Made by a program: the position numbers and the translations under genes. This document shows positions 1-64,000 of a stretch of 64,000 nt of DNA, piece by piece; positions within the stretch are counted from its first letter, which is position 1; every line of letters starts with the position of its first letter. The notes below the pieces were generated by a model that saw only the letters and a list, made by a program, of their open reading frames with translations, made no database searches and had not been told where the DNA came from. Origin of the DNA: a virus; the IMG/VR virus record IMGVR_UViG_3300042453_003986, positions 1 to 64,000 of that record; one strand, written 5' to 3'.

Positions 1-11
1 AACTAGTTTTC

Positions 12-38
12 CGAACGCCGATGAAACGTACTTTCGGC
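12..38 (+). repeat. Intergenic structured element, subtype A copy 1 (CG-AAC-GCCGA-TGAAACGTACTT-TCGGC)
   Basis: Identical to 1731-1757 and 2364-2390; GCCGA/TCGGC stem; lies between a TAG (4-6) and AGGAGG (48-53). Confidence 0.9.
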
Positions 39-60
39 ATACATCAAAGGAGGTACTCAT

Positions 61-612
61 ATGGAGTACACAGTAATGGGAATCCGTTCTATGGAGAATC
101 GCAGCCTCAATCGCGACGTGGTTCGCCACGACCGCTTCGAGGCTATGCAGACCGTTCGCGCGTTTCTGCGCGACGGTGTGCCGACGGTACTGGTGCTGAC
201 GTTCGGTGGCCAGCGGCTGGATTACGCGAGCACACCAGACTGGGAGTGCTTGTTCGACCCGGCCCCGCAAGCCGTTGTCGGCGGATGGTTAAGCCGATGG
301 CTACTCGCGTTGACCGACAACGGAGGCGACGTGGTGACGTTGTTGATCGATTTAGATCGGCAAGATCACTTTCGCCAAGTAGTTGGCCTTTTGCTTATGG
401 TCGAGGCGCGGGGACGTGACCGAGAGTCTGTGCCGTATTACTGGCACCCAGACTACGTTCGCAGCAAGCTCGACGACGGCTACCTGCAGACAATGCAAGA
501 TGCCGAAGACATTCACGGCCTCGAGTACCCGCCAGAGTTCGAGGACTGGCTGAATGAGATCTTCAAAGACTACGCCGTCTTCATTGACGGAGTAGCCACC
601 GTCCTCAAGTAG
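61..612 (+). CDS. Hypothetical early protein, 183 aa
   Basis: AGGAGG 7 nt upstream of ATG; protein-like composition. Confidence 0.85.
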   Translation: MEYTVMGIRSMENRSLNRDVVRHDRFEAMQTVRAFLRDGVPTVLVLTFGGQRLDYASTPDWECLFDPAPQAVVGGWLSRWLLALTDNGGDVVTLLIDLDRQDHFRQVVGLLLMVEARGRDRESVPYYWHPDYVRSKLDDGYLQTMQDAEDIHGLEYPPEFEDWLNEIFKDYAVFIDGVATVLK

Positions 613-616
613 GGTA

Positions 617-653
617 TACTGAGCTATGGCAGAGGCAACAGTAACTTTCTGCC
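617..653 (+). repeat. Intergenic structured element, subtype B copy 1 (TACTG-agctat-GGCAGA-GGCAA-CAGTA-ACTT-TCTGCC)
   Basis: Homologous to 3257-3293 and 3499-3535, with compensatory stem changes. Confidence 0.9.
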
Positions 654-675
654 GTTTATTTAAAGGAGGTCAGTT

Positions 676-915
676 ATGGCCAAGCAAGGAATGTGGATGG
701 GGACCTGCCGCTCGTTTGGTGCCGGGGAGCTCCTGCTCTTCGGGTTGCCGGAAGATCCGACAATTGCCGACAAGTTGGACGTTCTCCTCGACGAGGATCC
801 CACTCAGCAGGAGGTAATTGCATTTCTGCAGGAGTGGGGTCTGCCGTACCAGCTGGGTCGCTGGTCGGTGTTGGATCAGCAGTACGTGTTCACCCCCTAC
901 TCCCGCGTAGAGTAG
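676..915 (+). CDS. Hypothetical early protein, 79 aa
   Basis: AAAGGAGGT RBS upstream. Confidence 0.85.
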   Translation: MAKQGMWMGTCRSFGAGELLLFGLPEDPTIADKLDVLLDEDPTQQEVIAFLQEWGLPYQLGRWSVLDQQYVFTPYSRVE

Positions 916-920
916 GTGCA

Positions 921-947
921 GCGGAGCTGGTAACCGTATAACCTAGC
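921..947 (+). repeat. Intergenic structured element, subtype D copy 1 (GCGG-A-GCT-GGTAA-CCGT-ATAACCT-AGC)
   Basis: Homologous to 1453-1479 and 5570-5596. Confidence 0.85.
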
Positions 948-970
948 AGTGTAGTAAGAGGAGGTCTGCT

Positions 971-1447
971 ATGCCCATCACACAAGAACAAATCAAGCAG
1001 CTGTATGAGGCTGCAAAAGGGCCCTGCACGGATCTGGCCGACCGCATCAAATTCGAGCTGGAGCAAAAAGCACTCCAGTTTGAAGGCGCCGAGGATTGGC
1101 GGCACAACTTGCCCGAGGTCTTGGACGTGCTCTTCAAGACTGACGGAGATGGCTCACAAGAGCGCATTGTGGAGTACTTCGGGCTCAGTGAGAACAAGTT
1201 CACACGAGACCTGCAATTCGAACTGGCGTGGGCGCACCTGATCGACCACACCACGACGGTGGTTGCCAAGGACTCCGCTGGTAATGAGCGCGAGTTCCTA
1301 GTGGTACTTGATATTCTTTTTGACGAGAACGACGCGGCTCACCGTCATCACGACGAATATTACAGAGCCACAGGCATCGCCTACTGGGGCGTTCCCAGTG
1401 AGGCAGAGCCCGGGTATGAGCTCGACGAGGTGTATCGCCTCGCGTAG
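971..1447 (+). CDS. Hypothetical acidic early protein, 158 aa
   Basis: GAGGAGGT RBS. Confidence 0.85.
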   Translation: MPITQEQIKQLYEAAKGPCTDLADRIKFELEQKALQFEGAEDWRHNLPEVLDVLFKTDGDGSQERIVEYFGLSENKFTRDLQFELAWAHLIDHTTTVVAKDSAGNEREFLVVLDILFDENDAAHRHHDEYYRATGIAYWGVPSEAEPGYELDEVYRLA

Positions 1448-1452
1448 TCCTT

Positions 1453-1479
1453 TCGGAGCAGGTAACCGATCAACCTTGC
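1453..1479 (+). repeat. Intergenic structured element, subtype D copy 2 (TCGG-A-GCA-GGTAA-CCGA-TCAACCT-TGC)
   Basis: Core GGTAACCGATCAACCT identical to 5578-5593; flanking stem differs (GCA/TGC). Confidence 0.88.
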
Positions 1480-1502
1480 GCTATTGTAACAGGAGGTGTA
1501 TT

Positions 1503-1718
1503 ATGGAATTTGAATGGGAGTTTATATTTCATGACGCAAGTCGGTACGTCACTGAGGTGACTACTGACTTTGCAGAGCATGAAGTTTTTGACGCACACGG
1601 CGAGATTACCGAAAAAGTCGTTGACGAGGTCGCGTCCGCTGCAGCGGACGCTGCTCTACGAAATCACGGCTTCGCTATCAAGTCGTGGGTGGACTTTCGG
1701 ATTAAGGTGATTGCTTAG
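1503..1718 (+). CDS. Small acidic hypothetical protein (MEFEWEF..., 71 aa)
   Basis: Start moved from 1308 to the ATG at 1503 following AGGAGGT. Confidence 0.8.
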   Translation: MEFEWEFIFHDASRYVTEVTTDFAEHEVFDAHGEITEKVVDEVASAAADAALRNHGFAIKSWVDFRIKVIA

Positions 1719-1730
1719 TCAGTGCATAAT

Positions 1731-1757
1731 CGAACGCCGATGAAACGTACTTTCGGC
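1731..1757 (+). repeat. Intergenic structured element, subtype A copy 2
   Basis: Identical to 12-38. Confidence 0.9.
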
Positions 1758-1778
1758 ATGTATCTTAGGAGGTCAGTT

Positions 1779-2354
1779 ATGACCAAGAACACCATTGCCC
1801 CGGAACTCCTGACTCGCATTGCCCGTATTCCCGGGCTGGAGTACCGCTACACCGAGGCGGATGGGCACATGCTCGTCGCCCGCACGCCTAGCGGTTTGGC
1901 AGACCGCGTCGCCATCTTCGGCAACGGTCAGCGGGCTCTGGAGGCGCTGCACATGGCGGTGCAAATTGCCGAGGGTGTGCTGGCCCACATGGGCTACGAG
2001 GACCGCGCCACTGGCCGCATTGACATGCGGCAGCAGGTCGGCGTACGCTGGCCGCTGGCCGAGGTGGAGGCCAGCGGGGCTGACCCAGCCGACTTCAAGT
2101 CGGCCTTGACCGAATACGGAAATAATTGGTTGCGGTACGAGCGGGAGGAAACTCCTCTTCGTCCGCAGGATGAAGGGCGCATCTACAGCCGCCGTATCCG
2201 TTGGAACGATGGCCTCGAAGAGACGGTGTTGTTCTGTCGCGAGCACGGTGTTCGCGATGGTGACGGTGATGTCTTCTATTATGGCCTGCCACCCGAGGAA
2301 GCTGTAATTGGCGTAGGCAGCCTCGAAGGGGGCTGGCAGATTATCGGGTACTAG
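1779..2354 (+). CDS. Hypothetical early protein (MTKNTIAPE..., 191 aa)
   Basis: Start moved to the ATG at 1779 following AGGAGGT. Confidence 0.85.
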   Translation: MTKNTIAPELLTRIARIPGLEYRYTEADGHMLVARTPSGLADRVAIFGNGQRALEALHMAVQIAEGVLAHMGYEDRATGRIDMRQQVGVRWPLAEVEASGADPADFKSALTEYGNNWLRYEREETPLRPQDEGRIYSRRIRWNDGLEETVLFCREHGVRDGDGDVFYYGLPPEEAVIGVGSLEGGWQIIGY

Positions 2355-2363
2355 GTGAAGTTT

Positions 2364-2390
2364 CGAACGCCGATGAAACGTACTTTCGGC
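2364..2390 (+). repeat. Intergenic structured element, subtype A copy 3
   Basis: Identical to 12-38. Confidence 0.9.
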
Positions 2391-2412
2391 AACTATGTAA
2401 AGGAGGTCTATC

Positions 2413-3252
2413 ATGACCAAGCAGAAAATCACCCCCGGACAGATGCTGGTTGAGAAACTCGTAGCTGCCATTGAGCAGGGCCAAGCTACGGGCAAGTGGA
2501 TCCGCCCGTGGCGGGCAGGCTCATCCAACAACCCAGTCACCGGGCGGTCGTACAGCGGCGGCAACGCCTTGTACCTTGCGATGTATCGGGCATTTGCGGA
2601 AGTCGAACACACCGAGTGGTATGCCACACTCAAGCAGTGGAATAGTGTGGGCGCCAAAGTGCGCTCAGGGGAGAAGGGCCTAACACTGACCGGGTATCCC
2701 AAAGCGGTGGAGAAGAAAGACGCTGACGGTAACGTCTTGTCTAGCTACACTCATTGGGGGTCGTTTACTGTGTTCAATTCCTCACAAGTCGAGGGATGGA
2801 CTCCGCCGGAGTTGACCACGGTGGCAACCGAGCAGGACGTGCGGGACCGATTTCAGGCGATCATTGACCGCCACGGTATCGTGGTCAATACCGGCACGGC
2901 GGCATACTACATGCCCACCACGGACGAGCTCACTATGCCGCCAATAGCTAGCTTCCCAGTCGAGGACAACTACTGGTCAGTGCTGGCTCACGAGGCCATC
3001 CACTGGACTGGCCATCCAAGCCGGCTCGACCGGATTAAGATCGGCAGCCACACAGGCGACGCTTACGCATTTGAGGAGCTTGTAGCAGAGCTCGGCAGCG
3101 TGTTCGTGTCGGCGGAGTTTGGCGTCGTGCCGGAGTCTGACGCCAATATCTTGGCCTACTTGGGTTCGTGGCATCGGCAGATCAAGAAGGACAAAGACTG
3201 CGTCCGCAAGGCCGCAGCTGCAGCTGCCGCGGCTGCTAACTTCTTGAAGTAG
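2413..3252 (+). CDS. ardC: ArdC-like antirestriction protein (ssDNA-binding N-domain plus zincin-like domain)
   Basis: W.RPW, NPVTGRSYSGGN, TLKQW...G.KV..GEKG, FTVFN..Q, HEAIHWTGHPSRL and YAFEELVAELGS motifs typical of ArdC/DUF1738. Confidence 0.9.
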   Translation: MTKQKITPGQMLVEKLVAAIEQGQATGKWIRPWRAGSSNNPVTGRSYSGGNALYLAMYRAFAEVEHTEWYATLKQWNSVGAKVRSGEKGLTLTGYPKAVEKKDADGNVLSSYTHWGSFTVFNSSQVEGWTPPELTTVATEQDVRDRFQAIIDRHGIVVNTGTAAYYMPTTDELTMPPIASFPVEDNYWSVLAHEAIHWTGHPSRLDRIKIGSHTGDAYAFEELVAELGSVFVSAEFGVVPESDANILAYLGSWHRQIKKDKDCVRKAAAAAAAAANFLK

Positions 3253-3256
3253 GCTA

Positions 3257-3293
3257 TACTGAATTATAGCAGATGTAACAGTAACTTTCTGCT
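3257..3293 (+). repeat. Intergenic structured element, subtype B copy 2 (TACTG-aattat-AGCAGA-TGTAA-CAGTA-ACTT-TCTGCT)
   Basis: G-C to A-T compensatory change relative to copy 1. Confidence 0.9.
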
Positions 3294-3314
3294 GCTTACC
3301 TACAGGAGGTCGCT

Positions 3315-3494
3315 ATGACCCGTGTCCACCTTGAGCTCATGTACGGTGACTACACCATTTACGTCACTGTATTGGTTGAGCACAGTGCTGACCAATTCGT
3401 GCTCAAAGAGCGCGCGCTGGAAAAGTATCTACGCGTCTCTGGGGCCGATGCTCCCGAGAAGGCGTGGGTGACGGACTACGAAGAGAACGTCTAG
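3315..3494 (+). CDS. Small hypothetical protein, 59 aa (MTRVHLELMYG...), absent from the ORF track
   Basis: AGGAGGT RBS, ATG at 3315, TAG at 3492-3494; fills the gap between two elements. Confidence 0.8.
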   Translation: MTRVHLELMYGDYTIYVTVLVEHSADQFVLKERALEKYLRVSGADAPEKAWVTDYEENV

Positions 3495-3498
3495 TTTC

Positions 3499-3535
3499 TG
3501 CTGAGGTAGGGCGGAGGCAACAGTAACTTTCCGCC
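3499..3535 (+). repeat. Intergenic structured element, subtype B copy 3 (TGCTG-aggtag-GGCGGA-GGCAA-CAGTA-ACTT-TCCGCC)
   Basis: A-T to G-C compensatory change in stem 2; G.U wobble in stem 1. Confidence 0.9.
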
Positions 3536-3557
3536 ACTTATTTAGAGGAGGTCTACT

Positions 3558-3956
3558 ATGACCTATTTCGAAGTGACTGCCCATTGGGGCGCAATGAAGA
3601 TCAGCCTCAAGGTCGAGGCTACTGGCCAAGCAGCGGCAATTCAGAAATTCGTAGACCGGTTGCCCGGTCTGGGCATTAGCTACAACGCTTTGCCCGAGCG
3701 TCTAGACGTTGTCGAGTGCGACTACCCCGAAGGCGAGTATGACACGGTCTACGTGCCTTTCGCAGTAGACGCTCTGCAGGAGCACTACGGCCTGTACCTG
3801 TGCGTTGTAGACCGCGAAAATACGGAGATCAACACCGGCCGCACGTTTACGCTCGAGGAGTGGAATCGAGCCCGCAAGTGGCTGGCCGATGACGGTGAAG
3901 GCATGAACGAGGCTGAGTTCGTGCAGTACGCACTAAAGGATTTCCCCAATGAGTAA
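3558..3956 (+). CDS. Hypothetical acidic protein, 132 aa
   Basis: GAGGAGGT RBS. Confidence 0.85.
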   Translation: MTYFEVTAHWGAMKISLKVEATGQAAAIQKFVDRLPGLGISYNALPERLDVVECDYPEGEYDTVYVPFAVDALQEHYGLYLCVVDRENTEINTGRTFTLEEWNRARKWLADDGEGMNEAEFVQYALKDFPNE

Positions 3957-4290
3957 CGAAGAACACGGGCCACGTGGTACAACGTACCGGGTGGTTACTT
4001 ACAGCCGACCAGACATGCCGACTAGCACGCAGTACTCCTTGGAGGCTGCGTGCGAAGTTGTGCTGAATAAGGTCTTGCCTGTACCCGTCTCGTCGTTCAC
4101 TATTGCAGTGGTACACGACGACTGGAAGCCGTACCAGTTGGGCAAGCACCGTCCGACATGGATTGCCCGCCTTGACTACGAAGCAGCTGGGCAGCAAGGC
4201 AGCTTGACTGTCGACGTTAGCGAAGGCATAGAACGGCTATGGCTGTACTTGCTGGAGAAAGACCGAGAGTACCTTCACCTGTACAGGTAG
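3949..4290 (+). CDS. Hypothetical protein, 113 aa
   Basis: Overlaps the upstream stop by 8 nt; AAGGA upstream; the only early gene here without an element. Confidence 0.75.
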   Translation: MSNEEHGPRGTTYRVVTYSRPDMPTSTQYSLEAACEVVLNKVLPVPVSSFTIAVVHDDWKPYQLGKHRPTWIARLDYEAAGQQGSLTVDVSEGIERLWLYLLEKDREYLHLYR

Positions 4291-4295
4291 ACAAT

Positions 4296-4322
4296 CGAGC
4301 GCAAGGGTAACGTACTTCTTGC
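4296..4322 (+). repeat. Intergenic structured element, subtype A variant (CG-AGC-GCAAG-GGTAACGTACTT-CTTGC)
   Basis: Same loop as subtype A with a different perfect 5-bp stem. Confidence 0.88.
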
Positions 4323-4344
4323 AACAACAGCGCTAGGAGGGCGC

Positions 4345-4680
4345 ATGCCGAATTACTTCACGTATGTCCTCACCATGTTCTACATGCGTGCAGGCTGGCA
4401 CGAGGGCAACTACTACTCTAGCTGGAGTAGCGGCTGCCTTCAGCTGCTACGTGTACGGGCGACGCGGTACCCGTATGCGGTGATTTACCATCGACCGCTT
4501 GATCACCCACGCCTTGCTCTCGAGGCGTGGCGTGACGGTCGGCGCATCTGGCAGGATCGGCTGTACTATGTGACGCTGCAGCGTCACACTGCGTACCTGC
4601 AGACGCTGGCCGACAAAGACAAGTATCCGTGGCATCCTGACGCAATCAGCGACCGGCTGCCAGATGGTTACACTGAGTAA
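4345..4680 (+). CDS. Hypothetical protein, 111 aa
   Basis: AGGAGG RBS. Confidence 0.75.
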   Translation: MPNYFTYVLTMFYMRAGWHEGNYYSSWSSGCLQLLRVRATRYPYAVIYHRPLDHPRLALEAWRDGRRIWQDRLYYVTLQRHTAYLQTLADKDKYPWHPDAISDRLPDGYTE

Positions 4681-4686
4681 GTCCGC

Positions 4687-4714
4687 ACGAGCACCAAGGC
4701 AACGTACTTTTGGT
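4687..4714 (+). repeat. Intergenic structured element, subtype A variant (ACG-AGC-ACCAA-GGCAACGTACTT-TTGGT)
   Basis: Same loop with a third stem sequence, ACCAA/TTGGT. Confidence 0.88.
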
Positions 4715-4736
4715 AATTATACACAGGAGGTCAGCT

Positions 4737-5564
4737 ATGACCAAGAACCGCAACAGCGCCGGACGCGCACCGATCAAGTTTGTGGAGAACACCGGCAACA
4801 CTAAGCTGGTAGGCACAAAGCCCGTTCAGTACACGGCGGCTACTACGTACAGCTGGGTAGGCCCTACCTGCCCGACCAGCTGCTGGTTCCACCCCGAGTC
4901 GGTTCATCGGTCTCGCTGGCCGGAGGGGTTCAGGGCCTGCTATGCCACAAAAGGACACACGGCATTTCAAACAAATGCCAATGTGTTTGCAGAGTCAGAG
5001 TACGACGCGAGTGGGTTAGCAGTGGTACGGGCTCGCATCGAAGGAATGATTCTCAAGCACCGTGCGCAAGACATAGTAGTCGACGTGTTTCGCTGGCACA
5101 CCGGCGGTGACATTCTCGTGCCAAACGAAGACCGCGTGTGGGACGCGCACGTAGACTTAATCCTCTGGGCCGCCGAAGAATGCCGCATCAACGGTATCCC
5201 GTTTATCGGATATACTGCCGCGTGGCGGTATCCCGGTGCTGAGCGGCTTAAGGACGTGTTCCTCGCCTCCGTGCAGGACGAAGAGTCCGCCGTTGAGGCT
5301 TTGAACGCTGGCTGGACAGTTGCATACGGCGTTCTTAAAGAGGACGCCGAGGCCGCTGTTGAGTGGTTGCGCGTGCGCGGACACAAAGCGACCATGTGCC
5401 CAGAGTTGGCGGGCAAGGTTAAGTCATGCGCTGAATGTGGCTTGTGTGCTGCGCTCGATACTGAGCGTATGCACCAGCACAAATTGGCTCGGTACATGCT
5501 CTACCGCCGCAAGAGCAAGTCAGTTGCGCCCGAAGTTATGATTGTGTTCCCGATTCATAACTAG
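4737..5564 (+). CDS. Gp88-like Cys-rich phage protein
   Basis: GNTKL, TCPTSC, CYA, FRWHTGGD, GYT, LASV, CPE and CAECGLC motifs; start moved to 4737 following AGGAGGT. Confidence 0.7.
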   Translation: MTKNRNSAGRAPIKFVENTGNTKLVGTKPVQYTAATTYSWVGPTCPTSCWFHPESVHRSRWPEGFRACYATKGHTAFQTNANVFAESEYDASGLAVVRARIEGMILKHRAQDIVVDVFRWHTGGDILVPNEDRVWDAHVDLILWAAEECRINGIPFIGYTAAWRYPGAERLKDVFLASVQDEESAVEALNAGWTVAYGVLKEDAEAAVEWLRVRGHKATMCPELAGKVKSCAECGLCAALDTERMHQHKLARYMLYRRKSKSVAPEVMIVFPIHN

Positions 5565-5569
5565 TTCAC

Positions 5570-5596
5570 TCGGAGTAGGTAACCGATCAACCTTAC
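5570..5596 (+). repeat. Intergenic structured element, subtype D copy 3 (TCGG-A-GTA-GGTAA-CCGA-TCAACCT-TAC)
   Basis: Compensatory stem GTA/TAC. Confidence 0.88.
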
Positions 5597-5620
5597 ACGT
5601 TTACTAAGGAGACAACCACT

Positions 5621-6367
5621 ATGGACAAGCAGCAATTTATCGACATCTACCTGCCCGCTTTTGTCACGTACTGTGAGGAATGGGCAGACTTCGAGCAGGA
5701 GGACACGGAGCCCGCAGAGGAGTTCGCAAAGACGATTGTCGAGCACGCCGCTAACGACGAGGCGTTGCGTCTTGCGTGCGAGGTTGCCGCGGACACTCTT
5801 CGCAGACGTGGCAATGAGGAGTACCACGCGGTGGCTTTGCTACAGGTAATGCACCCGCTGCGCAGCACGTACTTCAAGTTGGTGCACAAGCCGAACATCG
5901 ATTGCGACACGGTGGAGAAGCATCGACTTATTGGCCGCTTGTTCAAAGCAGGCATGGAACTGTGGCTCGCCAACTACAGCGAGGATACCGTCCCGTGGTA
6001 CTTCACCACCGTCACTGCAGAAGAGGTCGATTTCTACGACATCCCAGTCATGGGGCCGTACGGGATTGATGACCTTGCCAAGGGCATTCCGGCCAAGGCA
6101 GTACAAGTCTTGAAAGAGATGGTGGCTGACGGCGTGCGTTTGTACGGCGGTGACCGCCGCTCAGGCGTGTGCTGGTACGAGCTGCAAGAGCTTGTAGAGC
6201 ACGGCAACTTGATCAAGGAGCTCAAAGACGGCATCGAAGGCTTAATCTACGACCTGACGCAAGTCACAGAGGCCGAGAGTCCAGCCCGGGAGCTGGCCGA
6301 TATGCTGGATTGGTGGCACACGTTGTTTGTGTACGACAATCCACACTTCGACAGCTACGCTCAGTAG
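5621..6367 (+). CDS. Hypothetical acidic protein, 248 aa
   Basis: TAAGGAG RBS; last gene before the terminator. Confidence 0.85.
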   Translation: MDKQQFIDIYLPAFVTYCEEWADFEQEDTEPAEEFAKTIVEHAANDEALRLACEVAADTLRRRGNEEYHAVALLQVMHPLRSTYFKLVHKPNIDCDTVEKHRLIGRLFKAGMELWLANYSEDTVPWYFTTVTAEEVDFYDIPVMGPYGIDDLAKGIPAKAVQVLKEMVADGVRLYGGDRRSGVCWYELQELVEHGNLIKELKDGIEGLIYDLTQVTEAESPARELADMLDWWHTLFVYDNPHFDSYAQ

Positions 6368-6379
6368 TCCCTAACCGCT

Positions 6380-6422
6380 AACCCTACAGTTGGGCCACGT
6401 GCTCAGCTGTAGGGTTTTTTTA
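6380..6422 (+). terminator. Intrinsic terminator closing the early array
   Basis: AACCCTACAG...CTGTAGGGTT stem followed by a T run. Confidence 0.9.
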
Positions 6423-6888
6423 TTTGCGCGCTCGCTTGATTGCCCTCATTACGCGCAATCAAATGTTGCTTTGAGCCCTCATTATTTTGATGAGTTGGCC
6501 TCTACGCCCTCGTCGACCGCTGGGTAACCCTTTACAATAGGCCAGCATATTATGGCATAGAGATGCGGTGGGGAGGGGGTCCGGGGGAACCAAGCGTTAA
6601 TTGTGAAAATTCGCGCGAATGGTCGACATAAATTGGCCAAAGCAACATTATTACCTCAAATGTTGCATTCATCATCATCCCTTTTCGCGCGGTTTGCACC
6701 CCGATCGAGGCCATTTTTGCGGGGGCGTAGAACGTTATGTCAACTATCGAGGGGGTTTGGCCACAAAACAGGGCTATACCGTGAAGTTTTTGCAAGTTTG
6801 AGGATCTCTGCGACGCTATCATATGCTCATCCTTCGCTCTATGGCCATACGTTATGGTAAGTACGATATGTTTAGCAGTGGCGAGGGA

Positions 6889-6930
6889 GTAAAGAGAAGG
6901 GGAGAGCCCGGGTGAGTGGCCCTCCCTTCT
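6889..6930 (-). terminator. Possible terminator hairpin at the end of the leftward transcript
   Basis: Imperfect AGAAGGGGAG...CTCCCTTCT stem just past the stop at 6950; short T tract. Confidence 0.45.
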
Positions 6931-6949
6931 GCGCTTCCCTTTTCTCTGC

Positions 6950-7219
6950 TTACTCCACCGTTGAAACGATCCGATAGAGATTTCCCTGTTCGATAGCCCA
7001 TTGTACATGAATGGAATATCCATCGACACCGTTGCGATGAAGTTCGTTCAAGGCTTCTACTGCGATGTCTGCAAAGTAGCTGCCAGTGTCCGTCAGGAAG
7101 TCGTCATCTTCGATACCGAGTGAGTATCCATCTGGAAGAAGGGGAAGCAAGGCGAGCATCATCTGCTTAATCCATGCCTCTCGAGGAAGATCGGCCCCAA
7201 ATACAATGAGAGTTTTCAT
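6950..7219 (-). CDS. Hypothetical protein, 89 aa
   Basis: Closely packed in the leftward operon. Confidence 0.7.
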   Translation of the reverse strand: MKTLIVFGADLPREAWIKQMMLALLPLLPDGYSLGIEDDDFLTDTGSYFADIAVEALNELHRNGVDGYSIHVQWAIEQGNLYRIVSTVE

Positions 7220-7223
7220 AGTA

Positions 7224-7490
7224 CTATTCCACGAGTTCGTTTGGCTCTACGTAGGGAAGTGCGCGCATCTCTGTGATGGTTTGTGTGAGATAGGCATAGT
7301 CAAGTGATTGCGCGATAATGTTTGCGCTGACTTTACTGTGTGCGGCAATAGACTCTACGACGTCAAGAATCTCTTCAATCTCGGCGACATCTACTCGTTG
7401 TATCGCTGCTTGTGTAAGAACATCAAGTGCGTCCTTTACCATGTCTCGAAACTGAAACACAGTAAGTTGAGAGGTCTGAAGCTCACTCAT
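7224..7490 (-). CDS. Hypothetical protein (MSELQTSQ...)
   Basis: GGAGG RBS before the ATG at 7490. Confidence 0.75.
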   Translation of the reverse strand: MSELQTSQLTVFQFRDMVKDALDVLTQAAIQRVDVAEIEEILDVVESIAAHSKVSANIIAQSLDYAYLTQTITEMRALPYVEPNELVE

Positions 7491-7641
7491 CTTTTCCTCC
7501 AAAGATACGACGAAGAATGGCCGCTGGAAGAATGACGATAGTGATCATTACGATTGCAAAGATCCAAGCGATACCAAGAGTGGTATCAACGACGCGTTCG
7601 ACAAGACGTTCTGCTTGCCAGCGGAGAAGAATCCAATTCAT
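7483..7641 (-). CDS. Small membrane protein (MNWILLRW..., one TM helix)
   Basis: ATGA overlap with the upstream stop; hydrophobic stretch LGIAWIFAIVMITIVILPAAIL. Confidence 0.65.
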   Translation of the reverse strand: MNWILLRWQAERLVERVVDTTLGIAWIFAIVMITIVILPAAILRRIFGGKDE

Positions 7642-8051
7642 TGGCCAAACCTCCATGAGTTCATCTCCCGCGTCTTTGGTGTCTTCGGCGGTGCAGGCTT
7701 GTCGATAAATACGGCAAAGGCATCTAGACAAGTGTAGAAGTCTACCTCATCCGTTGGGATGGTGTACTTGTCATCATCTTCTGATTCTCCTTCAGAAAGG
7801 AGGACGTCGTTCAGAACAACAGTACCGACAAACTCTGATGTTCCTTTTTCTGGTCCTTCTTCTCCAATACGGACAAAGCGAACAACATGAGAAATCAGAT
7901 CCGCGGTTTCTTCCGCGATTACTTCTAGATACACGTACTGGCCATACTGTTTGACGCCGCGAAACTCTGCGCCTTCAGGGATACTGACGACGGTGAAGTT
8001 TGCATTCAGTTCTGTATGGTTTACCAGCGGGATTACTCTGTATGTGAGCAT
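7638..8051 (-). CDS. Hypothetical protein, 137 aa
   Basis: AGGAG RBS. Confidence 0.8.
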   Translation of the reverse strand: MLTYRVIPLVNHTELNANFTVVSIPEGAEFRGVKQYGQYVYLEVIAEETADLISHVVRFVRIGEEGPEKGTSEFVGTVVLNDVLLSEGESEDDDKYTIPTDEVDFYTCLDAFAVFIDKPAPPKTPKTREMNSWRFGQ

Positions 8052-8060
8052 GACGGTCTC

Positions 8061-8705
8061 CTATGGTCGCTTCCGCGAGTCTATATACTGATTAAGGTCG
8101 TTGATCCATCCTTGGATATTCGGGTCTTTAGAAGGTATGCCCCGCAAGCTTTCTCCCATACCAATACGGATAAGATACAGGACATCCCAGATCTTTAACC
8201 AAACAATGTCCGCGATCTTTTGTTCGTTAATTGCCGGTGCAGCAGTCGGTGCCCGCTTCTCTAGCGCAGCGATACGCTCGGCTAGCTTGTCTGCACGGGT
8301 CGTTGCTGCTTCTGCAGCACGCTGTGCGCGGGAGGCTGCTTCGATTGCTTGCGCTAGCTGTTGAGTAAGCTGGGCTACTTGTGCGCGATCAATGTTTACG
8401 ATAGTACCAGTAACTTCAGCATCTGGCGGAATATACCCCGCGACTTTATCAAAGCCGACTTTTCCAGCGAGGTCGACCCACGCACAGATCAGCTCGCCGT
8501 TCATTACGTGTAAAGCAAGGTGTGCTCCCGGGGCAGTGTAAACATTCTCTGCTGGTTGTCCCTCTACGAGTCGCCATACGCGACCACGCCATGGCTGCTT
8601 CTTGGCCATGTCTCCGACACTTGTTGTGTATATCGCCCCGTCCTTACTAAGGACGTACTGCGGGCTATGTCCGTACGTACCGAACGGTACTCCAAGTCTA
8701 GGCAT
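8061..8705 (-). CDS. Hypothetical protein with central coiled coil (MPRLGVP...)
   Basis: AGGAG RBS before the ATG at 8705; Ala/Gln-rich heptads. Confidence 0.8.
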   Translation of the reverse strand: MPRLGVPFGTYGHSPQYVLSKDGAIYTTSVGDMAKKQPWRGRVWRLVEGQPAENVYTAPGAHLALHVMNGELICAWVDLAGKVGFDKVAGYIPPDAEVTGTIVNIDRAQVAQLTQQLAQAIEAASRAQRAAEAATTRADKLAERIAALEKRAPTAAPAINEQKIADIVWLKIWDVLYLIRIGMGESLRGIPSKDPNIQGWINDLNQYIDSRKRP

Positions 8706-8979
8706 GCGTTTTCTCCTGTAATACAACGGCTGCTGCGGCATCCAACATAAGCCGACCTACGCCGTTAAGTGCTTGAGCTGCAGCCATTTGCAGCAAAGTG
8801 ACATCTACGGTACCGTCTTCTCGTTGAGCAGGAACTGACAACACAGCGACTAACACGTCACTGCGTGGCCCAACATACATATTCCATTGATTAGGGCTGC
8901 CTTCTGGCTCTACGAGCACTCTAAGGCCACTCTCCGCAACGTATTCCCATTGCAACGTTGCTTTACTTATCGAGCTCAT
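8698..8979 (-). CDS. Hypothetical protein (MSSISKA...)
   Basis: AAGGAGG RBS before the ATG at 8979. Confidence 0.8.
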   Translation of the reverse strand: MSSISKATLQWEYVAESGLRVLVEPEGSPNQWNMYVGPRSDVLVAVLSVPAQREDGTVDVTLLQMAAAQALNGVGRLMLDAAAAVVLQEKTHA

Positions 8980-9015
8980 CGTCGCCTCCTTTGCCGCACT
9001 ACTGGCGGCCGATAT

Positions 9016-9026
9016 ATTATACCACA
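9016..9026 (-). promoter_or_regulatory. Extended -10 promoter (TGTGGTATAAT)
   Basis: TGnTATAAT about 37 nt upstream of the 8979 start, immediately 3' of the tRNA. Confidence 0.6.
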
Positions 9027-9030
9027 CCCA

Positions 9031-9106
9031 TGGCGCCAGCAGCGAGATTCGAACTCACGACATACTGCTTAGAAGGCAGTTATTCTATCCACTGAATTAT
9101 GCTGGC
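9031..9106 (-). tRNA. tRNA-Arg(UCU) with encoded CCA
   Basis: 76 nt GCCAGCA...TGCTGGCGCCA; anticodon arm ACTGC-CTTCTAA-GCAGT; GTTCGAATC T-loop. Confidence 0.95.
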
Positions 9107-9123
9107 CAGTAATCAGACATACC

Positions 9124-9153
9124 AAAAAGGGAGGAGGTTTTTACCCCCTCCCT
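9124..9153 (-). terminator. Intrinsic terminator
   Basis: AGGGAGG...CCTCCCT stem with T5 on the minus strand, just after the stop at 9165. Confidence 0.7.
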
Positions 9154-9164
9154 CCTTGTTTTAG

Positions 9165-9485
9165 TTAGTCGCCCTTGTTTTCTTCTTCTTCGCGTTTACG
9201 CTCTTCTACTTTACGCTCTTCTACGTACTCCTCTAGCGAGTCCACCGTCATCGTTTGTAGCACCATGTGGGACATTGCCGAAGAGCAGTCAGGACAAAAG
9301 CTTACTGGCAAGATCCCCGCCCAGCCCAAGTACCCCCAGTCATCGTCGCTGTAAGCGGCAGAGCATAGTACGCAAGGTTTTCCATAGGGATGAAGCGGGT
9401 CATCAATAAGCGATTGAAGCAGGCTTTTATCCTCCCCTGTGTGTGCGTGCATTCCTTCAGGCATGTTTTCCATAGAGTTCTCCAT
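9165..9485 (-). CDS. Small Zn-finger protein (CxxC...CxxC)
   Basis: CVLC and CPDC motifs. Confidence 0.75.
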   Translation of the reverse strand: MENSMENMPEGMHAHTGEDKSLLQSLIDDPLHPYGKPCVLCSAAYSDDDWGYLGWAGILPVSFCPDCSSAMSHMVLQTMTVDSLEEYVEERKVEERKREEEENKGD

Positions 9486-9802
9486 TATTTACCCCACTTT
9501 CCGCGGCGGTAAATGAGCATGATAATCGCGTAGCTGGCCAAATCCATAAGCGTGTCGTCAATAGACTCATTCTTTGGAATTGACCCCGGGTTAATTCGAC
9601 CTTTTGTCACGTCAAAGCCCAGCAAGTTGAGAAGACGTGCCATTTTATCCCACAGGCGTACTACAATTCCAACCTCACCCATTCCACCAATCGCTGACGG
9701 GCCATAGTCGGCCGTCTTTGCCGCAAACAGAGTAATGAGCTGACGAGTGATCGCCTCATATTCTGCTTGTTGTTCTGATTGGTATGCCGTTGCTTTCTCC
9801 AT
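9485..9802 (-). CDS. DUF1599 / nucleotide-modification-associated helical domain protein
   Basis: K..DYG, R.WDK..RL and ESIDDTLMDLASYAII motifs. Confidence 0.75.
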   Translation of the reverse strand: MEKATAYQSEQQAEYEAITRQLITLFAAKTADYGPSAIGGMGEVGIVVRLWDKMARLLNLLGFDVTKGRINPGSIPKNESIDDTLMDLASYAIIMLIYRRGKWGK

Positions 9803-9804
9803 TT

Positions 9805-10479
9805 TTACTTACCCTCCTCCTTGGTCTCCATAATCTCGGTAATCACCGGAAAGTAAGGGCGCAATGCTTCAAGCACTGCTACAGCTACCTGCTGGTGCTC
9901 CTTCTGCGTGCCATTTCCATTACGCGTGCCGTAGTAGTGAATCCAGCTACGGATTGACCCTTTCATATACATACGGGACATAGTGAGACCCTCTGGCAAT
10001 AACTTGCGCGCGACTTCTTTTGCAATGCCTCGACTGAGTGCGTCTACGTAGGTAGACTCTGCGAGAGCAAGCACTGCATCCTGTGCTTTGGCCCAAAAAT
10101 CGTGAAGCTCTGGGTCAGTAACCTCGATGCTGCTCTGTCGGTTCTTCTTGTCTTGCAAGCGCGCCTCTGAACGAGCAAAACCTAGCGACAGAACACTTGC
10201 GTATCGTTGACTAAACTCCTGAAAAACAAACGATCTGTGACGCAAAATTTGACGAGAGATGTCTCGGGTCGTATGTATTTCTACGATCACATCTACCATG
10301 TCAAATGGTGACCAGTGGCCTTCACGCAACAATCGCCGTAAAAGACGTTCAGAAGTCTCAACGTTTGCCTGATTCTCTGGGTTAGACACTCGACCCATGT
10401 ACACAATGAACTCTTCCGGCGTCATTGCCGGAAGGTCATCTCCGATTGGTTGGGTCATACCGCGAATTTGTACCTGCAT
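9805..10479 (-). CDS. thyX: FAD-dependent thymidylate synthase ThyX
   Basis: HWSPF and RQILRHRSF.FQEFSQRY signature; AKEVARKLLP; TQKEH. Confidence 0.95.
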   Translation of the reverse strand: MQVQIRGMTQPIGDDLPAMTPEEFIVYMGRVSNPENQANVETSERLLRRLLREGHWSPFDMVDVIVEIHTTRDISRQILRHRSFVFQEFSQRYASVLSLGFARSEARLQDKKNRQSSIEVTDPELHDFWAKAQDAVLALAESTYVDALSRGIAKEVARKLLPEGLTMSRMYMKGSIRSWIHYYGTRNGNGTQKEHQQVAVAVLEALRPYFPVITEIMETKEEGK

Positions 10480-10481
10480 AG

Positions 10482-10652
10482 CTACTCCATTGTAAAGTCT
10501 ACTTGACCGTAATGATTCCGTTGCAAAATCTCGCGGGTTTCTCGCAGCGATTGCTCTACCTCGCGGTACGTAGGATGCGGCTCATCATACTCTGGCGTGA
10601 TCTCCGTCTCTTCCGCATTACACGTGCACTCTAGCTCGTCTGGACAGCTCAC
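10482..10652 (-). CDS. Small hypothetical protein, 56 aa, absent from the ORF track
   Basis: GAGGAGG RBS, GTG start, TAG stop; fills the gap exactly. Confidence 0.65.
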   Translation of the reverse strand: MSCPDELECTCNAEETEITPEYDEPHPTYREVEQSLRETREILQRNHYGQVDFTME

Positions 10653-11665
10653 TAGCTTCCTCCTCGCAAATACGTCAGGTAGTCAGCTGCTACCTTCAAG
10701 TCTGAATTATACCACACTTTTCCGTCTGGTAGAAAGATAATAGCCCCACAACCGTTTGTCATTGTTTCGGCGAAGCCTACTTCTTTTGAAAAAGGGTCGA
10801 TACGCTTATATGCCCCAGTAAGGACGGCCAGTCGTTCTCGACGGTGGCGAAAGAACGGTCGAATAAGCGTACCGATGTGCGTGTGCCCGCCCACGCCGAT
10901 GTCGAACTGATCGGACATGCGATCGTACCCTACTTCAATTCCGTGAGTAGGATTAAATATGCTTGACCATTTCCACTGGTGGCGAACCAGCACATCCCAG
11001 CTACCATCACCACAAGTAAGATTGACGCGCACTTCGTAAGGATCGTACAGTACTTGCGTTTCTCCAAGCAGTGTAGGTAGAATATCTAACCCGGCCATCT
11101 TCTTGGTCCAGTTGTCATGATTACCAGACACGACGAGTAGTAGCTTTTCGTGAATTAGCTCAACCCATCGACGAAACATCGCAACCTCCTCCGAGTGGTT
11201 GACAGCCTGCCCTCGTTGAATCGCTTGCAGTTTCCCGACTACCCAGTTGTCTATACCGTCGCCGTGAAATGCGGCATACATGCCCGGAGTGTTTACAATA
11301 GTTTGCGTGTCTTCCCAGATCGCGGCGTAGTCAGTGCCACTACTCCCCAGATGCAAATCAGACAGCCATGCAACGGCTGTCGGTTTGTTGCCGAGATCGA
11401 TCTGCTGGCGAGTCTTTTCAACGTGAGTTTGTCGAGTAATCTCAAACTTCTTAGCCGCGGCTGTCCACAGCGAGTCCGCGTAGTCGGCAGAGTAAGTGCT
11501 CGCAGTGACACCGCGGATAGTCGGACCTTCGACAGCCTGCAAACCCCGCAAAGCTGCCTCCGCGTCCTCTCGGGTAGCAAACCGCCCTTTGTGCTCGTAG
11601 CGTTTATTGACTGGATCCCACACACGAACTCCATATCGTCCGTTACTATAGTACAGACCCTTCAC
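10652..11665 (-). CDS. Calcineurin-like metallophosphoesterase with N-terminal AP2-like domain
   Basis: SDLHLG, GDGID, GNHD and GHTH motifs; N-terminal Y.VRV.......HKGRF.T.E.A. Confidence 0.85.
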   Translation of the reverse strand: MKGLYYSNGRYGVRVWDPVNKRYEHKGRFATREDAEAALRGLQAVEGPTIRGVTASTYSADYADSLWTAAAKKFEITRQTHVEKTRQQIDLGNKPTAVAWLSDLHLGSSGTDYAAIWEDTQTIVNTPGMYAAFHGDGIDNWVVGKLQAIQRGQAVNHSEEVAMFRRWVELIHEKLLLVVSGNHDNWTKKMAGLDILPTLLGETQVLYDPYEVRVNLTCGDGSWDVLVRHQWKWSSIFNPTHGIEVGYDRMSDQFDIGVGGHTHIGTLIRPFFRHRRERLAVLTGAYKRIDPFSKEVGFAETMTNGCGAIIFLPDGKVWYNSDLKVAADYLTYLRGGS

Positions 11666-11858
11666 CGGTCACCTCCTGCCAACAAGCCTTAAAGAACTTG
11701 GCCACTTCTTTCCGCCGCTCTTCTTCAGTCCACACAGAGACGTGGCTCACAAAAAATACCGCATCTTGATTGTACCATTGATTACCAAGTACCGATACTA
11801 GCTGATTTGGATGATCGTACTCAACACGCAGTCCGTACCGAGAAAGCAATTCATACAT
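11646..11858 (-). CDS. Hypothetical protein, 70 aa
   Basis: Operon packing; GGAGG upstream. Confidence 0.7.
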   Translation of the reverse strand: MYELLSRYGLRVEYDHPNQLVSVLGNQWYNQDAVFFVSHVSVWTEEERRKEVAKFFKACWQEVTGEGSVL

Positions 11859-12245
11859 TTAGTCCTCCCCTTCAACAGGCGTAAGAATTTCTACAAAAGT
11901 GCTGTAGTACGCTTTGAAGATTGATAGTGCGACCGGCTGCAGTTGCGGGGGTACTTTCTGTATTACGCTTTGATCCTGCACCTGCAGCCGTCGCCCCAGT
12001 AGCTCAAACGAGAATCGCAATGAACTTTTTACCACATCTACGTGGACTTGATGGATCATTGCGATCTCGGCTAATGTGTATCCTGCACACCACTGATTTA
12101 AAAACAAAAGACCCTTTGCGTGATGATCAACGATAAACCGCGCATTTCGCTCAATTTCGCAACGTATAGCGATGGCAAAATCGTGATCGAGTCGCTCATG
12201 GCCAAAGTCGCGTAAGAGTTCCCGCATCAATAACCGTATCTCCAT
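11859..12245 (-). CDS. Putative sigma-70 region 4-like HTH protein
   Basis: GYTLAEIAMIHQVHVDVVKSSL resembles the sigma4 HTH. Confidence 0.55.
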   Translation of the reverse strand: MEIRLLMRELLRDFGHERLDHDFAIAIRCEIERNARFIVDHHAKGLLFLNQWCAGYTLAEIAMIHQVHVDVVKSSLRFSFELLGRRLQVQDQSVIQKVPPQLQPVALSIFKAYYSTFVEILTPVEGED

Positions 12246-12966
12246 ACTTTGTTGGCCAGCACAAGTCCTTGTGTGCGCACACCGTATCGCAGAAGTATCC
12301 GCGTGTAATCTTCTCGAATTCGGTGTCGTTTAAAATCTGAGCCAGCTCCTCCTCTAAGTGAGATAGTTTGGTCTCGAAGTCGTCGAGAACGCGAGCCTCC
12401 ACCAGTTCCTGCGTCCGTAAGTGATGCCAGTATACTTTCTTCGGCAGTTCTCCAGTAGTTAAGCGGTATGCCCAGCAGTAGATAATCAACTGCGGGTTAT
12501 GTGCGAGCTCTGCTGCACTAGGTTTTTTAGCACCACTTTTATGGTCGATAATGTATCCTTCAGCAGTAATCATGTCGATAAATCCCCGCATTTGTACAAG
12601 CGGGTGTTTATCTGGAAATGCGTAGCTAAACCCAACTTCGATCTGTACCGGATTGAACGCCCACCACGGTAGTTTCGTCAGGATGTCCTGACCCAATGCT
12701 GCAGCTTTGCTAACAAGGTTTTGGCCAACAAGAGCAGAGCGGTCCATCGCCTCGCCGATGCCCTGATTAAACTGTGTCGAGAAGACACCAGCTGCACTCT
12801 TCTCGTACTTGTAATGCTGCTCAATGGCCGCGTGTAAAGCGCTGCCCATTACAGTGTACGCATGTGTGTTGCTCGGCAAGTTATCAATGTACTGATGTCT
12901 GTATAAGCGTGGACACTTGCGGTACAGATTAAACCGAGAAGCACTAAACGGTGGTAATTCGGTCAC
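12196..12966 (-). CDS. PD-(D/E)XK exonuclease, Cas4/RecB-like
   Basis: SASR...Y..CP, GSALH, E...GFID...IIDHKSG, QL..Y and C-terminal Cys cluster. Confidence 0.9.
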   Translation of the reverse strand: MTELPPFSASRFNLYRKCPRLYRHQYIDNLPSNTHAYTVMGSALHAAIEQHYKYEKSAAGVFSTQFNQGIGEAMDRSALVGQNLVSKAAALGQDILTKLPWWAFNPVQIEVGFSYAFPDKHPLVQMRGFIDMITAEGYIIDHKSGAKKPSAAELAHNPQLIIYCWAYRLTTGELPKKVYWHHLRTQELVEARVLDDFETKLSHLEEELAQILNDTEFEKITRGYFCDTVCAHKDLCWPTKYGDTVIDAGTLTRLWP

Positions 12967-13313
12967 GTGTTTTCTCCTAACGGTGCTTCATAACGAAGCT
13001 TTATTGTATAAGCGGCAGATGCAAACATAGACTTCTGAAACTCGAGCGCCTTGACGTATGCCTCAAGGCTAGCCAACTCTACTTTAAGTTCGGTAAGCTC
13101 ATCTAGCAGCTTGGAGCTGAGCTCGATCTTGCGTGCACGAGCTGCGTTACTTCGCGGCTTGTCTTCTTCAAGGGCTACTTGCTCAGAGATGCGCTCGAGC
13201 TCGCGTTCTTTCTGAAGTACGAGACCGCGGAATCGGCCCAACGCTGCGTACGCGCGAGTCATGTCATAGTAATCCGGCGCGTTCTTTACCCACTCGTCAA
13301 GAGTGTCACTCAT
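12963..13313 (-). CDS. Coiled-coil protein, possible recombination mediator
   Basis: Heptad-rich, between the recA-like gene and the exonuclease; function inferred from position only. Confidence 0.55.
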   Translation of the reverse strand: MSDTLDEWVKNAPDYYDMTRAYAALGRFRGLVLQKERELERISEQVALEEDKPRSNAARARKIELSSKLLDELTELKVELASLEAYVKALEFQKSMFASAAYTIKLRYEAPLGENT

Positions 13314-14239
13314 TGCTGACCTCCAATAACTTTCGACCGAATGTCGGCCAAATCAAACAACTCGGCTGCAGCACTCAAACCTTGTGCCTTTGTTCCATTA
13401 TACTCATACCAAGATCCTGCTTTTTTGATAATCCCCGCCTCAAGAGCGAGAGAAAGCAGGTCAAGGTCAGCCGCCAAGCCTTTGCCCTGTCGCATCATGT
13501 ACTCGGTGCGGTTTCCCGTCACTCCCTGTTTTGACTTGGTTACCGTAGCCTGCACAGTGGTGAGCTGGTCTTCTGTCTTAAGACGTACCAACTCAATGAT
13601 TATCCCCGAGCTATATCGAAGACTGTACGGGCCGTACGGCTTCTTCATAGTCCGAGCCATCGGCGAGATGTTCGCGCGGTACTGATTGACAAAGATGAAC
13701 AGGGCTTGCGCGGTGTCTACTAGCCCTACCAACCGACGCAACCAGCGACTCAGCAGGCCCGCACTGCCCGCCATGCGTTCTGGGTCTGAGATCTCCTTGT
13801 CAAATTCGTCCTTGGTTACCATAGCTGGAACCGAGTCGAACACTACAATCTGTAGACCCTGCCGCAGCAGCCCCTCAATTTGAGGAAGTGCCTGCTCTAC
13901 AATCGAAGGTTTGTAGACTACGAGTTTTGATGTATCCACCCCGATCGCTGCTGCATACGCGGGATCAAACGTGCGCTCCAAGTCGACAAACAAGGCGTTT
14001 ACTTGGCGCGTGCTCTTGCCTACGGTCACTTCAATAGTAGCTGCCGTAGGCTGAGCCTGTGCAATAAAGTCCAGCGCCAGCGTGGTCTTACCGTGGCCGG
14101 GATCTGCTAGCAACTGCACAAGCAGACCGCCGCGAATGCCCCCACCAAGAGCCTGATTGAGTGACTCTACACTTGAGCGGTAGTACGTATAGTCTACCGG
14201 AGCATCCCCAAAACCCATACCCGAAGAATCAAATTTCAC
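13310..14239 (-). CDS. recA: RecA/UvsX-like recombinase
   Basis: ALGGGIRGG, Walker A ADPGHGKTT, FVDLER.FDP.YA..IGVD, VFDSV and FVNQYR. Confidence 0.92.
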   Translation of the reverse strand: MKFDSSGMGFGDAPVDYTYYRSSVESLNQALGGGIRGGLLVQLLADPGHGKTTLALDFIAQAQPTAATIEVTVGKSTRQVNALFVDLERTFDPAYAAAIGVDTSKLVVYKPSIVEQALPQIEGLLRQGLQIVVFDSVPAMVTKDEFDKEISDPERMAGSAGLLSRWLRRLVGLVDTAQALFIFVNQYRANISPMARTMKKPYGPYSLRYSSGIIIELVRLKTEDQLTTVQATVTKSKQGVTGNRTEYMMRQGKGLAADLDLLSLALEAGIIKKAGSWYEYNGTKAQGLSAAAELFDLADIRSKVIGGQQ

Positions 14240-16155
14240 TTGTCATACCTCATACTAATTGCGGGATCGACAATTACGCTGTTTCCTAGTTTTGGAAGTA
14301 CCTCCCGCGCGGCTTCTTCCATTGCCTCCTTTAGTATAACACGAGCTTCAGGAGCATACAACTCTGTAGACTCTACAATAATCTCGTCGTGCACGGTCGA
14401 TACAATAACCGCCCGTTTACGCTCTAATCGATCGAACGTCTTCACAAGCGCAAGCTTGACCATCGTTGCAGACAACGCTTGAATGGGGAAATTGCTGCCC
14501 TCGCGCTCTGCCGCCGCACGCACCCACTGGCGAAAGAATTGACTCGTATCCCACCAACGCCGCCGACCATAACTGTCCGCAACAAACCCGCGAACAATTA
14601 CCGAGCGCGAGCTCTGTTCAAGCCATTGGGTGGCTTGAGGAAACAAACGATGCCAGTCCTTGATAATTGCCTCAGCCTTGGGAGCGGCAATCTTTACCCC
14701 CAGCGGACCGAGCTGAATAGTCATCTGCTTGGCCAAACTCTCCGCGCCGACTGAGTACGCAATCGAGTAGTTGACCATCTTGGCGACGTCGCGCCAAATC
14801 TTAAACGGGTGGCTCTTCTTGTTCTCGTTTGTAATATCCTTTACACCAAGGACATGTTTTGCCACGTACGTGTGTAAATCCTCTAAGTTAGTGATAAGCC
14901 CCTCGTCTCCACTCGCATCTGCGATGATCACCAGCTCAATAGTCGAGTAGTCAGCGATAATCAACCGGCGATTTTCTTTGGCCACTTGAAACGCGTGACG
15001 AATAGAGTCGTTGATGTTTAGACTCTTCATCTTCTGATCGGAGGGGATGTTCTGCAGGTTCGGTGCAGAGCTGCTAAAGCGCCCAGTGGCAGCCCCGATT
15101 TGTTTGAACGTGCAGTGCACCCGCTTTGTTACCGGATTTTGCATCTGCTGCAGCCCGACGACGTATGTAGAATGGAGTTTTTTCGCCCCCACGAGGTACG
15201 CGTATAAGCGCAGCATTTGATTCTCGTAGCGGCCAAACGCGTCTACAGACTCAAGAAGATCCCCATCGTTTACCAAGTCCTCCAGTCGATAGTCCGGAGC
15301 AGTCTTGCGGTTCCTAAAATCCCACTCAGTCAAGCTCCGCGCGCTAAGACTGTCGGTATCTATGCCCAACGCGTTAAAGACACGAAGCATTTGCTTCGTT
15401 GAAGACGTGTTAATGACCTGCACTCCCTCACGACTTACAAGCACGCACTCAGCAAGCCCTGACTGCAGCACCATGTCCTGAAGAGCCCGATCAGCGCGCT
15501 CAATGACATCTTGAAGTACTGGCTCCAACTGGGCCAAATGCGCGGCGTTCAAGGGCATACCGTAGTACTCCATCATGGCAACTACGGGCACTAAGCGCAT
15601 CTCCAGCGAGTATACTTTTAACAGTTCATTCTCTGTAAGAAGCTGCAAGTGTAAAGGGTATAGACGACGAAGATACACTACGTCAGCGGCCGCGTAGTCT
15701 ATCTGAGCCTGCGTTAGCGAAGTAAACCCATCAGTAAACCCATCACGTACTGTCTTATCTACGTCCTCATCAAATCGACGCTTTACAGTCGCCTGTAAGC
15801 TGACTCGCTCATTGAGTCCCGCAGTCAGTAAACTCTCAGTAACCATCGTGTCATGGACGTTCTGCAGCAGATACCGCCCAAAGTGAAACAACACCTTAAG
15901 GTCGAATGTTGCGTTGTGCAAAACCTTGACGGTACGTTGTTGCGTCAGCAATTCTTCAAATTCCTGCAAAGAGTCTAAAGGCAGCTTAGTGTAGTCGTAG
16001 ACGTACACTTCCTGTTCGTCGGCGATCTGCAAAAGCAGCAAACGCATTGAGTAGGGGTCTAGGCCTGTAGTCTCGGTATCGATGTACAGTACCGCAGCGC
16101 GAGACAACTCCTGCACAGATTGAGTAAGCTCAGCAACATCAGAAATCAGTTTCAT
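14236..16155 (-). CDS. polA: Family A DNA polymerase with 3'-5' exonuclease
   Basis: DTETTG, HNATFD, YAAAD, TGRFSS..PNLQNIP, ADYSTIE, R..AK.VNY and VHDE. Confidence 0.95.
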   Translation of the reverse strand: MKLISDVAELTQSVQELSRAAVLYIDTETTGLDPYSMRLLLLQIADEQEVYVYDYTKLPLDSLQEFEELLTQQRTVKVLHNATFDLKVLFHFGRYLLQNVHDTMVTESLLTAGLNERVSLQATVKRRFDEDVDKTVRDGFTDGFTSLTQAQIDYAAADVVYLRRLYPLHLQLLTENELLKVYSLEMRLVPVVAMMEYYGMPLNAAHLAQLEPVLQDVIERADRALQDMVLQSGLAECVLVSREGVQVINTSSTKQMLRVFNALGIDTDSLSARSLTEWDFRNRKTAPDYRLEDLVNDGDLLESVDAFGRYENQMLRLYAYLVGAKKLHSTYVVGLQQMQNPVTKRVHCTFKQIGAATGRFSSSAPNLQNIPSDQKMKSLNINDSIRHAFQVAKENRRLIIADYSTIELVIIADASGDEGLITNLEDLHTYVAKHVLGVKDITNENKKSHPFKIWRDVAKMVNYSIAYSVGAESLAKQMTIQLGPLGVKIAAPKAEAIIKDWHRLFPQATQWLEQSSRSVIVRGFVADSYGRRRWWDTSQFFRQWVRAAAEREGSNFPIQALSATMVKLALVKTFDRLERKRAVIVSTVHDEIIVESTELYAPEARVILKEAMEEAAREVLPKLGNSVIVDPAISMRYDK

Positions 16156-16465
16156 GTAGCACCTGCATCGTTATACGAGTACCATCTACAAACACCAACG
16201 CCAACCCGTCGGCTACACCGACAATAGTAAAATCTTCCCGAACTACGCAAAGCGGACAGTGGTCTTCGTACTCAAAAGCAATCACAGGCGGCGTGTACGC
16301 CTTTCCTGTATCCGCAGTCCGTTTCTTGGGCGGATACGGAAGCGCAGTCACTGACTGCGCCCGTACATCTACCAACTTGGCGGCAAAGCGGTACAGGTCT
16401 TTTACGTTAACCCGCACTTTCTGCCCTACGAGACCCGCATACGGGGCCTTATCCACCTTCACCAT
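16139..16465 (-). CDS. Hypothetical protein, 108 aa
   Basis: AAGGAG RBS; operon packing. Confidence 0.75.
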   Translation of the reverse strand: MVKVDKAPYAGLVGQKVRVNVKDLYRFAAKLVDVRAQSVTALPYPPKKRTADTGKAYTPPVIAFEYEDHCPLCVVREDFTIVGVADGLALVFVDGTRITMQVLHETDF

Positions 16466-17057
16466 CGATTATCTCCTTAAACGCAGCTAACGTCAGGACA
16501 TAGTATACCACAAAATCAATCACTAGCACCATTGGGTACTGAAGTGCTTTTGTCATGATGGTTCGATACAGCGGCACAGTCTTGATGGGCTTATTAAGCA
16601 CAAAACGCGCCTCAGTCTTAAGAGCGTCTAGAGAACACACTTTGGCCAAATCAATTCCGCGAATAATCACAAAATCAGGAGTGTGATTATGGTAGTGGAT
16701 AACGAGCACGCCAAATAAGGCACGCATCTGCTCGGCCTCTTGTTGAATTTTCTTCAGCCATAGCTTACTGATCTTGATGCAGGGCTGCCCCATTGCAAAT
16801 TGCTCAGTAAGCTTACATTCTACTAAATAGCGTCCGGGACGTGTCGTAAACGGTACAACTACATCACCTTTAGACGCACCAGCCCCTGAAAGAGGCGTTC
16901 GATCCCCTGCTAAATACTTCGCTACTCTACGCTCCATCGCCTTTGACCGTTGCTTATTCAACCGGTTGCGCTCTCGCTTCTCTTCTTTGAGACGCTCAAG
17001 CGCAGCTGGTGACGTAATCGGTTTACTGACTGGAGGTGAACTTTTGCGTTGGGCCAT
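16449..17057 (-). CDS. Holliday junction resolvase-like PD-(D/E)XK nuclease
   Basis: ERRVA..L.G.R.P.SGAG..KGDV...LVECK pattern. Confidence 0.75.
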   Translation of the reverse strand: MAQRKSSPPVSKPITSPAALERLKEEKRERNRLNKQRSKAMERRVAKYLAGDRTPLSGAGASKGDVVVPFTTRPGRYLVECKLTEQFAMGQPCIKISKLWLKKIQQEAEQMRALFGVLVIHYHNHTPDFVIIRGIDLAKVCSLDALKTEARFVLNKPIKTVPLYRTIMTKALQYPMVLVIDFVVYYVLTLAAFKEIIDGEGG

Positions 17058-18219
17058 GAAAAATCACCGTACTTACGGCAAGTTTGCCGTTCCTATTCTT
17101 ATGAAATCGTAAGTTAATCGCGCGATTGCCATTTGTGTCTGGAAACTCGTCGATAGGCGACATCTCGATAACAGTGTCAGCCACCTGAGATACTTCGCCC
17201 GAGTCACGCACGGCGTCAAGTCCTTCTCCACCCTTGTTCATCTGCGAGAGGAGTACGACTGCCAAGTTGTGTTCCTTGGCAATCTCCTTAAGATGAACTG
17301 CAACTTCCCCCAAATCCTGATTACGGTTGCCGTTAGCGTGGTGCCTCACAATCTGGAGATAGTCCAGAAACACCACACGACACCCTTGCCGAGCAGCCGC
17401 GGCAATCTCCCGCCGGATAGTGTCCAGCGTCACCGTTGGGTCGTCAATGACAAACATCGGCAACGTCTGCAAGTAGATCACTACCTCTTCAATTCGTGCC
17501 GCAGCGGCGCGGTCTACCCGACCGAATTGAATAGCCGTAGCGTCCAGCGACAATAGGTATGCTACCCAGCGAGAAATTAGCTGCTCCTTCGACATCTCCA
17601 ACGAGAAGAACAAACTGCGCGTCTGGTACTGCCGCGCCATTTCTAGCATAGACTGCCCAACCAAGGCAGTCTTGCCGGTGCCCGGCTTGGCCATGACGAT
17701 GTTCAACGTCTTAGGCAGCCACTCACCGCCCAACAGCGAGTCAAGAAACCGAATGCCTGTACGCGTAAAAGAGTACGTACCGTCCAACTTCCGCCCAAGG
17801 TCGCCCAGCATGCGCTGAGCTCCGGGAATGAGCGTCGAGTCGTGCGTAGGAGAAACGGGGTCAAACGCCAAAACCTTCTCCACACGCCGCTCATCAGGCT
17901 CGTACTTCGTAGCCTCTGCGGCGAGTACGGTCGCTGCGTTGTGCAGCTGGCGCCGACGCGCTATACGTGCAAGCTCCTCCAGCAGGGCTCGCGATGAAGC
18001 AGTAGCAGGCACAAGCAGTTCTGGAGGAATCTGACCCGCGAATGCGATGTGCAGAACCTCAAAACTTAGCTCACCGTAACGAACATAGGCTTCCTTTAAG
18101 GCCACAAAGTAGTGCTGCCGCTCCTCCGTAAACACAGCAGAGCTTACATTGTGCATAAGTTCTGGATTCTGGATAAACGAGGTAAGCAATCGCCACTCAG
18201 CTGCTTGATCTTGGTACAT
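17023..18219 (-). CDS. dnaB: DnaB-like replicative helicase
   Basis: AKPGTGKT, FSLEM, LDYLQ, LSQMN, RDSGEVSQVAD and KNRNG. Confidence 0.95.
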   Translation of the reverse strand: MYQDQAAEWRLLTSFIQNPELMHNVSSAVFTEERQHYFVALKEAYVRYGELSFEVLHIAFAGQIPPELLVPATASSRALLEELARIARRRQLHNAATVLAAEATKYEPDERRVEKVLAFDPVSPTHDSTLIPGAQRMLGDLGRKLDGTYSFTRTGIRFLDSLLGGEWLPKTLNIVMAKPGTGKTALVGQSMLEMARQYQTRSLFFSLEMSKEQLISRWVAYLLSLDATAIQFGRVDRAAAARIEEVVIYLQTLPMFVIDDPTVTLDTIRREIAAAARQGCRVVFLDYLQIVRHHANGNRNQDLGEVAVHLKEIAKEHNLAVVLLSQMNKGGEGLDAVRDSGEVSQVADTVIEMSPIDEFPDTNGNRAINLRFHKNRNGKLAVSTVIFHGPTQKFTSSQ

Positions 18220-19126
18220 AGCCGTGTCTCCTCATCAACACTGCCCAATTAGTATAGGGCAGCGAATAACCTAAAAGCGACATAAACATCTTCGGACCCT
18301 TAGTCAGGATATAGGTGTCCACATCCATTTTACTCCCAGAAAGCGGTAAAAACAAGATGTTGCACTCTCCAAGGCGCTGGGCTAGCGTGTCAACAGCGGC
18401 GTACACATTCTCCGCAACTGCACGATCAGCCTGCGAATCAAACATAATCACACGTGTCTGCTGCTGGTACAAACTACGCAATCGCCAGCGCCAAGTGTTG
18501 ATTCCCGGAAGAGCTACAGCAGAAACGCCGATTTGCTGGCACACTAGCGCCTTTATCTCCCCCTCAGTAATCACCACAGTCGCTCCAGTCGGTGGCCGCT
18601 GTCCCTGAGGCACATAGGGCCATTCATCTGCTCCACGAAACGCCGCCCGTCCGTAGGGACCCTTATATCGTACTTCTGCCTCAGGATCGAGTGACCGCCC
18701 CCGTAAGTCGGTCACCTCGCCATCTGGGCTTATATAAGGGAAAATAATACGGCTCGCCAGCACAGAGCTTCCCCCGTTAGTTGCAATACCTGCATCGCGA
18801 GCAATGCTGTCTGTGTACAGCGGATGCGGCCCCGCGGGGCAGTACCCAATCTGATTCGCGTCAATAATACGGTCGGTAATCCCTCGCGTATGTAAGTATG
18901 CGCGAGCTTCTGGAGTAAGGCAGGCGTGGTAGTAGGCCGCGCACTGTCGATAATACTGTCGAATACCCGCCAGATTTTCTGACACCTTTAGGAGCTGGCC
19001 TACTGACTCATTACGAGCCCCTTTGGTGTAGCCGCAATTAAAACAATGCTCTACCCCGTTATCAGGGGTAACATACAAGTTGTGTCCGTCACACTCTGGA
19101 CACGTCGCTTTGTATCCTCTTGCCAT
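18197..19126 (-). CDS. DNA primase (Zn ribbon plus TOPRIM)
   Basis: CPEC...CFNC, YL..RGI, RIIFP, GR, KY, ITEGEIKA and FDS. Confidence 0.9.
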   Translation of the reverse strand: MARGYKATCPECDGHNLYVTPDNGVEHCFNCGYTKGARNESVGQLLKVSENLAGIRQYYRQCAAYYHACLTPEARAYLHTRGITDRIIDANQIGYCPAGPHPLYTDSIARDAGIATNGGSSVLASRIIFPYISPDGEVTDLRGRSLDPEAEVRYKGPYGRAAFRGADEWPYVPQGQRPPTGATVVITEGEIKALVCQQIGVSAVALPGINTWRWRLRSLYQQQTRVIMFDSQADRAVAENVYAAVDTLAQRLGECNILFLPLSGSKMDVDTYILTKGPKMFMSLLGYSLPYTNWAVLMRRHGYVPRSSS

Positions 19127-19136
19127 GAATGCTCCT

Positions 19137-19183
19137 AAAAAAAAAAAAAGAAAGCAGCGGCAGGAAACTTCCTGCCGCTGCTT
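19137..19183 (-). terminator. Intrinsic terminator after the SSB-like gene
   Basis: Perfect AAGCAGCGGCAGGAA/TTCCTGCCGCTGCTT inverted repeat with a long T tract on the minus strand. Confidence 0.9.
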
Positions 19184-19190
19184 CGCGGAC

Positions 19191-20003
19191 TTAGAACAGC
19201 TCGTCAGCGACTTCCGCCTTAGCGGGCGAGGCTTGGGGTGCCTCCAGTGCTTGCATGTTCGGAGCTAGTGGAATACGGTAATCCTTGACCACCGTATCGT
19301 ACTCCTCACCGGCGAGCAAAGCCTTAACCGCTTGAACAGGCCACGGCTTGCAGTATGCAAACAAGTCGTATACCCGTGCGTACGCTTCGGGGTCCAACAC
19401 CGTGCGATCAGCTGCGTGTACAGTGATAGTACGCTTCGTCAAGAGACCCTGACCAACAGTGCGGATTTGAAGGTCGACTGTAGACAACGGGATCAAAGCA
19501 CCCGTCTCTTCGTCAAACGTCGTCCGCGACAAGTCGTCGAGATCGTTAAACAAGCCACGGCCACCACGCTGGCTAACTGAACCCTTGAGCACGACCACTT
19601 CGTTGCGACGAGTAGGGCGCTCGGCAATCTCCTTGCCCTCTACGACGTACTGGTTCATCGAGTTAGGGTAAATAACCCCGTTTTCCCGGCGCACTACCAG
19701 CGTTTTGTCGTACACGTTAATGAAAGCTTGCAGCTTCACACCTTCAGCAATTTGAGGGGGAAGAAGACTGCGCGTCTGTTCGTCAACAAAAACAGGACGA
19801 CGAATTTCCTTGTCATTGCGCTTGAAGGTCATCCACGCCTCCAGCACCACAGGACCCATCAACGGGAGCTGTGGATTTGCGGGATCAGGCAACAGACGAA
19901 TGCGGCGGCTGCCCTCGCGCAAGTCCAGAAACGGCAGCGAGTTGTTCGTAGTAGCAGGCATTCCTTTGAGGTTCGCGGCTTGCTTCAGCATCTCATCAAA
20001 CAT
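19191..20003 (-). CDS. Putative single-stranded DNA-binding protein
   Basis: L.EG..RIRLLP N-terminus, acidic/aromatic tail (ADELF), position upstream of primase. Confidence 0.65.
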   Translation of the reverse strand: MFDEMLKQAANLKGMPATTNNSLPFLDLREGSRRIRLLPDPANPQLPLMGPVVLEAWMTFKRNDKEIRRPVFVDEQTRSLLPPQIAEGVKLQAFINVYDKTLVVRRENGVIYPNSMNQYVVEGKEIAERPTRRNEVVVLKGSVSQRGGRGLFNDLDDLSRTTFDEETGALIPLSTVDLQIRTVGQGLLTKRTITVHAADRTVLDPEAYARVYDLFAYCKPWPVQAVKALLAGEEYDTVVKDYRIPLAPNMQALEAPQASPAKAEVADELF

Positions 20004-20008
20004 CGGGT

Positions 20009-20155
20009 TTACTCCTTCGAGGCGATCTCTCTCGCCATTGCATTGAGTCCGTCCATTACTATTCTTCGGACTACGGGATTGACTATACCATGATCTTCAA
20101 GCCGTGTCAAGATACGTTTGATATATTTTTGAGCGACATTACTCGGAGATACCAT
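20009..20155 (-). CDS. Small hypothetical protein (MVSPSNVA..., 48 aa)
   Basis: GGAG upstream of the ATG at 20155. Confidence 0.6.
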   Translation of the reverse strand: MVSPSNVAQKYIKRILTRLEDHGIVNPVVRRIVMDGLNAMAREIASKE

Positions 20156-21317
20156 CGACAATCTCCATAAACTGATTAGCGATATTCTTCCAGTTAAACT
20201 TGTCTTTGCGCATGTGCAAATAGCCAAGGTTTCCAAGGTGAGTCCGCCGGTTGCGATCGGTGTATAAACGATGCAAAGCAGCAATAGCGCTTTCCATCTC
20301 AGTAATGTGGTGCACCGTGTTCAAGCCACGGTCAGTCAAGAACGGAACTGGGTATACTTCTGCATACTCGCAGTTATCCTCTGGCCACTCCGCAAGGGCC
20401 GAGTGACGTGGAATAATCACGGGTAGACCTGCGGCCATCGCTTCCGCGACCGGCAAACACCACCCTTCAGCCATCGTCGTAGTGAAGAAAACGTCAGCAG
20501 CATTATAAATCCAGTTGATCTGCTCAGCGGGTAATCCCTTATCTGGGCGGATGTGTGGAGAACTAATCGCCAAGCGGTCAGCAATGCCTAAGTACTCCGC
20601 CCACTGAATAATGTCAATACCAAAATCATGGAGCGACCCATGATAATAGAATTTAACACTTTTCGGCAGGTTGTACCGCTTCACCCATTCGGCAAAGTAA
20701 TACATGGTCATGTCAATTCTCTTGCGTGGCTGGTTTCGTTGAAGACAAAGTACGCAATACACGTCTTCGTCCATCTTCATCTTTTTCCGTACTTCCTCGC
20801 GAGATACTGGGCGAAACGTCTCAGTGTCTACCCCATGAGGGACAATGTACAACTTCTTAATAATATCGGCCGTCTTTAAAATCTGTTCGAGACCGAACTG
20901 TGTATACGTAACCACTGCATCATACTTAGAGAGCCCTTCAACAAATTCCTTCTTAACGTTTTCTGCGTCTACTGGCGTATACGCAACAAACTTTGAAGAG
21001 ACCTTGTCGCGAATTTGCTCAAACTGCTCGGCGTATTGCATGCAAATCCACGGGTCGTTAAGCACAAAAACAACGTCAGGCTGGATGCGCGTAATAAGTT
21101 CGTTTAGTCGAGAAAAACCCCAGATGTCCCCTGCCGCAGCAGCCGGATACACTTTTAGTCCTTCGCAAAGCGGATCGTAATCCCCATGATAATTAACTCC
21201 CAAGACGTGAACCTCGTACTTCTCTCGAAAATACTTAATAAGGTTCGTGCTTACCACTCCAAATCCGGTCTGTATAGGAAAGTCTCCTACATACAGCATT
21301 TTGAGTTTCTCTGTCAT
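20139..21317 (-). CDS. Glycosyltransferase, GT-B fold (GT4-like)
   Basis: TGFG, PDVV...ND, VPHGVD...F.P, RNQPRK, YNAADVF and EGWCLPVAEAMAAGLPVI; AGGAG before the ATG at 21317. Confidence 0.92.
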   Translation of the reverse strand: MTEKLKMLYVGDFPIQTGFGVVSTNLIKYFREKYEVHVLGVNYHGDYDPLCEGLKVYPAAAAGDIWGFSRLNELITRIQPDVVFVLNDPWICMQYAEQFEQIRDKVSSKFVAYTPVDAENVKKEFVEGLSKYDAVVTYTQFGLEQILKTADIIKKLYIVPHGVDTETFRPVSREEVRKKMKMDEDVYCVLCLQRNQPRKRIDMTMYYFAEWVKRYNLPKSVKFYYHGSLHDFGIDIIQWAEYLGIADRLAISSPHIRPDKGLPAEQINWIYNAADVFFTTTMAEGWCLPVAEAMAAGLPVIIPRHSALAEWPEDNCEYAEVYPVPFLTDRGLNTVHHITEMESAIAALHRLYTDRNRRTHLGNLGYLHMRKDKFNWKNIANQFMEIVDGISE

Positions 21318-21324
21318 AATTCTC

Positions 21325-21897
21325 CTAGTAAACTTTTGTTCCAATTATCACATTTAGCGGCTGCCTGCTGGCAGTAGGCTGCGCTATACGTGTCTTAAAT
21401 AAGGTGTCAAGCTCTCCCTTTAGTAGCTCTAACACCAAGCGGGATGACTTTGCAGACTCGGCGTTAGTGTATCGGATGTCCTCAGTCGACCACGAATAGT
21501 AGCTATTTGAGTTTCCGGTAAATTTAGACAAGTACGCCAAATACGCTGCAGCTAGCACTAACGCGTCCTCATCATCCTGCTCTAAAGTAGGCGGATAGGC
21601 CTGCGTAAACTCTAGAAAAGGGTTTCTAAACGCACTGCCAATCGACAGTCCGCTGGGTATCGCTCCAAACCCATCAACGGTATTGGCCACCGCAAACCCT
21701 TGAGGAGCTTCCCCCGCGACGTAAGTATCTGCACCGACAACCTGATATTTACTTTTCCAGCGGCTCATAAGAAAGCGGATGGCTGAAGAAAGACAGGTTC
21801 TAATGTACGTGTCCGAATATTCCGTAGCGTCTAGATCCCCTAAACGAATACGCACTGCGTCGATGTACCCATCGAGATTAGTTGGTGAAGTAAGCAT
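21325..21897 (-). CDS. Putative head-tail adaptor (neck) protein
   Basis: N-terminal I..VR..LGD......SD..I pattern typical of SPP1 gp15-like adaptors; size fits. Confidence 0.6.
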   Translation of the reverse strand: MLTSPTNLDGYIDAVRIRLGDLDATEYSDTYIRTCLSSAIRFLMSRWKSKYQVVGADTYVAGEAPQGFAVANTVDGFGAIPSGLSIGSAFRNPFLEFTQAYPPTLEQDDEDALVLAAAYLAYLSKFTGNSNSYYSWSTEDIRYTNAESAKSSRLVLELLKGELDTLFKTRIAQPTASRQPLNVIIGTKVY

Positions 21898-21911
21898 AAT
21901 CCTCCTAATTG

Positions 21912-21941
21912 ATTATACGCGATAAAGATAAAAAATGTCAA
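21912..21941 (-). promoter_or_regulatory. Consensus sigma70-type promoter TTGACA-N18-TATAAT
   Basis: Both hexamers perfect; upstream of AGGAGG and the ATG at 21897. Confidence 0.85.
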
Positions 21942-22204
21942 ATAATTAAATACTCTGGAGGGTCCGGTATAACTACCGTGTCTAGGTCAGGAAATATCTC
22001 AGGGATACTTCGTATAAACGCACGATAATTTCTGCACTCAATAATCTGCTCGTCTGTCAAATCTACATCAGGTAACTGGGTCCAGTCCGTTTTACTTAGG
22101 ACTCCTATCCTAAACGCTTTTAGTTCTAACCTTCTTGCCTCAAGACGTCGGTCTTCGGATAAATTAGGATCTACACACTCAGAGTTTTGAAATTGATAAA
22201 TCAT
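21938..22204 (-). CDS. Tail fibre assembly chaperone
   Basis: R...L..TDWTQLPD....YR..IR.IP...P.PP motif; follows the fibre gene. Confidence 0.85.
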   Translation of the reverse strand: MIYQFQNSECVDPNLSEDRRLEARRLELKAFRIGVLSKTDWTQLPDVDLTDEQIIECRNYRAFIRSIPEIFPDLDTVVIPDPPEYLII

Positions 22205-25200
22205 TCAACCTCCTCAACCGTATCACAACGATATGTAAAAAACGGGATTCTTACAGCCTTGTTACCTGTGTTACTCCATGTTAAAAGATTAAATCGCGAG
22301 TATAGCGCCCAATAGTCATTAGCAGGTACAAAGCGTATAAACCCAATATCCGCTTGAGCTGTCCCTGCAATAATTACATTGCAATGTGCGGCGCTATATG
22401 TTTCAAAAAAGATCGAATGTCTAATTGGAGGATACACCCAGAAATATGTCTGGGTTGAGGTAAGTTGAAGAAGTCCCGCTGAAAAAGATACCTGATTTCC
22501 CGCCCACATAAAAGTGACGTTAGTGGTTACTGCACTATTACCCCCGGATATTTGCAGTAAGCTACTAATGTCGTACCAGCGGTTTTCTTCAAAAAGGTAC
22601 GGGATATAATGAAATATTGGGTAGTCCAGTGTCAGTAACTTAGGAAATCGCCGCCAATCCTCCTTAGAGTGATCGTACACTGCATTAAAAAGCGAAGACC
22701 ACGTCACTCCTGCACTGTTTTGCTCCAATGCCTTTTCGTTAACTACCATCGCGTAGCAATTACGAACCCATATGCTGTTGGAGCTTCCTGTAAAGCAAAC
22801 TTGGCACTTTAAAGAAGTTTCAGTAGAATTTACATAGACTACGGTAGAAATCTGTACCCACTGTCCCGTTGTAGTAGTTGCTGTTCCAGAAGTAGTACCA
22901 ACGTTAGTTTCTATAGAACAGTAGGCGGTATTTGAGGAACTTTCAAGATAAACCTCGGCCGAAAATCGAACGTGTTTTCCGGCAAAATCATTTAAGTTTC
23001 TTGCGGTAACATCTTGAAAAATCATAGAAGTTCCGGTACCAAGCGGTACTACTTTTAGATTTGCATATATAAGCTTCGCAAACATCTGCCGCACAGCTCT
23101 AGTAGAGAGATAATTAACTCCCTTATCTGACCACCAAGTTAAGGCGTTAACGCGCCCGCTAAACCGTTGATTACCGTTACCTGCGCATCCAATGCCAAAT
23201 ACATTCGAGGTGGTAGAAGCGCGGCTAGTTGCTCCATTATCCACATAAGCTTTTGTACCATTAACCCATAGCACTAGTCGGTTTATTCCGGGGTCTTTAA
23301 TATACTGAGCTACGACATGGTACCATTTTCCTGTCTGTACAAGATGAGGGTGGGTTAATGTTATAACACCCTGCCCACTAGGTAATCTCAGTTGGAAGTA
23401 AAAGTAGGAATATCCGTTATTTCCTTGAACGCCTACAGTGGTTTCGTTGTTGTCGGAGTCATAAAACCCACAGAAGCTTTGTTGATTACTTCCTGAAGTA
23501 GGAGGGGCAGTGGCCTGTACTACTGCAGACACGACAAACCCGTTAGCGTTGTTCATTACTTGACTACTGTCCGTGTAAGTAAAGTAGTTAGCGGTACCGT
23601 CAAAAGTCGGAGAATACGCCATAGGACTTTTTCTACTACGTGTCACGGTGCCCGTCTGGGTAGCGGTTTTAGAAGTACCAGAGTAGTCTAGTGCGTTTCC
23701 GCTGGCCTCATTTAAGTACCAATTACCGCGCATTATAAAATTGTTTTCTAGTTCTTTAATGCCTGCGTAATCTGTGGTAATAAACGCGCCTCCAAGTAGT
23801 TCCGTAAAGTTATCTTGAAACCAGTCGTCAGGAAGTGCCCCGTATCCAGACTGACTGTTATTGATAAAAGCTCCGTTACTAAGTAAGTTTGGCTGAGGGG
23901 CTAGACCAGAAATAGTGTTACTAAACTTAACGGGCACATCTGCAAGGACTGTCTCAGAGGTTACTGTCAGTAGAGGAGACTCAAAAGTAAATGGAGCGTC
24001 ACCTACTATTTTGTTCACAACAAAATTTGCCGAGTTAACAGAAGTGGGTATTGCTAAAGTTAGTTTAGGTTCAAGTCCGTTACCGCTAACTGTAATTTTG
24101 TTGTTAAACATTGAAATAAGCCCTGAGGCAGCGCTGGATGCGGTTGAAAGCAGTAAACTACTCCCCACAGTTGATTTTGAGTTTAAGTATAGTCGATTTG
24201 TGGCAGTACTTAAAAAATACTGCCGTCCGCTTTCTGAAGGAAGCCAACCAGAATCAATAGAAGTGGTGTTGTCATTACCGCCGTCAACAGTAAAACCGGG
24301 TCGATAATACTGTTGCTGTCCTATAATCGTACTGTAGCGCGGGGTTGCATAATCGTAGTATACGGGAACATAAGCGCCGCTAATAAGCGTAGTAGCATCG
24401 TAGTAATAAGAAGCAAATTTAATCGAGTTCACATCAGGGGGGTACTGCTGAACATTAGAAATAACGTCTGTACCCGACTGCCCTCGATAACCCGGGGGAG
24501 CTACTGTGACGGGATTTTTAAAGGCTAAGCCGCTTGCGTTTAAGATCGTATACTCACCGCTTCCAACATATAAGCGACCGTTATCTCCAATACTTATCCC
24601 GCTGTTCACTACCAGTGTGCCCATGTTGGCCGCTATTGCATCTAGTTGATCTACTTGCAGTTTGTCCGATGTAATAGTACCGGCAGTTATTAAAGCACCC
24701 GAAATTGTATTGGCGGCGATTTGACCGCCCGTGATCGTACCCGCTTGAATTTTACTAGCCGTCAGTGTATTGTCTGCAATTAAAACTCCTGAAATTGTAC
24801 CTGCAACAATTTGAGCACCGGTCAAAGTACTGTCTGCAATCTGCCCTGCAGTAAGTGTTTTTGAAGCTAACTTATCAAATGTAATAGTGTTTCCGGCAAT
24901 TAACGACCCTGAGATGGTGCTCGCGGTAATCCGATTTCCGGTAATAGACCCGGCCGCAATCTCGTTCGATGTGATAGTGCCGGGAGTAATTAACACGCCG
25001 GACACAGTTCCATCAAGAATTTTTGTACCGGTAATACTCTTGTCTGGAATGTCAGGACTTACCACAATACTTTCACTGACTTGTAATGCAATCGTGTCAA
25101 TAAAGTCAGCTGACACGTGATATGCTTTAATCGCGTTAACTTCAAGATCAAACGCGCCTGTGGCTTTTCTAGGAAGTATTTGAGAAATAGAATAAGTACC

Positions 25201-25707
25201 GACTCCCGAGTGTACGATTGTAAACGCTCGATTAAACACAGGCAGAGGCAGCACTACGTTAATTTGCCCAGTTCCTGCAATAGGGAATAACAACTCTGTA
25301 TATGCTATAGGAGCGTCATCATATTTTGTGGGAAAGTACAGATCAGTGCGCTCCGCTGTCCCGGAAGTAGTGTACGGAACCCCGTAAAAATTTGGAACAG
25401 GGTCGTTTAACGACTCCCCGATCAGGACACCTAAAGAAATACCAGAGCCGCTAAGAATATTTAGCGACACGCTTCCAATCCGCTCAGTACGGTTCATTAT
25501 TACTGCGGTAGAGTTAAGCCCACCGGAGTACACAAAATACTGGGTTTCGTCGTCAGTTAACAGCACATTAGGATCGAGCGATCCTGAGTGAGCCGGCCAA
25601 CTAATTGCTAGTGGCCACTGCACTGCACGACGCGTAGAAGAATCTACGTACGTGTAGTCATTAGTAGACCCCGCAACGTCTGGAAAATAAGAATCAATCA
25701 TGCCCAC
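22201..25707 (-). CDS. Tail fibre / receptor-binding protein with ~10-aa G-T-I-T repeats and a LamG-like domain
   Basis: Repeats such as AGSITGNRI and AGTISGVLI; W.LNE.SG...D.SG, W.HVV and F.G.V LamG-like motifs. Confidence 0.8.
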   Translation of the reverse strand: MGMIDSYFPDVAGSTNDYTYVDSSTRRAVQWPLAISWPAHSGSLDPNVLLTDDETQYFVYSGGLNSTAVIMNRTERIGSVSLNILSGSGISLGVLIGESLNDPVPNFYGVPYTTSGTAERTDLYFPTKYDDAPIAYTELLFPIAGTGQINVVLPLPVFNRAFTIVHSGVGTYSISQILPRKATGAFDLEVNAIKAYHVSADFIDTIALQVSESIVVSPDIPDKSITGTKILDGTVSGVLITPGTITSNEIAAGSITGNRITASTISGSLIAGNTITFDKLASKTLTAGQIADSTLTGAQIVAGTISGVLIADNTLTASKIQAGTITGGQIAANTISGALITAGTITSDKLQVDQLDAIAANMGTLVVNSGISIGDNGRLYVGSGEYTILNASGLAFKNPVTVAPPGYRGQSGTDVISNVQQYPPDVNSIKFASYYYDATTLISGAYVPVYYDYATPRYSTIIGQQQYYRPGFTVDGGNDNTTSIDSGWLPSESGRQYFLSTATNRLYLNSKSTVGSSLLLSTASSAASGLISMFNNKITVSGNGLEPKLTLAIPTSVNSANFVVNKIVGDAPFTFESPLLTVTSETVLADVPVKFSNTISGLAPQPNLLSNGAFINNSQSGYGALPDDWFQDNFTELLGGAFITTDYAGIKELENNFIMRGNWYLNEASGNALDYSGTSKTATQTGTVTRSRKSPMAYSPTFDGTANYFTYTDSSQVMNNANGFVVSAVVQATAPPTSGSNQQSFCGFYDSDNNETTVGVQGNNGYSYFYFQLRLPSGQGVITLTHPHLVQTGKWYHVVAQYIKDPGINRLVLWVNGTKAYVDNGATSRASTTSNVFGIGCAGNGNQRFSGRVNALTWWSDKGVNYLSTRAVRQMFAKLIYANLKVVPLGTGTSMIFQDVTARNLNDFAGKHVRFSAEVYLESSSNTAYCSIETNVGTTSGTATTTTGQWVQISTVVYVNSTETSLKCQVCFTGSSNSIWVRNCYAMVVNEKALEQNSAGVTWSSLFNAVYDHSKEDWRRFPKLLTLDYPIFHYIPYLFEENRWYDISSLLQISGGNSAVTTNVTFMWAGNQVSFSAGLLQLTSTQTYFWVYPPIRHSIFFETYSAAHCNVIIAGTAQADIGFIRFVPANDYWALYSRFNLLTWSNTGNKAVRIPFFTYRCDTVEEVE

Positions 25708-28085
25708 GCTCCTGCAATAGTAAATACTAGTCCGGGAATCATTTTATAGTTACTGTCGTAAAGAACAGAGTAGTATAAAATTTTTCCTTTTGCGTCCGTG
25801 ACCGGGTGAAGAGCCGTAACAAGATACACGGTTGCGCTAATTTTTTTACTAGCGGTGTCTCCCGTAACCTGACGGACTATAGAAGAAAAAGTTTCTTGAG
25901 CTACAAATCGACCAAGCAGCGGATTAAGGCCACGCGATGCAAAACTTCCTTGTAGGTCTAGCGAGACTAAATAAGGATTTGGCATACGGTTTTGATAAAA
26001 AACAGTTGTCGACCCGACTTTTTTAGACACTGCCACTACCGCCTGATCTAGTAAGTATCCGTATTGCTCATTTATTTGCCCAAATCGGCGGAAAAATAGG
26101 CGCGTAAAAAACGACGTGTTTGCCATAAGTAACATGCCTGTCACGCTGGTAGGAAGTCCATTGTCCGAAACAACACCGTTTAAAAAAAGCGATTGTTTTG
26201 TTAGTTTCACGCTGACTTCTTGCATTTTAGAAAGATCAGAAGAAAAGGGAGCAGCTGTAATTGACTGAGCTAGTCCTGAAGCTGAAAAGCTAAGTGCTTT
26301 AGGCGTGATAGTTGAGGAACCATTAAGAGCCAAAAACGAGTATTTTGGAAACCATCTTTTGTACGCGGTTTCATAATTTGCTTCAGGCCTGCTTACTCGC
26401 AGTGGGTTTGTGTACGTCGTTGCAGGAGAGTAAACAGTACTTGCGTCTTTAATAAAAGATCCTTGTGCAACAGTCCGTGTCAATCGATCAAGCAGCTTTA
26501 CTTGTATTCGTGTTGCGGTCAAGAACGGCCAATAAACGGAACCTTCTGGATAATTCAACCACTCAACAAGAAACGAATAAGTGTGCAATTTTGTTTTTGG
26601 ATCATACGCTTGTGAAAAATTAGTCAACGTACTCACTGCTTTTTCAGGAGCGAGCGTCTCTACTGTATCATACTGTTGGTCTACTTGGTTTACATTTGTA
26701 ACTAATCGACAAAACCGCAGTCTTCTGCGAAGATTTACAAAGTTTTTACTATAGCGGACATTCCGTACAACCTTGTTAGAGTTACTTAACGTCGACACGA
26801 TTGTAGCGGAGTGTTGAGGGTTAAATAACGCCTCGCTTGTAGTCATTACAGTTAACTCGGCCATTTCGTTTCTGTAAGCTGCGTCAGTTATTCCGTAACC
26901 GCTTACGGGCACAACCCGATCAATAAGCGTGTCAGTATTGTTGTCCGCTCGAATATGCAACATCGAAAACGCAATAGGCGTTTTTGAAGTAACCTCTGTA
27001 GCAAAAAACAGACGACCATCAGTAGAAATTGCTCCTACGGCGTAAGGATAGTTGCCAAAAAACCAAGACTTTACAGTAATCGGACTAGCAGTTACCGGAT
27101 CTACATAAAGCCCTAAGTTTACCGGTTCTACAAGCTCCAGCGAATACCCTAAAGGTTTGTAGGTATACGTTGCATACACGCTCGGGTATTGATCGGTATG
27201 TGTTTGTTGTGCAAGTTCAGTAAAAAACTGTTCATAACCGGCAGAAACAACCAGCTGTTGTGTTGTTGCAGCGGGCATAAGTGTAAAGTCCTGCTGAAAA
27301 ATTTGATTGCTAATTTCTGTTTTTACTGTAAACACTATGGGTCTGCGTACTCTGACATCTACAATAAAGTTTTCGTTGACTGACGAGAGTTTAAAGACAG
27401 CATCTTGCGGAGCAAAATCTTCTTTTAGGTATGTCAGCAGATCGCGCATGGATAAAGAACTAGTTATAGAAAATGCAGGACGTTCACTATTAAAGTAATA
27501 ATACGTAAACGTCAACGGGATCGCAACTGTGTACAAGTTTGCTACGACGTAATTAAGCAACGCTTCTGCTGTGTATTGCTGCTCTTCTGTCTGAGCTACT
27601 GAGTAATACGCAAAAGCTTCTTGAGCACGGGTGTTAAACACATGCGCGATTAGTTGCGATACCCCGCGACGAGACAACGTTAATCGGTAATTTTTAAGGC
27701 TGTCTCCAATAGAGTTTTCAGTAGCAGAAAGTGTGAAAAATTGAAAGTCTGCATTATCGCGACTAAACTCTTGGCTAAATCCCTCAAAAACAGGAAGAGT
27801 TAGTACCACTTTTTGTAAGGCTTCTACGTCTGGGTTGTAACCATAAAAATGAGTTGTCGTAAAGTAGAACGACTTTACAAATCCAGCAACAGGCACTGCT
27901 TCAACAAGCTGGAGATTTTCAGCACGCTCTAGTAGCAGCGTAAGTCGTGCAGCTGACTGATTATCTAAATAGTTACTAGACTGAAACGCATACTGCGTGT
28001 CTTTTAAAAACTCGTTAATATCTGGATACTGGGCAGGCCGCTGTATTTGCGCGTCTAGCCTGAGAAGTGATTTCTTTTTAGACAT
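25698..28085 (-). CDS. Putative minor tail protein, 795 aa
   Basis: Synteny between tape measure and fibre. Confidence 0.6.
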   Translation of the reverse strand: MSKKKSLLRLDAQIQRPAQYPDINEFLKDTQYAFQSSNYLDNQSAARLTLLLERAENLQLVEAVPVAGFVKSFYFTTTHFYGYNPDVEALQKVVLTLPVFEGFSQEFSRDNADFQFFTLSATENSIGDSLKNYRLTLSRRGVSQLIAHVFNTRAQEAFAYYSVAQTEEQQYTAEALLNYVVANLYTVAIPLTFTYYYFNSERPAFSITSSLSMRDLLTYLKEDFAPQDAVFKLSSVNENFIVDVRVRRPIVFTVKTEISNQIFQQDFTLMPAATTQQLVVSAGYEQFFTELAQQTHTDQYPSVYATYTYKPLGYSLELVEPVNLGLYVDPVTASPITVKSWFFGNYPYAVGAISTDGRLFFATEVTSKTPIAFSMLHIRADNNTDTLIDRVVPVSGYGITDAAYRNEMAELTVMTTSEALFNPQHSATIVSTLSNSNKVVRNVRYSKNFVNLRRRLRFCRLVTNVNQVDQQYDTVETLAPEKAVSTLTNFSQAYDPKTKLHTYSFLVEWLNYPEGSVYWPFLTATRIQVKLLDRLTRTVAQGSFIKDASTVYSPATTYTNPLRVSRPEANYETAYKRWFPKYSFLALNGSSTITPKALSFSASGLAQSITAAPFSSDLSKMQEVSVKLTKQSLFLNGVVSDNGLPTSVTGMLLMANTSFFTRLFFRRFGQINEQYGYLLDQAVVAVSKKVGSTTVFYQNRMPNPYLVSLDLQGSFASRGLNPLLGRFVAQETFSSIVRQVTGDTASKKISATVYLVTALHPVTDAKGKILYYSVLYDSNYKMIPGLVFTIAGAWA

Positions 28086-30703
28086 TAAGGCAACTCCGTT
28101 GTTTCGGCCGCGTAATAAACGGTCCCTTTAAGATAGTATCTCTGGCCATAATGAAGGCTTTTTAGCGAATCAAACCCAATTACGACTGTTTCAATGTCTT
28201 GCCCTACTATAGACTGCTCGTCAGTAAAAGTAAACCGCAACTCTCCCGGAAAAAATCCGCGCGGATTGTCTCGGTAAACTGACTCAAAACCGTTCCAACC
28301 GATTGACACATTTTTACCGCGCACGACTAAATAGTCGGCTTGCCGTGTCTGAGAAAAGTAGATTAGCTCAGAATCGATAGAAGTAAAGGATAAGTTATTG
28401 TTTCTTCCCTCACCCCCTGCATATTGCCGCTCGTACTGTCGGTACATGCTTTTAGGGTTAGTCCAAAACAAGGGCACGTTAGCCAATCCGTTGTCTTGCA
28501 AAAGCAAGGAATGCGCTTGATTTTGTAACGTGTTAATTTGATTTAAGTGGCTTAGCAACCCAGAATAAGCTAACGAACCAAACGAGACTAGTTTTTGATA
28601 GGTACTTACTACGTAGTCAGACTTAAACACTGCGGCTTCTACAAAGCGCATAAGACCAATGTATGAGGCTTTGTTATATGCGGGGCTGTAGTTTAAAAAA
28701 GTATCTACGGCTGCGTCTGGGGCTACTCCTGTATTTGCACTTTCTTTTACCTGTATATTAAGACTTGTGTACCCGCCGTCAAAGTAACCCACTGCCGAGT
28801 TACTTAAGCCGGAAATGTACGCGGCGTAGAGCGCGGGCACGTAGCGCTCGCCAGAACTGGCCGTCATGGTAAAGTTAAACGTATCTGTATACATGTACGC
28901 ATTAGGTAGTAGTCGACTACCTAAAAATAGTGATTGCGTTGTTCCGATTGGTTGCGTAGATTCTGCTGAGTAGTACGGCACGCCCGCGTCCAATACAGAC
29001 GGGCGAAGAAAGTAAAACCCACCAAATTGTTCAGCTCCTGCTGTTTGATGTGTACTTAAAAAAATACCATCTCCCAGCAAAAACCCGCTTGGTGCCAAAG
29101 CAGCCTCTTTAAAGCAATCGTATCCAGTGCCCAAACCTGTGTACAGTCCTGATCCGGCGTAAAAGTGTGTAGTAACCAAACCTCCGCCTGCTTTGTACTG
29201 AGCAGTGTACGGACCTGCAAAGCGCACAAATCCTCTACGTACACGCAAATGGTTTAAGTTAGTAGAGTCTAAAGGTAAAAGTCCTGTGTACGTTACTTTA
29301 GATAGCTCGGCAGTCAAAGGAGGTACTTGAATAGCGGAGTTTGTGTACGCGGTACTTCCGCTTACGTAATCGTCGCTAAGCGACAAAGCCTGATCCCACT
29401 CAGGGAGGTTACTTGCAAATGGGCGTAAATCAGTACTTCCACGACGAGTTTTTCGCGGTATTTTATACGAGGATGGCGACGACGCCGTAAAAGGAACAAT
29501 TGCTTGAATATTAAACGCGCTTGCGGGGTTTACATTGGTTGTGTACGACAGCCGAAGGGTGTCTTTTGTTGTAAACTGCTTTTGAAAATAGTAACGAGCC
29601 TCTTCTGCAAATACAGAATGCTTTAAAAATTCTGCGTCGGTATCAAGACCAAATCTTTCTAGGTAGGATCGCCATTCATCGTTGTACTGACTAAACGCGC
29701 TGGCATAGCTCGCGTTAGCTGTAATCTGGTCCCATAACGCCGCTCGCAGAGGAGAATCGTATTTACGCAGCCGATCAACAAGATGTTTTTGATTTGCGGC
29801 CAACAAAGGTAGCTGGTCTAATCCAGTAATTGTGGGTAAGGCTTGCCAGCTAAATGGAGTAATTTCATGCTCAACGTGTGCGTACACCATACTAAAATAG
29901 TAAGATGTACCCTTTGTTTCCCAAGTCCGCAATTGGCCCGGTTTTCCTAGTCTAAACTTTACAGTCACTACTTCACCGGGTACAAAATTAAATGAAGACA
30001 AATCTAGCTCGTATTGATGGTACCCCTCGCTTGAAAGCTGCGGTGAGTTTGGCACCCAATACTCCGCAGAAGTTGGCGAACCTACAGTAAAAGGATCTCC
30101 AGTATCTGAGGTAAATTTAAACGTCGGAACTTCTGTTCCCGGGTGCGTGCTTTCCGCTGTACGTGAATAACTCCATCGCCGCACGTACGGTTGAAATTTT
30201 TCTAAGTTAATTGCTTGCTGAAGAGGGACGTCAGTGTACCGCAAAATTAAATATAGACTAATATCCGTGTCTTTAAATGTATTCTTGTTGTTGTAATAGA
30301 CACTGTTGATGTCTGCAAGATCAATTCCATTTAGATACCGGTATTCTGCTTGCGTGTCTGCTTTCGGTTCTCGAATTGGGTAAGTCTGAAATCCAAGCTT
30401 TAATCGCTTCATACCGGTTCGGTACAAAAACGACCCTTCCCAGACTTCTAAGTTTGAGACTTTTTGCTCGATAAAATAGCGATCATCGTAAGTATCCGTG
30501 TTTTCTAGATCGCCTGCTTTTGTGTCATAGTTAAGCAGCCGAAAGTACGGCGGAGCAAAACGCCAATGAGCCAGAAACAGCTTAGTAGGGCCTTTTACAA
30601 TTTGCTCTAAAAAGGACGCATTTTGCATAAGGTTATTTAAGTCCTGCGCAGACACTTCTTGCCCGTTAACAAACTCCGGTACGGGAGTTAATCCAAATAT
30701 CAT
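28085..30703 (-). CDS. Putative minor tail protein, 872 aa
   Basis: Synteny; N-terminal P.F..GQ.VSA.DLN.L pattern common in tail proteins. Confidence 0.6.
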   Translation of the reverse strand: MIFGLTPVPEFVNGQEVSAQDLNNLMQNASFLEQIVKGPTKLFLAHWRFAPPYFRLLNYDTKAGDLENTDTYDDRYFIEQKVSNLEVWEGSFLYRTGMKRLKLGFQTYPIREPKADTQAEYRYLNGIDLADINSVYYNNKNTFKDTDISLYLILRYTDVPLQQAINLEKFQPYVRRWSYSRTAESTHPGTEVPTFKFTSDTGDPFTVGSPTSAEYWVPNSPQLSSEGYHQYELDLSSFNFVPGEVVTVKFRLGKPGQLRTWETKGTSYYFSMVYAHVEHEITPFSWQALPTITGLDQLPLLAANQKHLVDRLRKYDSPLRAALWDQITANASYASAFSQYNDEWRSYLERFGLDTDAEFLKHSVFAEEARYYFQKQFTTKDTLRLSYTTNVNPASAFNIQAIVPFTASSPSSYKIPRKTRRGSTDLRPFASNLPEWDQALSLSDDYVSGSTAYTNSAIQVPPLTAELSKVTYTGLLPLDSTNLNHLRVRRGFVRFAGPYTAQYKAGGGLVTTHFYAGSGLYTGLGTGYDCFKEAALAPSGFLLGDGIFLSTHQTAGAEQFGGFYFLRPSVLDAGVPYYSAESTQPIGTTQSLFLGSRLLPNAYMYTDTFNFTMTASSGERYVPALYAAYISGLSNSAVGYFDGGYTSLNIQVKESANTGVAPDAAVDTFLNYSPAYNKASYIGLMRFVEAAVFKSDYVVSTYQKLVSFGSLAYSGLLSHLNQINTLQNQAHSLLLQDNGLANVPLFWTNPKSMYRQYERQYAGGEGRNNNLSFTSIDSELIYFSQTRQADYLVVRGKNVSIGWNGFESVYRDNPRGFFPGELRFTFTDEQSIVGQDIETVVIGFDSLKSLHYGQRYYLKGTVYYAAETTELP

Positions 30704-30706
30704 AGA

Positions 30707-32413
30707 TCACCATGACAAGTTACGCACGTCTGACGAAACGTAACCTGACCCTATTATGTAAAATGAAGACCTTGGAGATATGTCGCTTATGTCTACGCAA
30801 GTAATATCCATAAGGGCTCCTGTTTTTTTCGTGGATATTCCAACAACCTTAAAATAACCGTTTATGCCGTATGCAGAACTCGCTATTTGTATACGATCTC
30901 CAATACGTATGTTTGGGTTGAAGACTACGTCTACCAGCGTGTGCTCAGGTCGAGGTTTTTTATGTAAATAAGAAACTACGTCAAGCAGTTTGTTTGCTTG
31001 CTCACGCGATTGAATATACGGATTTTCGGCGATACTAATTTCACGAAATCCGCTCGGAATTACTCCTGCCTGCACAAGCCCCGAAAATTGAATAGGAATA
31101 TCTCGTCGTATAGTAATTTGTTCTGAAGCTTCTACTGCAACACCAAACAGTGTAATCTGTGCTAAATAAAGCGAACGAGCTGGATCATCATTAAAAACTT
31201 TTACGTGAAGATACTGCGCCGGAACTCGTGTTGGGTCGGACTCGACACCCCACACTCCACTAGTGTACGTAGGTCGTGGGTAGTATAGCGACGAAAGTCG
31301 TGGAACTTTTAAATTTGTACTGGCCGTCTCCCCAGTATAATCAACCGCAGTAATAAAATCGCGACTGTTAATGTACTCATCAACTCCAAAATATCCCCCA
31401 CTGGCCCCGTACGAAAGTCCACTAGCGTAATACGTTGGGTTAGTCAGTCGATCTACCGGCTGCTGCAACTCAATTTCGTGAGTATATTCTTCATTATACT
31501 GTAAATACACGCCGATTGAGCCTTCAAACACCGATTTATTTGGACCAAGATACCTTGGAGTAAACGTAATGATTGCTTTTCCAAAAGTAGTCGCAGCTTC
31601 TTCAGCGACAGTCAGCTGACTAAAGTGGCTGTCAGTAAGAGTGACCCCGTTAAATTCCTGTGCAAACGAGTGCGGATTAACAAACCGCACAACACCGTAA
31701 GTATCCTGAGTTAGTTGACCGCCTCCAGCCGCCGCAAGCATAGCAGCATCTTCACTGATATTCTCTTGGTTTAACCACGTAAAACGCGGTATAATCGGCG
31801 AGCTATCTGCGTCATACCAAAAGCGGGGAACTTCCTCGACAAGATCAAAGTACGCTTTGTACTTGTAAGGACGCCCTCCAAGCAACCAAAATATTTTGTT
31901 AAGCGTACCGGTGTAAAACCCGCTTAACGTCGTAGGGTCTTGATTTGTTACATAAGCTGCCCAACCGCTGCTTACAGGGTATACTGGATCAGGAATTTTA
32001 GTGGCTACCGGATGGTTTTTCCATAGCGGCGTAATCTCTTTATAATACTCTAGGTATTTCAAATATCCGGAACATCGAAATGTTACAGTTGCGATGTCTT
32101 CAGTACGCGCCTCAATAAATCCCGAAAAAATTGGAGTGTACGTCACTCGGTCTATTGAAGAGTAAATTTTTACGTTTGCAAATCTCCAATTATACGTAAA
32201 TTGTGTGACTTGCGTACTGTTGTTTTTCGCCAACACAATTGAAGCCGTAGGAGTTGCTGTTCTTCCTAAAGATATTCCCGCTGTAAAGTCAATTTCAGTG
32301 CTTTGCTGGACGTCCGCCGAAACAACTGCTTTTGGCAACACTAAGTAGTTAGAATTATCTACATTCTGTCCAAGAGGAGCGATGTAAATTCGGTAGTCTA
32401 GTAGATAAATCAC
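30707..32413 (-). CDS. Putative tail tip / hub protein, 568 aa
   Basis: IFSGFIE and NP.I.IGD.I.I patterns; second gene after the tape measure. Confidence 0.65.
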   Translation of the reverse strand: MIYLLDYRIYIAPLGQNVDNSNYLVLPKAVVSADVQQSTEIDFTAGISLGRTATPTASIVLAKNNSTQVTQFTYNWRFANVKIYSSIDRVTYTPIFSGFIEARTEDIATVTFRCSGYLKYLEYYKEITPLWKNHPVATKIPDPVYPVSSGWAAYVTNQDPTTLSGFYTGTLNKIFWLLGGRPYKYKAYFDLVEEVPRFWYDADSSPIIPRFTWLNQENISEDAAMLAAAGGGQLTQDTYGVVRFVNPHSFAQEFNGVTLTDSHFSQLTVAEEAATTFGKAIITFTPRYLGPNKSVFEGSIGVYLQYNEEYTHEIELQQPVDRLTNPTYYASGLSYGASGGYFGVDEYINSRDFITAVDYTGETASTNLKVPRLSSLYYPRPTYTSGVWGVESDPTRVPAQYLHVKVFNDDPARSLYLAQITLFGVAVEASEQITIRRDIPIQFSGLVQAGVIPSGFREISIAENPYIQSREQANKLLDVVSYLHKKPRPEHTLVDVVFNPNIRIGDRIQIASSAYGINGYFKVVGISTKKTGALMDITCVDISDISPRSSFYIIGSGYVSSDVRNLSW

Positions 32414-32829
32414 TGTTCCACCAACCGAAAAGAAACATTGTAGTACGGTTTGTTTAGTAGACTAACTGTAATCGCGGCTACCGACTGCTGCCATGAATTA
32501 GGCTCGATAAGCACCCGGTACTCTTGGTTGTCCATTCCAAAAACTAGATCGGTGCCAGCCGCGCTGGGGGACAGGTAAAGCTGCTGCAACGTAAGCACCG
32601 TAGCTAGCGGGTAGCTTGGAGCTCCAGAATAACAAATGTATTCCCACGCAAGATCCCACGAGCGTTTGTGCGCACGATGTAAGTAGCTATTTGACCCGTC
32701 CACCGCCGTCAAAAACTCGCCGATGTTTGTAATCGAAGAGGCAACGCTCGAAGCTTTTAAGTCTGTATAAAAAGCAACCCCTCCGATATACCCGCTAACG
32801 TAAATAGGCTTTAGTGTGTAATTACTCAT
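32410..32829 (-). CDS. Putative distal tail protein
   Basis: First gene after the tape measure; C-terminal Y.VSF.LVEQ. Confidence 0.6.
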   Translation of the reverse strand: MSNYTLKPIYVSGYIGGVAFYTDLKASSVASSITNIGEFLTAVDGSNSYLHRAHKRSWDLAWEYICYSGAPSYPLATVLTLQQLYLSPSAAGTDLVFGMDNQEYRVLIEPNSWQQSVAAITVSLLNKPYYNVSFRLVEQ

Positions 32830-32838
32830 TTTCTCCCT

Positions 32839-32872
32839 TAATAGTGGATAGGCTACAGCCTATCCACTATTA
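32839..32872. repeat. Perfect 16-bp inverted repeat with 2-nt spacer
   Basis: TAATAGTGGATAGGCT-AC-AGCCTATCCACTATTA. Confidence 0.9.
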
Positions 32873-32897
32873 TACTGTATTTTTATGTTTAGTTCAA
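32869..32897 (-). promoter_or_regulatory. Promoter TTGAAC-N17-TATAAT
   Basis: Near-consensus hexamers with 17-nt spacer, upstream of 32829. Confidence 0.7.
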
Positions 32898-32898
32898 G

Positions 32899-35800
32899 TT
32901 ACTGAAGAATACCTTGCCCGCTAGGCATTGGAAAAGGGCGATCCTTCGGTGGTTTAGCAGGACTTGTAGTGGACACCGTGTACACGCGCAATGCTTTTCC
33001 TTCGGGAGTATCCACGCTGTAAGCATCGAATGCAGTAGGAACTTCCCGCGCATTAACCGACAGCTGCGCTTTAAGTGTCTTTGCTTCCGGAGTTTCGGTA
33101 GAACCGTACAGAGACAAGGCAAGTCGATTATTTGCGGCGCTTGCAAGGTTATTAGCTTCGTCAAAACGGCCTCTACTTATCAATCCTTCAACAGCAGTCA
33201 TATCGTTAGTATACTGCATAATCGCAGCTACACCTTTAGCCATAGTTGCCGGTACTTGTGTAGCGATTTCTGTAGCTGCATCAGTAAACGAGCGAACTAA
33301 ATCATCTTTTTGTCTTGCAAGGTTAATCAGCGCATCTTCAATTTGTTGCTTTAGTCCAATATTAAAATCTTCATATTGATTGATAAGACCACTCATTGTA
33401 GTACTTGTAGTTTCTTCAATGTTAACGTACCCTTGAGTCCAGAAGTCTGACCACAGCGGGGCAACGTCAATCATGTTCTGCAATTCTCGGTTAATCTGTT
33501 GAATCTCTTCACTTAATCGTTGCTGCTGTATGTTAAAGTCAGAAAGCGCCCTTGCAGCTTGCTGAATTTGCAAAGGATCTCCTGATTGTTGGGCAGCCTG
33601 CATATTCTGCACAAGACCTTGGTACTCAAGACCCGAGTAGCGCTGCTGACGCAACAAATCCTCTCTGCGTAAACGCAAAGCCTTTTCAGATTCAGCTCGC
33701 TGAATCATCGTGGCCACTTGCTGGTCTGCAAACTGCTGTGCCTGTGCACCGCGTTCTGGGTCTCGGCCAAGCAAAGCAGCCTGTGCTTGAAGATTTGCGC
33801 GAGTTTCCGGATCAGCAGTCTTCATTAGCTCAGTCATTTCGCTTACTACTTGATCTCGATATTTAATAACCTGTGCCCATGCGGCGTCTCGGCCAGCTAA
33901 ATCAGTGATTGGCAAGCGGTCGTATGCGGTAAAGGCTTTTTCAAGCAAAGCAGTAGACTCGCTAGAATAGCGCCCTTGAAAGCGCAAAAACGCTGCTGGG
34001 TTGCTTTGCTCCGCTTGGTCCGCAAACTTCTTACCTGCTTGAGCTACTTGATCAATTTTTCGTCGGTCCGATTCAGCCATGTTAGCTGAACCAAGCTGAC
34101 TGTAGTTTTGAGCAAGAGACTGTCGTTTACTCAACTCTCTTTGCTGTACCGCTTGCACCATTTGCCGTGTAGCGTTTAAATGGATTCCTTCAAGCTGACG
34201 AAACGCGTTTCTTGTAATATCCTCTAGCGAGCGGTTATGGTTAATGGCCAGATCGCGCATTTGCGTATTATGTTGAAAGTTTCGTTGAGCTAGCTCCGTC
34301 TGCGCTTGAATACCCATACTATACACGTTCATCAGTTCAGCAGGGTTCATTAGTGAAGTGATTGACGCATTACTCGCAATCATGTTTGCATACGCAAGAC
34401 GGCCTCGAGGTCCTGACGTATAAGGTAGCTGCATTCCAGCTAGTCGGTCTGCTCCTCGAGCAACCCGCGGGTCAATAGGTTGAAAAGCTCGACGCATTTC
34501 GTAGTAGGGGATCTGTGCCAACTGCGCGCTGCTTGAAGCCTGCGGTAAAAACATTTGCTGACTAATCATAGAACGCCAATCAAGCCCGGAGATTCTGCGC
34601 ATTTCGTTAAGAGCGAACAATGGGTCACCGTTAGACATGTAGTCGCGCAGTGTATTTGCTGCCGAACCTGCCCTGCTAAATCCGGCTACGTAGTTAGCAA
34701 AAGTAGTCTGAAAAGTTGAAACATATGGACCCATCAATTCAGCCATTGATTTGTTGTGCTTGCTAACTGCGTTAAACGTTTTAATGCTTTCTTCAACTGC
34801 ATCATTAAGTGCAGACTTTGCGCCTTCATCAGCAAAACTTGTACGCATAAACTGCGAGTTCATGACCTGAGACGCACTAAGAGGCCCAGCCGAGCCAAAC
34901 AATCCCATAGCATTGTTTAGTGCTGTTTGTTCAGCAAACGTATTAAATCGTTGCTGCTTTCTTTGCAACTCTTGATCGAATTGCTGGTCCATATACTCTT
35001 TTGCTTGTACTTGATAAGTTGGATCATTTAGCAAGCGTTGACGCATTGCGTCACTATAGGTTTTTATCTGCTCAGAAGTTAAAAAGCGCGCCATCTGTGT
35101 TGCGGTTAACTGCGTAGACACACCTTGAGCAGCTTGTGCAGCCTCTCGATAGTCTCTCCCAAGGACTGCAGGGCTTTCCAAAAGACCTAGCGCTTCTAAT
35201 TGATTGTTGTTAAGCCCTAGCTCAGAAGGAGTAATGCCGAGTCCGTATTTTTGTGCTAACTGTATAATATCGGCATTGTCAATCAGTTCATTACCAACGC
35301 CTATCAAACGCTGCGATTCTTTACCAACCGCAGTGTCTCTTAAATTAGCGTCTTGAGCAAAAGCGAGAGACTGTGTAAGAGCTTCTGTAAGAGAAACCAT
35401 CTCTGTTCCGTCGGGACTAAGCACCACAGTGCCTAGTATACTTTTACCTTGCTCATCTTGTTGGTTGTACAGCTTTTCAATCGCGGTGGAGGCTTCGTCA
35501 TAAGCAGCTTGCGTAAGTCCTGACGCAGCAAGGGCTTCTGAAATTTTGGTGTTGGGTATAAAACGACCGCGAGTTTTCTTAAGTTCATTGTTAATAAGTG
35601 TTTCGCGATTGCCCGAAAAACCTGCGTTTGCCAAGTAAACGGAGTCAAATTTATTTTGCATTCTTTGATTTTTTTCAAACTCTGTTTGCATTTTATACAG
35701 CTGTCGCATTTTTTCAACACTGACGTCGTTTAAGTCGATTGCTCGCGTAATTAAAGCGTACCCACCGGCTGCTACTCCGGCCCCGAGAGCTGCCAAGCCT

Positions 35801-47800: not shown

Positions 47801-48024
47801 TTTCGAACGTCGTCCACAAACTGCTCTAACGCAAAAACAGCGAGAGTTACACGCTCTTGAAAATCTGATCCCAAACGCGCTGTCGGGTTTACTCGCTTAG
47901 CCTCAGCACCAAAATCTGCAGAAACACCAGACAGTGCGCTTTTAGCTTCCTCTGAATTTTTTTCAACAGCCGTAAGCAAGTTTACGATTTGCGTTAATTG
48001 ACTAATTGTTTCTTCCATAATCAC
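32899..48024 (-). CDS. Giant tape-measure-like protein (5041 aa) with embedded DEDDh exonuclease and thermonuclease domains
   Basis: Position after tail tube and chaperone; Ala/Gln-rich helical composition; tape-measure-like segment DPAQGMEGASIAIKEFLSG...SL..RF; hydrophobic Gly/Ala segments; nuclease motifs described in findings. Confidence 0.85.
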   Translation of the reverse strand: MIMEETISQLTQIVNLLTAVEKNSEEAKSALSGVSADFGAEAKRVNPTARLGSDFQERVTLAVFALEQFVDDVRNNAITPADRADTLRTIQSMVQAVTRDLKTAASSMSEVTDTRRITERPTESTAPSSRRSRFYKETESTDAPAERPVPLIYSERPSNFSIDNSLFRRVFGFSPSLRNSSKDYETFAALLKDYLTTVPEAEQPSLYKAVATADLTVLKNAIKETFKEAPDEKDVQEQISALLKQIASTMLSSIGYALEGGGMTAPQLVGGTASAVVKLTENVGNRLRKILRQAVVNTKRLTAAGRTLPPQGVNQVEQTLKVGLEDILSDDGRATVYLSTDTDHTDEVNSAITQRFSSTFRAIESFVQNLNPRRRYRQEAQGIDTKVGSQITGFQSSAVFPTQFLLSAEAATTQLRKIVQEQIEKKDVVTVSVGGKAVQLPRALAEQFAPAVQATKRASTYSGVLGGGITGKSFTSMFGGAGGVQQVSNLYAAELINNYVQNGDVSADPEEFVAQLFGESSKDTEITPAQLFIQRLLEDLERQSVKLEREAVQAASGESRALLNHRAREVKNQIAFVRKITSSETSPQERAYLVTGVQSGEGISIDTALATLYGSHVFTPFPAAAPEIVDYAAGLLQNLQEQGLAGRERPYETQSSAVYLENALAGYTSEDGRTADPIAKIKGLGIEGFERARERTAGGQPYAALEFFSDYFGLGVQRGSAGGSLPAAQIASAYLDESGNFDVTRAREAYATNPQMTLNNLQTLFYAMTDVGRRDLPLLGIVKSLSSVPAKEVPFLLEEIAKVAPGIAQVLNSSRAREGLAAASKKDSTVERMRGILQAISPMLQAAYTQYASGVLGVGSPEEARKILESDTVAPEFLQLSKTYKMLSAEELNNPNNTFVQGLTYLASGASAAEMAESPLDFMAAILGTQDQLAEVRRQQEQAPLTIEELAQQRYPVAQAAGEQLRQAVGVFPERRTAQKQKRLLELRNLQDQLAVLRVNGATQASITYLEDQIKRTKLAIDDEERPMAPIERLRAQLSRDDLSSQQRAQLGTELAIREEAFNKYRFSDVGLDEGFGTDDFLARMRRKIEYQDAESAIPAELQQLHNRAFYETDSKEKEKLAEQIFKRAETLTEEERGKYDKFLELEKERRIRAAQYAQESSVFYGRASEGFEAQGALSFDPQAEMRDSYAVDDFVEEVIKGTPLARMVRSVEVSDQTYRRSAFDLDTLLFGDTSYSAAEASKAAQKQLAELPKDSSTSWEVQSAKEDILKLEAEINAYETEINEIETQAKKKKDQVNKAADEEISPVNEKIQSLKTQIAAIENREGQDTETDYDKFNVSMDLQPLKLELGQAEINAKSIEHERQYALGEIQRQHYTGLLKHSKKLAEEKRDDTKRSVSYPVVGIDYYKLPNEWVARVEGTEPKDIATALSQSFTGKEIPPELESAQTELAQLQEQVEAKLQERKSIAASAAPVRLEKIRRELADLREAARAGTVPADADYHAKISYLMQLEKEAEQEDPQVVNTALKTIDQQIESLKAQAAKIPRQAGDALVSRVAAERLRTSLFRRRQYLYSQLNINPKDSLLGLYRQRKETSSPQAARLLTRLITSSPLYQQLRFDLDYDDEKMNALFDTLLLKQDMAEQEAVGPTEADREFTTQALASYLQRARESDYALPENFDEAENRRALQMLQAKKSRGDSLTMQEQADYSQYRKYERNAQIRKAHQLVTNQPSAEPLVDFLKILYASLPQDYNLTGDKPEMIAKDVRIRNLLASIAELTDPASFQALAMIMNPRTSGRALDRAIASLPAADRAIINEAIAVLQEETNPGLALATSEIGKGMQEAQITDAVQIAAAEVAADKRRSGTSAASTSGRTAATKQKQDELDKAIKKRRDEEDAARKERRDRKEAAIREYRDREDAEIKKRRDEEDAARKERRDEREAALREYRDKEEPALKSQRDKEDAEIKERRDEEDAARKEKRDERKAALKEYRDREDAARKEKSKMKALALEVQASGEDIQTTWANPHYFAEYLKRFYIGEEIPPEVESALAELDQLDKQYDAASKIVGEVHLFGGTLEDYQKAQASKEEMNRTVSQAQKIQKQVGDALVSRLAAEEQQDESDAEIKERRDKNDELNKKKQDELDAAIKSQRDKEDAALKEQRDSEDAARKERRDEPDAARKERRDNIDELDKKKQDELDNVIKKQRDREDAARKERRDKNDELTKKKQDELDNVIKKQRDREDAARKERRDTIDAGIAAVIDVVGFDLETTIPKPGETAQILEFASVGGGKTATGAFATEVQSTMGSKEGPALSAKEIQKARSRLQRSAESGKTIVGHNIKEFDLPILFGGAENVPTIVQNQAVDTLQMANELQLPGSRTLGSLATLFGLEYDPTRLHEAAYDTDLNVRLYHELVKAQQEQKSNADQFSKNMLKRFFAQSQLTDEQKKLLQPLVTARRGYATDKVKQTSANLAYMLAHARRLDALKTASISGKGELQLFDSENRPITDQNYIKSVLAMFGHTLDTEISPEELRRMQDEAAKVTSMFDPYRVDGSLDTVYNLFNSVAGSVVGKGPAGVGASRYTTEAFSYLRSLVGAADMSLDPAALRSLLSRWGSFSAHGDMDKVTTPAAAGAAVLASALTDATAPTITARPSTERKPAEVSGVDITKATLTGERGAAAERVLRADELIGIAEEKATQSSEELKRQEQAVNDASAYVARVQKIKDWMTRRYAKYPSRLISINAKVAHGEDNLRKAEQTLKEMETVVTAATAEKEAAFAEKSEAVSALELITTKKEAYEEEKLAVSEPSVASVSDTPESSVTVVESTLDDKAVAEMAGEITSTRTRKPRASGKESRKKHESAESVGSGSSGSGSGGGGGAVSATISGGAEFSGPVTITNLDARNLEVASIEKATINATNVNLSLHSGASLGSIEVKQILTKEAVSSKSRSPLTIENYHAGSVARQNIQSAPGAVFGGGGFGGGGGGGYYGKNPALLARENELSVLRNNFQERRGQFAGLDDAAAQQQLKQQTSDFIKESLRLIQSDVLQTDKYTAGTAAEAPRVALKSAIDEMIDPANEAAVAANFGSRLEAIAGLVKQYVDTLDTSTLPEDVAKAAKSEIDGLNRTVQSAREQGYYTLTAVSKDQTSIDNAARNKAREDEAAAREAARVDEADKRKRDIVANESRKNAMLTAKGVLGSARTAFDLAGGELNGQTFAVGRAELIKTTVDALRDTTELDALSTVVSGLASAEPDNVREFTAALNQLNQAADDANLTEAATAFAKLTKVAADLQERVTASTTLTDAEKQSAMSALTLFTSRASQTDYIKPTAGVIEATERKRMSVLEEQLQAAAGRPGFFGLRRDSTQRRLLKEYAQERFGQAGADIMYNDRSMRFQARTENGGRIDLIEASAEDLKRLQEDLGNAGAPIGLEELQKLQNVMSRTQQTRNQTPFADPLFFAASRIRDIQTLGMTAMSALSLPSTIAGIIDQAASPALNAVRSMTSLRGLSRDQGVFNKAVAAASEQQALFGGSLTSNIGNITSFIPLTNAYGVDISQVVNVARKLAAFDPAQGMEGASIAIKEFLSGNVASLSRRFEINRSALSKIDIGNATEMLDKLDEVLAQMGVTDQLINEAANSRAAQYDKMLGRLETMGIKVSEFAVGVATPLLESILGPSSVLGEMADTSTINLMRDEGLKFTGSKALSKLADVDMYAPDLSTFTRQVDKVLQEANDEIALAAASYQKTTGVTPLVSPYRLLENMKPEERVQFRNMAQANRLFKGMTTEQALMQASRDMGGDYASYQEFVNQRKLLPTNRMSYEQMIKSDRFTELKADAEKAMIDEVARGAGGAFRPGILTALASPSTFLVGSLIASGVESASRSGASLKRATIGKVTDLDTFRTTSGERVRLVGIDAPETGSKAAIKAMSKAVEVGLRENENITYEAGGFDKYGRTLAVVYNEQGQMINSELIARGIAGAMTDNQAVNSFASFVADQGIGVVNEAAAKAGLGGLPVISDEVKRAYYMQTYFGGIGGTAGSVGTAVGGGMLTNATIGALAGSKMFAGSAAASAAAGAGIVGTAGLAALGAGVAAGGYALITRAIDLNDVSVEKMRQLYKMQTEFEKNQRMQNKFDSVYLANAGFSGNRETLINNELKKTRGRFIPNTKISEALAASGLTQAAYDEASTAIEKLYNQQDEQGKSILGTVVLSPDGTEMVSLTEALTQSLAFAQDANLRDTAVGKESQRLIGVGNELIDNADIIQLAQKYGLGITPSELGLNNNQLEALGLLESPAVLGRDYREAAQAAQGVSTQLTATQMARFLTSEQIKTYSDAMRQRLLNDPTYQVQAKEYMDQQFDQELQRKQQRFNTFAEQTALNNAMGLFGSAGPLSASQVMNSQFMRTSFADEGAKSALNDAVEESIKTFNAVSKHNKSMAELMGPYVSTFQTTFANYVAGFSRAGSAANTLRDYMSNGDPLFALNEMRRISGLDWRSMISQQMFLPQASSSAQLAQIPYYEMRRAFQPIDPRVARGADRLAGMQLPYTSGPRGRLAYANMIASNASITSLMNPAELMNVYSMGIQAQTELAQRNFQHNTQMRDLAINHNRSLEDITRNAFRQLEGIHLNATRQMVQAVQQRELSKRQSLAQNYSQLGSANMAESDRRKIDQVAQAGKKFADQAEQSNPAAFLRFQGRYSSESTALLEKAFTAYDRLPITDLAGRDAAWAQVIKYRDQVVSEMTELMKTADPETRANLQAQAALLGRDPERGAQAQQFADQQVATMIQRAESEKALRLRREDLLRQQRYSGLEYQGLVQNMQAAQQSGDPLQIQQAARALSDFNIQQQRLSEEIQQINRELQNMIDVAPLWSDFWTQGYVNIEETTSTTMSGLINQYEDFNIGLKQQIEDALINLARQKDDLVRSFTDAATEIATQVPATMAKGVAAIMQYTNDMTAVEGLISRGRFDEANNLASAANNRLALSLYGSTETPEAKTLKAQLSVNAREVPTAFDAYSVDTPEGKALRVYTVSTTSPAKPPKDRPFPMPSGQGILQ
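41270..42390 (-). repeat. 33-nt (11-aa) period charged repeats within the tape-measure gene
   Basis: Units such as DEEDAARKERR, DELDNVIKKQR, DKNDELNKKKQ; near-exact 99-nt tandem duplication around 41276-41473. Confidence 0.9.
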
Positions 48025-48300
48025 CTACATAAATAATTTAAAAATTTGCTCTTCTGTTTCAAGAGCCTTTTTCTCGAGCTTCTCTAGCTCTTTTTCTTTT
48101 CGCCGAATGCTCGACTGGATAGCATGCGCTTTTGCTGAAATTAGTGCGGCCATTTCTATATAGGTCACCAGTCCTACACGTTTAATGTGTAGAACTGATA
48201 GCTGTCCAGTTGAAAGAAAATGATCAATCCACAGTGCAAGTTCTTCTTTTGTTGCCTTAGCTTGGAGAACTAGTAGATGAATCCCTTTCCTTTTCGATAG
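48025..48300 (-). CDS. Putative tail assembly chaperone extension (gpT-like), probably reached by frameshift
   Basis: Open frame overlapping the end of the chaperone gene with no strong RBS/start; its stop abuts the tape-measure start; left boundary of translation uncertain. Confidence 0.55.
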   Translation of the reverse strand, partial: LSKRKGIHLLVLQAKATKEELALWIDHFLSTGQLSVLHIKRVGLVTYIEMAALISAKAHAIQSSIRRKEKELEKLEKKALETEEQIFKLFM

Positions 48301-48691
48301 CGGAGGTAAGATCGGCATCCTTCTGAAGTGCTTCGACAAACTTGTCGAATTCGCCTTTGCTAATCTTCCCGATTGTCCAAATCTGCTCGCCAAGCTCACG
48401 CACTACCTCCCCGTTAACGTCAAGCAGTCGACGTGCTTGCGAGATCGTCAGTTTTGGCCGAACGATGCCCTCCACCAGCGTATGCAAAGTAAACTCTGTA
48501 TTATCAAGTTCACCGCTCTTAGTCGCCTGCTGGTTGATCTTTTCCATTTGTGCAAAAGTCAACGCGCGAATACGCACGCGCTTCTGCAATCCCCGAATAA
48601 CGACATCTAGCTCGTTCGGTGCCGCCGCCTGTTCGAGTTCGTCGATACTCTCAAAATAGTCAGCGTTTGTGCCGACTGCAAAGTCAATCAT
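48257..48691 (-). CDS. Tail assembly chaperone (gpG-like)
   Basis: V.IRALT motif, position after the tail tube; GGAGG before the ATG at 48691. Confidence 0.75.
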   Translation of the reverse strand: MIDFAVGTNADYFESIDELEQAAAPNELDVVIRGLQKRVRIRALTFAQMEKINQQATKSGELDNTEFTLHTLVEGIVRPKLTISQARRLLDVNGEVVRELGEQIWTIGKISKGEFDKFVEALQKDADLTSAIEKERDSSTSSPS

Positions 48692-48706
48692 TGAAACCTC
48701 CATAAC

Positions 48707-48769
48707 AAAAAAAGTTCCCTCTACATAATAACACAAACTGTAATTGTTTGCTCATGTAGAGGGAACTTT
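48707..48769 (-). terminator. Long hairpin / terminator after the tail tube gene
   Basis: AAAGTTCCCTCTACAT/ATGTAGAGGGAACTTT 16-bp stem, inner CAAAC/GTTTG helix, T7 on the minus strand. Confidence 0.75.
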
Positions 48770-48777
48770 AAAAAGTT

Positions 48778-49212
48778 TTACTCGTAGTCGCCGGTGACTG
48801 CTGGGGCCGTGGTGAACCCGCCGTTGTCCATAAAGTCAAAAGAAATAGTGACTTGATCGTTGCTTGAGTTGGTCAGCTGGTAACCCGTCAAGATTGCTGA
48901 CGGAATTACCATTGTGTAACCGCCTTTTGAAACTAGCTGCAAAGCGATGTACTCACCCGAGTTTGAAATGTTGATCAAACGAGTGTGCGTAGTCTGCTGA
49001 TCGAGCGGAAGCGTGATCTGGAACGAGCCGTTCACACGACGCGAGAACGTAAACGAGTACATCTTACCGTTGTCGTTCAAAAACGGACCGGCGTCTACCT
49101 GCTGGGTTTGCAGAGAAGCCTGCCACTGGGACACAAATCGAATGTTGTCATAGCCAGCGCCGCTGACCTTGGCCATACGCAGATAGCCCTCAATACCCTT
49201 TACAATTGCCAT
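48778..49212 (-). CDS. Major tail tube protein
   Basis: 144 aa, beta-rich, G.EG N-terminus, canonical position. Confidence 0.75.
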   Translation of the reverse strand: MAIVKGIEGYLRMAKVSGAGYDNIRFVSQWQASLQTQQVDAGPFLNDNGKMYSFTFSRRVNGSFQITLPLDQQTTHTRLINISNSGEYIALQLVSKGGYTMVIPSAILTGYQLTNSSNDQVTISFDFMDNGGFTTAPAVTGDYE

Positions 49213-49293
49213 AGTTTAATTTTCTCCGTTTAAGCTGACGCTCGCTTTTTAATGTAAATAATTTAATACTCTACTGCGTCTGTAGAGGTGCAG

Positions 49294-49725
49294 TTAAGCA
49301 GCCGGCGTAACGTATGCTTCTAATCCGACCGCACTAGTGTATACTGCGCGGTTATTAAGCTGATCTACAGGAAAGTAGTACGTTTTATACGGATACAACT
49401 GCACGTGATAAGGAATCGCAATGTTTGCTATACCAGACACTGTCAGCGGACCGTTAAGCAAGTTAAGGGTAGCTGCAAGGGTATCGGCCGCATCTGCCAT
49501 TGACGAGGACACCGAGCGTAGAGTTACTAAGCCTTTCCATGCCGATTCTTGCAGCATTGGATACGCAATTCCTAGACTCGAGTCTGATTGATAAATAAGA
49601 TAAGGATAGGCCACATCTAGTGGAGCGGTATTCAAAAACACTCTGCCGCTATACGCAACTGACACCTGAGAAAGTGCTCGCGCTAGAATTCGCCAAATAT
49701 TTGGATATAGTGCGTTTACTATCAT
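49294..49725 (-). CDS. Tail terminator protein
   Basis: GRVF...AP....YPYLIY motif; upstream of the tail tube. Confidence 0.75.
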   Translation of the reverse strand: MIVNALYPNIWRILARALSQVSVAYSGRVFLNTAPLDVAYPYLIYQSDSSLGIAYPMLQESAWKGLVTLRSVSSSMADAADTLAATLNLLNGPLTVSGIANIAIPYHVQLYPYKTYYFPVDQLNNRAVYTSAVGLEAYVTPAA

Positions 49726-50312
49726 GTAGATCTCCCAACGGAGTCTGCTACGGTCTTGGCTACGTACGCCTCAATTTGAGGCTTTGCTCTAGTAAAGTAA
49801 GCGTTTGCCGCTTTCTGTATGACGATGTCAGTAAGCTCAGAAAATTGCCTGCGAACTTCTGAAAGATGCTCGTCAGTGATTGCCTGAGTAACGGCTTTTT
49901 CTGCTACATATGTAAGCGAAGGTCCGTCTATTTTTTGAGCGGTGATTAACGAGCTGATTTCAGCGGCCATCTTGAATAGCTGTAAGATTGAATCGTCAAT
50001 CAATGCGACGCGCAACGGGTTTTGCAAAACATGCTGATTTACTGCTTCATCACCGATACGGTGCTTTAAATCTTGGTTTACCGTCTTAAATGCGACAAGT
50101 CGTTCACGATACTTTACGTTAGCCGATTGGTCACTCACACGCCCGCGACGATTTAGAATGCGTATTTCTTCGTCAGGACTAATGTTATCTAACGTGTCTA
50201 AGTACTCTTCGACATTCTTAATGACTACCGCTTCTAGTGCTTTACTGAGGTGGGTCGGACCTTGCTGTAGAAAAGCCACAAACTCCCGCAAGTCTGTAAC
50301 TACGTCGGTCAT
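49722..50312 (-). CDS. Putative neck / tail completion protein
   Basis: Synteny only. Confidence 0.45.
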   Translation of the reverse strand: MTDVVTDLREFVAFLQQGPTHLSKALEAVVIKNVEEYLDTLDNISPDEEIRILNRRGRVSDQSANVKYRERLVAFKTVNQDLKHRIGDEAVNQHVLQNPLRVALIDDSILQLFKMAAEISSLITAQKIDGPSLTYVAEKAVTQAITDEHLSEVRRQFSELTDIVIQKAANAYFTRAKPQIEAYVAKTVADSVGRST

Positions 50313-50683
50313 TGTGTCCTCTCGACATCAACAATAAAGGCTCCCATCAAACTGTGCTTCACGGGAACAACTACTAAATCAAATCGGGTTCCTGAATACA
50401 CTATCTTGTCAGAAAGCGATAAGCTTGTTGAATAGGGCAACTGGATTCTGAAGGAGGTAGAGCTGACCTGCAGCTGTACCTCCTCTGACTGGCCTGCCAT
50501 GTTCGTAGTAAGGCGACCAGAACGATTGATCATGCGACAAGGCACCCCGCTTTCCGTAGTGTACGAAGTAGCGTATTCACCATCAGTAACGGTGTGCCCC
50601 GCAAAATGCTCAATTGTGCAGGTGTCCGTGAGCCACTGTTCGCTTTGCTGACGAATCACCGCGGCGTCACGTTGCAAGTTCAT
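50309..50683 (-). CDS. Head closure (stopper) protein
   Basis: L.DTCTI, VPCR and I.LP......D.I patterns; synteny. Confidence 0.7.
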   Translation of the reverse strand: MNLQRDAAVIRQQSEQWLTDTCTIEHFAGHTVTDGEYATSYTTESGVPCRMINRSGRLTTNMAGQSEEVQLQVSSTSFRIQLPYSTSLSLSDKIVYSGTRFDLVVVPVKHSLMGAFIVDVERTQ

Positions 50684-51183
50684 GCAGACAGCTCCTCGGT
50701 ACGTGCTTCAATAGCACGAATTTTTGTGACTGACACGCCTGAGTCTTCTGCGCGCTCTTTAATACGCGCGAGTGTGGTGAGACTAGTAAACCGCTTGAGA
50801 GCCTTCTTAAAGTCCGCAATCGATTTCATCTCTACAAGATTGACAATTTCGTCATCGTTGATAAAGTTTTCACTAATCTCGTGATTGTTTGTTCCTACGT
50901 ACTCGCGTAACAACCCTTTATCTAGAAGAGTCTTATTAAGACGGCGAAAAACCTTGTCCTCAGACTCCGAGTAGATTTCGATTACTTCGTTTTCGTAAAC
51001 AAAGTTTACTCGCTTCTTACTCACTAGATCATAGTCACTTTCAGCAGTTGAAAGAGTCCACCCAATTTGAACACGTGGATCAGTTGGATCTGGCCGCAGT
51101 CCTGCGACAATGTTGACAGGAACTTTAGCATAACGCCGATACACACTGTCACTTAGTGGTAGGTAAATGTTGTTTTTAGGCAT
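50680..51183 (-). CDS. Hypothetical protein downstream of the capsid gene
   Basis: GAGGAG RBS. Confidence 0.75.
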   Translation of the reverse strand: MPKNNIYLPLSDSVYRRYAKVPVNIVAGLRPDPTDPRVQIGWTLSTAESDYDLVSKKRVNFVYENEVIEIYSESEDKVFRRLNKTLLDKGLLREYVGTNNHEISENFINDDEIVNLVEMKSIADFKKALKRFTSLTTLARIKERAEDSGVSVTKIRAIEARTEELSA

Positions 51184-51191
51184 ACGTACTC

Positions 51192-52136
51192 CTAGGTAAG
51201 CTTAATTACGCCGATGTTTTCCGGCATATCTACTACCATACCATAAGACTGGTAAGCATGCAAGACATAGTCAGGAGGCTGAATAGCATTATCGGTATAG
51301 TCCTGATAGCGCATGTCTCCGTAGGTAATAATCTCACCAGCGTTTTCGCCGATCACCAAAATCTTATCGTCAGGGATCAAGCGCTCACGCAAGTTCGGCA
51401 ATTGGTTACGAAATACCTGAGGCAGTTCAATAATAGGCACGCCCTTGTAGGCGGCGATTCGATTGGTGTTCAAGTATTCCATAAGCTTGTCAGTTACTGG
51501 ATAAGCAATCAGACCGCTTCCGTCCGTATAAGCATACTCGCGAAAACCGGCAAACTCGTACATAGGACGAAGAGCGCGGCGCGTGCCCATAATTGCACGA
51601 ACGTTACCCGCTGTGTCCATCACGTTTTCAATCAATTCCTCAACGACAGCCCCCGTCAACGTGGCCGTTTCGACATAATGCGTAGGAGTGTCGATACTGT
51701 TCCACACCGTTGAAAGCAGCGTAAAGACCTTGGTGACCAAAGCATCGGTAATGTCCAGCTGCAGCTGATTACGCAAATCCTGAACAGTCTGCGTCTTGCC
51801 CTGCTGCACGTTCCACAAACTTTCGCGCACACCGCTAATCAAACGATCGTACACGTATGAATGGTAGTCGTGCAACTGAGTGGGCTGATTGGTAAGATGG
51901 TTCGTACCGGGGACCATTGACTGGACTGCGTAACGACCACGTCGAACGCGTTTAATGACGACGTCTCCCTCTTGGGCGTTACGCGTCGGCATAAAAGTAC
52001 TAAACAAATCGAGCGTAAGATGCTGCGGCTCGAGCAACTCAATGATGAGCTCGGCATAAGCAGACTTTTGGTTTGACGAAGTACCAGCAGTTTTTGCGAC
52101 TTCGGCTACACTTTTTAGTAGTTCATTTTGATTCAT
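51192..52136 (-). CDS. Major capsid protein
   Basis: 314 aa, follows protease/scaffold and decoration genes; Y.GVPIIEL and C-terminal G..V..PENIGVI HK97-like patterns. Confidence 0.8.
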   Translation of the reverse strand: MNQNELLKSVAEVAKTAGTSSNQKSAYAELIIELLEPQHLTLDLFSTFMPTRNAQEGDVVIKRVRRGRYAVQSMVPGTNHLTNQPTQLHDYHSYVYDRLISGVRESLWNVQQGKTQTVQDLRNQLQLDITDALVTKVFTLLSTVWNSIDTPTHYVETATLTGAVVEELIENVMDTAGNVRAIMGTRRALRPMYEFAGFREYAYTDGSGLIAYPVTDKLMEYLNTNRIAAYKGVPIIELPQVFRNQLPNLRERLIPDDKILVIGENAGEIITYGDMRYQDYTDNAIQPPDYVLHAYQSYGMVVDMPENIGVIKLT

Positions 52137-52146
52137 TGATAATCTC

Positions 52147-52677
52147 CTAGTTTAACTCGATGTATAGCATACCGGTAGCCGCTTGGTAGCTATCGACAAT
52201 ACCCACCGCATGGTTTGCCGTTGAAGTGTACGTAAACATACCTGACGCACCTACAGCCACCATTGCCCCGGGAACACGGATGTTTGCGCTATCCACAAAA
52301 CAACCTGAGGTAATCCCGACTTTTCCGCGATGGAGTGCGACCAACTCACCCGAGTACACGGGCGGCTCTAGCCACATTGAACGCGGAACTAGATACTGAA
52401 GCTTGTCAAATACTGGATCTCCGTACAGACTACCGTCATTTAGGTTGTACACTCGAGTCGACGGCACCGTGTACATATCAGCATACGTAGGACGGTTAAA
52501 GTCGTCGGGAGGGAAAAAGGCCACATACACGCCTAGCGTGGTATTGGCGCTCGCATATGAAACACCGGGAAGATCATTACGAATACCCGAGGCCCCCACT
52601 ACGACTGCGCGACCCTCCATTAGAGTCGCCGTTGCGACGCCTTGACGGCTCGCATTACTAGTTACAATTACAGCCAT
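52147..52677 (-). CDS. Capsid decoration / cement protein
   Basis: Small beta-rich protein between scaffold and capsid genes. Confidence 0.6.
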   Translation of the reverse strand: MAVIVTSNASRQGVATATLMEGRAVVVGASGIRNDLPGVSYASANTTLGVYVAFFPPDDFNRPTYADMYTVPSTRVYNLNDGSLYGDPVFDKLQYLVPRSMWLEPPVYSGELVALHRGKVGITSGCFVDSANIRVPGAMVAVGASGMFTYTSTANHAVGIVDSYQAATGMLYIELN

Positions 52678-52687
52678 TTAATTCCTC

Positions 52688-54262
52688 TTACTTTGAATTT
52701 TTTAGTTGACGCAATTCCTTGGCCAACTGCTTGATACCCTTCTCTACCACATCATTTGAAGCCTGTGGCTCTGGAAGATCGGGCGCTTGGTTTTCTTGAC
52801 GCTGACTCGCTTGTTCTTTCTTCATCGTGCGAACCATGTCATGGAGCACTGTTTGAAGCACGTTGTCTTCCAGACCTTCGTAAAACGAAAGTCGTTTTTC
52901 TACCTCAGCCTCCGGAAAGACTTCTGCAAGAGCTTGTCTTACTTTTTCTTTCCGGGCTTCGGCGCGGGCGGCATGCTCTGCTTGCCGGTAGGCTTCGACT
53001 TCTTGCCGTAGTTCATTGATCGTTTCCTCCTGATCCTTCACTTGTTGAAGGAGTTGCTCTAGTTCTTTTTGCATTTTTTCCTCTGCTACACTAAGTAGTG
53101 GCGTTCGATTTCCATAAGCAGGAGTATCTACGATACACGTGCCTGCAAATGTAACGTTTTTTAACCAGCGGGTTCCTTCTCGTTCATCTACTTCCGTGTA
53201 ATAGAGCTCCCACGAAGTTCCGATAAACGTACTGGCTCCGTACTGTGCTTTTAAAAGATTGTAAATTCCGGGAAATTCTTGTTTCCATACAAAAGCTTTT
53301 GCTTTGACTACTTCTCGACCGTCTACTGTGTCGAGAAATGCCTCAGTAATAGCTCCGATGGGGTGTGCGGCTTCGTGACCTCCGTAAAAAGATACAGTGT
53401 CAGTTACATACGCACTGATCTTGAGAGGGGTGTTTACGGCGGTTTTTATAATGTTTTCGGCCTCTGTCCGCGGGATTCCCTCGCCGTTTTTATTCGGCTC
53501 AAAGTCGGTAAGGATGAGCTCTACTTCCTTCACGAACGGGTTCTCAACCTCAGACAAGGAAAACCGTAAAGAACCCCTCACTGATGCCGATGTTTTTTTG
53601 TCAGCTGCGTCCATTTGTCGTACTAATCGTGCAAACCATGCTCGACCAGCGGCTCCTCCCCAGAGAAGCCAGCTTACCCACGCTGGAGAATCTTTAGGAG
53701 CGTTCGCAAACCGTGCGTTTCTCCCGTAAAATCGATTACCCATACGAGCTCGAGCAGGAGACACTGATTCTCCTTGTGCGTATTTTCTGGCCCAAAGTAC
53801 GGTAGCAGATTCTAGGCCTTTACCGCTTAAGCCTTTCTCATGCAGGGCTAGCCCTCGACGTGCTGCACTGCGTACTCCTGCCGGAGGAGAAAAGTTGATA
53901 TTAGAGTATTTTGCAGACCACGAACGTTTTTGGGCACTTTCACTCGGATCGTCTGAATATTCTTCTTCGTTTTCTTCTTCTTCTGGTTCTGCGGGAATCT
54001 CTACGTCGAGTTCTTCATTTTCGATCACCCAAAACTTACAAATAGCGTCTGGCTCTAGCACACCCGCTACAATTGCGCAGCTGTTACTCTCTTTAGCAAA
54101 GAAAACACAGTTTGCGCACACCAGCCCTTGCTCTTTGAAAGGGTTATCTTGAGCAGGAGTATAGTGAGACCCGTCTCCGTCCATACCCCAGTTGAACTTA
54201 CCATACTCATCCGTAATTTCAACGAGACTATCTATAAGTTCTTGTTGTTTTTCTGTAAGCAT
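52688..54262 (-). CDS. Prohead protease-scaffold fusion with N-terminal HiPIP-like Cys motif
   Basis: PN.NG, GH...HPIG.I, GTSWE and F.G.CIV..PAY protease motifs; C-terminal coiled coil. Confidence 0.8.
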   Translation of the reverse strand: MLTEKQQELIDSLVEITDEYGKFNWGMDGDGSHYTPAQDNPFKEQGLVCANCVFFAKESNSCAIVAGVLEPDAICKFWVIENEELDVEIPAEPEEEENEEEYSDDPSESAQKRSWSAKYSNINFSPPAGVRSAARRGLALHEKGLSGKGLESATVLWARKYAQGESVSPARARMGNRFYGRNARFANAPKDSPAWVSWLLWGGAAGRAWFARLVRQMDAADKKTSASVRGSLRFSLSEVENPFVKEVELILTDFEPNKNGEGIPRTEAENIIKTAVNTPLKISAYVTDTVSFYGGHEAAHPIGAITEAFLDTVDGREVVKAKAFVWKQEFPGIYNLLKAQYGASTFIGTSWELYYTEVDEREGTRWLKNVTFAGTCIVDTPAYGNRTPLLSVAEEKMQKELEQLLQQVKDQEETINELRQEVEAYRQAEHAARAEARKEKVRQALAEVFPEAEVEKRLSFYEGLEDNVLQTVLHDMVRTMKKEQASQRQENQAPDLPEPQASNDVVEKGIKQLAKELRQLKNSK

Positions 54263-55020
54263 TAAGCACCTCGCACAATATGTACTTCGAGTGTTCCTGC
54301 AACTGAAGCAGCGGGAACAAAAGAAATAATGATTCCATTAGTCGGAGAGCTCAACGCGGGCAGATGTTTGAATGCCGCACCTGAAACAGCAGTGCTTAAA
54401 ACTGCATAGCGAGCGTCTGCTGCTACAGCAAAGCTAGTCAACAATAAGTCTGCTTCTAAAGCTCCGTAATCTCCGTACACTCTTAGCTCACCGCTTGCGG
54501 CTGACTTGAATGAAAAAGATACTGATCTCCAACCTGAACGAATAAGCGGAACATACACAAACCGAGTGTTAGTTCTCGACGTATCAAAAAACGTACCGCT
54601 AATAGAAAGCGGAGACAGTGAGCCAGCATTAAACGAATCTTCAGTAACGTAGATGTCGTCATAACCGGTACTAATTGACGAGACTAGCTCATTAACGTGA
54701 CCATCACCAGCTGTTTTTAAAGATCCCCGTGCAGTTAAGCGTAGCGGAGAAAGTTCGTCTTCAGCCAACTCAGTCAGTGTATTTGCGGTTGTTTCTCCGC
54801 GGTAGACACCGCCTACAGGTAAAACTGACTTATCAGCACTGTAGTTGTATGTATACCCAGATACTGCAAAATCTACTGGAAGTGGGGCGGTATACGTTCC
54901 CAGTGCTTGTCCTGAATCATCGCTGAGTACAAACTGCTGATAATGAACAGTAACTCCGTTTTCCTGTAGTTCTACTGTAGCTAGATTAGAAGCACTAGTA
55001 GATGGAATTTCTAAGGGCAT
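54262..55020 (-). CDS. Putative virion structural protein, 252 aa
   Basis: First gene of the head operon; Ser/Thr/Gly-rich; AGGAGG RBS. Confidence 0.6.
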   Translation of the reverse strand: MPLEIPSTSASNLATVELQENGVTVHYQQFVLSDDSGQALGTYTAPLPVDFAVSGYTYNYSADKSVLPVGGVYRGETTANTLTELAEDELSPLRLTARGSLKTAGDGHVNELVSSISTGYDDIYVTEDSFNAGSLSPLSISGTFFDTSRTNTRFVYVPLIRSGWRSVSFSFKSAASGELRVYGDYGALEADLLLTSFAVAADARYAVLSTAVSGAAFKHLPALSSPTNGIIISFVPAASVAGTLEVHIVRGA

Positions 55021-55046
55021 AAAAGTCCTCCTAATAATGTCAATAA

Positions 55047-55436
55047 TTATTTGTCAGCTTTAATCTTATTCACAATCGACCTAACGGTTTCTCGAGAAAC
55101 CGTCAATCCGTGAGAATAGCAAAGCTTTGTGATGTATCTAATTGAAAAAGAGGGGTTGTAGATTGCACGAATATACGCTTCTATTGTTTCTGGATGACGA
55201 GGCCGTCCTCTCTGCCGGGAAGAACCGTATTGCGTTTGCAGGGAACTCGCAAAAAACAAGTCGGTGTAATCGGTAGATTCAAGACGATCTATGTAGTACT
55301 GCCGTTTTTGCAAGCGCACTAGTTCTTTAAACCAATCGGTGTCTACGTACGGACTATAGAGCGGATGACAGACTGAGCAAAGGATTGAAGAAGATGAACG
55401 AAGAGATTCGCACATCAAGCACTTATTAACATTCAT
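55047..55436 (-). CDS. Zn-finger plus putative DNA-binding protein
   Basis: CLMC...CSVC, RGRP and C-terminal SIR.I......G..VSRETVR HTH-like segment. Confidence 0.65.
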   Translation of the reverse strand: MNVNKCLMCESLRSSSSILCSVCHPLYSPYVDTDWFKELVRLQKRQYYIDRLESTDYTDLFFASSLQTQYGSSRQRGRPRHPETIEAYIRAIYNPSFSIRYITKLCYSHGLTVSRETVRSIVNKIKADK

Positions 55437-55478
55437 AGGTATCCATTGACAAAAAATTTCGGCAATACTGCCGCTTCT

Positions 55479-55507
55479 ATTTTACCAAAGCGGACTTTAA
55501 AAAGCAA
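55479..55507 (-). promoter_or_regulatory. Leftward promoter TTGCTT-N17-TAAAAT with TG extension
   Basis: Near-consensus, correct spacing, upstream of 55436. Confidence 0.65.
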
Positions 55508-55782
55508 GTAAAAACAAAAAATGCTGAAGATGAGCGGAATATGAGTAAAATATAAGAAAATTCTCATCTAATTCTCATGAAAATGCTCTTGCGGAACTTG
55601 ACAAGAAAAATTATAATTGAACTACCCGAAACCCCTTAAACCGTTAAAGAAAAAAGTTTTCAGAATAAATAGAAATATGCTTAGAAATAAGTAAGAATAA
55701 AGATCTCTTTAAAAATATGTAAATAAACAAATATACTTAAATAAAAAGAAGAACAAGTAAACAGTAGTATTTAAGGAATAGT

Positions 55783-55808
55783 CTATCTATATATCTATAT
55801 ATAGATAG
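55783..55808. repeat. Perfect 12-bp AT-rich inverted repeat
   Basis: CTATCTATATAT-CT-ATATATAGATAG. Confidence 0.85.
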
Positions 55809-55824
55809 TGTTCTTTTTTTTTTT

Positions 55825-55853
55825 TTGAAATTTTGCCGTTTTTCCTGTATAAT
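55825..55853 (+). promoter_or_regulatory. Rightward promoter TTGAAA-N17-TATAAT
   Basis: Near-consensus with an upstream T tract; precedes the MazG-like gene. Confidence 0.8.
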
Positions 55854-55921
55854 ACTTGAAGGGTTAGTCTTTGCTTGTGGTAGTCCGCTTTAGTTTCCGA
55901 TTATTTTTTTTAAGGAGTTTT

Positions 55922-56263
55922 ATGCCTAATGTGTCTTTTGAGCAGTATGCTCAGTTAGTAGAGGATACTCGTGTGTATCCTGAAACGTATGCCGTCATCT
56001 ATCCAAGCCTTGGTCTTGCAAACGAAGCAGGTGAAGTACTTGGAAAGGTTAAAAAGGCACTCCGCGATAACAACATTGATGCTCCGTTTACTCCGCAAGT
56101 AATCAGCGATGTTGCCGATGAGCTTGGTGACGTTCTTTGGTACATCACTTGTCTTGCACGAGATCTGGGTGTTTCTTTAGATGAGATCGTAGAACGGAAT
56201 TATGTAAAGTTAACGGATCGCAAAGCGCGAAACGTACTTAAAGGAAGTGGAGATAAGCGATGA
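55922..56263 (+). CDS. mazG: MazG-like nucleotide pyrophosphohydrolase
   Basis: LGLANEAGEV..KVKK..RD and DELGDVLWY; TAAGGAG before the ATG at 55922. Confidence 0.9.
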   Translation: MPNVSFEQYAQLVEDTRVYPETYAVIYPSLGLANEAGEVLGKVKKALRDNNIDAPFTPQVISDVADELGDVLWYITCLARDLGVSLDEIVERNYVKLTDRKARNVLKGSGDKR

Positions 56264-56565
56264 ACTTAGTAAATGGGTCACAGCGCCCTGTACAGCGCTA
56301 TACTGTAATCGGATGGGATGCGAACTCAGACGGATCGTTTTCTGTGGAGTTTGCCGTTACCAGTCCAAATCAAGAAGAGTACGAAGCGTATAGAATAAAT
56401 ATTCCGTTTCAGGGAGAAGATCCGGCGTTGTTTTTCGCCAAGCTCCGAAACTACATGGTTAGTCATGTAGCTTATTTAGACAGTCTTTCAGCCATTAAGC
56501 AGCAGTTGGGCGGGTTTACGTTTACCGACTGTATTATACAAGGAGTTTCCAATGTTTCTCAGTAG
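56260..56565 (+). CDS. Hypothetical protein, 101 aa
   Basis: ATGA overlap; GGAG RBS. Confidence 0.7.
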   Translation: MNLVNGSQRPVQRYTVIGWDANSDGSFSVEFAVTSPNQEEYEAYRINIPFQGEDPALFFAKLRNYMVSHVAYLDSLSAIKQQLGGFTFTDCIIQGVSNVSQ

Positions 56566-58666
56566 CTCATTTCTCGCCAAGTACGGCGACAACCCTCAGT
56601 GGCCAACTCTGCTGGGTCAGTTTGTATATCTCCGCACGTATTCTCGATTTCTTCCAGAAGAAGGCCGCCGAGAAACGTGGAAGGAAACTGTTCGACGTGT
56701 GGTCGAGTACTCAATTGGTTTGGACAAACACAGCAGTCCCGACCGTCTTACCGAAGAGGCTCGCTTACTTTTTGATTACATGTTTAACTTAAAGGTATTT
56801 CCTGCAGGGCGCACGTTGTGGACTGGAGGAACTGAAGCTGCTAAGCAGTACCCGATGTCCAACTTTAACTGCAGTTTTGTAGTGGTGGACAGCTTTACCG
56901 CGTTTTTCGATGCGTTCTATCTAATGATGCTGGGGACTGGCGTAGGTTTTCGTGTGCTTCCTGACGACGTAAAAAAGCTGCCAAAGATTGGCCGACTTGT
57001 GTATTCGGAAGTTCCGTACGTACCCGTTTCAAAAGCGGAGCGTGCTCAAGAGACGTCTGTGCGTGCCGTAGAGCCACACGTGTACGAAGTACACATTGGA
57101 GATACTAAGGAAGGCTGGGTTGAGGGACTTCGCGTGCTAATGGAAAAAGCCGAAGTCGCTTACGAGGAGCGTGTTCCCGTTACTCTAGTGTTTAATTACA
57201 ACAGCGTGCGTCCTGCTGGCGAGCCTTTGCGTGTCTTTGGCGGACGTGCTTCGGGACCTGAAGCTTTGCGCGATATGTACCGTCAAATTATTGCAGTAAT
57301 CAACAGCGTTCCTGCAAAGCAGCACCGACTTCGCACCGTAGACGCAATGGATATTATGAACTTGATCGGACAAGCGGTGGTAGTGGGCGGAGTTCGTCGT
57401 TCTAGCGAAATCACGTTGTTTTCTGTAGAGGATCAAAGTGTGTTGGAGGCAAAAACGGGTCTGTGGACCGATCCGGCAAAAGCCGACAAGCGCTATCGTG
57501 CAATGTCTAATAACTCGGTGTTTTTTACAGAAAAGCCATCGCGAAAAATCCTCGAGGATATTTTTGCCCGCATTATGGACAACGGAGAACCCGGATTTAT
57601 CAACGCAGCCGCTGCATCAAAGCGCCGTAAGTGGTACGCTGGCACTAACCCGTGTGCAGAGATTTTGTTGGCCAACAACGGCGTGTGTAACCTTTCCGAA
57701 GTAAACGTTGCCGCTTTCGTAAACGAAGACAATCAATTTAACACTCAAGAGTTTCTAGTCGCTGTTGCTCTTGCAACGCGGATCGGTGTCCGGATGGCTT
57801 CGGTTGACCTAGAACTTCCTCACTGGGATGCCGTGCAAAAACGCGATCGACTGACTGGAGTTTCTTTGACTGGATACGTAGAAGCGATGAATCGCGTGGG
57901 CTTGTCCACCACTGAAGAAAGTGATGATTTATGCGACGTAGTGCTAGCGCAGGCACGTAAAGCTGCTCACGATGTCGCTAACAACTATTCGGCTCATCTA
58001 AAGATAACCGCTCCGCTGCTGACTACGTGTGTTAAGCCTTCTGGAACAATCGCACAGCTTCCAACAGTGAGCTCTGGTGCACACGCGTCATATGCTCCGT
58101 ACTACATTCGCCGTGTACGCATTAGCAGCACAGACCCGCTGGCAAAGGCTATGCGAAGCCTTGGCTTTGTCACATATCCAGAAGCAACGTACGCGCTTCC
58201 GCATCAGTTTGAGGCGATGAGTTTGGAAGAGCGCACTGTGTTGATGCAAGAGGCAAAAACGTGGGTTATTGAGTTTCCGGTTAAAACGGCTGCACAACGC
58301 CCCGCTTCAGCAGAATCTGCACTTGAGCAGCTAAACCGTTACTTTATTCTGCAGAAGCATTGGACTGATCACAATACTTCAATCACTGTGACAATCAAGC
58401 CAGAAGAGGTAGAGCAGGTAATTGACTTACTTCTTGAGCGCTGGGATGACTACATCGGTGTTTCGTTCTTACCCGCCTCGACTGGAGCGTATCCATTGAT
58501 GCCGTACGAAGAAATTACGCAAGCGGAATACGAACGGCGCGCTGCTGGTATTGCAGACATCACAGGCGACGTGTTGACAGCACGTCTAGATATTTTTGAG
58601 TCTGGTGGAAATCCGGACGAGATTTTGGATTCTGATTGCGAAGGCGGCGCTTGTCCGATTCGCTGA
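56552..58666 (+). CDS. nrdJ: Class II (B12-dependent) ribonucleotide reductase
   Basis: RTYSR, PAGRTLW, NFNC, GGVRRS, TNPCAEI, CNL, VKPSGT and C-terminal CEGGACPIR; no beta subunit gene nearby. Confidence 0.93.
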   Translation: MFLSSSFLAKYGDNPQWPTLLGQFVYLRTYSRFLPEEGRRETWKETVRRVVEYSIGLDKHSSPDRLTEEARLLFDYMFNLKVFPAGRTLWTGGTEAAKQYPMSNFNCSFVVVDSFTAFFDAFYLMMLGTGVGFRVLPDDVKKLPKIGRLVYSEVPYVPVSKAERAQETSVRAVEPHVYEVHIGDTKEGWVEGLRVLMEKAEVAYEERVPVTLVFNYNSVRPAGEPLRVFGGRASGPEALRDMYRQIIAVINSVPAKQHRLRTVDAMDIMNLIGQAVVVGGVRRSSEITLFSVEDQSVLEAKTGLWTDPAKADKRYRAMSNNSVFFTEKPSRKILEDIFARIMDNGEPGFINAAAASKRRKWYAGTNPCAEILLANNGVCNLSEVNVAAFVNEDNQFNTQEFLVAVALATRIGVRMASVDLELPHWDAVQKRDRLTGVSLTGYVEAMNRVGLSTTEESDDLCDVVLAQARKAAHDVANNYSAHLKITAPLLTTCVKPSGTIAQLPTVSSGAHASYAPYYIRRVRISSTDPLAKAMRSLGFVTYPEATYALPHQFEAMSLEERTVLMQEAKTWVIEFPVKTAAQRPASAESALEQLNRYFILQKHWTDHNTSITVTIKPEEVEQVIDLLLERWDDYIGVSFLPASTGAYPLMPYEEITQAEYERRAAGIADITGDVLTARLDIFESGGNPDEILDSDCEGGACPIR

Positions 58667-58689
58667 CAAATTAACTCTGTAGTTAGTAG

Positions 58690-58724
58690 AGGGCAAGCTG
58701 TCTGTTTTGGGCAGCTTGTCCTTT
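58690..58724 (+). terminator. Terminator-like hairpin after nrdJ
   Basis: AGGGCAAGCTGTC/GGCAGCTTGTCCT stem with G.U pairs and a short T run. Confidence 0.6.
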
Positions 58725-58740
58725 CAAAGGACAGCAATAC

Positions 58741-59388
58741 ATGGCAAAAAGTCGTCGATTTCAGGAGATACTGGATAGTTACTCAGACAAGTATGACTTG
58801 GCTACGCTATCGTCTCCGAACGACCGAGCAAACCTTGAGATGCTCATCAACAATCAAGTAATCGTTGAAAGTATTCAAGCAAAGCTTCAAGAGCTGACGG
58901 AAGACGATCCAGTGGAGAATATTGACATTATTCAGCGTTTAGGCTCGTCTCTTAAAGACATTATTGAGCGAAATTTGCAACTGGAGCGTGCACTTGCTCT
59001 TGATCGAAAGACTCGCAACACTAACACGTCTGAGTCGGTCGCGGAGTACCTTGTAAATTTAAAGCAGGTGGCTTTAGACTTTTTAGAGAAGCGCCTACTG
59101 CGCGTGTACTGCCCTGATTGTAAAATCATGGTTGCGCGTCTTTCGATTGTGCAAGAGCACAGCCCATTTTCACTTCGTGTCAAGTGCAGTCAATGTGAAA
59201 AAGATGTAATTATAGAGCGAGAAGAAAAAGACATCTTTTTTGACGTAGCCGACTCTGCGTGGAGAAGAAAGTACCAATACAAGGTTCAGAAGGCAAAGAA
59301 AACCGAATCTTCCATTGAAGAGGTTGAAGACGACCTGCTGCTTGTTGACCCTGAGGAGGACAGCGATGCTCATTCCGAAGCTCAGTGA
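58741..59388 (+). CDS. Putative terminase small subunit (coiled coil plus Zn ribbon)
   Basis: Directly upstream of and overlapping terL; CPDC...CSQC. Confidence 0.5.
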   Translation: MAKSRRFQEILDSYSDKYDLATLSSPNDRANLEMLINNQVIVESIQAKLQELTEDDPVENIDIIQRLGSSLKDIIERNLQLERALALDRKTRNTNTSESVAEYLVNLKQVALDFLEKRLLRVYCPDCKIMVARLSIVQEHSPFSLRVKCSQCEKDVIIEREEKDIFFDVADSAWRRKYQYKVQKAKKTESSIEEVEDDLLLVDPEEDSDAHSEAQ

Positions 59389-61963
59389 GGCCGAGTATGC
59401 TCTGTTAGAGGTGATTGAGGACCCTATCTGGCTAAACGAGTTTCTGCGGTCGACTAATTATGGTGACATGAACAAAAGTAATTGGCCGGCAGAGGAGTTT
59501 TCGTTTCGTCCGTATCAGCGTGAGCTGCTTACAGACCAATCGCCGCATATTGTAGTTACTGGGGGACGTGCTATTGGAAAGTGTCAGCCAGCACATGCAC
59601 GCGTGTACACTACCGAAGGATACAAAACTATCACGCAGTTGAAGAAACAGCCGTCTTTTGTGACATACGGATACTCGGAAGAAACAAAGACATTTACTAA
59701 ACGACGAGCGTACATTCGCAGGGACAAGTGGAAACGTTGTTTTCACATTAAGTCAGCGACAGCACGCGATCTTATCGTCACAGATGCTCACCCAGTCCTC
59801 ACGCCTAAAGGGTACGTTATGGCTGGTCATCTGCGTGTCGGCGACCTCATTGCTACAATGAATCAGTTACCGACTGAGCACTGTCAAGACACAACGATGA
59901 AGTGGGCAGAAGCGCGAGCATTAGGTTACTTTTCTGTAAACAGCTTATATGTCCGTTCTTCCGGAGGAATTAAGCCCAGATTTCGCAAGATTGAGGCGGA
60001 ATTGCACGCAATTGCAGAAGATCTGTACTTGCAGGTAAGAAAGCTTGACGATGGCCGCGTATACTTAGATCGACTAAAAGCCAGCGGAGTAAAACATACC
60101 GTAACTCAGCTTCGGCTAGAGTTGGGTTTGCTTAAAGAAGAAGATCGTCGAGTAAACCGCCTTGACTGGTTAAAGACATACTCTTTACCGACAATCAAGG
60201 CATTTATTGAGGCTGCTTTTGCTCAGTACGGTAACTTGTCGTTAGACCGAGTATCTCTAAAAGTAACCAATCGGGCGTACGTAGAAGATTGGCGAGAAAT
60301 TTTGCTATACTTCGGAGTTTCCACTACAATTACAAAATTAGCCGATCATACCGACGAACGTCATGACCTAGACATTGACGACAGCGTCTGGCTGCTGGAA
60401 ACTGCTACAAAACGAGATGCTCGCGTGTTTTGGGGTCAGTTTACTCTGCCGGGTGTGGCTATTTCAGAAAAAGCAGCAGAGCCGATGGCCTCTGAATGGT
60501 TTCGATGGGAACCTATTACCGAAATCAGCATTACTAATCGATTTAATTTGACCTACTCCATTCATGTGTACCAAGACGAAACGTACATTTCAGAAAACAT
60601 CGTGGTGCATAACTCGGTCATTCTGGAAGACTTGTTGACGTATCAGGTGTTAAATTCAAATATTGAATTTCCAAAAACACCTGAACAACTACTCGTTACG
60701 CCAAATACTTCGCAGATGACCCCATTACTGGATCGACTAGTGTTGAAGTTTACTACTTCTCCGATGCTAAAAGATTTTCTTAAAAATCAAATTAACCGAT
60801 CAAAAGGAACGCTTGACTTTAGTATGGGAGCGCGACAGCATCGTTTGTACGCACGTATTGCCGGTAGCAAAGAGGCAAACAACCTTGTAGGTCTGCACAT
60901 TCCTAAGGTATGCGGAGATGAGTTCCAGCTTTTTTCTATGTCTGCGTTTAACCAGCTGCAGCCTACTATCAACACTTGGGAAAGCAAAGTACAGGAGGTA
61001 TATTTCGGAGTACCAAACGGTATGCGAAATATGGCGATTTACGTGCTAGACATGAAGATGGCCAAGTTTAAAAAGTACCGCATTCCTGCACCCAATAACC
61101 CGTACTTCACTCGCGATGACTGGAATGACGCGCTGGCAAAATTTGGTGGAGAAGACAGCGACACCTTCCAACAACTAATTCTTGGCCGTCACGGCTCTCC
61201 TTCGTTTCAGCTACTTTCTCGCGATCAGATGAAAACGGTCCCGATTGACTTCTACCGGTATCGATACGCGCAAGCCGACAAAGAATCGGGTAAATCGTAT
61301 CGAGATGCTCTTCCGGTCATTAAGCTTCCTCCTCACTTAGATGTCGTATTCTCGATTGACACCGGATTTTCTGATCCAACAATTATCCAAGTACTTATCC
61401 GTACCGAGACTTACTGGGTATGCGTACGGCGATACCGTATTCAGCGCATCGACTATCCAGAGCAAGAACAGATTATTGACTACCTTGTAAAAGCGTATCT
61501 TCCCTCACTCGTGGCAGTAGACGTAGGTGCTGGAGGCGGTGGTGCAGGAATTATCCAAAGTTTGAAAACAAGGCCTGAGTATGCTGCGATGAACTACGCA
61601 AAGCGAATTCTCCCTGTGCAGTTTAATGAAAAAGTGGTGCTGGGTGCTGCGGACGAAATTGAAGTCAGTGAATCATTTAAATCGTGGGGCACTGGCGAGC
61701 TTGTCAAGAATATCTATAGCGGTAATTTAGTATTTTCTGAAGTAGACGCGGAAGGCATCTCGCAGCTTGAACGCTTGGCTCGTCAACGACGTACTAGCGG
61801 AGCAATGCACTACTTTATTACTTCGCCCCGAGGCTTTGGAGAGACAGCCGATGATCACATTTACGCAAGCTACTTATGTTTTATTGCCGCTCTTCGTGAG
61901 CCAAAGCAAGCGGCCTTAGTTCCGTCCTTGGCAAGGGCGACCAGTCAATTTACACAGAGGTAA
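59366..61963 (+). CDS. terL: Terminase large subunit containing an intein
   Basis: RPYQ, GGRAIGK/S Walker A (split by the intein), GDE Walker B, GVPNG, SIDTG.SDPT and DDH nuclease motifs; GAGGAGG before the ATG at 59366. Confidence 0.9.
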   Translation: MLIPKLSEAEYALLEVIEDPIWLNEFLRSTNYGDMNKSNWPAEEFSFRPYQRELLTDQSPHIVVTGGRAIGKCQPAHARVYTTEGYKTITQLKKQPSFVTYGYSEETKTFTKRRAYIRRDKWKRCFHIKSATARDLIVTDAHPVLTPKGYVMAGHLRVGDLIATMNQLPTEHCQDTTMKWAEARALGYFSVNSLYVRSSGGIKPRFRKIEAELHAIAEDLYLQVRKLDDGRVYLDRLKASGVKHTVTQLRLELGLLKEEDRRVNRLDWLKTYSLPTIKAFIEAAFAQYGNLSLDRVSLKVTNRAYVEDWREILLYFGVSTTITKLADHTDERHDLDIDDSVWLLETATKRDARVFWGQFTLPGVAISEKAAEPMASEWFRWEPITEISITNRFNLTYSIHVYQDETYISENIVVHNSVILEDLLTYQVLNSNIEFPKTPEQLLVTPNTSQMTPLLDRLVLKFTTSPMLKDFLKNQINRSKGTLDFSMGARQHRLYARIAGSKEANNLVGLHIPKVCGDEFQLFSMSAFNQLQPTINTWESKVQEVYFGVPNGMRNMAIYVLDMKMAKFKKYRIPAPNNPYFTRDDWNDALAKFGGEDSDTFQQLILGRHGSPSFQLLSRDQMKTVPIDFYRYRYAQADKESGKSYRDALPVIKLPPHLDVVFSIDTGFSDPTIIQVLIRTETYWVCVRRYRIQRIDYPEQEQIIDYLVKAYLPSLVAVDVGAGGGGAGIIQSLKTRPEYAAMNYAKRILPVQFNEKVVLGAADEIEVSESFKSWGTGELVKNIYSGNLVFSEVDAEGISQLERLARQRRTSGAMHYFITSPRGFGETADDHIYASYLCFIAALREPKQAALVPSLARATSQFTQR
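59582..60613 (+). mobile_element. Intein (344 aa) with degenerate LAGLIDADG-like region
   Basis: Starts CQPAHARV, block B VTDAHP, ends NIVVHN followed by Ser. Confidence 0.92.
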
Positions 61964-61967
61964 CACT

Positions 61968-64000: not shown

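Follow-up and report, generated by a model that had tools for sequence, protein, structure and literature searches.

Hammerhead ribozymes and the RNase III sites of T7 are known to punctuate early phage transcripts gene by gene. The T7 sites lie between the early genes, and each gene-sized mRNA keeps a protective structure after the cut. T4 RegA and the T4 gene 32 pseudoknot operator are models for operators read by a trans-acting protein. The preQ1-I aptamer, an H-type pseudoknot of minimal size (about 34 nt), has a first stem of 4-5 bp, an L2 like UAAC and an L3 rich in adenine, and it lies near the ribosome-binding site. Phage hammerheads that flank single genes, anti-restriction genes included, cleave in vitro, and their proposed role is the cutting of long phage transcripts to gene-length mRNAs (PMC3088659). 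PeSL cassettes of T4-type phages consist of a promoter plus a stem-loop and belong to the DNA and transcription level (PMC2839356, PMC4122927).

Here we describe a family of compact RNA pseudoknots in the early operon of an uncultured freshwater phage. The window is the 64,000-nt stretch analysed, positions 1 to 64,000 of a 78,041-bp virus genome. This genome has a 73-bp terminal repeat, and the copy at 12 therefore recurs at genome 77993. The early operon, of about 13 kb and about 30 small genes, opens with a promoter region at about genome 71.1 kb, crosses the record ends and stops at a terminator downstream. Upstream of base 1 it holds three further copies of the pseudoknot and two sibling copies, together with pseudoknots of other types and two type II hammerhead ribozymes. 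The family is conserved in three phage lineages, with at least 14 copies per genome, and is confined to the early operon, whose first gene behind the promoter region has no element. The initial annotation had listed eleven copies as controlling a regulon of early genes. The copies stand, but they are part of this larger mixed array, and the genes form one long operon, not a dispersed regulon.

All eleven annotated elements were found; each of the 11 intergenic gaps of 1-5.6 kb has one, and all lie on the + strand (Table 1). Their reported place in front of almost every early gene also holds; in 1-5.6 kb the sole gene junction without an element is the overlapping pair 3558-3956 / 3949-4290. 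The layout is common to them: stop codon, 3-12 nt (mostly 3-6), an element of 27-37 bases, an AT-rich spacer of 9-14 nt, AGGAGG and ATG. Three subtypes were distinguished, with A' counted under A. The counterpart of the 4687 element in the relative L139 reads ACCGA, giving a G.U pair. Across the genome, AACGTACTT occurs seven times forward and never in reverse, with no occurrence of the reversed control.

Table 1. Pseudoknot elements and associated features of the early operon in the window.
Feature	Position	Strand	Details
Subtype A element	12..38	+	CG-AAC-GCCGA-TGAAA-CG-TACTT-TCGGC
Subtype B element	617..653	+	S1 TACTG/CAGTA, S2 GGCAGA(GG)/(TT)TCTGCC
Subtype C element	921..947	+	GCGG-A-GCTGG-TAA-CCGT-ATAAC-CTAGC; G.U pair in S1
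Subtype C element	1453..1479	+	TCGG-A-GCAGG-TAA-CCGA-TCAAC-CTTGC
Subtype A element	1731..1757	+	Core identical to copy at 12; in gene-plus-element cassette missing from relatives
Subtype A element	2364..2390	+	Precedes ArdC-like anti-restriction gene
ArdC-like anti-restriction gene	2413-3252		Preceded by subtype A element at 2364..2390
Subtype B element	3257..3293	+	S1 TACTG/CAGTA, S2 AGCAGA/TCTGCT
Subtype B element	3499..3535	+	S1 TGCTG/CAGTA (G.U), S2 GGCGGA(GG)/(TT)TCCGCC
Subtype A' element	4296..4322	+	CG-AGC-GCAAG(GG)-TAA-CG-TAC-(TT)CTTGC
Subtype A' element	4687..4714	+	ACG-AGC-ACCAA(GG)-CAA-CGT-AC-(TT)TTGGT
Subtype C element	5570..5596	+	TCGG-A-GTAGG-TAA-CCGA-TCAAC-CTTAC; last of array
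Terminator-like hairpin, strong	6380..6416	+	16 bp + T run; closes early operon after gene 5621-6367

The elements are a real, covarying family of H-type pseudoknot-like RNAs in several geometric variants, as had been proposed. The parts follow in the order S1, L1, S2, L2, S1', L3, S2', and all copies fit the form first described, S1-L1-S2-KGHAA-S1'-(..A)CYT-S2'. One change concerns the conserved loop: its GG pairs with the YT that precedes stem 2'. In the fold refined in this way, L2 is YAA, L3 is ..AAC (2-9 nt) and L1 is A, usually AG (1-6 nt). S1 has 3-6 bp (2-3 bp in subtype A); S2 has 5-8 bp and closes with G-C or G.U plus G.U. The stem 2 pairs on record (GCCGA/TCGGC, GCAAG/CTTGC, ACCAA/TTGGT, GGCAGA/TCTGCC and others) are all present, and the scaling of L1 with stem 2 holds roughly only. 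The unpaired conserved bases (A/AG, YAA, AAC) are clustered at the junction and carried on variable helices.

A partner-swap permutation test was run on 37 distinct copies from the three phage lineages. With their own partners the S1 strands form 136 bp, versus 71.7 +/- 7.0 when swapped, and the S2 strands 229 bp versus 155.9 +/- 6.5 (0/5000 permutations for each stem). In subtype C, 96.4% of cells are paired, with two-sided changes in 6 of 9 pairs and no equal among 500 shuffles; slid controls pair in 12-46% of cells. In subtype B, 92.5% of cells are paired and 4 of the 5 stem 2 pairs have two-sided changes. There are thus two interleaved helices with compensatory changes, present for S2 in all subtypes.

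The support for S1 differs by subtype, being strong in C (2/5000) and weak in B, where the stem is nearly invariant (232/5000). The five subtype A copies have an invariant S1 of 2-3 bp only, as annotated, which carries no covariation information; here stem 1 is predicted, without independent support. Covariation of S1 in homologues had been set as a decisive check, and it was found for B and C, with the variants CCGG/CCGG, CTGG/CCAG, ACGG/CCGT, GCGG/CCGC, GTGG/CCAC, ATGG/CCAT and CCCTG/CAGGG. Single copies do not exceed shuffles in pseudoknot scores or MFE z-scores, and their predicted stabilities are ordinary; the evidence for the fold is comparative. An alternative stem, GTTTC/GAAAC, lies 5' of one subtype A copy and is not kept by the others.

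The G.U-type pairs on the + strand, noted earlier as favouring RNA, are confirmed over the larger set. They make up 59 of 362 pairs, and the + strand scores above the - strand in 24 of the 37 copies and below it in 8 (p 0.003). Together, the G.U pairs and the strand asymmetry favour an element that acts as + strand RNA.

Comparison of relatives reveals that the elements are better conserved than their surroundings. Between G000 and L139, element cores are 98.9% identical and flanking ORFs 84.5-86.2%. Orthologous genes bear subtype A, B or C depending on lineage, so the subtypes are exchangeable modules. Gene-plus-element cassettes were gained or lost, also between G000 and L139; the joints 1490>1767 and 1497>1777 place the breakpoints within the repeated ribosome-binding-site region. 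In lineage 2, a well-kept copy with the compensatory S1 CCCTG/CAGGG is found after the last gene, with no gene downstream.

Searches further afield gave few relatives. Megablast and tblastn against cultured phages found none, and the subtype C pattern found one true relative among 12 matches in IMG/VR. The subtype B pattern was too loose, with no true copy among the IMG/VR matches listed. Both helices were kept in none of 98 matches of the prokaryote genome pattern scan, and a protein scan of genome contigs gave no match.

Rfam 15 has no match to the elements at gathering score or at E <= 10, whether searched with the whole window, 1-6000 or two 70-nt pieces. This includes SAM-II, preQ1 and guanidine-III, in agreement with the initial annotation. 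Outside the window, a sibling type (CGUGG-AGUCGAGUAA-CCACG-UUAAAA, genome 75686-75744) shows a weak alignment to the hairpin and UUAAAA tail of the DUF805 RNA motif (RF03081), but it scores 24.1 bits where the gathering score is 51.1 (E = 1), and none of the 11 window elements matches this motif at E <= 10. The elements are not hammerheads, since the core (CUGANGA, GAAA and UH around three stems) is absent. As intrinsic terminators, which need a G+C-rich hairpin, a 3-8 nt loop and a T run, none qualifies with loops of 10-16 nt, and only 6380-6416 does. Readthrough or frameshift pseudoknots were also rejected, with an in-frame stop within 4-32 codons in 8 of 10 gaps.

The two type II hammerheads of the operon have a full core and occupy the same slot, from stop codon to ribosome-binding site. 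In a 200-nt search they match RF02276 with 25.6 bits (E 0.0022), under the gathering score. Covariation was seen for stem III in L140, and L139 has a different stem I.

The most likely role, which we put forward tentatively, is intercistronic punctuation of the 13-kb early transcript, with each element serving as a processing or nuclease-stop site. The elements would be cis-acting pseudoknots within one long early messenger RNA, compact stable folds where the transcript is cut or RNases halt, leaving every gene as an RNA unit that is stable and translatable on its own. The proposal covers self-cleavage as well as a cut by an RNase, of either host or phage origin. This would parallel the role proposed for the hammerheads.

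We infer such processing or protection from several lines of evidence. Both helices covary and the strand evidence points to + strand RNA. All copies are intergenic and on the coding strand of one operon, in which there is a single strong terminator and no excess of promoters. The cores are kept better than the flanking ORFs, and the subtypes are exchangeable. Two hammerheads fill the same slot, and hammerheads beside single phage genes cleave in vitro (PMC3088659); the shared slot is an association, not proof. The lineage 2 copy without a gene downstream is easier to explain by a role at boundaries or ends than by one at start sites, and the bare first gene of the operon also agrees with punctuation. 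The initial annotation had listed five candidate roles and made no choice among them; in this context a translational enhancer or a ligand sensor is less favoured than processing or nuclease punctuation.

Some features weigh against punctuation. The element is very small, its L1 and L3 are variable in length, and subtype A has scarcely any stem 1. To our knowledge, simple H-type pseudoknots are not established as RNase J or Xrn1-type blocks. Among the possible nucleases, RNase III is disfavoured by helices that are too short, and an RNase P mimic by the lack of CCA.

An unlikely alternative, although the first to be considered, is an operator: a phage or host RNA-binding protein would read the A/AG, YAA and AAC loops and switch translation or stability of all early genes jointly. 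Conserved unpaired bases on freely varying stems are what such a protein might need, as are the fixed spacing to the ribosome-binding site over an AT-rich unstructured stretch and the many copies in one timing class of genes. The T4 gene 32 operator is similarly an H-type pseudoknot 5' of an unstructured AU-rich stretch leading to the ribosome-binding site, but in that case gp32 binds one site for autoregulation, whereas the phage elements have many copies fixed just past the stop codon. Moreover, no RNA-binding protein was found, the early ORFs being nearly without family matches. The one universally conserved early protein (256 aa), folded in search of a nuclease, came out as a beta-propeller-like model whose matches were all weak. 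The first gene without an element, the conserved copy without a downstream gene and a ribosome-binding site outside the fold also speak against an operator.

A more novel reading, and an unlikely one, is that the pseudoknots are a self-cleaving ribozyme class, new and unusually small (27-37 nt), which would cut the early transcript gene by gene like the hammerheads of the operon. Such a class is defined by self-scission at a specific site, which leaves a 2',3'-cyclic phosphate and a 5'-OH end.

We consider it doubtful that the fold is a passive structural insulator, which would lock the sequence after the stop codon and keep the next ribosome-binding site open, so that cassettes exchange freely with no cleavage or factor. 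The standardised module geometry and the cassette breakpoints described above would suit it. For that task, however, a plain hairpin would suffice, and the conserved loop bases, the conserved G.U pair and the near identity of the cores imply a more specific need. The ordinary predicted stability of the elements also speaks against it.

A small-ligand aptamer, with a metabolite at the helix junction tuning early expression, is very improbable. Topology, loop make-up (A-rich L3, UAAC-like L2), junction-clustered conserved bases and a nearby ribosome-binding site recall preQ1-I, but the phage elements have a longer second stem and many copies per operon. The preQ1-I model (RF00522) does not match, no other Rfam riboswitch does either in searches that include the 70-nt pieces, and there is no expression platform: AGGAGG lies free, 9-14 nt beyond S2' and outside the fold, and there is no terminator. 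We know of no riboswitch with fourteen or more copies in one operon.

Least probable of all is a DNA-level signal, with the repeats as promoters (such as N4-type hairpins with a 5-7 bp stem and 3-nt loop on the template strand, read by an injected virion RNA polymerase) or recombination sites and the pairing incidental: the phage does encode a giant virion-type protein of 5041 aa and the repeats do sit at cassette boundaries, but two interleaved covarying helices need a single strand, the G.U pairs are on the non-template strand (the template would have C.A), the loops have 10-16 nt where such promoters have 3 nt, the giant ORF contains nucleases and no polymerase domain by Pfam and PHROGs, and the promoter scan of the operon found no sigma-70-like excess.

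Set beside the known systems, the elements are like the T7 RNase III sites in being structured and placed between the cistrons of a long early transcript, but the T7 hairpins contain internal loops and some 20 bp or more, and the phage elements are knotted, with helices of 3-8 bp. With PeSLs they have in common that they are repeated intergenic modules flanking small early ORFs, at indel boundaries between related phages (PMC2839356, PMC4122927). Such boundaries are present here; an early promoter was not found, and the signal is instead a covarying RNA pseudoknot. The clustered type II hammerheads of Perreault et al. 2011 (PMC3088659) are likewise small structured RNAs between stop codon and ribosome-binding site; they too recur gene after gene in early or accessory operons with an anti-restriction gene, but the elements described here are H-type pseudoknots of 27-37 nt and lack the hammerhead core. 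What is new is a compact, uncatalogued pseudoknot family in the same slot, with clean covariation and many copies per genome. Self-cleavage would make it a new ribozyme class of very small size, and the stopping or recruitment of RNases would make it a bacterial mRNA boundary element of a new kind, ready for use as a short insulator in synthetic operons.

Every intergenic gap in the first 5.6 kb of the window holds one of the small H-type pseudoknot-like elements, at the positions reported in the initial annotation. Outside the window, the same genome has three further copies of subtype C, two sibling copies, and a different pseudoknot (CTGCA-ACG-CTCAC-C-TGCAG-..-GTGAG) in four copies, plus other types. 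A covariance model of subtype C matched only array copies on the + strand, with one additional weak match (19 bits) inside a giant ORF.

The 78,041-bp IMG/VR virus record has a terminal repeat of 73 bp. A small-gene array on the + strand starts near 71.1 kb of the genome and runs across the record's ends, and the first 6.4 kb of the window form its downstream half; in the related contig L139, the equivalent array is one continuous piece. The early array has 56-60% G+C, 10-15 points richer than the 43-47% of the structural region. Since it contains a single strong terminator-like hairpin, and promoter-like and terminator-like sites inside it show no excess over shuffles, we read it as a single early transcript of approximately 13 kb. 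In terms of stop codons, TAG ends 22 of 26 early genes and TGA none, with TAG in 12 of 58 genes elsewhere.

Most early-array proteins have no family. The matches found are an ArdC-like anti-restriction protein, a GP88/DUF7227 protein and an L5 gp82-like protein, the last two only hinting at an actinobacterial (Actinomycetota) host. Of the early proteins, the best conserved is one of 256 aa that is without a family and is present in every array-carrying lineage. Its model has a beta-propeller-like fold (pLDDT 72), and RCC1/BLIP-II-type matches are weak only.

Coordinates of the elements and other features (L008 is the part of the genome beyond the window end, numbered from there)
Feature	Genome (window up to 64,000)	L008	Strand
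Elements in the window	12, 617, 921, 1453, 1731, 2364, 3257, 3499, 4296, 4687, 5570		+
Subtype C, region of the in-frame L2 UAA	913-933, 1445-1465, 5562-5582		+
Cassette (gene 1503-1718, element at 1731)	1490-1777		+
Terminator-like hairpin	6380-6416		
tRNA-Arg(TCT) gene	9031-9106		-
Giant ORF	32899-48024		-
Terminase-like ORF	59315-61963		+
tRNA-Leu(TAG) gene	66936-67021		+
tRNA-like RNA		4625-4682	
485-aa protein	69394-70851	5394-6851	
Type II hammerhead, early operon	71492-71592	7492-7592	
Type II hammerhead, early operon	72392-72492	8392-8492	
256-aa early protein	74913-75683	10913-11683	
Sibling copies	75690, 77080		
Further subtype C copies	76285, 76819, 77557		

Considering the remaining genome, the giant ORF (5041 aa) carries RNase_T (DEDDh) exonuclease and staphylococcal-nuclease domains; it gave no match to a polymerase family, and its presumed identity is a giant tape-measure protein or an injected one. 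The 485-aa protein has DUF2828 (TROVE-like), DUF7788 and vWA domains, with a structured RNA ahead of its gene; a nearby tRNA-like RNA is a weak mascRNA-type match (E = 2). The terminase-like ORF has a weak match to an intein-splicing domain, under the Pfam cut-off.

A DNA pattern and the conserved 256-aa early protein led to relatives in three lineages, with protein identities of approximately 94% (L139), 63% (L021, L140 and L141) and 47% (L143). In all of them, as in this genome, a stop codon is followed by the element, an AT-rich spacer, AGGAGG and ATG, and many new stem sequences appear. In alignment A3, of subtype C, 96.4% of cells are paired and 6 of 9 pairs show changes at both sides; none of 500 shuffles scored as high, and slid controls gave 12-46%. 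For subtype B (A4), 92.5% are paired, with both-side changes at 4 of 5 stem 2 pairs and 3 of 4 stem 1 pairs invariant.

When partners were swapped among 37 distinct copies, S1 had 136 bp against 71.7 +/- 7.0 and S2 had 229 bp against 155.9 +/- 6.5 (0/5000 each); with related sequences and a fitted parse, these counts are not exact probabilities, but the signal is large nonetheless. The covariation initially proposed holds for S2 in all subtypes (0/5000 in C, 0/5000 in B, 5/5000 in A) and for S1 in C (2/5000), with S1 being weak in B (232/5000) and uninformative in A. Two copies break a pair, L139:11374 (S1) and L143:10956 (S2).

The form S1-L1-S2-KGHAA-S1'-(..A)CYT-S2' had been put forward for these elements. 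An automatic parse keeps the two helices and amends the loops: the GG within KGHAA is base-paired to the YT within CYT, as G-C or G.U and then G.U, with GC/GC in lineage 3. The conserved unpaired bases are thus A (usually AG) in L1, YAA in L2 and ..AAC in L3. G.U pairs account for 59 of 362, and the + strand scored better in 24 of the 37 copies and the - strand in 8 (p 0.003). Both results fit an RNA of the coding strand, the G.U pairs as anticipated. Judged by sequence comparison, selection has maintained the fold as an RNA structure of the + strand.

Between this genome and L139, element cores are 98.9% identical, compared to 84.5-86.2% for flanking ORFs. Orthologous genes can have different subtypes ahead of them; two lineages, for example, place subtype A before the ArdC gene, and the third places subtype B there. 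Gene-plus-element cassettes were gained or lost in contigs from other samples, where the breakpoints fall within the repeated ribosome-binding-site region, and one cassette of the window is missing in L139 and in contigs from two other samples. Cassettes come and go by recombination within the repeated stretch of ribosome-binding site and element.

The L2 UAA is in frame, six codons past the upstream TAG, in three subtype C copies of the window, and the same position is implied for the other subtype C copies by the fixed 5-nt spacer. This UAA may act as a second stop in tandem, or may simply result from the fixed spacing; in 8 of 10 gaps, reading through the stop would not usefully lengthen the protein. 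An element is absent at the gene that comes first after the promoter region, and lineage 2 has a well-kept copy behind the last gene, with no gene after it.

In terms of role, the elements occur between cistrons only. Two type II hammerhead ribozymes of the same operon, identical to each other and 900 nt apart, occupy this slot too. Both have the full CUGAUGA / GAAA / GUC core and match RF02276 with 25.6 bits (E 0.0022 in a 200-nt search), under the gathering score of 37; variants in L139 and L140 have the same core and different stems. Cleavage has been demonstrated for hammerheads that flank individual phage genes, and their proposed function is to divide long phage transcripts into mRNAs of gene length (PMC3088659). 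For these reasons we tentatively favour intercistronic punctuation, where the long early transcript would be cut, or RNases arrested, at each element. Within this reading, self-cleavage by the elements is unlikely. An operator bound by a protein is a somewhat doubtful alternative, a passive insulator is improbable, and a ligand aptamer very improbable. A DNA-level signal is hardly credible.

In line with the candidate new family of the initial annotation, no Rfam family matches the elements; a sibling type reached 24.1 bits against the DUF805 RNA (gathering score 51.1). A pattern scan of 596 Gb of prokaryote genomes gave 98 matches, none with both helices kept. The pseudoknot family itself appears to be undescribed in the libraries and literature searched, while structured punctuation of phage early operons is an arrangement already known.
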